Positions 1 through 64,000 of a stretch of 64,000 nucleotides of DNA are shown here, in pieces. A model generated the notes under the pieces. The model did not search any database. It saw only the letters and a program-made list of their open reading frames with translations, and was not told the DNA's origin. The stretch's first letter is position 1; each line of letters starts with the position of its first letter. A program made the translations under genes and the position numbers. The DNA is taken from NCBI GenBank assembly GCA_964035545.1, contig OZ037770.1:12638642-12702641 (forward strand), in the 5' to 3' direction. This DNA comes from Bugula neritina. Its lineage: Eukaryota; Animalia; Bryozoa.

Positions 1-902
1 TTATTGTTTAAGTAGGGCACCAGTGAGCAAATAAAATATTATTTTACTTATTCTTATATGTTAAGCACTTATTTTAAAAGGCTGTCTACATGTTTATGGA
101 GCATATTTTACCCACAAACTCACTACCAGCACACATACCTTTTATTATGGCAAGAGAATCAAACTGTTTAGCCTTATGCAAGGCTAGGTGAAAAATCATA
201 CGTTTCTTCTATTGTAAAAGTGTGGGCCATAGTATGCTGTACTATATGCTGTATTATATCGTATAATGTCATTATATACACTGCTTTTCAAATGGTACCT
301 GAAAGTACATAGAGCTAATGATTACTTATTATGTATTCACTGCAGGATGAGATGATTTTTATTCTCCTATACAAAGTATTTAAAGCAGAAAGTTTCTAAA
401 CTGCAGAGTTTTGCTGTCAACAGCCATTTTTGGGAATAAAATTTTATTTTATAATTTTACATTTTATAGTTTGTAAACTGCATGTACTTTATAATACAGG
501 TGATTAAAATAATGATATATTGTGAAGTTTACTGCGTCTATCACAAATGGTACTGACTGATGTATTTTTTACGAGTTTTCTTTTGTAGCTCTGACTTTGC
601 AAATATTAAAGTTCTATTACAAAAAAAAGAAGTAGCAGATCCAAATTCTGGGACATAAAAATAAGTTTATTTCGACCTTTTATTTTGACTAGCCCTGTAA
701 TTAACATATTAGGTGAGATATAAATTAGGCACATCAATTGTAGATGACTCATAGTCAAAGAAAGTTGTTTTCTTTTGTTTTACAGCTTTATAAAAAATCC
801 TAAAATTATTCACAACAAGATATTTTAGATTTAACCTGCTTTAAAAATGCTTAGATACAAAAAGTTACAGCTGCTTTCGTCTTAACAACTTTATTTCAAA
901 CA

Positions 903-3152
903 CTAATGATAAAACATTGACCTATACAGGCTGACTAAACTATCTTTATATCGGCTCATATAACTGTCTTGGTAACTGTATGTGTCAGTAATCAATGAGT
1001 CATACATTCTGTAATGGTGGACAACTCCAACTTCCGGCTTAACATTTATAATTTCATATCCTGGATAGCATTGGCGTACGTGGTGTACGTCTACAATATC
1101 AGTCCTATCAGTGTTTACGAGAACCTTACTCCATTGATACAAGTTGAAGACGCCAACTGTGTGGAGATACTGGAGGCTCCAGAGATGATGCCTGTTTATA
1201 AAACTGCCATTTGCTGACTTTGTGTTTCTGGGAAACATTTGTGAGTGATACACAAACGCTCCTGCAAATAGCAAAAATAGGTTAGCATTTGAAGATTACG
1301 GAGAGGCACTAGGAGGGTGGATATATTGGTTAGATTACTTGCTTAGTAAGTGGTAGGTTAAGAGTTCAAGGCCATTGATGATGCTAAGGATAAAGTTATA
1401 AGCAGAAATTTCAAGCAGGAGCCATTTTGCCAGCAAGTTTAAACACACAGTCCTTGATTCACTTAAAACACTCTCAATGGTTCTCATGGAATTATAGAAA
1501 CCTTACAATAAATATTTAATAAACTAACCTCATTATCATCTAACACAATTGACACGACAGCGTATAATAGCAAGTAAAGCATTAGCTTTAATAATCATTG
1601 GTCAACTAGCAGCCGTCATGTAAAGGAGCTAATAGCAATTACATAATTATGCTGCACATTACTTTTTAAGAATTGTCTTCTTTTTGCTGTTGTAAAGTAA
1701 TGGCTATTGGAAATCTCAAAGACACCCTCCCTCTTTTGGGTAGTAATTACCATTGAAATGAAACTTTAACCTCATAGTTTATGGTAATTGCATACTTTAA
1801 AAAAGAATCGAGTTGAAAATAGGGATGAAAACTCCTAAAAGTAAGACTTGATTTGTTGCAGTACAAACTTATTAGGCAACATAAACCACTTCAATCAAGT
1901 TGAGACAACAGAATTGTCTTTGCGTTTGCCCACGAATTTTTACAGCGCTTTATAAACTTAAATCTGCTAAAAGCCAGTCAACACTTTTACATATTTTTGT
2001 TTAATAAATCTGCCAAAATGAATTTTTAGGTAAGAAATAAATATTATGATGTTGTGAATAGGTAATTTCTATCTCATAACCTGCTTTCGGGTATTCAGCG
2101 CTCAAGGAAGCTACCATAGACGCCCAGTTTGTTGCTGATCTAGGCACCAGAACCTCGTCGATGTCTATGAACACAAGGTACTCTGATTCCACCTTGTGGT
2201 TGTACAGGCAGTGAGAACTTGCTGCTTTCTGTCCAAATGAATGTGTCTTATTTGAAAGTTCTCCCAACGGCCAATCATAGACGGTTGCTATTGACAACGA
2301 GTGTAGCATCTTTTTCACGTCATCCGACGCCTCGGCAATATAAAAGTAGAAGTGCTCAGCTCCAAAAAATGTACTCGCTGTGATAAAGTGCTTTATAGCC
2401 TTTGTGTTATTGTAGGCTAGTACGATAGGAGCCACACACGCCGCAAACTTATACTTTTTTGAACCATTTCCTTCTTTCACATTGTCTAGAGAAAATCTAA
2501 CTGCTGAGTTGCTACCATTGTTGCTGTAATGCAGAGAAACAGATGTTGGCTGAGATATACGCGTTGCACATGAATATATGTAACTATCATAAGCTTGTCC
2601 TTGCCATGGCACAAATGTAGATATTCGATAGTACACACTCAGTGGAACTAATTCTGATTGGTTAAAGCCATCATCCACCAAACATTGCAGATTCTCTAAA
2701 GTTGATATGTGATTGTCAGTCATTGGACCAAAGCCTACAAACTTGATAATGCTATGGGATGAGTCATAGTGTGCAGAATAGATGAGGCAGCAAGACTGAT
2801 CCGAGAATGAATAGAATTTATTGCTTTTTAAAGCAGCAGGTTTTTGTACTGTCTCTTGTGGAGTCTTTGGCGAAGACCTGTCCTCAGATTCCAACCTCTG
2901 CCAGTGTTGGTTACTGTTGTAGATAACTTCATTGCTGTGAAGATAATGGCGATATATTTTTTTATTTTCAAGTTGCAAATCAAGTTTCAGTGTTTCTGAG
3001 TAGACATCTGTTGGTTTGTTAGTAGCTGTTGCCGTGGTAACCGATGATAATGGCTTCATTAAAGTCTTGAGAATAGGTTGAATGGTTGCACAGATATATA
3101 TGCCAATACATCCAGAAACAAAAAATGCATATATCTTGGCTTTGTTCAGCAT
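903..3152 (-). CDS. Glycosyltransferase family 92 (DUF23)-like type II membrane protein; 2 coding exons (3152-2081, 1261-903)
   Basis: N-terminal hydrophobic anchor and GT92-like motifs (FAACVAP, FFGAEHFYFY, CLYNHKVESEYLVFIDIDEVLVP with DxD, KVLVNT, VVHHYR). Donor GCAG|GTTATG at 2081/2080 and acceptor TTTGCAG|GA at 1262/1261 are both phase 1, joining the two ORFs in frame. Confidence 0.85.
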
Positions 3153-3687
3153 TGTTCTCTACAGTAGGTATACCTGAAACAAATATGGTCCAATGTATTA
3201 CATATTTCTTGACAGAAGTGAAGAAATGGTCTTTAGTCTAAAAAGTACAATTCTATCACAAACTTCCTCTACACAACTGAATAGATGATATGCTACATTT
3301 TATTTAATATAAGATGTAATTTATAGACTATAAATTTGTGCAGTGTATGTATTGTGATTTTCAATAATATAATTTATGCTAACGCATTTGGGAATTGGCT
3401 GAAGTGGTGTATCAACAGAATTTGCTCGGCGATTTAAATCGCTCACTGATTTTGCTATTTCCTGTCACCCCAAATAAATGTATTTGAATCAAGTTAACGC
3501 CATCTATCCAAATATTTTCAGTGCATCGAAACACTACCATAAAAATATATAGTTTTTTTAAACCAATGCTTTGGGTTAATAGTGATTAGTTATTATCAAG
3601 ACTACAAGAGTAGAAACCGTTCCACATTCTACGAATATAATTTATCATTGTTATTATATCTTAAGACTTAAAGCAACATGGTGATAG

Positions 3688-3856
3688 CAATTGCTCTATA
3701 AGCAGCTTGGAGTTGGGGGTGACTGAGTGCAGCAGTTTGGGGTTCTCAAGCTTGGAGTTGGGGTTTATATTGAAATTTGAAACCCCCAACTCCGGCTCCA
3801 AATTCAAGAATTGCAAACTGCTGCATTCAGTCATTTCCAACTGGGAGCTGCTTAGC
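3688..3856. mobile_element. Short palindromic MITE-like element (family copy 1)
   Basis: Inverted ends TAAGCAGCT..AGTTGG / CCAACTGGGAGCTGCTTA and inner GACTGAGTGCAGCAGTTTG / CAAACTGCTGCATTCAGTC. Related copies at 8993-9112 and 10290-10458. Confidence 0.7.
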
Positions 3857-5119
3857 CTTATGGTAATGATGATACTAATAGTAATAGTAATTATTGGAAG
3901 TTAAGAAGATTTGAATAATTTAAACATGTATAAGGCAACTATTTTAATAAAAAAGGGTAGTTTATACTCAATTGTTTAGACTCAATAGTACAGCGACACT
4001 CACCATTAAACTACATTCCTTCATATGACACAAAGCATTTTTAAGTCACAACTACTACAACCCAGTATATAATTTCAGTTATTAGCTAGTAATGATATCA
4101 CCTTCACCTTATGTCATGAGTTCTACTCTTCTCTCTAAAATAGTTGGAGGGCTTTCTTTGTCTCACTTATAAGACCTAGCAAATAGTTGCTAGCACTTAG
4201 CCTCATTGAATGTCTTTGAATACAGCCTTTCAATATAGCTACTTGAACAAAGCAAACAATAAAACAGGCTAGTGGCTTCATTGTATTTGAAAGTCTGGTT
4301 CTCAATTTCACACATGCTCAGCAGCACGATTCCACTTTAGAGTTGTCTTTTCACGAGTACAATTTCTCTCACTGATCGAGGTAATTGAAATTAGATTATC
4401 AAGTAATGCCTGTTGTATTCAATGCTATTATTGAATAAATTATTGGTGTTAATTTTGCAGGGCTATAACATTTAAAAAAATCTTGCAGTTTTAGTAACAC
4501 ATAGCCATATTAATACAATTATTTTAAACTATATTTTGTAATATAAACGCCTGCACATACATATTATTTTATTACGCTGGTATTATAAAAAAAAATCAAA
4601 TTAAAATATATGTCATTAGGTATAAATTTATGCATAATGAACACATACTCCAGTTCAAATTTCTTTGCAAAGCTAAGTGAGAAAATTTTTTTAAAAGCAG
4701 TTAACATCAATTATTATTTGAATTGCCTTTTTTTCGGTGTTTACTTTTGGATGTCTTTGATTTTGGTGCTACTTTCTATTGAACTTGCTAATGACTTCCC
4801 CGAAATTGAGTTTGCCTTGTAGCTCTCTGGTTAATGAGACTTCCTTTTCTTACCAACCGATGATGTGCTGTCTTCTTGTTTTGCTATTTCTCACCTTTTC
4901 TCACTTATCCAACAATTCAGCTGAAAATTTGGCGTTTTACTCACAGGACTCGCGATGTCATCACTTTTTGGTGTCTTCTCATTTGGCATCACTGTCTCAT
5001 CAATTGTTGTTTCAAATTGAGTTGCAAACTTTGTCTTTTTCACTTTCAGAAAATTGGTCTTCATTGTTTTTGCTTGGCGTATCTTTTGTTGCCCCCTCAA
5101 CCTGCGCAGCAAACTTTTT

Positions 5120-8100
5120 CTATTTACTCGCATGATGTGTGATGTCATCATTTTCTGTTATCTTAGCTTTTACTATTGCCTCATCTTGCTTTACAGATTT
5201 CTTTTTACTCGCATGATGTGTGATGTCATCATTATCTGTTATCTTATCTTTTACTACTGCTTCATCTTGCTTTGCAGATTTCTTTTTACTCGCATGATGC
5301 GTGTTCTCATCATTTTCTGTTTTCTTATCTTTTGCTACTGTCTCATCTTGCTTTACAGATTTCTTTTTACTCTCAGGATGTGTGATGTCATCATTTTCTG
5401 TTATCTTAGCTTTTACTACTGCCTCATCTTGCTTTACAGATTTCTTTTTACTCGCATGATGTGTGATGTCATCATTTTCTGTTATCTTAGCTTTTACTAC
5501 TGCCTCATCTTTCTTTAGAGATTTCTTTTTACTCGCAGAGTGTGTGATGTCATCATTTTCTGTCATATTATCTTTTGTTATTGTCTCATCTTGCTTTACA
5601 GATTTCTTATTACTCGCATGATGTGTGATGTCATCATTTTCTGTTATCTTATCTTTTGTTATTGCCTCATCTTGCTTTACAGACTTCTTTTTACTCGCAG
5701 GATGTGTGATGTCATCACTTTCTGTTATATTATCTTTTACTACTGCCTCATCTTGCTTTACAAATTTCTTTTTACTCGCAGGATGTGTGATGTCATCATT
5801 TTCTGTTATCTTATCTTTTGCCATTGCCTCATCTTGCTTTACAGACTTCTTTTTACTTGCATGATGTGTGATGTCATCATTTTCTGTTATCTTATCTTTT
5901 GCCATTGCCTCATCTTGCTTTACAGATTTCTTTTTACTCGCATGATGTGTGATGTCATCATTTTCTGTTATCTCATCTTTTGCTACTGCCTCATCTTGCT
6001 TTACAGATTTCTTTTTAATTGCAGGATGTGTGATGTCATCATTTTCTGTTATCTTATTTTTTGTTACTGCCTCATCTTGCTTTACAGATTTCTTTTTACT
6101 CGCATGATGCGTGATGTCATCATTTTCTGTTATTTTATTTTTTGTTACTGCCTCATCTTGCTTTACAGATTTCTTTTTACTCGCATGATGCGTGATGTCA
6201 TCATTTTCTGTTATTTTATTTTTTGTTACTGCCTCATCTTGCTTTACAGATTTCTTTTTACTCGCATGATGCGTGATGTCATCATTTTCTGTTATTTTAT
6301 CTTTTACTACTGCCTCATCTTGCTTTACAGATTTCTTTTTACTCTCAGGATGTGTGATGTCATCATTTTCTGTTATCTTATTTTTTGTTACTGCCTCATC
6401 TTGCTTTACAGATTTCTTTTTACTCGCATGATGCGTGATGTCATCATTTTCTGTTATTTTATCTTTTACTACTGCCTCATCTTGCTTTACAGATTTCTTT
6501 TTACTCTCAGGATGTGTGATGTCATCATTTTCTTTTATCTTATTTTTTGCTACTGTCTCATCTTGCTTTACAGACTTCTTTTTACTCGCATGATGTGTGA
6601 TGTCATCATTTTCTGTGATCTTATCTTTTGCCATTGCCTCATCTTGCTTTACAGATTTCTTTTTCTTCACATGATGTATGATGTCATCACTTTCTGTTAT
6701 TATTTTATCTTTTTTTACAGTTTCATCTTGTTTAACAGTTTTCTTTTTACTTGAAGAATGTATGATGTCATCAATTTTTGTTTTCTTATCTCTTTTTACT
6801 GCCTCATCTTGCGCAGGCTTTTTTTTCTTCTTTACATGATGTATGATGTCATCACTTTCTGTTATAGCCTGAGTTATAGGCATTGTCTTAGAGTTTTGTG
6901 ATGAAATTGCCGACTGTTTCAAAGACTCCAATTCTTTGCTCTTATCTGACAGGCCCATCAACCTTTTGCTGGCTTCCTTGGACCACGTTGACTCCATGTG
7001 ATTGGTCGAAGGTGTTTTAACTTTGCTCGGCACATCAGTGGCTGAGGTTTTCTTTAAAGAACATTAACATTGTTAAATGATTAGTGTGCACTCAGTGAAT
7101 AACATTTTAAGCTTTAGATTAATTATAATTTAATAAACAAGTTATTTTAAAATTCACGATCGAGTTAGCTAGACACATCTTTTATGCTATTTTAATTTCC
7201 TATAGTGACATTATAGCACTTTGATGCAAGTTTTCGAAGTAATACTTTAATTATTAATTTTCTAAGTAAATTTATAAATTCCAGAATAAAAGTTGTTACA
7301 GGCAAAAACAATTTATAGGACATGTTTGAAACTTTTAGAAAAACCTAAGTAAAATTATTAAGATCTTGCAGCTTATATTTTGAATTAAAAAATACTTTAT
7401 CCTAATATTTTACAAAGAGTAGTCATTCTTAAAACACTTTAAAGATCAACAATTTAATACTTTGAGCTATGCATTGACTACATGACTAACATTTCATTCC
7501 GGAACTTTCAACCAGAGCTTCAAAACTAACTAACGCATTTAATACTGAGGTGATATACAGTTACTATGAAACTTGTACAAACAGAAGAGTTGAGCACAAT
7601 ACTTACTGAGGCACTCTGAGTCAGAAGTGATGCTTTAGAAGAAGGTTTCTTTCGAGTTGATTTCTTATCAAACGGCAGATCTTCGGCTGACAAAGAGTCT
7701 GTCGACTTTTTCTTGAACCCGATATTTCTAAACATACGAAACATGTTCAACAGAGCTCTTTGACAATTGGACTAGTAATGATGTCGATTTGCTTTAACTA
7801 AATAACAAAGTCTAATAGTTTTTTAAAAAATTTGGTAATCGACAAAATTTTTTTAATGAAAAAGAAGTATTTTGTCAATTATCAAGTTTACCCGATATAC
7901 AATTAAAAGTTAGATTTCTTTATAGTTATTCAGATAAATAATTTATGAAACCTAATATATTCTATATTCATGAAATCTTATATATTCTGTATATTATCAT
8001 AAAAAATAATATATGCAATTTTTTTATACGAATCAGAATTTTACTGTAATTGAATTTAGTTTTGTAAAGGAAGTAACAACATTGAAACGCTGCAAGCATG

Positions 8101-11100
8101 GTTTGCTATTGACTTAAATGCTGGTTTCTATGAAAGCATACTTGAGATTTGTATGAGAAAGTTGTTTCCTGTAAGATTTGATAACTCCAAGCAAAAGAGC
8201 TGCTATTATTCCTGCGGCTATAGCAGTGAAGAGCCATCCCCACCATGGAATCAAATCTACAATTTAATATTTAATAAATAGTAAAAATTAAAAAAAAAAA
8301 CTTACAGACAAAACAATATACTTATACGTATAATTTTTTCATATCATATATTTTAATACATCTATTTGTTACATGAATTAATATAAACTATCAAAATAAT
8401 TAATTATTTTTTTTATGAATAAATATAATGCATTGCCGTTACATTATTGCTTAAAACATTAGACAATATTATAAATAATTACACAGTAATTATTTAGACG
8501 TTGCATGTATGATACATCTGACAAAAGTTTGAGTATATCTAACTTAGGGGGGCAGTTGTGGTCTACAGGTTAGAGCGTTTGCCCAGTAGACACAAAGTCA
8601 GGATTTCGAACCCTTACAAAGGCCATTGGTATAATGTTAGGAAGAGCATTCATGCAGCTATAATTACTCCTGTGCCCCACAGGGATTGCTACTATAAATT
8701 TGTGTAAGCTTCTTTTTAACATATCTAACTTACCGAGTAGTTTAGTGGTAACCTTATTAAAAATCTGTCGCTGTGGCCGGGCCTCAACGCAACGTCCTGA
8801 CACTTTATTTGCTCTGCTCTCATCAAAGCATCTGCATGAACCCAGCACCGAGTTGCTGGATTCTACTAGAGTGATTGTTCTTTCATCGCAGATGGTTTCC
8901 CCGGCTTCATCCACCACCCAACTACAGTCTAGCTGGTTTCTGCATTTCACTGAAACGAAACACAAGCCAGGTGTTAGAAACGAACTGCACTATTATAAGC
9001 AGCTCTGAGTTGGGAGCAAGAGATAATTTTAGTTTTCAGTTGGGACTTAACTTCAAACTTGAGACCCCACACTAAGATCGTCCTTCACCTCCAACTGGGA
9101 GCTGCTTATAGCACAATTCATTAGAAACAAGCTAATACAATGCAATGTAAGGTTCATAGTTGGTAATTTCTAGAGTTACTTGATGTACTCCGAGCTAAAT
9201 AAATAGGCTAACTATACACTCATTTGAATGAAAGTACTATTTTCTTCCTTTGAAAAGGTGTGGATCAAGCAAGGAAGTTGTTTAGGGGACAAAACAATTA
9301 AAAATGTGAGCTACATAAACTTAGCTCAAACAATAATAAGAACAAGTTCCTAACTATGACCACAAAAAAAACAATTTTATATACTGAACACTATGCATAC
9401 GTTTCATTTGGTCAACTTGAGAAATATTATAATATGCACATTATATTATAATCACTACCTATTTTATATAATAATAGTATTTATTTGTATTTAAATATAA
9501 TTGGTATATCAAATTCTGTGGCCATATTCTGCTGTACTCACGCTACCTTCTCCTGGTTGACATCGTTGACTAGTTTTCCCGCTGGTTACATTCTGTGTAG
9601 TAGTGAGGACAAAGCCGTCAGGGCAGTAGCAGAAACCCAGCGGATGGCAAATACTAGAAGAAATTGTCTTCTCGCATAACTCTTTATCATTCTCACACGT
9701 TATTTCTGTTCTTATCTGCTTCTCAATGAAATCGTTCTCTAAAGAGAAAACAACTCCATCAACTTCAGCTGTAAATACAGTCAAAGTATCTTAGAGCATT
9801 TACATACTAAAAGAAGTTGCTTTGACAGCTAGGGAGCAGCTACAGTTTAGGACTTATAGAGCGCTTGTCTAGTTTAAACTCTAAGTCATGGACTCGCTTC
9901 ACACTATTAACATCTCAGAAAGCTTGAAGCATTTAATGTGGCTGTAAGAATTTAAAGTTCAACCTTTACAGATGTATCCACCCGAACCATCCTCTTCACA
10001 TATCAACCAGCTGTACAGACATGGACTGTCTCTGCAAGCATCTACAATACATATACCATTCACTCATCTGCTAATAGTAAATCTTGCAGTCTATTTATAT
10101 CGATACAAGCTTGCAGTTTTTAATGAAAAGAGATGAATGTTGAACTAGTCAAAGAGCGAAAAAAGTCACTTTGAAATTTATTTTAATCTCAAATAATTTT
10201 ACCAAGTTGAGAGCAGACAAATCTTAGTTAGCAAAAAAGTTAATAGCTAGCTACATTTGCTATCTAAATCTTAGACAGAACAAACAAAAAGTTGCTATAA
10301 TTAACCTTGAGTTGAGGTTGACTGAGTGCAGTAGCTGTTTAGAATTCTCAATTTTAGGGTTAGGGGTTTAGTTGGAACTTAGAAGCCCCAATTTTAAGCT
10401 TGACACCCCAACTACTGCACTTAGCTACCCTCCAACTTGGAGCTGTTTATAGCAAGTTTTGAAGTTAACATCTCCAGCTCCTTGGTTTCAGAATAAAAGT
10501 ATAGTATGTGATGACAAATTGCATTCACTTGTAGCCAGGCTGTTGGCATATAAACCTACCAGCTATGGAACAGGTGACTCCGGAGTACCCGGCCGAGCAG
10601 GTACAGGTGGGCGGTTCAGAGCTGTCACTACAATTTCCTCCATTGAGGCACTGGATTCTACCTCCAGCACAGGGAGTTTCCGCTTCCTCGCAGTATTCTC
10701 CCGTGTAGCCAATAGCTAACGAGCAATTGCAGGATATTGCATCATAGTCACACGTACCTCCGTGAAGGCATGTGATGTTTTCTACAAGAGAGGACAACTT
10801 GTATAGTATGACTTGACAATTTGTTAAATATTTACTCTATGTGTGGGGTTAAAATGTGCAAGTAAATTAAGATTAGTAAATAAGAAAATTCAAAAATCTT
10901 AAAAGCCGGTTCAAAAACCAGATTTTCATGCGAAGCTATCAACAACAGATTCTTGAAAGTGGTGCGTCAACTATTTTGGTTCTGATATTTAGTATTTAAT
11001 GTCTTTATTCAAATAGCAGAACAATGTTTTACTATCATACAAATGGGCAATACGTTTTATTTTGTTTTTGAAAGTGGTACTCAAATCTTTGCTATGTATA

Positions 11101-14100
11101 ATTGTTTAAAATCCCTTTTATTTCTACAACATTCTGCCTGTAGCTCATCGTAGTAGAAACTCTGAATAAAATCATACAACATACGCATGTCACAAGGATT
11201 GCATCCATCTGTACATAGTGGCAAATCTTCAGCAAAGTTATCAGCAAAGCTTTTTACATTATCTACAACATTATTATTATTTTTCTATAATTTATACACA
11301 TACAATCACATAATACTTATTGAAGCTTATCTACGCTCATTTTTACTCATAAAAAAGCTTTTGATAGGTTTTGAATAAGTAGTATTGTATATTAGACATA
11401 ATATTCTGATATCAAATGTTTACCAAACTGCTAAACACAATTTGCTCAACATTAATTAATTAGGCAACGGATCATGAGGCCTACGATCAGTTAATCTACA
11501 TTTTTTTGATATATACGACAGCAAAACCCGTGTTTTGAAACGCATACATTTGGTTTAGAGAAGGTTCTCAAAATGACATTTCAATGTAAACTAGAAACCT
11601 TAAAATTTAAAATTTAAACCTAAACTTGGTTTTAAAATTGGATTTAATATTAAACTTTTAAAGCATACATGCAACCATTAATCCTTCTTTGGTAGCACAC
11701 GATTGGTATTATAATTTAGATACACTCAGCTGCTAAACTTTCAGCAAAAACAAAAAATGTTAATGAAAAAAATACATCTTTTGCGTTCTACTTTCTTAGT
11801 GTAAATAAACAACGTGATATTATATTTTGGATAACATTGTTTTCACCTTCAGAGTTAATAGAAATTTATAAATTAGAATGTCATGTAAGATTCTAACTTT
11901 TAAATTTCATTCAACTTATATCTCTGAAGATGGATTATAAAGACATCCAAAATATAAGTTTATTTTGTTTTATATTTAAATTATTAAAGAAGTAAACAAA
12001 AAATGCATCTTATTTATTTATTTTTTATATTGATTTGCTGCTGCAGAAAATTTAGCAGTTGGGTATCTACATCATAATCCTAATCTTGTGTTCATTTTTA
12101 TTGAATAGAAGTTACTAGCCGTAAAGGTATATTTACACAAACATATATATAATGTATATAAACAGTCAAACACACCTAAACAAGTTTCTGTAGAATTATC
12201 ATCCAACGCGAGTCCAGGTGACGTGTAACTGATGTTTAGGAGGATCTGGGAGTGTCTTTCTGGCTGGTTATTGACTAACCTGATGTACGTATGAGGTCTT
12301 AGTATGTTCTCAGAGCCTGCAGATTGGTACCTCCAGTCACAAAGTACTGGTATATAATCTGCAGGTAAAGACCATGAAGTGTTACACAAGAGGAAATTTA
12401 TAATACGTGAGATTTAGGGATTCAAAAATGTACGCATACATTTTTGAATCCTCGGTTCTCATACACATGCATGCAATAAAAATAAAACGCATTATTGCAC
12501 ATGTTTGTTTGTATGGAAGTTTTCTGAACATTGCCTTAGCAGCTATATTAAATTTTGAAGGAGATTATCGTATCCTTTCTTTAGTGCATGGGTATGTATA
12601 AATAAAATAAAATCAATTAATAGTGTATAAGTAATTAAATAAATATGTCATGTTGCATTGCGGAATAAAAACACGCTCTAATGGCTTGGTTATTTAAATT
12701 CAAAATATATAAGTTTATATTTCGAATTTATGTAGTATGGTTTGTAGAGCTGATCATACTTGTTTTAGCGAGTATAAAATATGATGCAGTATCACTACAT
12801 TTTCAAACGTTGCATTATTCAAAGTTGAAGAGTTTGTAACATTATGGACATTAAGAGCTGTTTTACATGCATGTACAGTAATTTAGTTACACATATAGGC
12901 AACTTTTTAAGCTGCGCATCATACGAATAAATTTTTTATTTGGTGTTTGGAAACAATTTAATCAAGCAACAGTCATAAGTTCTCGCAAACCTAATCACCA
13001 CTTCATCAGAAGCAGTGATAGACATCTTCGTACCTGATGCACTAACATCACCGGAGTTTGCGGTCACATCTAGTACAGAAAAAGCTCGATGGTAGGCAAC
13101 TTTGTTCTCTTCTTGTTTATCTTCTATGTAAGCAGAATAAGTAACGTCCGTTCTTTCCTGGCAGCCAATGTATACCTACTAAACCAAACAATAAGTTGTA
13201 AAATATACAAGCATTGTGTGAAAATGATGCTCTTTTTTATAAGATCTGTAACATGAAAGTTCAATTGTTAAGTTCTCAGCTTGTCATAAGCTGCAGTTCT
13301 TTAATTGGTTATAAAAAAATGCAAAGGTAAAAATAAAACTTTTAACTGATTAGAATTTAAATTATTGCATAATAATATCTATATTCTGGCTTCAAAAAAG
13401 TTTTACCCTTAGAGTGTGAAATTAAAAAGTAAGTAAAACTGTGTAATTTAAAAATATTTAATATTAGGCGCAATTATATCAAAACAGATTAACAGTAAAA
13501 ATGCTGCATGTGGTACATTCGGTTTTTAATTTCACAATTTTCCTTTTAATGGTTGACTGAGAGGTAATGCTTATGTTCGAGAAATCCATGAAGTCTTCTT
13601 TACGCTTGTTTACTTTAAATATACATATTAGCATCCAATCATACATTTGCTAACTTCAAGTATGCTAATATCCAATCATATGCTTGCTTGCTTTCAATAT
13701 ATCATATAAAACTAGCAACCAATCACACACTTGCTAACTTTAAACATGACATATCATCCAATCACAACCTTACTTACTTTAAGTATACTATATAGCATCC
13801 AATCACACACTTGCCTTGCATGCAGCGAAGTAGTAATAAGAAAGCTTCTTTGTTATAAAAGGACAAGTCACAGTGACGTCTGCGTTTCTGCTCACGCTGA
13901 TGAGTTGGCTAGAGTTTGTCTCATTATTCCTGTATTCAACACCATCTACTCTGACCACCACATACGCTTGCACCATTTTATCTACAAACAGAACAGTACG
14001 TTGACATGCCTAATAAAATGGAAGATATTTCACATCTAAAACAGATTAAATTACAACTAAACTTTAAATAAATAAAATAACATCAACTGTGTTAGAATAG

Positions 14101-14669
14101 AAAAACTAAAGAATGAGTTGAAACTGGTGATTTGTAGTCAAAGTACCAATAATCTATCACTTCTGAGCTAATTTCTTTTTCTCACATTTTTCACACATGC
14201 TTTGCTTTGAATTTGGAAAAATATACTCTTATCGAGGCTAGTGTTGTGACAATACAAAGTATCTTTCATAAAAAGTAAAACAATATTTAGTTCTAGACTT
14301 CATTAGAATAAATACCTTGATCTCTAGAAGTCTGTCTGTAATTTTCACCCAAAAGTGTGCTGTCTATGAAAATCTGCTTTTTATTTATATATGATGCACT
14401 GCCGGAGGTCCGAAGAAAAGTTTCTAAATTATAGTAGTCACAAAATCAATATATTGTAAATGCAGCAGATCACTTAAATTGTTTTGTTTTAATTAACCAA
14501 TATACATAATATGCACACTTAGTTTCTATCAAACAATTAAATCAGTGCACGTGTGTGCGTGTGTGTGTGCGTGTGTGTGTGTGTGTGCGTGTGTGTGCGT
14601 GTGTGTGTGTGCGCGTGTTTGTGCGTGCGTGTGTGTGTGCACGTGCGTGTGTGTGCATGCGTGTGTGTG

Positions 14670-14760
<91 letters not shown>

Positions 14761-17700
14761 TTTTCTTTAACAATGCTGTGAAAGATGTAAAGAGAAATAT
14801 GCTATAAATAAGAAAATATGTACGAGTAGATCTGGCCAGTAAAGTAAGATACATACGGACATGTGGAGCTAAAGCCAATGCTGAACACTCCCCTATTGTC
14901 TGATCAGTTTCCGCAGTTTTGTCACAGAATATTATTCGGTGGTTTGGGAAGCATTGCTCTTTGATTAACCAGAATTCTTCAGCACCCTGAGACATTTCAT
15001 TGGACGAAAATGCAGTAGAGATATGAGAAGTGCAATCTAAAAATATGTATAGCTATACAGATATAATTGTTTTACTTTTATTGTTGTAGTAGATATTATA
15101 ATATCTTATCTTATTATATCATTTTGTATGCCATGATAAAAGCATTTCAGTTGCTATATATTGTAGCACATCATATTCTTTATATACAGACACACTCACA
15201 CACTCACACACTCACACACTCACACACTCACACACTCACACACTCACACACTCACACACTCACACACTCACACACTCACACACTCACACACTCACACACT
15301 CACACACTCACACACTCACACACTCACACACTCACACACACATATTATATTATATGTGTGCACATCTTATTCCATTACATTACATTATTACTTTATTGTA
15401 ACATGAAATATGGTGGAGTATTCATACTCACAGCTAGTACAAGCTGGGCAAGATGTATCTCTCCCACATTGTAATGATCTGTGTTCAAACCGTAGGGCTA
15501 TAAGAATATACTGCACACACTACATACCAGTTCGGTTTACTGCACAAAAGTATTATAGTAGAACAATTGTTTGTATGTAGCTTTACATTGCTTAATGCAT
15601 TTGAACGCAGTTAGCTGTAGCTTTAAGAAACTTTCAGAAATTTATTGTACACAAGATGTCAGTAGTTTATTGTTTTATCAACATCATCTAGTTTTTCTAA
15701 TTCACTTCTACTACAACTTGAACAAACAGTGGAAAGTTAAACCATGATTGCTAAAAGTTTAGCCATTAATTTTTAAACTTTATTTTAAAGTTGTTATGAT
15801 TTTCCAGCTGCCACAAAATTATTTAAAAAACTTCAACATGATTATTATTAGAGTTATCTCACCTCTACACTCTTCCAAAACGTCAACAGCCTCTACTTTC
15901 TCTTTGGTGTTCAGTTCATAATAAGAGAGAGGGTAGAGCTCAATGGGAGAACTTTTGTTATAGCAATGTTCTTCATAGACTTTTATATGAACTAGGATTG
16001 ATTTAAAATAGTCTTTGGGCTTTGGATCAAACATTATATTGGCAGCGTTTGTCCAGTTTGCTTCACAAAATACCGGAACTGATTCTATTAAAAGAAAATA
16101 CTCTCTAAACAATTTGTTAAATCGAAACATGGTTAAAACTAAAAAACTTCAGCTGCTATGTTCACCTTATGATAATTTTAGTATGCAGCCCAATTTGGAA
16201 AGTATAAAAGAAGGCACTCATGAAACAAACATAGTTCACAGTTATTGCAAATAATTAAATTATAGTTAAAAGCAATTAAAATTAAAATGATATATAACAA
16301 AATTTGATTAAATATTTTGATTAGATAAACATTAGCCTTAAAATCTTCAAGATGGTTATGCATACTGTTGGATGTCTCAAAGGCTATACACGGATATTAT
16401 AAATTAAACTGGAAGTTTAAATAGCAGGCTATGATAGACACATCTATATACCCACCTTGGTGGCCCTGTAGATTGAACTCATATTCGGTTATTGTAACAG
16501 TATACAGATTATTTTGATTTGCAGCAGCCTGAACTTGGACATTTGTTACCAGACGACATTCTACATACAGCTGCAAATTGAATCAAATATAGCAAACATA
16601 GTTAAGATGCCTGCTTATTCCACTACCGAACAACACAGAGTGGAGTTATAGGTGAGGAGTTAAGCTAACTTCTTGCATGCTTTGTAGAGCATTAAGGTTT
16701 AAATCAAAAGTAAATAGAAGTTTAGTAGATATGATCATGTAAAAACCAGTGCCCCCTTTGTCTTAGGAACCGTATATAGGTAATTGCTTTGTAATCAACA
16801 GTATAGCTTTGATAGATCTAAGTTAATGAATTGCCAGTTATACAGCTATGACTCATTATACATAATTTTTTTTTATTTTCTGTCCCATTTAAAACAAAGA
16901 CAGCTTCAAAAAATTTACTAATAGTAACAGGCTTTAATAAAATGAAAAATTTATTATTATCTGCGTATATATTGGTTTGTGTTGCACAGAGGGTCAAAAA
17001 ATATTAATTTAAAAATAAGATATCTTGTTTTCAATTATAAAAAAGTTATAGGTAGTTATATTGACTGTTATATAGCTATCTAACCTGGTTTATAAATATG
17101 CATATTTCACTGCAAAACAATTACACACAATAATCTCCTATTAATAAGTACACAGTATAACATTTCACTATACCACCTGACTGTTTATAGCTTCTTATAA
17201 ACTTGAATTCAAGCAATGACACAGTTGAGTAACTGCATGTCAGTTGCAATTTGCTGCCAAATTTATATTCTAATTAAAATGCAATGCAACTAGGGAAAGA
17301 TTCAACTTGGCCACATTGAATTTCTGACTGAAAATCGTAAAGGCATAAACACAACTTACGTTATGTTTAAAAAAACTGAAACTATCATTTGACATTCCTT
17401 TACCTATATAAATCTCAACTGACCACCCAGTATGTGAAGTTTATAGAGTTGATATATTTTTTCAGTCTTATATCTTTGCTGCATAAATCAATTCAACTTT
17501 AGAGACACTTAGACTGAATACCAACAAAACTGACCCAAAAAATGTATACAGAAAAGTTTAAAAACTGTAATATAGTAACCTGTTAACAAGCACTTACCTT
17601 TAAGTCAACAATGATGTCCGGATTTAGCACCTCCATTTCACAGGTGATGTTGTACCTTTCATTCTGTTTGACTGAGACAGTCTGGTTGTATGATATATAA

Positions 17701-20700
17701 TCAGTAGATACTCTCTGAGAAGACCCATCACTATGACCAGTAAACTGTACCGTAATATTTCTCAGGAACTGTTGTGGCCAATAAAACAGAGAGCAGTCTG
17801 GTGACGTGGGTTTACCTTCGCAAGTTGTGGTGTAGCTTAGTTGACCATAACCACCACCAATCTCTACAGGCCTCACTGTCTGAACCAGCTCTTGGCCTGT
17901 AAGTATAACACACAGTAAACCAGTTTACTCTATACTAGAAACGACAATTAGGTTAGCATGAATTTATTTAATAAATTCAAGCTTCTAGTTTGTGTTTCAC
18001 TCACTGTAATATATACTAGAAATGACAAGTTAGTATTTTTCATTATTGTATATATTTTGTTTTAAAGTTAGGATAGCAACATAAAGTTATTTATATATTA
18101 GCCTTTTATTTGGAAAGAAGATGTAAAATTATCATGTGGCATATTATAGCATTGTTATTATACAAACTTTTAGGGGAAAGCTGTGAAAAGCTTTCAGTCA
18201 AATAGCTAATGTTTGATTTATATAACAGTTTTCCCTCTGTACTATAGAACAATTCAAAGCGTGCCATATATATACACATAACAAAACATATAATATTTAT
18301 TACAAACTTATACAGTCAGGTCAAACAACATCAAACATGTTACAATACCAGCCGCTACATTGTGGAAGAATGTTGCTGCGCATGTTTTCATCTTGTTACA
18401 GGTCCTCAAGAAGAAGTTACCACAGAACTCTGTGGCCGTCCAATAGATATTGCTGTTTAGTTCATCAACCTTCAGCTGTGGCTCTATACACTGTTTCACT
18501 ACAAATGGTGCCAAAAATATACCAACTGTAAAATGTTATAATATTTGATGGTAAACGTAATGTTATAACAGCTCTTTAGCTTTTTTAAGGTTTAAACCTT
18601 GTAGATAGAAAATTAGTAGCTTTAAGTCAATATGAGAAAAGTTGTGGCTCATGATTACTCTTTGTAATAATCCCATCCTAATATGCCCCTTGTAAGAATT
18701 TCTCATTTCTACCATTTATTTATTTTATTTGTAAAGTTATTTGATGATATTGGTTGAATCAAATACTGATAAAGAGACTAAACCACATAGTTATAGTATT
18801 TTTCTTTAAAGCATATTTAAAAATATTATTTAAAGTACAATTGTTGATTAAAAATTGCGGTACAATGCATACACAGGGTATACATTGTACCACAGACGTA
18901 TGGTGTGTGAAACAAATAGTATAAATGCTTATTGAATTTATAGAAATTGAAAAGATGACCTTAAAATTATTAACTACATGATATACAACTATTTAAAAAA
19001 TGGGAAAACAATGTCTATATATATTACTGTTCTAGCAAAATTTAAAATAATACATTATTCAATTATGCAAAAAAAATATATTCAATATTTAAATAATTTC
19101 AATATTAAACTGAGTTGAATAATCATATATTGCATAGAATATAAGCTGTTGGAGTAAAAGCTATGAAAAGCTTTTAGCTATAATGTATATGACTGATCTT
19201 TTGCTGACATTATGTTTTTACTTGCATTGCACTGTTCAACTGCAGCTTAAATGTCCTACATATAATAAAAAATAATTCCTCATAATTCTACAAACAATAT
19301 TTAAATATAACAGCGAAAAATTTTCACAGCTGTGTAACAAAACGATTTATGCAGTTTATGGTTACAAAACATAATTGAAGCAAACGTCATGCAAGTATAG
19401 CTAGTTGTCATTGTGTAATTCTATAAATAAATTTTATAAATAAATTCTATAAATAAATTCTATAAATTAATTCTATAAATAAATTCTATAAATAAATTCT
19501 ATAAATAGAATACAAGCACCTGTTGCTTGTTTACCAACCCTTATAGGATGTCACTCTATATTGGCCACTTACAGGTATCTGATCCACAACAAATACTCTG
19601 TTATGTGTAGATTCTATCATGATTGGCTACAAATCAAATTGCAACTATATAAATAGAATACGATTGGTCAGATAAGTTTCTTTCCTAAAACAGTTCTAAT
19701 TAAAAAAAGTTATCAATATAATAAAATAATATAAGACATGCAACCTATATTGTTTTTCGCAAGTTCAGAATAAAGTTGAAAATTTATTATAATTTTGAAT
19801 TAATTGTAATTTCAAATATTTTGAAAGCAAATTAAAAAGAAGTTAACAGAAATAAAACCAATTAGCAATCTACTCAACTCTTTCAGATATTATCATATCA
19901 CAATACCTTGTGAAGTAAGCATGATTCAACTGTCTGAGAGCTTAAGTCAAACACTTTCATATTAGCCTCAGTTCTTGGCACATTATTATTGCAGACTGAG
20001 GAAGGTATGCTAGCATTGAAATGCTCGTCCCAACCTTTAAATAGGCGCAGTATGCCCCGGTCAGTGTCAGCAATGGCAAACAAGTTATGCTGAAGATGGG
20101 TAGCTATTCTGTTGTAATAAATAGAAATGAACAGAATTATTCTTTAACTATAAATGCAAAATTCAATAATTATAGAATTTAGACTACTTAAAAGTTTATG
20201 GCACTTTTGTGTAGCTTAGTGTAAAAGAGCAGATGTTATCAGCTGATCATCATGCTGTTTCCTAATTTACAAACTCAAAGGAGTTGTTAGTATTCCTATA
20301 CTTTTCAACCAATGATATCGATCGTTTGACAAAATATGTCATATAATTGCGGTTGTTTTAACTACTCGTTGAATAAAAAGCTTTGCTGTTATTCAATTGC
20401 AAGTTTTCTTTTACTTCCGCAATCATTAATTTAAAAACTAGATTGATAACATCATTAATGCTATACAATAATTATATTGACATAAATATTTTGCTAACAG
20501 CAAAAAGAAACTAAAATGTTTTCTTTGCAGTTTATATAGATCGGTATTTTTTAAATATATAGAACTTTGAAGAGCATTGGTATACCAACCTGTTGCTGTG
20601 GACTGCAGTGTTGGCCAGGCCAGGGGTGTGTGTGGAGAGAAACTCTGTGGAATTACTCACAGAGTAGAGTGAAAAGCTGCCGGCAGAGTTCAGCATGTAA

Positions 20701-23700
20701 AACAGCTGACTCTTGCCATGAAATATGCTGCTGGCAGAGATCTGGGGGTTCAACAAAACTTCGGAACTTGTGTCGATATTAAACTGTCAAAAAAAGAATA
20801 AAATTAACATCACTAATAGTTTGCCAAAATTGGCTTGCCTTTTACATATAATGACAATAAGTATAATATAGCAAATTAAAAAGAAAATCAAAATTTGCAA
20901 TCTTTCTTAAGTTAGTGAAGCATGTTTAGCGTAGTTGTCATTTTTCCAACTTGCAAAAACAAGACTGTGATGATGACTTTTATTAGCAAACCTCCTTGTG
21001 TTAAAGATAACACTATAAAATTTACAATGCATTTTATGCTAGAGTTGGTGAAAAAATTAAAAAATTAAACGGCTTCCATATATATAAACTAGATCCATTT
21101 AGTAAATTTTAATGCTTAGAGTAGATAAAATTGATCACTATTTTTACAATTACAAACTAAAAAAACACACTATCTTTGAAATGTACTACGAGCTCCTCAG
21201 CTTATATAAAAAAATTGAACCAGCTTAAATATAAGAATGACACAAATAACATGCTTTTTATAGCAGCTACAAACTAAAAGTTGGGTAAGTTCTGTTAAAT
21301 AGATTTATTCACAATTCCGATAGAGACAGATGTAACCCTGCATTAAAAATCTTAAGTGAGTTACAGGTAGGTTACAGGTAGGTTACAGGTAGGTCACAGG
21401 TATGTTACAGGTAGATATTTCTCACTTGTCTGATAAGTTCTCCATCTGTGAAATACAACCGTTCTGTTTGAGGGTGACATACAAGGGAGGCAATTCTAGT
21501 CTCAACAGCTGTTTGAGAATCAACGATTGTAGCTTCTTGGTCTGGAAAATGATGACACTAGCTGATATAATTTGGATTAAAACTATACGTTCTTGTAATA
21601 TATATTGACAGTATTTATACTGTCAATAACTTAAAATTTGCTGTTACAACAATAATGCATAGAAAATATATTTGCTAGCTTTTGGTTAATGTTTAGGCTT
21701 TACGTCATAGATAAAAAGTTCATTGCCTCTTGTCCACAACTGTGCTTATGGCCGAGTTTGAAAGATTGTAAGTTGTACCACATTTGATGTTACATATGCT
21801 AATAGCTAGTTTGTAAACTAAAATATTTTTTTCTTCTCTCTCACACACACACACACACACTCGCACGCACTTGCACGCACTCGCACGCACTTGCACGCAC
21901 TCGCACGCACTTGCACGCACTCGCACGCACTCGCACACACACGCACACACTCGCACACACTCATACACACTCGTAGACTCGCATGGTTTATACACTTTAT
22001 CGTACTTACTTTCATACTGACATTGTCCAAACAATAATTCGGGTTCTGTTAACTGTAACATACTGATACAGTGACTTCCAGCTACATAGTATACTAAGTT
22101 ATTTGTACCACATTGAGTTATATAATCCACCATACCATTGTTGTCTCCTAAAAATATGTTCAACGTATTACAATATGCAACCTAATCAATCAAATGCCAG
22201 CAGTCAAAATATACAAAATGATTTAGTAAAATTCTAAAATAATTTTCAGTCACTGCTCTGTATTTTTTATTTTTCTAGACTAACATTATATTAATAATTA
22301 CTTACTATATCCATGAAGAACAAAATCTGTCATAAAAATAGTTGTGTTTGTTGTGGAACTTGATATTTGTAGAGACTTTGCTCTAATTGGCTGAAATGTA
22401 TATCCTTCTGTAAAATTAGCAGGGTGGGTACGTGTGAAGTCCGAGCCAATTGATATCCACGCTGAATGTCTGCTCCATCTATACTCTATCTTGTAGAATT
22501 CATTTATAACACTTGAAGTTGCTAAATGGGGTGTATATATATATTTGTTACGATAAAAGCTTTTAATGAACTCTTGAAGTTAATAATGAATACTTCAAAA
22601 CTTTTATCAACTATAAACCAAATCTGAAAATATATTCATTAGTTAAAAAGAAAATTTACCAGGTCGTTGCCCTGTCTGATCAAAATACATTTCTGTAAGC
22701 GTGTAGAGATACTTGAGGTGGACAACCAGGAAAGTAAAAGGATAAGTTGGTAGTGGATTCAATACAATTTGTGGAATTATTATAGAACTTGTTTGTACGG
22801 CTGGTTCGTGAACAGCCAGTGCCCTTGTTTCATCCCCGAATGGCAGAATGCTTAATACTCCACGAAATGACATTTTCACATCGTCTGCTTTTGAGGTGGC
22901 TACAAATACAAGAATCATGCGGACAATACCAAAATATTATTAGAAAAAATTAATATATAAATAATATACACAAATAGTATTTATAAGTAAATATATAACA
23001 CGCATACACACGCGCACATGCATGCGCGAGCGCACACACACACACACACACACGCACGCACGCACGCACGCACGCACGCACATAACGTAGACGATAGATC
23101 AAAAATCACAACCGATGATAAGTACCATTTGATTGGTCAATAGAATTTTAGCAACAGTAATTATTTTATTTCTACCACATTTCTTTATTTGACAATTTTC
23201 TACTGTTGGTATCTCGTGCAAGACTCATTCATGGACTATTTATTATGTATTTCCGTCGATGAGTGTGTGGCTGGTCATAATAACAAGAGAAAATCGTCAC
23301 ACGATTTTGTGTGAGGCCAGGCTTTTACACAGATTGAGATACATATATGCGTATATATTTATCTATTTGTTTACTTTTTGATTTATTTCTTTATTTATTT
23401 ATTCATTTATTTATTTTTAACTAGCCAGCTTTTTAAGACTTACATTTAAACAAATATCTGAACCCTTGTTCAATGGCTGCCCTATTTGAATTGTTGACTG
23501 TTATAACACTGGTGGTGTGATTGATGCTGTTTTCTACTACTAAGACAGTCGTATTATGCTGGTGTCTTAAAACCATAATATCCTTAATAATGTGATTTTC
23601 AGCAGTGATAAAATCTATCTTATCTGGATTCAACTGTAGATAGGGAGGGTCAGGTGACGTCCCGTCAGCCTTGCAGTGCAATCTAAAAGATTTACATTTG

Positions 23701-25079
23701 TAATTATTTTTAACAAAAGCATCTTTAGCCTATAGGATAGTAGTTAGGGCTGTGACAACTGCAAGGAGTTATCCCCCTTCCCACACAAAATAATTCAAAT
23801 TGTATTCCTTAGGCTGCTGGAACATCCATGTCTGTCATCAGTTAACATAGCGGAAACTGTAAACTCTAAAAATAAGTTTTTCAATAGAGCATACTGAAAT
23901 ATATTCCGTCACATTATTTTCTTAACCTATAATAAATTAATATGTTATAGTAATCCCAACAAACTGTTCAGATAGTGATTGTTTGTACTTAGTTTGTAAA
24001 TAAAACAAAACCAATAATTGTTTATTCAAACCTGGACTTTTTAAAAAAAATTGTAGCTGACATTACAACTAAATAGTGTTATATTATTTTTTCTTGGTAT
24101 ATTATATTATTGTAATATATAGTATTATATTACAATATTATTTTATAACTATATAACATTGCATCATATTATTATATTTTAGTACTATAATATTGCATTA
24201 TATGTAATATTATAATGTAAAATATTATTACATTATAGTATAATTTTATACAATAATATATTGTATAGTAATGTTACGGTAACGTATTATCCTATTGTAG
24301 TTATATTTTGTCATATTATAACGCTACATAGTTGTTTGTCTGTACTAAACTGTATCACTGTTTATTTTTCTTTATTTACAACATTCCAAAATATGTTTTC
24401 TTTTAAAGTATCCCATTTCCTATATACTTATTATATCTAGTGCAATCTTCATAAACATGATATCCATTATAGATGTCTCAATTTTCCAAGAACAGTGAGT
24501 CTATTGAGGTTATAATATTATTATTTGCTATTATAAGTGAATGTAAAAAGTTGAATCATAACCTGAAGTTTTTTCTAAATAGTAGACTTTAAACTACCAA
24601 AGAATTTCTCTGACTAAACTCATTTTAATTAAAACTATTTGTTATATAATGTGATGTGAAAAAATTCAGGTAAAAATTTATTTAGCACACTTGCCGTAAT
24701 AGACGCAGTAGTAACTTATAGTAATTCGCTTTTGAGATTTCTTTTATAAGAAAATATGTTAACTAATTTAATAGGGCCCTAAATTAAAAAAAAATGAAGA
24801 ATTATATAGATTTAGCATTTCTAACAAAAAACTAATAAAAATATCACTATAAAATATATTATTATAAAACACACATCGTTGTGATTTACTAATACTCATA
24901 GTAATTATACTTTATAATATTAACATTTTATAGCTATAGTATAAAATATATTTATATTCAAGTAGAACATGCTTATAATATGATGGCCATGCACATAAAC
25001 CAATTGAGTGTTTCATAACGTACCTGCTATAACATCCTATGAAAATCATAAAAACAAACTTCTTCACTAAGCTGATCAT
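5120..25079 (-). CDS. Large type I transmembrane protein (~2007 aa, 26 coding exons): signal peptide, F5/8C-like, NHL/YWTD-like propeller, 2x Cys module, EGF, EB-like, TM, repetitive cytoplasmic tail
   Basis: Hand-built exons, all phase-compatible, total 6024 nt: 25079-25024, 23682-23444, 22899-22660, 22521-22306, 22147-22010, 21541-21426, 20783-20590, 20108-19907, 19626-19539, 18525-18349, 17896-17598, 16570-16456, 16084-15863, 15497-15432, 15036-14857, 13981-13815, 13175-13034, 12358-12176, 11262-11185, 10781-10560, 10041-9964, 9768-9547, 8949-8734, 8256-8142, 7727-7607, 7051-5120. N-terminus [43 protein letters not shown]...GYTGEYCE spans a junction. [28 protein letters not shown]. Individual boundaries may be off. 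Confidence 0.75.
5123..6865. repeat. Coding 81-bp tandem repeat (~19 near-perfect plus ~3 degenerate units) encoding 27-aa [27 protein letters not shown]
   Basis: Units start every 81 nt from 5123 to 6581 and then degenerate. The minus-strand frame is open throughout. Confidence 0.95.
8142..8256 (-). CDS. Transmembrane-helix exon (part of the 5120-25079 gene; missed by the ORF track)
   Basis: TTGTAG|AT acceptor; translates [38 protein letters not shown]; donor AA|GTATGC; basic residues follow the helix. Confidence 0.8.
8548..8680 (+). mobile_element. tRNA-derived SINE, diverged intronic copy
   Basis: A-box-like TGTGGTCTACAGGTTAG and B-box-like TTCGAACCC, followed by CAAAGGCCATTGGT..TGTTAGGAAGAGCA..ATAATT.CTCCTGTGCC, which is shared with the copies at 35833-36048 and 52419-52633. 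Confidence 0.7.
8993..9112. mobile_element. Short palindromic MITE-like element (family copy 2, intronic)
   Basis: TATAAGCAGCTCTGAGTTGG ... CCAACTGGGAGCTGCTTATA inverted ends. Confidence 0.65.
10290..10458. mobile_element. Short palindromic MITE-like element (family copy 3, intronic)
   Basis: TTGCTATAA...GACTGAGTGCAGTAG ... CTACTGCACTTAG...CCAACTTGGAGCTGTTTATAGCAA. Confidence 0.65.
10560..10781 (-). CDS. Exon encoding two EGF-like domains (part of the 5120-25079 gene)
   Basis: CLHGGTC...CNC...GYTGEYC and PC...CLNGGNC...[12 protein letters not shown]; phase-1 splice sites at both ends. Confidence 0.88.
14545..14760. repeat. (GT)n/(GCGT)n microsatellite, intronic
   Basis: Directly visible. 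Confidence 0.95.
15189..15341. repeat. (ACACACTC)n 8-mer microsatellite, intronic
   Basis: Directly visible. Confidence 0.95.
19418..19506. repeat. (ATAAATTCTATA)n 12-mer tandem repeat
   Basis: About 7 units directly visible. Confidence 0.85.
21835..21972. repeat. (CA)n plus (CGCACGCACT)n compound microsatellite
   Basis: Directly visible. Confidence 0.9.
22998..23082. repeat. (CA)n/(CGCA)n microsatellite
   Basis: Directly visible. Confidence 0.9.
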
Positions 25080-25709
25080 TCTAAATTACAATAAAGTTGA
25101 GCTAACTATTAACTATTTGGCAACAGAAGCACGTAATTTCTGCACTTATAAAATATAACACAACGCAATGCTTAAGTCAGTTGAAACAGTCTATTGTTGG
25201 AATTATGCAACCCAATGATCTTTGTGACTTTGTTATTCAAAGAGCATCAAAGGGTTTAAATTCATTGCTGATACATAGTGCAAAATAAAAGTCAATTGTA
25301 ATGCTGGTATTGGAAGTTTAATCTCCCAAGCATAAAGAAATTGATTCCTTTATAAACCACCAAAATAGAAAACAGAATAAGTGAAAGATATTATATGTAA
25401 TATGAAATAAAATATGATATTACATATTATATATTACCATGTTATAACATATGATATTCACTATGATACATAATGTAATGTTCAATATATTATTATAACA
25501 TTATATAAAATAATATTATAATGCAAAATAATTTACTCTGCTATTTAATATAACATATTACAACATAATATAATATAACTCAATGTATATAATATTTTAG
25601 GCAGAAGATATGATATAACATCATAAAGTGTTAAAAAATATTATACTGAATGTTTCAGCAATTGAAAAGCCTATACTAGTAGTTTCACATTGCACCTTTT
25701 CAAAGCTTA

Positions 25710-25905
25710 GCATTAATCACTCCATCAGACGAGCGAAACCAAACTCTAAGTAACTGAGCAGACGACTCATAATTCTCTTCATTCCGGCAGCTCTTCAAGT
25801 GACTCTGAACCCCTGTCAGCCACCAGGAGACCAACTGGCAGCAACGAAACAGCGAGTATATCACCAGGTAGATGCAGTATATTAAAAACAGAATGTTGAC
25901 AATAT
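25710..25905 (-). pseudogene. 5' fragment of a sulfotransferase-like paralog
   Basis: Translates IVNILFLIYCIYLVIYSLFRCCQLVSWWLTGVQSHLKSCRNEENYESSAQLLRVWFRSSDGVINAKL*. Near-identical to the N-termini of the four intact genes, then homology stops; no ATG in the expected position. Confidence 0.85.
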
Positions 25906-27296
25906 AATATTTACAAGTACATCAACATATATTATATGAACGCAATTAGGTTATGTAACTGTAGGCTCAAACTATTTGCTGCTTATATCTGAGCTTTAGA
26001 GCGAACAGCTACCCTCTCCAATCTATCACTAAACCAGCATTGGGAATTAGAAGCAGGACACAGTAAATGGGAGGATAACTCCCACTGCTCATTGGTAAAT
26101 ATCATCAATATAAACTATAATAAAGGCACTATAATTTGTTCCAGTATTATATATAATAGAAGTATTATAAAAGCATTTTGCTTCTTTAAATAATTATTGC
26201 TTCACTCAAACTAATAACTAAATATGCATCATAATAAATTAAATAGCTTTGAGACATTCAACTCATGCTTTCATTATACTCATATATTGTAGAGTATAGA
26301 TTTTCAGTAAATGCCAGACATTAATTGTATTTCTTATGTCAATGACTTGTGACTGACTAACATAGACACTGCTGAGTGCGAATATTAGTCTGGCTGCTGC
26401 TCTAGTATATCAGCAAACAGTACATTACACACATAATTCGTTCTAGCTGCCATATTTCATTCCATGCACGGGAACGTGCAAGTTTGTATTCGATACTGAG
26501 CATCCTGTGCTGGTCTATTCCATGCATAGGAACGCAGTATATTAGAACTTAGACAGCCCTGATGTTGTATTTTCATTTTTAAACACATACTATATTCTTG
26601 TAAAGTAGATGAATGAAAAACATGAAGACAATTTGCCATAGTTTAATGTAAAACTTGGCTTGTTTTAAAATAATGCAGTCATGTGATAGTTACAAAACAT
26701 CGGTATTAAAAAGTTGAAAAACTACTTGACAATAATTTTAATAAATCACCTTCCTTATTGCCACTCAACTTGCATATAATTATGTGGCATACCCCAATTG
26801 AGTGGATAAAGGCACAAAGTTGTGTATTATATGACTGTGCCTTATTGTTGACCACCAGGTATCATATCTTGTTAGATAATTATATTATAGCCCATTATAT
26901 AAGTATCATACGATATATCATGTTACCACATCATGCATATAAAATCATATTACTGTATTATATCTTCTTATATTTTATTATATCATGTCATAACATATTA
27001 TATTACATTGTATCGTATACCATATCACATGATATTATATCGTACATGTGTTATTGCATTACATGATTGCATTAGGCAGCATGAGCAATAAACAATGTTG
27101 TTAATAATGCTGTATAAAACATTACCCAGATTGTACATAAAGCTGGAAACCTTAAATTTAGTACTTATCCAGATGTTAGACAGTTATGATAAATCATTAG
27201 GTTGCTATGCAACATATCTTGCCAGATCCAATATATTCTCCTTCTATTACAATAATTTATGCTAGCTTAGCTGAAACCTGGCAGATTGCCAGGAAT

Positions 27297-27362
27297 AGTA
27301 TTGTACTGTACTGTATTGTACTGTATTGTACTGTATTGTACTGTATTGTACTGTATTGTACT
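27297..27362. repeat. (GTACT/GTATT)n pentamer microsatellite
   Basis: Directly visible. Confidence 0.9.
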
Positions 27363-28269
27363 AGTACTGTAACTGTGTTTGCAATAATGCATGAACTTAA
27401 CAGGACAGCTTGAAATATTTAATTATCAGTAAAGCTTGATGTTGTGGCTTATAGTGCAAAGGAATTGTAAATATTATAATCTCTCTATAGAGTCTAGTTA
27501 TTCTTGGTACATATTATGTGCATATATTACAGGATGTGTGAGTGTGCAAGTGTGTGCTTACGTATAAATATCTGCTAACTATAATTGAATGTGTGTGCAG
27601 TTTGCATGTGTAGTGTACAATGTGTGCGGTGTAGTGTGTGTGCAGTGTAGTGTGTGTGCACTGTGTAATGGGCAGTGTGCAGGACACATTATTGAAAGTG
27701 CACTGAAGCAATTACTACACTTTTCAAAGCATTTTTGCACATTTTATGACATGGTGTTTATTAAGACAATATATAACACAGTAAAAACAATGCACATGAA
27801 TTACTACAATTACTACGGTTTCATTATCATGCAAATAGATTTTTTCATTCGGCTAATGGATATAGTTACATGGAATGAAACCGCAACTAGAATTAAAGGC
27901 AAACCACAATTAACCCGTAAGGGCATTTATTTGCAGCAGTCATAGAAAGGCAGTGAATAAGAACAAAGTTTTAAGGCTTATCACATGCTTTAATTCCCCA
28001 CTCCCCCCTCCATCAGCTCATCAATTTAAGAGCACTGCAACAGCTATTTTATATATTAGTACGAAGATCTCATTGGTGAATTATTAAATTATTAAACAAT
28101 CTACTAATCTACATCAATAGTTAAAAAAGTTAAATTTATATATCAGGGTCAAAAAGTGAAGTGCCACTATAATATAGTATTCAGTATCTAGTAACTATTG
28201 CCCAAGAACTTCAATTGGCAGCTGCTTTGAGGGAGTCAATGTTTTGAGGCTACGATTGCTACGCAGTTG

Positions 28270-29625
28270 TTATATTGTATTTGGAAGGGTTAAAGAGTCC
28301 TCCCAACTAGGCAATTCATAATACCTAAGATACCTGTTGGCATTGTCTATCATTTCAGTTGTTATGTTTATCTTTTTCTGTGCCAGCATGGTTTTCTCTA
28401 ACGGGGTGCCCTTCTGACTGTCTTCACTCAAAGCAATGTCTATCAACTCTTCTCTCTCAGACGTTAGCTCTAGTCCTGAATGGTGGAATATTGCTTCAAA
28501 AAACTTGGATTTGTTTTGTTGAAAGAGTTCGTATTTTATAGCGACTATTGGTACTCCGTTACCTACAACTTCCTTGTAGTGAAAACATGTCTCGGCGAAT
28601 TGTATGACCGCAAAAATAAACTCATCACTCAAGATCTTGTTTTCTTTTCTGAACAGCCATTGGAGATGTTTTGGGTCATTGCATCCAGCTAAAGTTAAGG
28701 CAGACAGTTGGATATTTGGTAAAATAAGGGAGAGCAAAGGGTGCCGAATGATTGATAAATTCCATTCTTCATGTGGATGAAGACCCTTTAGTACTCTATA
28801 CAATGATGTAATCTGCTCTCTAGGGTTCCGATACATAAAAATCCCAATGAAGTCCGGAAACAGCTTTGGTATTAACTGAAGGTTTAGTTCCGTAGTAAGT
28901 CCATGAGACTTGACGGCAAAAACACTCGCCTCTTTTTGATAAGGTTTTAGAAGGAGTCTGATCGTGTTTTGATAAATTTTCAGATATTCAGGAGATTTAA
29001 GCCAGGAAGGTTTATCTTCATCCAAATTTTTCTTTTTTAAGGTTTGATCTAACGAAAGAACGCAGTTTGGTTCAGATATTGACACAACATCTGGTAGAGA
29101 ATTGAAGACCTGAGACAGAGCTGTGGATCCACATCTTCCAGTATGATAAATCCATATTACTTTAGCTTTTGGGTCTCCCAACTCTTCACCAAGTTTGACC
29201 ATGGAACTTATAGGCATGATGAGAAGATATTTAGTTGCTACTGACTGTGAAGCTGCTACGAAGGTCCACTTTCTGACATCATAAATATCTTCATTCTCAT
29301 CAGAGATGCTAAAGATAGCTTCTGTATCAGTTACTGTCATTAATGTGATGTTCTTTTGCAGAGCATAAGTTGGATGAACAAACCTCACATGAGTCGACAT
29401 GAATTGGTGGCGTAAGTTAACATTAATCGCTCTACCTGATGATCTGAACCAAACTTTGAGTAGCTGAGCAGATGACTCATAATTCTTTCCATTCCGGCAG
29501 CTCTTCAAATGACTCTGAACTCCTGTCAGCCACCAGGAGATCAACTGGCAGCAACGAAACAGAGAGTATGCCACCAGGTAGATGCAGTGACAAAAAAGCA
29601 TGACATTCATAAACCACAGAGCCAT
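28270..29625 (-). CDS. Sulfotransferase-like P-loop protein, paralog 1 (451 aa, intronless CDS)
   Basis: First ATG at 29625 (MALWF). 5'-PSB-like WIYHTGRCGSTAL, VVSISEP, 3'-PB-like FMYRNP..QITS, IKYE and DSQKG motifs; hydrophobic N-terminus. Confidence 0.85.
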   Translation of the reverse strand: MALWFMNVMLFCHCIYLVAYSLFRCCQLISWWLTGVQSHLKSCRNGKNYESSAQLLKVWFRSSGRAINVNLRHQFMSTHVRFVHPTYALQKNITLMTVTDTEAIFSISDENEDIYDVRKWTFVAASQSVATKYLLIMPISSMVKLGEELGDPKAKVIWIYHTGRCGSTALSQVFNSLPDVVSISEPNCVLSLDQTLKKKNLDEDKPSWLKSPEYLKIYQNTIRLLLKPYQKEASVFAVKSHGLTTELNLQLIPKLFPDFIGIFMYRNPREQITSLYRVLKGLHPHEEWNLSIIRHPLLSLILPNIQLSALTLAGCNDPKHLQWLFRKENKILSDEFIFAVIQFAETCFHYKEVVGNGVPIVAIKYELFQQNKSKFFEAIFHHSGLELTSEREELIDIALSEDSQKGTPLEKTMLAQKKINITTEMIDNANRYLRYYELPSWEDSLTLPNTI

Positions 29626-31254
29626 GACAGCTAGAGCACTAAATGACTTCACAGCTAGTTTAACGCCTGCTAGCTAATAACATTGTGGTTCTAGTATCTA
29701 GCACTAACTGCATAGAAAACAAGTTGACCTACATTATACGAACAAGTCACGTGTCAATGCATGCCAAAACAAGTTTGTGACAATAATGCACTGCAGTAAA
29801 AGTAATTTGGCCTGTTTTCTCATAACACAAATAGAATAGAGATTGATTATGTTTAGGTCATTGCCCATGAAATCTATAACAAAACAAGTTTAATATTATT
29901 GTAAACTGTTTACTCATTGTTTCTCCTTTAGATAGTAATGAAGCACTTTCAATTGCCTGGGTTCCTTAATTTTCATAATAAACATTGGTTTTGGAGATGG
30001 GTTGAAATTCTTGCAAGAATGCAGCTACTTTTGCTACATTTCTAGCCTCAAATTCACAGGTTTTTCTCAGTTTCTCCATTACTCCACCTATATAACCTCT
30101 TATCTCTGCACTAGCAATGTCTGCGTTTCTCATATGAATTCTACTTGGTATATACGTTAGTTTGATTTGAGACTTACTTCATGCATTCAGTAATATAATA
30201 TAGCCTACAGTTCATAGGATAGTTATGGGCAACCTTTTAGGATGCCCTTATCTATCCTGAATTTTTGGCTATGTGGAATCTCTTGTATTTACATTTTCAC
30301 CAGCATGTTTAAAAGTTTTAAATGTTTCACAATTATCGCAACCCCCAGCACAATAATTTAATACTTCACTATCACTGATTTGTTAGGGAATATAACTTCA
30401 TACACTGCATGCTACAACCAGCAATAATTGTATTATTTAAATATACGATTTGAGTGCCTCGTAATTTAGCTTAATCAGAATAACTAAGATTTTTTGTGTC
30501 AAGTTATCTACTAAAAACAGAAATTATAATAACAAGTTCTTCATTCTTAAAATAAACTTCTTGTTGACAAAAAAGCAATGCTATTAAACATGTACAAAGA
30601 TCTTCAAATAGAATAATTATCTGCATAGGTATTAATTTTATCTGTTCACAGCATGTAGAGCTGTCTGCCATGGGAGTATTCTTTGCTTGAAAACACAACT
30701 CTATAAACATAGCAGTCTTTAAAAACAAAATGTTTTCGAATTTTATTGTTAAATATTCCGAGTATATCAATAGTATAAAATGAAATCGATTGCATAATAG
30801 ACAAAATTTGCCTCTGGCTGCCTTTGCATTTCGCTGCTGTAAAAATGAAAATTGTCGTTTTTAAAGTTCACTTTTGTAAAAGTCAAACTTTTTAAACATA
30901 TTATATTATTGATAAGGGAGCAATTAATTTCATAGTTGATACATCACAAAAAAAGAATCAAGAGTGTACAACTCCAAACTTGCGAGAGTTCAAGAACCAA
31001 AGATTATTTTCTATTTGATAACTCAAATAAATGACTATATTGTCACACATTAGATAATAACTACCAACATGTTTTGGCACTTCAATTTGGCACTTCAATT
31101 TGGCAACAGTTGTGTAACCAGATACTTTGATGTAAATGTCCTTGGAATTGAGTTAGTTTGCCGTAGAACTATGCTGCTATCTAAATTAGATAAAAAAAAG
31201 TTTATTGGATGTCAGTTTTATGTTGATCAAACTGATAAACAGTTATTTTAAGTC

Positions 31255-32628
31255 ATGGCTGTGTGGATAGTGAATGTTTTGTTTTTCAAGCATTGCATTT
31301 ACCTAATGATATACTCTCTGTTTCGTTGCTGCCAGTTGATCTCCTGGTGGCTGACAGGAGTTCAGAGTCACCTGAAGAGCTGCTGGAATGGAGAGAATTT
31401 TGAGTTGTCCGCTCAGCTACTCAGAGTTTGGATTAAATCAACAGGAAAGATAATAAATGTTAACTTACGACATCACTTCCTGTCTACTCACGTGAGGTTT
31501 GTTCATCCAACTTATGCTCTACAGAAACACATCACATTAATGACAGTAACTGACAAAGAAGCTATCTTCACTATCTCTGATGAGAACGAAGATGTATTTA
31601 ATGTCAGAAAATGGCCATTTCTGTTTTTGGCTCAACTACCAACAGCCAAATATCTACTCATCATGCCTATAAGTTCCATGGTCAAACTTGGTGAAGAGTT
31701 GGGAGACCCAAAAGCTAAAGTAATATGGATTTACCACACTGCAAGATGTGGATCCACAGCTCTGTCTCAGGTCTTCAATTCTCTACCAGATGTTGTGTCA
31801 ATATCTGAACCAAACTGCCAGCTTTCTTTAGATTTAACTCTTAAAAAGAAGCGCCTTCTGCAGAATGACATGTTGACTAATTCAACTTACTATCAGAGAG
31901 TTTACCAAAACAGTGTCCGACTCTTATTAAAGCCAAGTCAAAAAGAAGCCAATGTCTTTGCTGTAAAATCACATGCATACATGTCAAAGATAGACCTTCA
32001 ACTAATACCTAAGTTGTTTCCACAATTTTCCGGAGTCTTTATGTACCGGAACATCAAAGAGCAGATTACGTCTCTGTACAGAGTCATCAAAGGTGGTGAC
32101 CTACACGCCGAAGTTTCCTTAGCAATAGCGAGACATTCACTTCTTTCATTGCTTTTACCAAACGTTCTACCGACGGCACTGTCACATGTCAGTTGCAATA
32201 ATGTTGACCATGTTTGTTGGCTGTACAGAAAAGAGAACATAACAAAGAGCGACATTTTTATCATTGCGGTCATACAACTTGCTGAAGCATGTTTTCATTA
32301 CAGAGAAGGAGTAGCTGAGGGTCTACCAGTCGTAGCAGTTAAATACGAACATCTTAAAGAAGATAAGTTAAAGTTTTTTAAAACATTGTTTAGTCATGTG
32401 GGATTAGAGCTGACCTCAGAAAGAATAAAGTTGATAGATGAAGCGTTAGCTGAGGACAGTCAGAAAGGAAGTATAATTGATCAGGATTCACTCATGGATA
32501 AACGAATAAGCATCAGCAGCAGAATGATAGCAAATGCTAACAATTATTTGACCTTTTATGAACTGCCTAACTGGGGTGATAGTTTGAACTTGCCTAGTAC
32601 GATTAGTGGGAAAATTCACACTGAATAG
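31255..32628 (+). CDS. Sulfotransferase-like P-loop protein, paralog 2 (457 aa, intronless CDS)
   Basis: ATG at 31255; WIYHTARCGSTAL, SEP, FMYRN, VKYEHL, DSQKG; head-to-head with paralog 1. Confidence 0.85.
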   Translation: MAVWIVNVLFFKHCIYLMIYSLFRCCQLISWWLTGVQSHLKSCWNGENFELSAQLLRVWIKSTGKIINVNLRHHFLSTHVRFVHPTYALQKHITLMTVTDKEAIFTISDENEDVFNVRKWPFLFLAQLPTAKYLLIMPISSMVKLGEELGDPKAKVIWIYHTARCGSTALSQVFNSLPDVVSISEPNCQLSLDLTLKKKRLLQNDMLTNSTYYQRVYQNSVRLLLKPSQKEANVFAVKSHAYMSKIDLQLIPKLFPQFSGVFMYRNIKEQITSLYRVIKGGDLHAEVSLAIARHSLLSLLLPNVLPTALSHVSCNNVDHVCWLYRKENITKSDIFIIAVIQLAEACFHYREGVAEGLPVVAVKYEHLKEDKLKFFKTLFSHVGLELTSERIKLIDEALAEDSQKGSIIDQDSLMDKRISISSRMIANANNYLTFYELPNWGDSLNLPSTISGKIHTE

Positions 32629-33599
32629 CTTTTATGAAAAATCATTTTGAATAATTCATATGTACTGAATAATTATGTTTTCTTAGAATACTCTGTTAGC
32701 CGCTTTATAAATGTATAATTCAAAAATTGTGTATAAGAAACTTTAAATACTAATTAGATCAAATGCATTTTGGTTGAAAGCATAACCGTAAAATGAGACT
32801 GCATTCACAAAGGTTCTTCAATAATCAATAAAATTATTTAGCCTTTTCAGAATAATATATCATATTGATATATTATAATAATAGCAAAATATAAACATAT
32901 AATGCTTTTTCAAAAACACATTACCATGTATATATATCAAATGTCTTGTAAGATATTTTTATACAAACATTGTCACCTGTTGAACTTTGACCGTTATTAG
33001 TTTCCTTAAATTGGTAAAGCTTAATTACGTATCACATTGCAAATTTATTTTCACATAAAATGTCTATAATTACTATATGCTATGAGCTACATAGAAAACT
33101 TTTTCATCGTCTTAAATTAAAAAAAAATCAGTTAACTTCATGTTCTGGCATATACAATATTTTAATTACACATGCACTCCTCCAGATTCTGGTAAAACCA
33201 AACCATACGTAGTATGTTCATCACATAAAGATGACAACTCTAATTTACAGAGCAGACTGTACACGAATATCTTTAATTAGCCCTTGATCTTCTGCCATGT
33301 GCACACATTTAATTTAACCACAACTATTTTACTAGCTCTCCGTGTGTAAAAGGCACTTGAGGTTATCATTGATAAAGTGATGAAAATATTATAGTTATGT
33401 AACAAACACGTGATTACACCACATATTACATCATTTAGTAGCCCATCAATCACTTGTCATACCGTGTCACTATTTGCATGTTTGATGGTGCAAAATAATC
33501 CAGGTTAGCAGTTAACTGATAAGCAAACACTGGAACACTGCAGATTCATATCACATCATAACTGTATTGCATCTCAGTAGTTCCTATAACTTGCGCACC

Positions 33600-34958
33600 A
33601 TGGCTATGTGGACTATAAACGTTTCGTTTGTGAAACACTGCATCTATCTGGTAATATACTCTCTGTTTCGTTGCTGCCAGTTGGTCTCCTGGTGGCTGAC
33701 CGGAGTTCAGAGTCATTTGAAGAGCTGCCGGAATGGAAAGAATTATGAGTCATCTGCTCAGCTACTCAAAGTTTGGAAGAATTCTGTAGGAAGAATAATG
33801 AATATTAACCTACGACATCACTTCCTGTCCACTCACATGAAGTTTGTTCATCCAATTTATGCTCTACAGAAACACATCACATTAATGACAGTAACTGATA
33901 CAGAAGCTATTTTCAGTATTAGTGACTCGGATGAAGATGTTCTTGATGTTAGAAAGTACCCTTTTTTGTGTCTAATACAGCCGATAAAAACAAGATATCT
34001 TCTCATCATGCCCATAAGTTCCATGATAAAACTTGGTGAAGAGTTGGGAGACCCAAAAGCTAAAGTGATTTGGATTTACCACACTGGAAGATGTGGATCC
34101 ACAGCTATGTCTCAGGTCTTCAATTCTCTACCAGATGTTGTGTCAATATCTGAACCGTTGTGTTTATTCTCCTTAGAAATGGCGTTTAAAGAAAAGAGTT
34201 TGGGGAAAAAGGAAGTAGCTTATTTCAACTCAAAGAATTATCAAACAATATATAAAAACGCTGTCAGATTGATATTAAAACCGTATAAGAAAGAAGCCAA
34301 TATCTTTGCCGTTAAGTCCCAAGCATATATGTCAAAAATTGACCTTCAGCTGATACCAAAACTGTTTCCAGAGTTCTGTGAAATTTTCATGTACCGCGGC
34401 ATAAAAGAGCAAATTATCTCTATGTATAAACCAACCAGAGGTAGTCATCTACAAGGTGAAATCTCTTTAGCAGTTGCCAACAACCGTCTACTCTCCCGTC
34501 TTCTACCACCAGTCTATCCATCTACCGTACTTTTCGTCAGCTGTAGCAATCAACAGCATTTCAAATGGGTGTTCAAAAAAGAAAACTTGCTCAAGAGTGA
34601 TGATTTCATCGTTGCTGTCATTCAGTTCGCCGAGGCGTGTTTTCATTACAAAGAAATGGTAGCTAAAGGTTCATCAGTAGTGGCAGTTAAGTACGAACAT
34701 CTCCGAGATGACAATGCCAAATTCTTTGAAGTTTTATTCAATCACGTAGGAATGGAGCTGACAGCAGAGAGAAAAAGGTTGATAGACAAGGCTTTAAGCG
34801 AAGACAGTCAAAAAGGTACAATCCTTGACAGAAAACGAATAGAAAATAGAAAGATAGAGATTACGTCTGCAATGATAGATAGTGCGAATGATTATCTGAA
34901 TTACTACGGCTTGCCGAATTGGGGTGAACATTTGACCCTCCCTAACACTATCAGTTAA
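33600..34958 (+). CDS. Sulfotransferase-like P-loop protein, paralog 3 (452 aa, intronless CDS)
   Basis: ATG at 33600 (ACCATGG context); same motifs; near-identical to paralog 4. Confidence 0.85.
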   Translation: MAMWTINVSFVKHCIYLVIYSLFRCCQLVSWWLTGVQSHLKSCRNGKNYESSAQLLKVWKNSVGRIMNINLRHHFLSTHMKFVHPIYALQKHITLMTVTDTEAIFSISDSDEDVLDVRKYPFLCLIQPIKTRYLLIMPISSMIKLGEELGDPKAKVIWIYHTGRCGSTAMSQVFNSLPDVVSISEPLCLFSLEMAFKEKSLGKKEVAYFNSKNYQTIYKNAVRLILKPYKKEANIFAVKSQAYMSKIDLQLIPKLFPEFCEIFMYRGIKEQIISMYKPTRGSHLQGEISLAVANNRLLSRLLPPVYPSTVLFVSCSNQQHFKWVFKKENLLKSDDFIVAVIQFAEACFHYKEMVAKGSSVVAVKYEHLRDDNAKFFEVLFNHVGMELTAERKRLIDKALSEDSQKGTILDRKRIENRKIEITSAMIDSANDYLNYYGLPNWGEHLTLPNTIS

Positions 34959-35832
34959 AAATGACCTTGAATAATCATGCCAATTTCTTATGTAATAGGA
35001 CCATATTATAGTCATCTTTTCAAAGACCAAATTAATGTGTGCCATACTTGATATAAAAAGATTTTTACGATGATTTAATATGCAAATAGGCTATGATAAA
35101 TACAGGCTGTAGTCTGATAAAACAGATAAAATAAATTTTCTATTATATTCATAGTATATCTGTCTAGAATAATTTAGTGTTCAGATTTTTCAAGTAGAAA
35201 CATAAATTTCTATAATGCACTCTATAAACTAAACTGAAAATCTGCTATGCAAGGATTAAGGCTTCTAATTATTGTAACTATAATATTTGATTCAAAATTT
35301 TTTTTGATTTTTTTTAACATAATGCTCAATAAGTATTTTAAATATTTTAAATAATACTATGTAACACTGCAATGATTAACATGTAGTAAATATTAAATAT
35401 AAAATTGAAGTCTTTAGAACCAGAAATCTGCTAATAAGTCACATTTTAATGTTTTTAAAGGAGAATTTACTGCAACGACAATTTAGCATATGTAACAACA
35501 TGATGCAAACTCTCATATAGCTTTCAATGCATATCTATTGTTTTAATTGATATATAATTAGTTGTATCTATTTTTCAAATCATAAAGTAAAGCAGCAGAC
35601 AACATATTTTGATTGGCTGGCAATCACAGCACAACTTTTATTGGACATAGTTATTACTTGCTTGTGGCACTTTCGACCTTGAAACTGAAGTAGTATAACT
35701 GTATTGCTTTCATCAGATAAAACAAGCTGCAGCTTATCATGTTAATATCAAATATCACTTATAATTATAGGATGACATGTTTAAGTTTGTTGCATAACAG
35801 TATTAGGTTAACTTTTGTTTTGCACAGTTATA

Positions 35833-36048
35833 AAAACTCACAGCAAGTTTATAGTAGTTTTCATTGTAAGAAACCCCAGATAGAAAGAGTTTGTGTTAAA
35901 GCGGTCTAAGGACTTATTTTAGATGAGGCACAGGAGCAATTATGGCTGGGTGCTCTTCCTAACATCACCAATGGCCTTTGTGTGGGCTCGAACCCATTAC
36001 TTCATACTTACTAGGCAAACACTCTAACCCCTAGACCACAGCTGCTCC
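35833..36048 (-). mobile_element. tRNA-derived SINE with ~19-20-bp target-site duplication
   Basis: On the minus strand: TGTGGTCTAGGGGTTAG (A box) and GGTTCGAGCCC (B box). Flanked by the direct repeat TTTGTTTTGCACAG(T/C)TATA at ~35814-35832 and ~36050-36068. Confidence 0.8.
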
Positions 36049-36157
36049 TTTGTTTTGCACAGCTATAGACTGAGTTCTATTGGGGAATGATCACTGATGA
36101 AAAACATCTGTGTAGTTGTATTATATGATGAGGAATGAGTTAGGTGAAATTGTTTAT

Positions 36158-39100
36158 TAGTGGGGGTGCCAACATGCAAAAATGGGCGGGTGGAGCACAT
36201 CAATACTAACCTTTGTTGCTATATATCACTGCAAAGCCAACATTCTACTGATCTCAGATCTGCAAGTACCTTCTTTGTATCTGGGGGGGTTCTCTCGTGA
36301 GAGGGGTGGATATACAGGGGTTCAGCATTTTTCAAGGGGGGACTATGGAACTCTAAATATTTAATTCTCTGAGTAGTTTAAGTTTGACATTAAAAATATT
36401 TTTAAGGAATGTTGTACACATATGAAACTTTCTTTAACAAAAGTTTGGGCCAAAAATAAAAAAGTGGGCGGAGCCTATAATATGACAAACTACTTTTTTG
36501 CATATACCGGATATTCTCTAAACTGCTACTTTTCTGTTCTAGCATTTAGAATGTTGATTTTTGGTATGAAAATACTCTATTGTGTTCTAATAATGCTCTC
36601 CGATTTTCATTACGTTCTGAACTATATAACATCTTTCCCAACCATGACAAATAAAAAACATAAAACGGGAGTTATCTCCTCCGTTAAAAATTATTGCATT
36701 TCTACCCAATAATATTGCTCTTTGTTGATAGGAACAACATCAGCATGATAAAAATGTATTCTTAGTGTATTTATATTAGCTTATTGACTTATTTTGAATC
36801 ATTGATTACGATCAATACTATTGAGTAATAATATTCAATATTTACTGTATAAATTGAGTGTCAGCAATAATTAACAGGCCACTAATATTCGATTTTTTTA
36901 TCCATAAGTATAGTAACATAAAATATGGTTCATAAAAAAGTAATATTATGATTTCAGCATCACAAGCAATTACTATGCTCTTTTATATCAGATATTGGTA
37001 GACATTTGTAATTGTATTTATTTATAAATAAGATAGTATTTAAAATTTTAATTTACAATAGATCAAGCTTTATTACAAAGTTTTGTTATCTCTAGCGTTT
37101 ATATACCAAATTAAATATATTATAATTCTTCATCAGAACTGTGTTTGTTGCCATCATCATCATAATCAGGCTCTTTGTTTGAAAAAGAAGACTGGCCACT
37201 TTCGTTGTTGCAATCGAAACATTCACATAAACCACAGCATTTCATCACCAGGCGCTTGCATTTGCATGCCTTACTCTTACAGCCTGCTTTTTTGCATTTA
37301 CATGCTGTTAAAATCACATCTGCGTTGCTCTCAAAATCATATTTTATTGGAGTCAAGTTAGTATCCTAACCATGGTCAAAAATTGGCTGATGAAGTAAAA
37401 TAGGTGTAAAAGAAAGTTGCCAAAGTGTAACTTGATAATTGGCTTGTTTCACGTGATATTCTAGGGAATTCCTACTAGGTGGTAGCTGTGCTTCACTGGA
37501 GACATTTTTTAAAGCCAATATTTTATATCTTGCTTCAGTGATATTATCATAGGCACCATATAGGTTGGAGACAAATCATTCACACTCTAAGTATGTTTCT
37601 TCTGATACTGGAGGCCAATCATTAGAACCTAAAGACAGATTATAGCTTTCTTTTTCAAGTACCTCCAAAGCACGCTTTTTAGATATTCGGAAGATAGAAC
37701 TTACTGAGTCACAACCTGTAAGTGCATGGAGTGATAATAGATTCTTGAGAACTTTTTGTAGATTTTTTTGGCTGATTCAAAAAGAGACATATATCTTCTG
37801 TGACTCCCCATTCTAACGAAGATTACTACATCTTTATTAGCCTGCTCAGTTAAAACATTACTAAGATGATGTTAAGGGCAATAATAGCAACATCGGTATC
37901 TACTGATCTTATTACTACCAAATCGTAGTCACTTAGTGCATCAGCTGCATGAAGGATTAATTTCAAGTCTGCTTCATCATGATTGCATTTCAATTTGTTA
38001 CAATTTTAACGATAATGGTTTTGCAGAACACAGACTTCTTTGGCGCTACACACTAAAAATGTACCCGCTGGAATTTTCTCAATATGTCTACTCCATGCAC
38101 CTTCACTATGTAATCTACCAACTCATTTTTGTTGTGAATATTGCTCAGAAAAGCACTCCAGTTTTTAGGAATAGGCAGGTTGTTATGAATAATGGAAATA
38201 GAGCACATCTATTGGGCACCCCGTCTAATACGCTCTTGTGCTTTAATTGATGTTTCAGAATACACGTCAAACACTACATCAACCCTTGTATATCCTTTGC
38301 CACATTCAAGAAATATTTCCAACATCTTCAGAGCATAGCTATAAAAAGTGCCTGATGTTTTTGTCGAGTGAAGTATGCACATACCATCAATAATGATCGA
38401 TTTGTTGGTGGACAGTTGACTATCATCATTGGAGACCCTGTTTCCAAGATATTTCTGTTCCAAAATATGCATTAGTTGCAATTTGCATGTTTTTCTCATC
38501 TGTCCGTTTTCAGTAAATAGAGCAAGAGGAATGGCACCAATTTCTTTCTCTAGAACTGTATGCAAATCTTTGGCACTTTTGGCACTTATGAGAAGTTTAG
38601 CAAACGATATTTTAGGAACATTTGGTTTAATGGCTGGTTGAAGTGATTTAGCCACCAAGTCAAAGGAAGGGATTTTAAGCCGGTGAATAGCAGTGTAAAA
38701 TGGTTTTATTGTATTCAAAAGTCTACCTTGAAAAAACTTTTGAGCCATTTCTCCTCCCTGAGCCATAGCAGTCACTATTGACAAGAAGGTCTCCGCATCG
38801 GGACTTACTCCAGTAGCAATATTAATAAGTTCAGTTGAAGTATTGCTAAACAACTTAACATCAAACTGCTGCAATGTAAAAAGAATTGCTTGTGTATCAA
38901 TCTCATCCGTCATAGTTGTAATGATTGTGTTTTCCTTGTGTATTGTTGATGACTGTGAGGCCATTTGGCAAAAATCCTTTTGCAAAGAAAGCAGTTGGGC
39001 TCTGATATGACTAGTTAAGAACCATTTTGTCCGAGCTTCTTCATGGTTGCTAATGCCAATAATGCCTCCAGATGTTTTACTGTCTCGGTTCAAAGTTTGC

Positions 39101-41336
39101 TCCAAGACTTGATCTGGAACCATACCTGCAATTTTTTTCCCTGTCCTGCATACGGTGAATGAACCCTTTGCAAACATTCCATAAACTTCTGGAGCAGATT
39201 CAGGCAAATTTAGCATATCAATAAGGTATATAGGTAGCCACCTTGAGTAGTTTGTGCAATCATACGCAAAAAATACTGGTAGCATTGCCTGCATACTGTC
39301 CAAATATAATTGCCAGTTGCCACTACGCTCAGCTCGAATAAATCCCAACATGGCTTCTACTGCATGAAGGTAGGAATTCCAGAACATTGAAAGGTTAGAT
39401 TTTAATTTAGTATCATAATCAAACTTTTTTATAGCAGTAGCAACTTTATCTGCAACAGTGGTCCATTCACGCAAGTTATCGTCAATAGAAATACGTATTA
39501 TGAGACTCTAATGGGTCAAACTGATCATTTTATTGAAGCCATTCCGAAGAGATTTTAGTTTCTGCCTTGATATTGCCTCATACAAAATCTTGTGTGCCCG
39601 TACACCTCTGTTATAATGCTTACCACATAGCACCTGTTTCACTGTAACTACAGAAACTGTGTACAAGAACTTGGGCGAGGCCACTTGATTTTACCATTTT
39701 GCCAAGTGCTGCCATGTAATTCATCAAGATATGAAAACCGCCCATTCGAATTATTGTGTTTGAAAATTCAGTTGGTTTGTTCCATTGAATCTCTTTGGCC
39801 ATCTTGTAGATAGCTTGGTCAAATGTAAATACTGAATGTTTCTGATTTAAAACTTTCATAGTTTTCTTTAGCTGCAGAAGGATTGTATAAATTGTTGATG
39901 GATCTGTTGATGGTGCATTAATCATTGGGCAATACCCAATGACTGATCTTTTATTATCTTCTGTGGCAACCAAATTTCTTACATTAAAGCTACTTCAGCT
40001 GGGGCAGTTATGTATAGAAGGACTTATATCCAATTGAAATAGTTCGATTGGGGCAAGTCTTGCCAATAGCCATGCTGTATTTAGATTACATGAATCCTCA
40101 AGTGACTTTTTCATATTCAGCAATGTCTCTTGACTAAGTTTTGTGATAAAATATGATTTTGAGAGCAACGCAGATGTGATTTTAACAGCATGTAAATGCA
40201 AAAAAGCAGGCTGTAAGAGTAAGGCATGCAAATGCAAGCGCCTGGTGATGAAATGCTGTAGTTTATGTGAATGTTTCGATTGCAACAACGAAAGTGGCCA
40301 GTCTTCTTTTTCAAACAAAGAGCCTGATTATGATGATGATGGCAACAAACACAGTTCTGATGAAGAATTATAATATATTTAATTTGGTATATAAACGCTA
40401 GAGATAACAAAACTTTGTAATAAAGCTTGATCTATTGTAAATTAAAATTTTAAATACTATCTTATTTATAAATAAATACAATTACAAATGTCTACCAATA
40501 TCTGATATAAAAGAGCATAGTAATTGCTTGTGATGCTGAAATCATAATATTACTTTTTTATGAACCATATTTTATGTTACTATACCTATGGATAAAAAAA
40601 TCGAATATTAGTGGCCTGTTAATTATTGCTGACACTCAATTTATACAGTAAATATTGAATATTATTACTCAATAGTATTGATCGTAATCAATGATTCAAA
40701 ATAAGTCAATAAGCTAATATAAATACACTAAGAATACATTTTTATCATGCTGATGTTGTTCCTATCAACAAAGAGCAATATTATTGGGTAGAGATGCAAT
40801 AATTTTTAACGGAGGAGATAACTCCCGTTTTATGTTTTTTTATTTGTCATGGTTGGGAAAGATGTTATATAGTTCAGAACGTAATGAAAATCGGAGAGCA
40901 TTATTAGAACACAATAGAGTATTTTCATACCAAAAATCAACATTCTAAATGCTAGAACAGAAAAGTAGCAGTTTAGAAAATATCCGGTATATGCAAAAAA
41001 GTAGTTTGTCATATTATAGGCTCCGCCCACTTTTTTATTTTTGGCCCAAACTTTTGTTAGAGAAAGTTTCATATGTGTACAACATTCCTTGAAAATATTT
41101 TTAATGTCAAACTTAAACTACTCAGAGAATTAAATATTTAGAGTTCCATAGTCCCCCCTTGAAAAATGCTGAACCCCTGTATATCCACCCCTCTCATGAG
41201 AGAACCCCCCCTGATACAAAAAAGGTACTTGCAGATCTGAGATCAGTAGAATGTTGGCTTTGCAGTGATATATAGCAACAAAGGTTAGTATTGATGTGCT
41301 CCACCCGCCCATTTTTGCATGTTGGCACCCCCACTA
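36158..41336. mobile_element. Academ-like (XPG/Cys8, AcademX-type) DNA transposon derivative with ~1.19-kb inverted arms
   Basis: Termini TAGTGGGGGTGCC...GGCACCCCCACTA. 36158-37347 is the near-perfect reverse complement of 40146-41336. A disrupted transposase lies inside. No TSD (TAT vs AGA). Confidence 0.85.
37120..40145 (-). pseudogene. Disrupted Academ-like transposase (N-terminus missing)
   Basis: Motifs FTFDQAIYK, RMGGFH, HYNRGVRAHK, FIRAERSGNW, DQVLEQTLNRDSK, IIDGM, RVDVVFDVY, RSVDTDV, LHALTGCDSVS, LPPS..HVKQANYQ and C-terminal CKCKKAGCKSKACKC..CCGLCECFDC. Several stops and frameshifts. Confidence 0.85.
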
Positions 41337-41622
41337 AGAGTATATAAACACTTTACAAACTTAATACAATCAGTTGGCAGCACTCTTTAACAAAACTGTA
41401 CTTATTATTTTATTCTTCTACTGGTTTGACAATATATTATTTACTGGCACAGTTTATGAAGGACCCAAGAGGTTAGTTACTTTTATTCATATTATTATCT
41501 GAATTATTATTTTATAATAAATTTACTTTATGGTTTTTGTGAGCATTACTTTAATATTTTTAACTACATTTATATGCATGCAATCATTTATATAACTTTT
41601 GCCTTTCTTATTTAGTTTTTAC

Positions 41623-41676
41623 CAGCAAGTTTATCACAGCAAGTTTATCACAGCAAGTTTATCACAGCAAGTTTAC
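41623..41676. repeat. (CAGCAAGTTTATCA)n 14-mer, ~4 units
   Basis: Directly visible. Confidence 0.8.
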
Positions 41677-43488
41677 CAACAAGTATAACCAATAAACTTC
41701 TGCGTTCGGAAATCCTGGTTTAATTCATACGGGGCCAGTAACAAGAAAAAAACTAAATAATTGGCCTAAGATCAAACCTCATGACAGAATTTCTATTCAG
41801 AAATATTCAGATTTCTTGTGCCAATGTGAAGCTGCCATGCTTAGATTTGATGAGTTAAATATTCTCAATGATTCCCAGCAAAATAAATCCATGCACAGTT
41901 GGTTTAAGGTCATACTTTTCATTTTCTGGCTCTTTGCCAGGTGCTTTATGTTCTATATGAACAATGTTCCACTGATAGCTCGAAAAGGTTGAATGTCACA
42001 GGAACAAAAAAAATATAAAAAGATAAAGAAACTTATGTTCTCCAATATACTTTTTTATTTTTTTCAAAAGCCAATTCATGTTTAAGTTATAGCTTGTTGA
42101 AAAACATAGTCCCCCTTCCACATTCTTTTCAATTTATACGCTCCTGACTTGTTATTGTGTCTCAATATGCCTTGTATTTGAGTGCTTGTTAGTCTCGCTT
42201 CACTAACTTTGCCTATACTTCACAAGTGCCAGTGCTGCTGGCTCAAAAGCTAAATGTTATAAACTGTCAGCTAAAACCCAATCTTGTATTCCTAGGTTGG
42301 TTGCCCTAAATAAAACAATAGTCAAATCATGATTTCATGTTTTAAAAATTTACTCTATTCTAACCTGCTGCCTAGCTAGTTCTATTTTTGATGTATAATT
42401 ACAAAATTTGTGATACATTTTTTTGGCAACCATGTAATTTATAAAATGCAGTAATGGTACTTATAATATTATATTATTATCATTATAATATATTATATAG
42501 TATTATGTGTGTTTTTATTATCCTGCATAATATCTAATTTATTATTGTTGTTGTGCAAACAAGTGCAATTAACCTAGTTTTCAAAATGTACCTCTAAATT
42601 ATCAGAATATCAGTTTAGATATTTTCATGCTTTGTAAGGTAAACCTAAAAAAGAGGCTGTATTCCCAAAGTAAAGGGTGTTGAACTTTGAACTATATTAG
42701 ATTAGCCACTCTGCTACCAAGTGCATCAGTATAATATTATATGAATAGCTCTGATGCTTTGTCTCCGGTGGCTGGCTGCGATATGATAACTTGGCCAACT
42801 TCCAAGAGTTTAAAATTGGCGCAATTATTCAAGAGGTTACATACTGCACAGAGCTAGCAGTGATAGTAACCTTGCTATTGGCAGTACTTATTACAACTGC
42901 CAGCATATAAGCTGCATTGTAGAATGCCGTTGGGGCAGGCTAGTAAAACCAAATTCTGCTCTCTAATATACCTTAGACAAAATGCAGCAACATAATTTTT
43001 AGTTTCAAATTACATTTGCCACCCTTACATGAGCTGTGGGCTTCATAAAGATTCATATGATTAGAGATTTATGCTATAGGCCCTATCTGTGCTAGTGTAT
43101 GATGAAAATAACACACCATTGTCAAAGTTAACTTCAAGTATGTTGTTTTCCAGAAACTCAGTAATGTCCATTTATCTCTCGCATACAAATACTTATGTAA
43201 TACCATACAGTTTAAGTTTTATTTTAGAGCACATCTGCAAACTCTACAATAAGAGCTTGTTTTACCAGTCTATTTCAGACCTGTTTTTGTAGCTAGTAAT
43301 ACGCAAGCTACTTATTTTTAAACTTTTGGGCTATTTGTTCAAAACCATTAGCTTTGCTAGTAACCCGAGACTATTGCAACAGTTGACTGCTATCAACATG
43401 AATTGACAGCCTAATAATTATAACCCTTTTGCGCGCGAAATATTTATGTAATGATAGTTACTCATATAGTGCGCGTCTTAGTAACGAT

Positions 43489-43570
43489 GACTGCGTGGTC
43501 TAGAGGTTAGAGGCGTCAGCGAGGAGTTAGTTGGTTATGGTTCAACCCTGTTTTGTCACAATTTTTTTTT
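43489..43570 (+). other. tRNA-like Pol III-type head followed by a T-run
   Basis: CGTGGTCTAGAGGTTAG (A box-like), GGTTCAACCC (B box-like), then a T-run; no cloverleaf. Confidence 0.45.
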
Positions 43571-44467
43571 GTCAACTTATGCAAATCCTACGCATGTATA
43601 ATAAATATGGCTATAATTGTAAAGTTTTTTTTAACTTTTGTTCAACAGTAAGACAACATACATGCATAATAATTAGATACTGAACACTGGACTAAACCTT
43701 AAATTGATCTTATAGAATACAATGTACTTAAAATAATCATATGTGAATTAGAGAAACTGAAAGTACACCTGCTGCTCTATAGACAGACCTTTACTGACAA
43801 GACTGCAAAGTGAAGTGATTTAGCTGAAATTAACTCTGCCAAACAAACAAAGAATTATGTTGTGCTGAGGCATTTTCAATATATTATTGTAACATAGCGA
43901 GATGATTCAGCTAAGTGCTAATGTAAAACAGGGAACATTATATTGGCAGAAATCCAATAGATTGCCAATTTGTGCGAGAGGGTACTATGTGTTATTGTGA
44001 TAGCGCAGAGCGGCAAACGTACTAGGAATGTTATAATTAGTCACAGGAGCGTAGCTAGAACCACCATATGAAGAATTTAGAAAATTGCAGTGAAACTTGC
44101 AAAATGGTGTATGTTTTTACCAAATTGTGAAGAGCATAAACAGAATTTCAAAAAACAAAGAAAGTATATTAGAGAAAACATATCAAGGAATGTCAAGTTT
44201 AACTTTTATACTTTATAAAATGAATCCCCTGTGCTACAGCAGTGGAACATGGAGGGTGTAAAATTTTACTTATTATGCAACAACTTTCTCAAAAAAATTT
44301 TTATTGAAAAATTAAAAAAGTATATGAAAGAGGAATGCAAGAGCTATCTTTTCATGTAAAATTTGTTAATGTGAGACAAAAACTGTTCGAGCTATCCCCT
44401 GGAAACCGTTTATATATAACATAAAGCAGTGCCTGAATGTGGAAAGTAATGACCTTAAACCAACTGT

Positions 44468-47400
44468 GTGTATGAAAAACTTCCTGAGTGGATGTCAAGT
44501 AGGTGGAAAAGGAAGTTAATGCAATTTAGAAAGGCAAATGGTGCTTATCCAAAGTTTGGCTTGTTTGTAGAGTTTGTAAAAACTGAATCTGATATTATTA
44601 ATGACCCTGTGACAGCTAGTGTGGACCATGCTGATAGGATAGATGCTAAAAGACCAATAAGCAGCAGTTATAGTAAACCAGTGGCTAACACACGTGTAAC
44701 TTCTCTTACATCAAGCAAGCACTGTATATTTTGTGACATGAGTAACCACGAAATTGATGAATGCTTCAAGTTTGGCAAGTTGTCAGTACATGAAAGAAAG
44801 CAGTATGCAAGTAGATATAGGCTTTGTTTTCAATGCCTTAAGGCAAATCAGATCAAGGCTCAATGCAACAAAGTATGTATCTGCAAAAAATGCCAAGGCA
44901 AGCACCCCACTAGCATGCATTATGGTAGTACACGTGACAATGCAGGGAATATTGGAAGGTCTCCGTCTAATAGTGGAAGTTATACCCAAAATGATGGTCA
45001 TTATAGTAGCAAAGTTACTAGCAAAAGCAGTGTAACCAATGATAAAGGAAATGTAGCATCAAACATAGATAGTGCTAGCAATGCAAACAACTGTAGTACT
45101 GTAAGAGCTAATTCTGGCCTGAGTTCCATGGTAGTGCCAGTCTGGCTGTGTGATGCAAGTGCACCCGAAAAGGAAATCTTGGTATATGCTATGCTTGATA
45201 CCATGTCTGACACTACCTTTATTACAACTCAAGCAGCAGATTGTTTAAATGCACCAGGTGAAGCAACCTCATTAAAACTTACAACTATGAATGGCACTAA
45301 AAGCTCAAATGAATGCTGTAGGTACAGTGGTTTGATGGTTCGTGGGTATAACAATGCTGACAAAATAGCTATTCCTTGTGCATATTCAACTAAAGTTATT
45401 CCCCTTGACAAGTCACATATTCCATCTGCCAAAGTAGCAAATGCATGGCCTCATTTGCAGCAAATAGCACATGAATTCCCAAGTCTTGAAAATGTACCAG
45501 TTTCTATGCTAATTGGTTATGATGTGTCTAAAGCACTTATGCCACAGCAGTTAATAGTAGGATCTCATGACACTGACCCATTTGCTGTTAGAACACCTCT
45601 AGGGTGGTGCATTGTGGGAAATACCAGCTACCCTGGCAGTAAGCAATTTAGCACGTGCTGTAGGACAGTAACCTTGACCAATGAGCATGCATGCAAAAAT
45701 GAACAGACAGCTGTAACCTTTGATTGTGCTACTGCAAACTCAAGCAAGCAAATATTGCCTCAAAATGTACTTGAATTGCTACAGCAAGACTTCATGGAAA
45801 ATCAAACTAGAGCATGCACAACTATGTCACAAGAAGATAAGCTATTTGTTTCCAAATTAGAAGCAGGTATTGAGCAAAATGAAGGGGGTTATATCACCAT
45901 GCCTTTGCCATTTAAAACTGATGCCAAGCCCTACCTACCCAATAACCGCTTGATGGCTGAAAAGCGACTTGAGTCACTTAAGACTAAACTTAGCAAGAAT
46001 TAGCACTTGAAGCAGGATTATTTAAAATTCATGAATGACGTAATTGATGCTGGTGATGCTGAGCCAGTGCCAGAGTGTGAAAAATCTCAAAACAACAGTA
46101 CATGGTACATACCACATTTTGGTGTCTATCATCCCAAAAAACCAGGGAAAATCCGAGTAGTTTTTGATTGTAGTGCTAAATATGCAAACTTGTCTCTCAA
46201 TGACCATCTTATTCAGGGCCCTGACCTAATGAATAGGCTGGTAGGTGTTCTACACAGATTTAGAAAAGGCCAAGTAGGGATTATGTGCGACATACAGAAA
46301 ATGTTCCACATGTTCAAAGTTCACAAAAATGACAGAGACTACCTTCGGTTTTTATGGTACACTGATGCTAGTTTAACAAAAGTAGCAGAGTACAGAATGA
46401 CTGTACATTTGTTTGGTGCGACATCTTCACCAGGATCGCCACCTTTGGTTTACGTTACTTGGCAAATAAAAATCACGATGCAAACGATGAACACAGTGTT
46501 AGAGCTAAAGATTTTATAATCAATGATTTCTATGTTGATGATGGATTATTGAGCTTAAATTCAGTAACAGACATGGCCAATGTAATTTCTCAAGCAGTGG
46601 ATCTTTGCAAAACAGGAAATATTAGGTTGCATAAGTTTGTAAGCAACAGTACACAGCTCCTAGATACAATACCAAATTCAGAAAAAGCTGAAACAATTAA
46701 GGACCTGAATTTGAACACAGGCAACAGTGTTCTGCCCATGGAAAGAGCATTAGGCATTAAATGGTGCACGCAGTCTGACAATTTTAAATTCTCAATGAAT
46801 CTCAAACAAATCGAGCCAGCTACAAAGCGTAGAATTTTGTCAACAGTAGCATCTTTATTTGACCCTCTAGGCTTCTTATCTCCTTTCATACTGTGTGGCA
46901 AAAAGATTTTGCAATCTATATGTAAAGATGGGACAACATGGGATGCCCCAGTAAATGAAGATGTTAGTGCTCAGTGGCTCTCCTGGAAACATGAATTTAA
47001 CATGCTAGACAATGTAGCAATACCTAGATGCATATATCCTGCTAATTTTGATACAATTGTGAAAACTGAGCTGCATCACTTTTCAGATGCTAGTGCAATA
47101 GGTTATGGTCAATGCTCCTATATCAGACTTGTAAACAACCATGGTGATGTTCATGTTGCTTTGCTTAGCGCTAAATCCAGAGTAATTCCATTGAATAAGT
47201 CAGTAACCATACCTCGGGCTGAACTACAAGCAGCTGTAATGTCTGCAAAATTGGCTGATTCTCTTAAAGCAGATCTTAAAATTGAAAATATCACAGATGA
47301 AATATTTTGGACAGATTCAAAAGTTGTTCTAGGCTACATAACCAATGAGGTAAAGAGGTTTCATGTTTATGTTGCAAATAGAGTGCAACAAATTAGAGAT

Positions 47401-49152
47401 CTTAGTACACCTAACCAATGGCAGTACATTAACACACAATCTAACCCAGCTGATATAGCATCTAGGGGAATTTCATCTATTGCCAAGTTGCTAGATTCCT
47501 GTTGGTTCAATGGGCCTGGCTTTCTACACGAGCCAGATTTGACTCACATGCTAACCACTCGGAACAAATTTGATATTGCTAGTGATGACCCAGAGGTCAA
47601 AGCCACCACACATGTTGTTGCAGTAAATGACCTCAGTAAATCATGGAATGAGAAATTCAAAGCTTTCTCTAGCCTCTCATCAGCTGTTAGAGCAATTAGT
47701 ACACTACAAAAGATAGCTAGGGCTAAATGTAAACAAACCAAAACCACAGTTATGTCAGATGTGGCATCAACTGAAAAGGCAGAGATGCAAATTTTAAAAT
47801 GGGCTCAAATGGAGTTCCTAGCTAATGAATGCAAGGAAATTAAGGCTGGAAAAGTTACCAAGAGTAACGAAATACTCAAACTTGACCCATTTACTGATAA
47901 AAATGATATGCTAAGAGTAGGGGGAAGACTAAAAAATTCAAGCCTTGCCTATGGTGAAAAGCACCCTATTATTTTGCCAAAAAAGTCTCACATCACTAAG
48001 TTAGTAGTTGACCACTGTCACAAACAAGTAATGCACCAAGGTCGAGGGATGACAATTGCTCAAATTCAAAATTCAGGCTATTGGATTTTAGGCTGTAATT
48101 CTTTGGTCTCCTCTCAAATAGCTAATTGTGTCACATGTAGGAAAACACGAAGTGCACCAGAAATTCAAAAAATGGCAGATTTACCATCTAAACGAATAGA
48201 ACCAACCCCTCCATTCACGTATGTAGGCAGTGATTGTTTTGGCCCATTTGTTGTTAAGGATAACAGAAAAGAATTAAAAAAATATGGGGTTATATTCACA
48301 TGCATGGCTTCTAGGGCTATTCACATTGAGTTAGTGGACGATTTATCTACTGATGCCTTTATAAATGCATTGCGCTGTTTCATAGCTATTAGAGGGCCCA
48401 TCAGACAATTACACACTGATAGGGGAACTAATTTTATAGGTGCTGCTAATGAGCTAGCAAGTGTTGCAAAAGAAGCAACTAGAAAAATTGAAAGCTTTTC
48501 TGAAAGTAATAGCTTCGAGTGGGTTACAAACACTCCCCACTCAAGTCACATGGGTGGTGTCTGGGAGCACCACATAAGAACAATCAGGTCTGTCTTAAAC
48601 TCAATGCTAGCTATAAACAGCACAAGGCTAGATACTAGTACACTGCGGACTTTATTATATGAGGTAATGGCAATAGTTAACTGCAGGCCACTAATATCTC
48701 AAACAGATGAAAGTTACCCAATGCCACTAACTCCCAACCAACTATTAACTATGAAGTCCAAAGTAGTGTTGCCTCCTCCTGGTCAATTTGATGAACAAGA
48801 TGTATACTGTAGAAAACGTTGGAGAGTAGTTCAAGGGTTGGTAAATCAATTTTGGAAACGTTGGCGCACTCATTATTTGCAACAAATTCAATCCAGGCCA
48901 AAATGGTTGAAAAGGGCTGCTAACATTGCTGTGGGAGATGTAGTACTTTTAGTTAGTGATGACAAAAACAGGCGAGATTGGCCATTAGGCAGAGTAGTGG
49001 AAGTATTTCCTAGTGATGACAACTTAGTTAGGAGAGTTAGGCTTAGCATAGCTGATGCAGAAAAGTTAGACAGAAAGGGTAGAAGAATAAAATCAGAAAC
49101 ACAGCTTAAGAGGCCAATTCAAAAACTAATCTTCTTGTTTAGGCCCTCCTAA
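44468..49152 (+). pseudogene. BEL/Pao gag-pol polyprotein, interrupted (ORFs 44468-46003, 46007-46519, 46459-49152)
   Basis: Domain order gag-PR-RT-RH-IN; one stop codon and one frameshift. Confidence 0.9.
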
Positions 49153-49247
49153 ATTTGATACGTGCCCTAAATGAATTAGAACCTACTGAAAGTTAATTTT
49201 TTTGAATCAGTTTAGTTAATTTCCCTGAGTGAAATTAAAGGGGGGAG

Positions 49248-49947
49248 TGTAAAGGATCTAACAAAGAAGCATGATAGCCCTTGTTACAAATACCACTAGA
49301 ACTTTTATTTTTAGCTTTTAATGGTGATATTTGTTATTATTAGATAGTTCATTCTCCTGTGCAGCAGTCAGCTGCCTAATAATAGGTAAAGCCTAACCGC
49401 CACCTTTGTTGAAGTCAGCTTTTAGGGTTTGACAGGAACTGATCCATCTTCCTTTATGAGGTCATTACATGTGCCCCATAGTTAGCTGACCCTAATTATA
49501 GCTAAATTTAGATGTAATTACCTTTTCTTTGTGATTGCCCTGGTATTTAAGGCAGCATTGAAACTCCAAAAAGACAGTCACTCATGTAGCCTAAGCTGAG
49601 CTACTTATTTTGTTAAGTTAAGTGACAAAGAGCTAAATTTTGAAGATATTATAGCAAGCTCGTCAAGAGAATAAAGGTATTTTATTATTATTCTTTGCTA
49701 TTTTTAACTTGATAATGCTTTATGTCTTTTATTACAATTTTTATTGCTGTTATATTTTAATATTATATCGTGATGTTTGCTGGTATTTGAACAACTGTAT
49801 TGTATGAGTTTTAGCACACCTATATGTATTCTTTATGTTACTTGTAGTTTTTATGATTTAGAAGAAAATTAATAAAAGTGAGAGATTTGTTAAAACTTCT
49901 TCTCAGTCCGTACCAAAACCATTTTTGTGGCGAGACCTTGCTCAACA
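49248..49947 (+). repeat. 3' LTR of the BEL/Pao element (~700 bp)
   Basis: Polypurine tract AAAGGGGGGAG ends at 49247, then TGT...ACA. TATA-like TATTTAA near 49544 and AATAAA near 49871. The right boundary coincides with resumption of duplicated host sequence at 49948. Confidence 0.8.
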
Positions 49948-51636
49948 GATAGGCTACTAAATAATGTAATATGTGGTGTAATCACGTGTCTGTCACATGA
50001 ACTATTTTCATTACTTCATCAATGATAACCTCACATGCCTTTTACACACAGAGAGCTAGTAAAATAGTTGTGGTTAAATTAAAGGTGTGCATTGCACTGC
50101 AAGAGATCAAGGGTTAGTTAAAGGTATTTGTGTACAGTCTGCTCAGTAAATTAGAGTTGTCATCTTTATGTGATGAATATACTACATATAGTTTGGTTTA
50201 CTAAAATGTAGAGGAGTGCATGGGTAATTAAAATATTGCATCTGCTAGAAAATGAATTTATTTGATTTTTTTTCATTTAAGATGATGAAAAGTTTGATTC
50301 TCTCCACTCTTTTGCTATTCTAATTTTGTTTAATGAATTTTTTTTTGAAATTTGAAGGAAGTTACTGTCAACACTAGTGTTGCCATCTACCCTAAAATTC
50401 AGTAACTGTTTACATGATTATGTAGATTTTTAAATATGGAGTTGTATTTCCAATTGTTTACCTTGTGTGAAAAACAACTTTTACTATGAACTTGGTCAAT
50501 CATTCTGCAATACATGGATTCAAACTAGTAGTTTCTGCAAGGTTAACTCGAACTATGCTGCCAATTCTATTAATTTTGTTGGTTTATAATAATTTATTAA
50601 TTCAGCTTGTAATGTATGTAGACATACTATTGTTGCTGGGAATTATATTTGGAAAAAATAATGTTGATTTATAAATATATTTGATTATATAGCATTGGAT
50701 GTGTTACTTGCAAACAGATTAGTTTTTTAGAGTCAATTGTTAATGAAATAAGTTGAGCAAATAATACTAGGAAATAACACTTTTTCTTAATTCGATAATA
50801 GCTATGTTTCTCAACACGAGGCTAAGGTTTTGTAACTTACAGACTGCTACTCAGTATTTTTTTCTCGTGAAACAGAAATATGTTGGCATATGGCAATCAG
50901 TTAGATGTTAAAAGTTGAGTTTTTGAGTCGTTTGCTATTCATGAATAATGGAGAGTGACTGAATAATCGATTTGAGTTGATTAAATTAGGCATGAAATAT
51001 AAATCCAACAGATTTTACTTTATATTAATTCGTCATCTATGTTGACTAGTTCACCAAACGTCAGTATTTTTTCTTCATAGTTCAGGAGTTTAATGTTATA
51101 TAAATGTTGAATGTGCAAGAATAATATTTCTTACAGAATTTTGACTTCTCCGAGTTTGATACGATGAAAGTGAGGGAAGAAGACAACTTCAGGTTGATCA
51201 CACAGCTCAGTGATGGTTGGCTAGGATTTAAAGAAAATCAGTAAGGTGCTGCAGTAATTCAAATTAATTTCTCTCTTGATTGCTGAATCAAATGATTCTA
51301 GAAAGCTATATGACTTTAGTTGACTTTGTTATTTTTTTAACTTTTTTTATGTTTTTATTTAAATTATTCTAATTCTTTTTAATTTATGGATGTGCTTTTA
51401 TAAGGTAAAAATGTGCGGGGAAAAGTTTGTATACTTGTACATTTGTAGATTGATGAATGATGCAGTCATTTCAATGTATTATTGGCGATTTGTAAATATT
51501 TATAGCATAAAATTTTCACCCAGTATTTTGTTTGCATTATGTAAGAGTCCAAAATCAAATATATGTTATGCCTAGTAGTAACTTTATTAAATTACTTATA
51601 ACAGTATTTATTTTGTTATAGCTTCTCAGGAATAAG
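49948..51636 (-). repeat. Segmental duplication copy C: orphan copy of the sulfotransferase upstream region
   Basis: Direct repeat of ~54995-55082 plus 58696-60322, lacking the Academ insertion. No coding sequence is attached. Confidence 0.88.
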
Positions 51637-52096
51637 TATCAGAAATGTCAATAAAATTACGCAACAACAAATCATAAAAAATCATTTTCTATCTTTCACC
51701 TCATCAGAACACTTGCTTATCATAACCCTTAATCTACTGTTCAAATATTTAGTAACTTATTCTGGGTCATGACTGTGTTGAAACAGGTTCTGATATTTTA
51801 CACCTCTAACACCTTATTAAACTTCATATTGGATCATAAGAATTTAGTAATTTCACTGCATTTTGTCAATTTAGCCTGTGAGTCAATAAGCAGAAGTTGC
51901 AACCTTGCATGTAAGGGCAACTTTTAGAGCTTGAGCAAATCAAAATTAGTAAACTATAAAAAGATACTTGAGTTTAAACTACTAACTCACAGAGTCAATA
52001 CTGGTTTAAATTTTGTTTCACTGCGCTTGCACAGTTAGAGGAACTGTACAGCTCAATAAAGCAGTATACAGCTTGTAGTGTTGTGTTTTCTCAGCA

Positions 52097-52170
52097 GCCC
52101 CTGTAGTGTAATGGCTTAGCGCGCCTGCTTGCATGACCGGTGGTCTGTGGTTCGAATCCTGTTGAGGGTG
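52097..52170 (+). other. tRNA-like sequence (pseudo-tRNA or SINE head)
   Basis: A box TAGTGTAATGG and B box GGTTCGAATCC at tRNA spacing, but the acceptor, anticodon and T stems pair poorly. Confidence 0.55.
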
Positions 52171-52418
52171 ATTATTTTACAGAGCTTACATGCATTCTCT
52201 CTATAAAATCAATTATTCTGGACAATTGGATGAAGTAATTGATTGATGGCATGATTTATTAGTTTAGCTCAATGAAAAGCTACACTCTCTTCATTACCCA
52301 CACATTACATAAACAATTTCACCTAGCTCATTCCTCATCATATAATACAACTACACAGATGTTTCTCATCAGTGAGCATTCCCCAATAGAACTCAGTCTA
52401 TAGCTGTGCAAAACAAAA

Positions 52419-52633
52419 GAGCAGCCGCGGACTAGGGGTTAGAGTGTTTGCCTAGTAAGTACGAAGTAATGGGTTCGAGCCCACACAAAGGCCATTGGTG
52501 ATGTTAGGAAGAGCACCCAGCCATAATTGCTCCTGTGCCTCATCTAAAATAAGTCCTTAGACCGCTTTAACACAAACTCTTTCTATCTGGGGTTTCTTAC
52601 AATGAAAACTACTATAAACTTGCTGTGAGTTTT
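52419..52633 (+). mobile_element. tRNA-derived SINE (duplicate of 35833-36048)
   Basis: Same sequence, with TSD TATA(G/A)CTGTGCAAAACAAAA at 52399-52418 and 52634-52653. Confidence 0.8.
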
Positions 52634-53486
52634 TATAACTGTGCAAAACAAAAGTTAACCTAATACTGTTATGCAACAAACTTAAACATGTCATCCTATA
52701 ATTATAAGTGATATTTGATATTAACATGATAAGCTGCAGCTTGCTTTATCTGAGGAAAGCAATACAGTTATACTACTTTAGTTTCAAAGTCAAAAGTGCC
52801 ACAAGCAAGTAATAACTATGTCCAATAAAAGTTGTGCTGTGATTGCCAGCCAATCAAAATAGGTTGTCTGCTACTTTACTTGATGATTTGAAAAATAGAT
52901 ACAACTAATTATATATCAATCAAAACAATAGATATGCATTGAAAGCTATATGAGAGTTTGCATCATGTTGTTACATATGCTAAATTGTCTTGGCAGTAAA
53001 TTCTCCTTTAAAAATATTAATATGTGACTTATTAGCAGATTTCTGATTCTAAAGACTTCAAATTTATATTTAATATTTACTACATGTTAACATTGCAGTG
53101 TTACATAGTATTATCTAAAATATTTAAAATACTTATTGAGCATTATGTTAAAAAAAATCAAAAAAATTTTTGAATCAAATATTATAGTTACAATAATTAG
53201 AAGCCTTAATCCTTGCATAGCAGATTTTCAGTTTAGTTTATAGAGTGCATTATAGAAATTTATGTTTCTACTTGAAAAATCTGAACACTAAATTAATCTA
53301 GACAGATATACTATAAATATAATAGAAAATTTATCTCATCTGTATTTATCATAACCTATTTGCGTATTAAATCATCATAAAAATCTTTTTATATCAAGTA
53401 TGGCACATATTAATTTGGTCTTTGAAAAGATGACTATAATATGGTCCTATTACATAAGAAATTGGCATGATTATTCAAGGTCATTT

Positions 53487-54845
53487 TTAACTGATAGTGT
53501 TAGGGAGGGTCAAATGTTCACCCCAATTCGGCAAGCCGTAGTAATTCAAATAATCATTTGCACTATCTATCATTGCAGACGTAATCTCTATCTTTCTATT
53601 TTCTATTCGTTTTCTGTCAAGGATTGTACCTTTTTGACTGTCTTCGCTCAAAGCCTCATCTATCAGCCTTTTTCTCTCTGCTGTCAGCTCCATTCCTACG
53701 TGATTGAATAAAACTTCAAAGAATTTGGCATTGTCATCTCGAAGATGTTCATATTTAACTGCCACTACTGATGAACCTTTAGCTACCATTTCTTTGTAAT
53801 GAAAACACGCCTCGGCAAACTGAATGACAGCAACGATGAAATCATCACTCTTGAGCAAGTTTTCTTTTTTGAACACCCATTTGAAATGCTGTTGATTGCT
53901 ACAGCTGACGAAAAGTACGGTAGATGGATAGACTGGTGGCAGGAGACGGGAGAGTAGACGGTTGTTGGCAACTGCTAAAGAGATTTCACCTTGTAGATGA
54001 CTACCTCTGGTTGGTTTGTACATAGAGATAATTTGCTCTTTTATGCCGCGGTACATGAAAATTTCACAGAATTCTGGAAACAGTTTGGGTATCAGCTGAA
54101 GGTCAATTTTTGACATATATGCTTGGGACTTAACGGCAAAGATATTGGCTTCTTTCTTATATGGCTTTAATATCAATCTGACAGCGTTTTTATATATTGT
54201 TTGATAATTCTTTAAGTTGAAATAAGCCACTTCTTTTTTCCCCAAACTCTTTTCTTTAAACGCCATTTCTAAGGAGAATAAACACAACGGTTCAGATATT
54301 GACACAACATCTGGTAGAGAATTGAAGACCTGAGACATAGCTGTGGATCCACACCTTCCAGTATGATAAATCCATATTACTTTAGCTTTTGGGTCTCCCA
54401 ACTCTTCACCAAGTTTTATCATTGAACTTATGGGCATGATGAGAAGATATCTTGTTTTTATCGGCTGTATTAGAGACAAAAAAGGGTACTTTCTAACATC
54501 AAGAACATCTTCATCCGAGTCACTAACACTGAAAATAGCTTCTTTATCAGTTACTGTCATTAATGTGATGTGTTTCTGTAGAGCATAAGTTGGATGAACA
54601 AACCTCATGTGAGTAGACAGGAAGTGATGTCGTAGGTTAATATTCATTATTCTTCCTACAGAATTCTTCCAAACTTTGAGTAGCTGAGCAGATGACTCAT
54701 AATTCTTTCCATTCCGGCAGCTCTTCAAGTGACTCTGAACTCCTGTCAGCCACCAGGAGACCAACTGGCAGCAACGGAACAGAGAGTATATTACCAGGTA
54801 GATGCAGTGCTTCACAAACATAACGTTTATAGTCCTCATAGCCAT
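53487..54845 (-). CDS. Sulfotransferase-like P-loop protein, paralog 4 (452 aa, intronless CDS)
   Basis: ATG at 54845; differs from paralog 3 at only a few residues. Confidence 0.85.
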   Translation of the reverse strand: MAMRTINVMFVKHCIYLVIYSLFRCCQLVSWWLTGVQSHLKSCRNGKNYESSAQLLKVWKNSVGRIMNINLRHHFLSTHMRFVHPTYALQKHITLMTVTDKEAIFSVSDSDEDVLDVRKYPFLSLIQPIKTRYLLIMPISSMIKLGEELGDPKAKVIWIYHTGRCGSTAMSQVFNSLPDVVSISEPLCLFSLEMAFKEKSLGKKEVAYFNLKNYQTIYKNAVRLILKPYKKEANIFAVKSQAYMSKIDLQLIPKLFPEFCEIFMYRGIKEQIISMYKPTRGSHLQGEISLAVANNRLLSRLLPPVYPSTVLFVSCSNQQHFKWVFKKENLLKSDDFIVAVIQFAEACFHYKEMVAKGSSVVAVKYEHLRDDNAKFFEVLFNHVGMELTAERKRLIDEALSEDSQKGTILDRKRIENRKIEITSAMIDSANDYLNYYGLPNWGEHLTLPNTIS

Positions 54846-55082
54846 GGTGCGCAAGTAGGAGCTACTGAGATGCAATACAGTTATGATGTGATATGAATCT
54901 ACAGTATTCCAGTGTTTGCTTATCAGTTAACTGCTAACCTGGATTATTTTGCACCATCAAACATGCAAATAGTGACACGGTATGACAAGTGATTGGTGGG
55001 CTACTAAATAATGTAATATGTGGTGTAATCACGTGTCTGTTACATAAACTATTTTTATTACTTCATCAATGATAAGCTCAAG

Positions 55083-58000
55083 TAGTCTAGAAGTAACCTC
55101 CAATTATCTTTCACTCATTACACTTCGAGGGGTGGCCACCCAATTCTTTTAGAAATAGAAAGTTTGAAGGGTCCTAATTAGTCTGTGAAAACTCTAGACT
55201 GTTCTGTGCACCCAGTTAGTCACAAAAGCGCTTCAAACTTTTAAAATTATTCAGGAGTTGTTTTCTCTTAACGTTTTTTTTTTAATCAGCTAAATATTTT
55301 AGAATTATTCAAGCTAATTTATTTTATATAAACAAAATAAATTTGCTAATAATTATTGATAATTTTTTTACTTTTTTTTTTATAAAAACTCTAAATTTTT
55401 CTGTTCACCCGGTTAGTCACAAAAACTCTTTTAAATGTTACAGGAGTTGTTTCCCCACAACTTTGTCCAAATCCATTAAATATTATCTTGAAATTATTGA
55501 AGCTAGTTTATTATATATACAAGCAAAAACTTTTGCAGATAATCATAGATGTGTTTTTCACTTCTCTGAGTTTATTTCTAGTGATTTTCTTGTGAAAAAA
55601 TCTGAAAAAAGTGGATTATTTGGACGAAAACAAGCAAAGGAATGGGTTTATTAGTTATAAGGGAAACATTATTATTGATCAGCTATAAAAAAGGCGAATT
55701 ATAAGTAAATATGTGTCTGATAATGATTTTCTTCACCATTTTTATTATATAATAACTACTTTTACAAAAAAGTAATGAGAAGCATGAGCTGGTTGATCTG
55801 CACTCCGGAAGATAATATTTTAAATGTGTACAATTGAGCTTTGCTAATAAACTTAGGCTGAACTATATATATATACATAAGCAATTTGGTTTTTAAAACA
55901 ATGCTACTGGTTAAAATGCATATTTTTATACTATCTTGATATAATGACTATAGAGCCAATTTATCTCAGTTATAGTTACAGAAGAAATACCCTAAAGCCT
56001 TCCTATAATGTTTAATATATATGGTTATATTTAGACCACCCATTAGAAAAATGATCTTGGGCTGCCTCATTCAAAGATCATAGGCATGTACTTTTTTCAT
56101 GTGTGCCGTTTGTTACAAAAATAATAATTTTTTATCAGCAAATAAAATAAGCTGAGTTTGAGACTGGTGCATTTTTATGTGAAACATGGAGTAAAAATAT
56201 TTTAGAGAACAATATTGTTATTATAGTTGATGCATACCAAAAAACATTTCGTTCGCTACAATTTTACCAAACATGGTGGAATTTCTAAGAAAGCACAACT
56301 CAAATGCTTACAATTAGATCATGAGAAAGCAGATACACAAACTTTGTTACATGCAAAATATCTTATGAACATCATAATCTCACGTGTAATAATCAAATCT
56401 CAATCTTTCATCCTAAGTCTCGCTATTTGCAAAACATTACCTTCTTACCAATTATTTTTTTTCACTGGTGTGGTAATCATGGTGTCATGCCAGATAGAGG
56501 CTAAACTTAATTTTCTACTTAGACGCTAGTTATTTATTTTGGTAAAATGTATTTTCATGTGCAACTTATTTTAATATTATTGAAATATATGTATATTTAA
56601 ATAAACTTGGATCAATTGCTTGTTATTTAGCACATAAATAAATTCTTTTGATTTGCATTAACTTATTAATTTTGTATATTATTTTATACATCTTGCCTGT
56701 TGTTTGAAAATATATTTTGCTAATAAGTATCCATTAAAGATAGTGTCTATTATTAATTGTATTACTATATTAGTATTAGTATTAGTATTAGTATATGTAT
56801 TAGCTACATATAGCTATTAGCATATTAGCAATCAATTCATCAGTTATATAGGTAATATTAATATATATGGTAACAAAATAAAAACTGTGTCTCGCTGGGA
56901 GGAAACCATAATCATATTAAGTATTTGGATGTCAACATTGCAGCAAATAAATCCAGACCGCAGTTGTGAGCAGCACTCACTAGATTTCATGCTTTAACAG
57001 GTTTTTATTCGACTATAGTGCTTTTTATGGAAAAGGATAGCGCACAGCCTACTCTTTTTTGAGAAAATATTCATAATGTATGGGAAACTTTGAACACCTT
57101 GCATGGGAAGTATTTTAAGCTGTAAGCCATTACAGCGGCTGAAGTAGAACAATTTGTTTATAAGCTTTATGGAGCAGGAAATCCATATATAGATAATGTC
57201 TGATACACTGTATTTTGTTCACCGTCTAAAATAACTTTATAGAGTTTGCCTCCAACAAAAGATGAATTAAATTTGCATGTAAAAAGAGCAAATTATCAGG
57301 CAGCCATTTGGAGAAGGGTGACAATAGCCTATATTGATGCACTACCCCCAGAACATTATGAAAATATTGTTGAGAATCATGGCAACATAAATATAAAGTG
57401 GATGATTCAAGCTTCCGTACCTGAACATGTATATTGCAAACTTTAAACTGCTCCTGTAAAACCAACTGCAACATATCAAGATGTGGATGTCAGAAATCTC
57501 AAATGCAGTGCATACACTGATGTTTGTCAATGTAAGGATTGTCTGAGAAGAAGATCTATATTGGGGAAGAAGCTGATGAGACTGATGGCAGTGACAATGG
57601 TGACGAGAATAATTTTTCATAATAAAGCACTATTTTTAGACATTTGTTATATATTTTGCTGCAACCAATTTGATTTTGATAATCTCTCATGCTTCTGTTC
57701 CTCTAAATAATTTTACAAAATCTTGTTGATTTTTGCAGACGTTTAACGGCTACCCACAGACTATATAGCAAATGGTTCACTTGGGCTCAGCTCAAAGGAT
57801 TTCAATGTATTTATTCATTTCAACATTTATTTTGTACTATAATTTTATAAATATAGTTTTTTTCACACATCAGCATGACTTTGTTTTTATTTTTGTATAA
57901 ATAGCTTGGTCATACATGATTATTCTGCATGCTTATGCCTCATGCAATATATGTCGATTCATAACAAACACATATGTTTATATAAACAACTTGGTTTTAA

Positions 58001-58695
58001 TTTGAGATAGCGTCTTGCGATCTTTATAAATTCAATATCAGCATAGAATTCTAAGTAAAAGGCAATTATTTTTGGTATTTCAGCAAATATTTTTTCTTCA
58101 AGATAGCTTGATAAAATTGGATACTATTTTGCACAATCCACATTTCTTTTTATCACCCATCTAAAATGTCGATTTGTTTTTTGCAATAACTTGAGTTTGG
58201 GTAGAGATAGAGTTCTAAGGTTTGTAGATTCAGAATCAGCACAAAATTTTAATCTAAAAACAACTTTTTTTGAGTGGCTATTTAGTAAAGTGTAATAAGC
58301 CAATTTTTTGAGCACTTTTTGGGAGGTTACTTCTAGACTAGGCTATATATTATGTTTATATAAACAACGTGGTTATAATTTGAGATAGCCTCTTGCAGCC
58401 TTTAAATTCAGTATCAGCATAGAATTCTAAGTAAGAGGCAATTATTTTTGGTATTTCAACAAATATTTTTTCTTCAAGATAGCTTGATAAAATTGGATAC
58501 TATTTTGCACAATTCACAAATGCCGATTTGTTTTTTTGCAATATCTTGAGTTTGGGTAGAGATAGAATTCTAGAGTTTATAGATTCAGAATCAGCACAAA
58601 ATTTTGATCTAGAAACAACTTTTTTTGAGTGGCCACCTAGTAAAGTGTAATAAGCCAATTTTTTGAGCACTTTTTGGGAGGTTACTTCTAGACTA
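55083..58695 (+). mobile_element. Academ-like DNA transposon, internally deleted, 3-bp TSD (AAG), duplicated right end
   Basis: 19-bp perfect TIR TAGTCTAGAAGTAACCTCC. AAG on both sides (55080-55082, 58696-58698). The empty site CTCAAGTGCC is present in copy A (~33351-33360, reverse strand). Transposase relics: DHEKADT, FHALTG, LPPTKDELNLHVKRANYQAAIW and a Cys-rich tail. Confidence 0.9.
57974..58695 (+). repeat. Tandem duplication (~350 bp) of the Academ right terminus
   Basis: 57974-58340 and ~58351-58695 both end in GGGAGGTTACTTCTAGACTA. Confidence 0.9.
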
Positions 58696-60322
58696 AAGTG
58701 CCTTTTACACACGGAGAGCTAGTAAAATAGTTCTGGTTAAATTAAATGCTGCACACCACAAAAGATAAAGGGCTAATTAAAGGTATTTGTGTACAGTTTG
58801 CTTTGTAAATTAGAGTTGTCATCCTTATGTGAGGAACATAATGAGTATGGTTTGGTTTTACTAGAATGTAGAGGAGTGCATGTGTAATTAAAATATTGCA
58901 TATGCCAGAACATGAAGTTAATTGATTTTTTTTAAATTTAAGATGATGAAAAGTTTGATTCTCTCCACTCTTTTGCTATTCTAATTTTGTCTAATGAAGT
59001 TTATTTTGAAATTTGAAGGAAGCTACTGTCAAATAAATACACTAGTGTTACCATCTACCCTAAAATTCAGTAACTGTCTACATGATTATGTAGATTTTTA
59101 AATATGGAGTTGTATTTCCAATTGTTTACCTTGTGTGAAAAACAACTTTTACTATATGAACTTGGTCAATCATTCTGCAATATATGGATTCAAACCAGTA
59201 CTGCAAAGCAATATAAATAGTTTCTGCAAGGTTAACTCGAATTATGCTGCCAATTCTATTAATTTTGTTGGTTTATAATAATTTATTAATTTAGCTTGTA
59301 ATGTATGTCTACATACTATTGTTGCTGGGAATTATATTTGGAAAAAATAATGCTGATTTATAAATATATTTGATTATATAGCATTGGATGTGTTACTTGC
59401 GAACAGATTAGTTTTTTAGAGTCAAGTTAATGAAATAAGTTGAGCAAATAATATACTAGGAAATAGCACTTTTTCTTAATTCGATAATAGCTATGTTTCT
59501 CAACACGAGGCTAAGGTTTTGTAACTTACAGACTGCTACTCAGTGTTTTTTTCTCGTGAAACAGAAATATGTTGGCATATGGCAATCAGTTAGATGTTAA
59601 AAGTTGAGTCTTTGAGTCGTTTGCTATTCATGAATAATGGAGAGTGACTGAATAATCGATTTGAGTTGATTAAATTAGGCATGAAATATAAATCCAACAG
59701 ATTTTACTTTATATTAATTCGTCATCTATGTTGACTAGTTCACCAAGCGTAAGTATTTTTTCTTCATAGTTCAGGAGTGTAATGTTATATAAATGTTGAA
59801 TGTGCAAGAATAATATTTCTTACAGAATTTTGACTTCTCCGACTTTGACAGAATGAAAGTGAGGGAAGAAGACAACTTCAGGTTGATCACACAGCTCAGT
59901 GATGGTTGGCTAGATTTTCAAGAAAATCAGTAAGGTGCTGCAGTAATTCAAATTAATTTCTCTATTAATTGCTGAATCAAATGATTCTAGAAAGCTATAT
60001 GATTTTAGTTGACTTTGTTATTGTTTTAACTTTTTATGTCTTTGTTTAAATTATTCTAATTCCTTTTAATTTATTAATGTGCTTTTATAAGGTAAAAATG
60101 TGCAGGGAATAGATTGTATACTTGTACATTTGTAGATTGATGAATGATGCGGTCATTTCAATGTATTATTGGCGATTTGTAAATATTTATGGCATAAAAT
60201 TTTCACCCAGTATTTTGTTTGCATTATGTAAGAGTCCAAAATCAAATATATATTGTGCCTAGTAGTAGCTTTATTTGATCACTTATAGCAGTATTTATTT
60301 TTTTATAGCTTCTCAAGAATAA

Positions 60323-60539
60323 GCCTAGGGCCACACGGTGCGTATTTTCGCATGCGAAAATTGAAATCACAAGTAGCAAAGGTGTCCACTGTGCGCGTTG
60401 AGAAAACATTCGCACTTGTCGCTCTGCATTTTCAACGCAAGTGCGAATCGTCTCTGTCGTCGTCACCTAATTGGCTGGTAGTTATTCAGCGAGCCCAATT
60501 TCTTTATTTAGTGCTATATTCCAGCAAATTGCGTTTCAT
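60323..60539. mobile_element. Probable PIF/Harbinger-type terminus (one end only)
   Basis: Begins GCCTAGGGCCACACGG right after TAA, exactly where homology to copy C (GGAATAAGTATC) ends; CpG-rich. No partner end found. Confidence 0.45.
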
Positions 60540-62107
60540 TGAAAGGGGTTAGAGTGTATGCCTAGTGTTGTGGTGGGTTTTACTGATTTTGAGTATTGTA
60601 AACTCACAGAATAATATATATAATATGGCCTTGGGGTGAGCTCGGGGTCGGTGTGCAGTTGCGGGTTAATAGCTTGGCTGCGAGGTAACTCCAGCTCCTG
60701 TCCGTCTGGTAGGGGTGAAGTGGAGACTCCAGGTTAGAGTAGTCGGCTGGTGGTGCTCCTCGGTCTATGGTCCTGAGCTAGCACTCACAAAATTACTCTA
60801 ACACATTCTAATTAGGTTGCATACATTCTATATAAATATTCTTAATCGTTCTTCAACCAGTCTCAAGTCTCTCCATTCTCCCATTTGCACTAGGTTATAT
60901 AGCTATAACACTCACACAAGCCACACCCACGCTATAAGTAATATTAATGTCAAACTTAGAGTTGTGCACCCCACACACATGCAACAACAAGAGATGACAA
61001 CTACACATATTTATAATACTTATAAATCCAGATATAACATTCCCGTCACAATAAAAATTTGCAGTTCCACCTGTAAATACTTAACTAGGGGCATTGCGAT
61101 TTAAGGATAAATATTGCAGTAACAAGGTCGAACTATTAAATATGTAATTACTTTAGGACTACTGGACATATTAGAACTTGCAATATATTAGGCATTGGGT
61201 ATAATTGATATTAATAGACGTATTGGAAATTACTACATACATAGTAACCTTTATATAATAGCTGTGAGTGTCTACTAGCCTCACAACTGTTTAATAGGGC
61301 CGTGGGATTTACTACTACTATTGATTAAGTTATAGAATAGGTAACATACAAGAGAACAGTACAGCAAGAATAAGTTCAACTTCTGTCTATTGAAAGTTGC
61401 AAATTTCCTTTTGTTATCTTTTATAAAATAGAGCCTATCAGATAAAATGCTATAGATGCATGTATGCTATATATGTATGTATGTATATGTATGTATATAT
61501 ATATTTTTTTTAATCACCTTGTGGATCACTTTATGTTCTATTGGAGAAATTAGTATATTAAATATTAGTCTGTACTTCTGTTACTATACCTACACTTGAA
61601 AAAATTAAAAACGTTTATTCAGTAAATAGAACCATAATATGTTAGTGCATGTAGCATGCAAGATCTTAATGATGAAACTTGAACAAGCCAAGACCTATAG
61701 GTAGAAAAGTAGCTTCGTCAGTCAGCGTTTATTTATTTTTTTCTTTGCAGCGATTGCATCAATTTCTATTCTTTAAACTAAATGAGTTAGCACGACTTAA
61801 GTCTGAATTTCATAGTTAACTAAGCATTATAAATTAAATCTTAAAATTAAAAAGTATGCAGGGTATTTTTAAATTACTTAATCGGTAATGATATATAGCC
61901 ATTTGTAAATGGGTTGTGGCTGTGTAGCCCTATCTTCAAGGAAAGTATCAATTACCATTATTCTAGATTAATGAGATATTATGAGACATATGCAATTTAA
62001 TTATAAGCTTACTTCCACATTAAATATAATAACCTTTTAATCTGACAGATGTTGCCAGACCAATTATTTTGATTAATGACTTATCTAATTCTAAGTAGCC
62101 CCTCTTA

Positions 62108-62790
62108 CCCCCTATTCACACTTACCGTACCGTACGCCGTAACAGCAAATTTTAGCGATTTTTGTTAACATCCGGGCTAAATCGTACTCCGGTATACATT
62201 GCGGCGTTGATCAAGCAGTGCTTGATTCAAAAAATCACGGCGGGCTCCTATTGGGTAGAGTTGATCTGGTACTAAAATTTAAAGAACATTTTCGCTAGTT
62301 TATTTTAATCGCTTATTTTTGATTTAATTTAACCAATTCAAAAGTTTTAAAAGATTAAAAAAATCTTTATCCGGCTTGTTTGAATTAAACTCAGCTTAAA
62401 AATCTATCTTTCCCTAATCACAAAATCAAGCAAACCAAAAACTTAAAAATGATTTGGACGGCTTAAATATTCATTATTTAAATTAGTTTGCACAATTATT
62501 TTAAAAACTAATATATTTAAAAGAAAGATTCTTTTCATGTAATTGCTTTTATTTAGTAAATAGCATTTATATAACATCTTTTGATAAGAATGTTGCGAAT
62601 AATTTGTAAATAATATTCAAAGGCGTTCAAATCACCGCAGACAAGAGTTGGCTTTATTATGATTGGTCACAGCTCAACGTCATGCATTGTACTTTTACGG
62701 CAAGTGTGAACACCCGTTGACAAAATGCAACAGCGTCGCCATTTTATTTTTGCTGTTACGGCGTACGATACGGTAAGTGTGAATGAGGGG
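62108..62790. mobile_element. PIF/Harbinger-type MITE (683 bp)
   Basis: ~41-bp imperfect TIR CCCC..ATTCACACTTACCGTA.CGTACGCCGTAACAGCAAA; TTA TSD at 62105-62107 and 62791-62793. Confidence 0.88.
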
Positions 62791-64000
62791 TTATTAGTAT
62801 AAAATCGGCAAGGATTAGCATAATTAGTATAATTTATTCTATATACCATCTTTGTAACTATAGTGGAAAAACTGTAGTCTGCAATGCTATACACACAGTA
62901 ATAGCAATGGCCTTGTATTATATTCTGTTTATGTAGCACTAAACTCATATCAGCGTTTACTCTAATCTAATTGTATGTGGGACTTGAACTAAGAAATTAT
63001 AATTAATTACTCCTGACTTTTGATATTGGCTGTGGCGACTTACATTTATAAGCTTGTATTCAATGCTAAATGCAACTATATACATATCAAGCAAATCATA
63101 TGGCGTGGGAAAAGGCTATAAAGAAGATTGGAGTATGGTGGTACCAGTCTATACCAACGTAATATGTGATTAAGGATTAGAGGTCTACGTAGATAAGTGT
63201 ATTTACTGGGGCTAGTATATTTCTTTATAAGGATAAGGCTAACATAATTAATATAATATGATGACTGCATGAGCCTGCTGCAAACTAAGATGTATATAGA
63301 TATGAAGAGAATGGCGATTGATCTAGGCAAGAGGCGGTTAGCCTGTGTATCTTTACCACAATAATATAAATGTCTACAGAGTAAATATAGAGCCCATAAT
63401 TTGAACAAAACATGGGAGTGACTGAGGCTGCACAGGTGGCAGCTGACATGCCCCATGCGCTGCAGTCACATGTAGCAATGCCAGCCCCCACAGTGCCTGT
63501 CTCCACATATATCCTACTATAACAATAACGCTTATATTCTATTTTCCTCTTGAAGAAGTAATTGCAAACAACATTGATCCCTGGTAACTCTTATATGAGT
63601 TTGGTACACATAACTACAGTATAATATTTTTATAGTTAGTTTTATTTATGTTTTCAAATAAGTAAGCTCATACTGGATTACTGTCGTGTCATAATAAATG
63701 AAGTCATATACTGTCATACGTGAGGCGCCAGCACAAGTTGTGCTTAAATGTGCGTCGTGGCCAGGCAGCAGCAGCGCTTCATTAATAGAAAATTCACAAC
63801 ATGAGATTATATACATATATCCATCTACAACATATAGAAAGTAGTTAGTACTTATAGCTAGCATGCAGGATAGCAAAATGCACCAGAGTAATGTGCACTC
63901 AGTCTATTTCATACGTCTATGAAATTTAGTCTAGTCAATGTCAAAGTATAGAGCTCTATGGACGTCCAGTAGTAATGTTTGTTTTTTGCAAGGCCTGTAA

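Follow-up and report, generated by a model that had tools for sequence, protein, structure and literature searches.

The closest described relatives in architecture are receptors of the LDLR/LRP/pro-EGF group, in which a six-bladed YWTD propeller, EGF modules, a single transmembrane (TM) helix and a non-catalytic tail are accompanied by LDL-A repeats, an EGF pair flanking the propeller and an NPxY motif. DDR1/2, the neuropilins and Caspr/neurexin IV are type I receptors with an F5/8C-type jelly-roll near the N-terminus, combined with kinase, CUB, MAM or laminin-G domains. Teneurins, which like the lumenal domain of SOQ1 have an NHL propeller, join it with EGFs, but have a type II topology and a YD shell.

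The Bugula neritina gene analysed here is predicted to encode a protein that overlaps with all three groups. It resembles the LDLR group in having EGF modules, a non-catalytic tail, one TM helix and a probable six-bladed propeller with a blade motif closest to YWTD propellers in the PDB, but not in the LDL-A repeats (no match in any exon), the flanking EGF pair or NPxY; it adds two unassigned modules between the propeller and the EGFs and a candidate jelly-roll in front. The possible F5/8C-type jelly-roll near its N-terminus recalls the discoidin receptors, although kinase, CUB, MAM and laminin-G domains are absent and the jelly-roll fails F5_F8_type_C. In contrast to teneurins, its predicted orientation is type I and its EGFs lie beside the membrane, and no exon has a YD-type match. 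The first-pass annotation recognised no named family for this combination, and no characterised family was matched in the tests run here either. The gene is an ordinary kind of invertebrate mosaic receptor.

The gene is single-copy and sits on chromosome-scale contig 6. Within the window (the whole 64,000-nucleotide stretch analysed), it is read on the minus strand from 25079 to 5120, where GT-AG exons join in phase, with one GC-AG intron; all exons below are on this strand. In the best model, 24 exons totalling 5,805 nt encode ~1,934 aa. The earlier claim of 26 in-phase exons encoding 2,007 aa thus holds as to the in-phase chain but loses two exons; the 26-exon chain as rebuilt here translates to 1,967 aa. 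One of the two (11262-11128) was rejected for the TAA junction codon that it forms with the strong acceptor at 10781, and its counterpart is absent from both paralogues described below. In the other (9131-9089), the sibling-lineage contig L019 shows an in-frame TGA, and the exon becomes unnecessary once exon 20 is ended at a conserved GAAG/GT donor. Comparison with sibling or paralogue sequence moved the boundaries at 18498, 16570, 13815 (the GC donor), 10041 and 9964. The refined chain contains no stop inside exons and no stop junction codon. A search for transcript evidence at the locus found none, and every junction is therefore a prediction. The gene had also been called hidden, which is true of a prokaryote-style ORF list only: an Ensembl gene build exists for the assembly (PMC11480708).

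Judged by comparison with the sibling lineage, the gene is real, selectively constrained and multi-exon. Exons are 90-99% identical to the sibling-lineage contigs, without a single indel; introns are 78-91% identical, with many indels. Exon substitutions relative to two such contigs fall mostly at third codon positions, and this bias, together with conservation free of indels, argues for real coding sequence rather than chance. Contig L019 carries exons 18-24 in order. Values of dN/dS against the sibling are 0.11 for exons 10-11, 0.09 for exon 18, 0.03 for exon 20, 0.04 for exon 21, 0.15 for the TM exon 22 and 0.27 for exon 23; the ectodomain range of 0.00-0.11 applies to six exons, with exons 2-9 outside the comparison, and is between lineages, not alleles.

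Two colinear paralogues (B and C) are found on chromosome 7, each spanning 8-11 kb; both follow the exon order of this gene, beginning with the N-terminal module and running through to the TM helix. Their amino acid identity to this gene (23-58%) marks them as old. The relatives found comprise these two same-genome paralogues, their sibling-lineage copies and one metagenome fragment, which is more distant. By these matches the family is small, with at least three paralogues in the genome, and apparently restricted to bryozoans. The duplication of the cysteine module is confined to the member studied here, as is an 81-nt minisatellite that lies in frame within the last exon.

A hydrophobic N-terminus, fitting the signal peptide proposed at first pass, and the single TM helix proposed there are both present in the chain. 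Exon 1 (25024..25079) supplies the ATG, an 18-residue hydrophobic N-terminus (a putative signal peptide) and the donor CAG/gtacgt; support from paralogues or RNA was not found for this exon. The helix is encoded by exon 22 (8142..8256) and is followed by basic residues, which corresponds to a type I orientation. Its hydropathy is 2.46 over 19 residues, the helix start is conserved in both paralogues and in contig L018, and the exon is 97% identical to the sibling. Before the helix there are 54 Cys and 20 NxS/T sites; after it there are no Cys. Three of the NxS/T sites lie in exon 2 (23444..23682), which encodes an N-terminal module of ~79 aa that has no Pfam match but matches both paralogues weakly and in colinear position (E 3.5e-4).

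Exons 3 (22660..22899) and 4 (22306..22521) encode the two halves of a discoidin-like or jelly-roll-like domain, the first of which aligns with both paralogues. In exon 4, a W, an F, the motif P-x-R-A-x-x-L and a G-Y pair are kept in all three paralogues. ESM features of exon 4 score 0.96 against F5/8C clusters, the ten best named matches all being F5/8C, and hhalign places its P-x-R-A on the canonical F5/8C motif (P 0.022, probability 2%). PF00754, on the other hand, matches neither exons 3 and 4 nor the paralogue copies even with E allowed up to 1, PDB profile searches with the domain returned nothing, and no true homologue of exon 4 was found among 1.84 billion representative proteins. A whole-genome scan yielded 37 canonical exon-level F5/8C matches (28 above the curated cut-off), none of them at this locus or its paralogues. 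The discoidin segment of the first-pass annotation is thus retained as a weakly supported, very divergent F5/8C-type candidate, favoured by ESM and hhalign and opposed by the Pfam and PDB profiles. A degraded copy of part of exon 3 is present on chromosome 1.

The ~270 aa encoded by exons 5-10 (18421..22147) are read as six YWTD/NHL-type blades, distributed over exons 5 (22147-22010), 6 (21541-21426), 7 (20783-20590), 8 (20108-19907), 9 (19626-19539) and 10 (18498-18421). The acceptor of exon 10 was set by the sibling contig, and paralogue B has a single fused exon in place of exons 8 and 9. When a profile of 16 blade segments (A5) was compared with the PDB, the best match was the LDLR YWTD propeller 1IJQ (E 4.4e-5, five repeated stretches), followed by LRP8 and then the SOQ1 NHL propeller; because the segments were selected by eye for the motif, the profile is biased in favour of YWTD-like matches. 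Blades compared in pairs show no significant similarity. Exon by exon, Pfam is silent: Ldl_recept_b is undetected at E up to 1 and PF01436 (NHL) finds nothing in this gene, with a sub-threshold NHL match in paralogue B (E 0.006, 17 bits against a cut-off of 20). The profile match nevertheless favours the NHL/YWTD-like blades seen at first pass, and lends support to the reading of exons 5-10 as a six-bladed propeller of YWTD/NHL type.

A Cys module that occurs twice in this gene follows. Copy 1, beta-rich with conserved Cys, is encoded by exons 11-13 (17896-17598, 16570-16456 and 16084-15863), and copy 2 by exons 15-17 (14009-13815 with the GC donor, 13175-13034 and 12358-12176). Paralogues B and C each have one such module, with which copy 2 is colinear; exon 13 of copy 1 matches a paralogue B exon (z 8.0). 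A PDB profile search with copy 1 was negative; AlphaFold models exon 11 as all-beta at low confidence (single-exon attempts, pLDDT 52 and 42). Together, the two copies account for ~430 ectodomain residues without an assigned fold. Between them lies exon 14 (14861..15036; 58 aa, four Cys), the weakest-supported internal exon, with a weak donor (CAT/gtccgt) and no match found in the paralogues.

The stalk is confirmed as two canonical and three divergent EGF-like modules. Exon 18 (10560..10781, 11 Cys) contains the canonical pair, which PF00008 matches over two stretches (E 6e-8, 33.2 bits against a cut-off of 21.5), and is 48-55% identical to the paralogues. Exon 19 (9964..10041) is a short four-Cys EGF-like module with 47-58% paralogue identity; L019 keeps its acceptor (10041) and its donor (9964) but has lost the AG of an alternative acceptor at 10062. 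Exon 20 (9547..9768), the most conserved exon of the family, encodes a spacer and a six-Cys EGF/EB-like module (46% identity to both paralogues; Pfam EB at E 0.035 here and 0.0018 in paralogue B). Exon 21 (8734..8949) encodes a six-Cys EGF-like module and extracellular stalk (45-48% identity). The two or three EGF modules expected from the first reading are therefore present, and the two EB-like Cys modules listed beside them are better read as divergent EGF-like modules.

Beyond the helix, exon 23 (7607..7727) encodes a Lys/Ser-rich juxtamembrane segment and ends in a GTAAGT donor kept in the sibling. Exon 24, the last (644 codons), consists of a hydrophilic unique part of 62 aa (6866..7051) and a repeat part (5120..6865) of ~21.6 copies of an 81-nt unit (27 aa, Lys/Asp-rich), closed by a TAG at 5122-5120. 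In the unique part, the acceptor AG is kept in the sibling, the frame is open and substitutions are 5/5/13 by codon position; its dN/dS is 0.23 while an intron control frame gives 0.26, so constraint on this part is weakly shown. The array covers ~580 aa of the ~690-aa tail (TRF: 89% matches, no indels). It is found only at this locus in the genome, recurs at the orthologous position of the sibling and is absent from both paralogues. Divergence among units is 0.072/0.083/0.085 by codon position, with no third-position bias. The 32 distinct unit variants (8 synonymous, 24 not) are close to the neutral expectation, with no synonymous excess. The neutral chance of zero stops among them is ~0.3, and the first repeats have a dN/dS of 0.7 against the sibling. 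By these measures the repeat part appears to be a young minisatellite without sign of protein-level constraint, and its translation is putative. No exon of the gene has a Pfam kinase or other catalytic match, and exons 22-24 contain neither NPxY nor YxxPhi; the tail has no Tyr, and exon 24 carries 18 basophilic-kinase and 25 CK2-type sites. The proposed ~690-aa non-catalytic tail thus stands in its length and its lack of a catalytic match, with the reservation that most of it is young minisatellite.

We consider the probable product to be a type I surface glycoprotein that crosses the membrane once and has ~1,930 residues, with the architecture and family membership set out above. The message could instead end in or just after exon 23, by read-through to a stop below 7529 or through another 3' end, leaving the array untranslated or intergenic. 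Both paralogues have short tails without the array, as this would predict; the neutral look of the unit variants, the fair chance of their lacking stops, the dN/dS of the first repeats and a plus strand that is also open across much of the array point the same way. Against it, exon 23 ends in a perfect GTAAGT donor, the exon 24 acceptor is kept in the sibling, the phase out of exon 23 fits the sole fully open minus-strand frame, the 62 unique codons show their 5/5/13 pattern and are free of indels and stops in the sibling, and the array runs for 1.7 kb without indels at a period that is a multiple of three. A short tail is on balance unlikely. At the other extreme, the gene might be the founding member of a bryozoan-restricted family with an undescribed module of ~200-230 aa, in two copies behind the jelly-roll and propeller head, and a coding-minisatellite tail whose ~580 aa of phosphorylatable 27-aa units would form a multivalent, length-polymorphic scaffold or condensate-forming signalling platform; we hold this to be quite improbable.

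A fast-evolving LDL-receptor/pro-EGF member acting as an endocytic cargo receptor would account for the LDLR and LRP8 matches of the blade profile, the EGF modules, the single helix and the non-catalytic tail, but not for the missing LDL-A and Ldl_recept_b matches, a propeller without a direct EGF flank or a tail without endocytic NPxY or YxxPhi motifs, and we give it little credence. The suggested role in self/non-self (colony fusion) or gamete recognition, for which a polymorphic receptor would carry its specificity in a variable ectodomain, fares worse. The animal is colonial, a literature search turned up no bryozoan allorecognition gene, the molecule is lineage-restricted with a recognition-type head, and the repeat tail could differ in length between alleles. 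However, recognition systems of the Hydractinia Alr and Botryllus FuHC type show extreme polymorphism or diversifying selection, whereas the dN/dS values of the compared Bugula ectodomain exons (0.11, 0.09, 0.00, 0.03 and 0.04; exons 2-9 not covered) indicate strong purifying selection between sibling lineages, which argues against a hypervariable receptor. The gene is also single-copy, and its paralogues are old and divergent instead of forming a cluster of recent, variable genes; a recognition role is accordingly very unlikely. Least probable of all is the fusion in our model of two neighbouring genes, one for a secreted jelly-roll and propeller protein and one for an EGF-TM protein. The halves are unlinked by RNA, and exon 14 and some mid-region junctions are weak, but both paralogues repeat the order of head, module, EGFs and helix, each over 8-11 kb, and the refined chain runs through without a stop.

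Under the preferred reading of a type I mosaic receptor, the order from the outside in would be the signal peptide, an unassigned 80-aa module, the divergent discoidin-like jelly-roll, the six-bladed propeller, two copies of the Cys-containing beta-rich module, a stalk of five EGF-like modules, the membrane helix and a non-catalytic Lys/Asp/Ser/Thr-rich tail without Cys or Tyr. The module-EGF stalk would keep the jelly-roll and propeller head at a distance from the membrane, where the head would bind an extracellular ligand or a matrix or glycan partner. In this role the protein would serve as an adhesion or ligand-capture receptor, and a signal, if any, would pass via proteins docking on the disordered tail.

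Bryozoans are among the least molecularly studied animal phyla. The gene opens no long-standing question as it stands; it offers a documented example of how the bryozoan surface-receptor repertoire assembles, through shuffled phase 1-1 modules, intragenic module duplication and a minisatellite captured into the reading frame. It would gain moderate interest for the study of receptor evolution if its unassigned modules turned out to have a new fold or its repeat tail a function.

The receptor-like gene on the minus strand of the window (25079-5120; exons 1-24, numbered 5' to 3') is real and constrained. Exons 10 and 11 were compared with Logan contig L003 (run SRR4020080), from what is referred to here as the sibling lineage. 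Identity is 91% in the exons, which have no indels, against 78% in the flanking introns, where the alignment has 113 gap columns. Exon 11 has 7, 1, and 18 substitutions at the first, second, and third codon positions, and the two exons together have a dN/dS of 0.11 (dS 0.33). A second sibling contig, L019 (a JGI metagenome contig), carries exons 18-24 in the same order; dN/dS against it is 0.09, 0.00, 0.03 and 0.04 for the four EGF exons, 0.15 for the transmembrane (TM) exon, and 0.27 and 0.23 for exon 23 and the unique stretch of exon 24, respectively. A word search with exon 11 gave one match, a sibling genomic fragment; the same type of search with the unique part of the tail gave none. B. 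neritina is a complex of cryptic species (PMC11480708), and the sibling lineage is probably one of these, a placement that dS and the intron identity of 78-91% would fit.

Searches of the B. neritina genome with exons 4 and 11 recovered nothing beyond the window locus itself. A weak exon 8 match on contig 7 was traced to paralogue B (about C7:15.764-15.776 Mb, plus strand), which is colinear with exons 2, 5, 6, 8, 13, and 16-22 at 24-58% identity. Paralogue C (about C7:15.624-15.633 Mb, minus strand), also colinear, was found via exons 20 and 21. A profile of exon 20 recovered the counterparts of the window gene and of paralogue B in the sibling lineage, both at 99% identity, and a fourth, equidistant family member (43-47%) on a marine metagenome scaffold (ENA ERZ23498713, scaffold_40765); its order is an EGF-like module, a further EGF-like module, and a TM helix. 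The family thus comprises at least three members in the B. neritina genome and at least one relative elsewhere. On chromosome 1, an isolated, partial and degraded copy of exon 3 lies at about 1534-1658 (minus strand) of G000:C1:33581153-33584257. Of its roughly 47 aa, the main stretch of 36 aa is 72% identical; the copy carries a deletion and a stop and is a pseudogene fragment. A phmmer search of 1.84 billion representatives with exon 4, covering that 71-aa half-domain only, found no true homologue. Four matches with E < 0.001 were rejected because each adds up many weak, repeat-driven similarities to an unrelated repetitive protein; three of these proteins have bacterial-type Pfam domains (one CHU_C/PKD) and one has ARID. 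No described family with the layout of this gene was found in a literature search.

The window is AT-rich (GC about 33%), microsatellite-dense, and clearly eukaryotic, with numerous protein-like pieces among the stop-to-stop open stretches of the minus strand between 25085 and 5120. Dynamic programming that combined generic scores for splice sites with codon log-odds first yielded a chain of 22 exons; with bonuses given to skipped protein-like stretches, the same procedure over-predicted a chain of 31, from which 26 exons (1,967 aa) were retained. The 26-exon count of the first-pass annotation can thus be reached, but comparative data cut the model to 24 exons. This final model (5,805 nt, about 1,934 aa) was computed as exon lengths, phases, and junction codons, with predicted junctions, and has no stops inside exons or at junction codons.

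The exon at 11262-11128 was dropped: joined to the strong acceptor at 10781 it yields TAA as the junction codon, and both paralogues lack it. The 43-nt exon at 9131-9089 has an in-frame TGA in L019 and was also removed; it is superfluous because exon 20 ends at GAAG followed by GT, a donor position common to both paralogues. Neither the AG at 18491 nor that at 10063 is conserved in the sibling contigs. The exon 10 acceptor was therefore shifted to 18498 and that of exon 19 from 10062, which has lost its AG in the sibling, to 10041. Alignment with the paralogues lengthened exon 12, which now begins at 16570, and exon 15, which now runs to 13815 and has AAG followed by the donor GCAAGT. This best supported exon 15 donor (13809-13814, minus strand) is of the GC-AG type, as judged by the paralogues, in which conservation reaches the exon's last Cys. 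An alternative frame at 13182-13120 was rejected, its match to paralogue C coming from DNA-level similarity alone. In paralogue B, exons 8 and 9 form one continuous open frame, which confirms the 8/9 junction. Exons 5 and 6 are fused likewise, which supports the predicted 5/6 join although the residues at that junction differ.

When every open stretch of the gene was searched against Pfam, EGF was the sole family found, with a significant match. Cysteine spacing in exons 19, 20, and 21 is EGF-like; the EB model scores under its cut-off, and the two EB-like modules of the first-pass annotation are better regarded as divergent EGF-like ones. For the NHL/YWTD-like blades, here placed in exons 5-10, Pfam gave no propeller match in the window's exons and pairwise similarity between blades was not significant, but each of exons 5-10 contains a single segment, about 25 aa long, with the core hydrophobic-aromatic-x-Asp. 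A profile of 16 such segments from the three genes was searched against all PDB sequences. The top match was the YWTD propeller of the LDL receptor (1IJQ, E 4.4e-5, five repeated stretches), followed by further LDLR and LRP8 chains and then the NHL propeller of SOQ1. Paralogue B has a sub-threshold Pfam NHL match (E 0.006), and the ESM features of exon 8 (0.76) lean faintly to propeller families. We regard a propeller as supported rather than proven, because the segments were chosen by eye and the profile is biased by that choice.

The discoidin/F5-8C-like segment of the first-pass annotation, here placed in exons 3 and 4, is a candidate jelly-roll; if it belongs to F5/8C at all, it is a very divergent member. 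In its favour, the language-model (ESM) features of exon 4 score 0.96 against F5/8C clusters (about 1 in 100 shuffled sequences scores as high), and hhalign aligns its P-x-R-A with the canonical motif in F5/8C exons of this genome (P 0.022). Jelly-roll-like exons occur in both paralogues with the W, F, P-x-R-A-x-x-L, and G-Y positions conserved alike. Against it, the 37 Pfam exon matches to canonical F5/8C in the genome include none at the window locus or the paralogues, and PDB profile searches with the jelly-roll halves (paralogue profiles) were empty or gave chance matches, as did PDB sequence searches with single exons. An Ig domain in exon 2 was rejected, its apparent closing Cys being an artefact of reading on into the GTAAG donor.

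Exons 13 and 17 both match a single paralogue B exon (z 8.0 and 6.7), indicating that the middle module is present in two copies in the window gene and one in the paralogues; exon 16 matches the preceding paralogue B exon (z 4.6). The paralogue profile of this Cys module gave empty or chance results against PDB, and AlphaFold confidence was too low for a fold search (pLDDT 52 for exon 11; 42 for exon 13 with the paralogues).

The 1,217 residues before the TM helix include 54 Cys and 20 NxS/T sites. Basic residues come straight after the helix, and the roughly 700 residues that follow it contain no Cys and a single Tyr (juxtamembrane, exon 22). In the last exon, 62 unique codons are followed by an array of about 21.6 copies of an 81-nt unit (27 aa; Lys 22%, Asp 12%). 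This array has no other copy in the genome. Both paralogues lack it, and the sibling lineage has it in the same position. Diversity among units is equal over the three codon positions, and the 32 distinct unit variants (8 synonymous, 24 non-synonymous, no stops) come near to what neutrality predicts, with a probability of about 0.3 of finding no stop. The array is thus young, and its translation is plausible rather than proven; in favour of translation, the array is in the right phase, has a period that is a multiple of three, contains no indels, and is accompanied by conserved splice sites. The introns of paralogues B and C (G000:C7:15767000-15776999 and G000:C7:15620000-15639999) are dense in minisatellites, with many kinds of repeat unit, and these produce long but spurious open reading frames in several frames. 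These and the 81-nt array are the result of the same process.

Downstream of the receptor gene is a glycosyltransferase family 92 gene (2001-3152 and 903-1274, minus strand; E 3e-21) that looks split over at least two exons. Just upstream is a truncated N-terminal sulfotransferase-like fragment (25703-25921, minus strand), and further on is a cluster of four intronless sulfotransferase-like genes of about 460 aa (28270-29652, minus; 31255-32628, plus; 33567-34958, plus; 53487-54875, minus), with a weak domain match (Sulfotransfer_1, E 2e-5). Those at 33567 and 53487 are near-identical and in opposite orientation, with a retrotransposon between them. A BEL/Pao-type LTR retrotransposon lies at 44468-49152 (plus strand; Peptidase_A17 E 7e-48, integrase, DUF5641), its gag-like and pol frames long and open. 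Two adjacent frames at 38209-39973 (minus strand; 421 and 117 aa, the former without a Pfam match) are possibly a transposase-like element.

The first-pass annotation had considered a role in self/non-self or gamete recognition. Two findings speak against a hypervariable determinant of allorecognition or of gamete recognition: purifying selection is strong in the ectodomain exons compared (10, 11, and 18-21), and the paralogues are old and single-copy. A literature search found no bryozoan allorecognition gene. Because the predicted protein carries a recognition-type head on its EGF stalk and lacks both a catalytic domain and a tyrosine motif, the most economical reading is that it would act as an adhesion or ligand-capture receptor.
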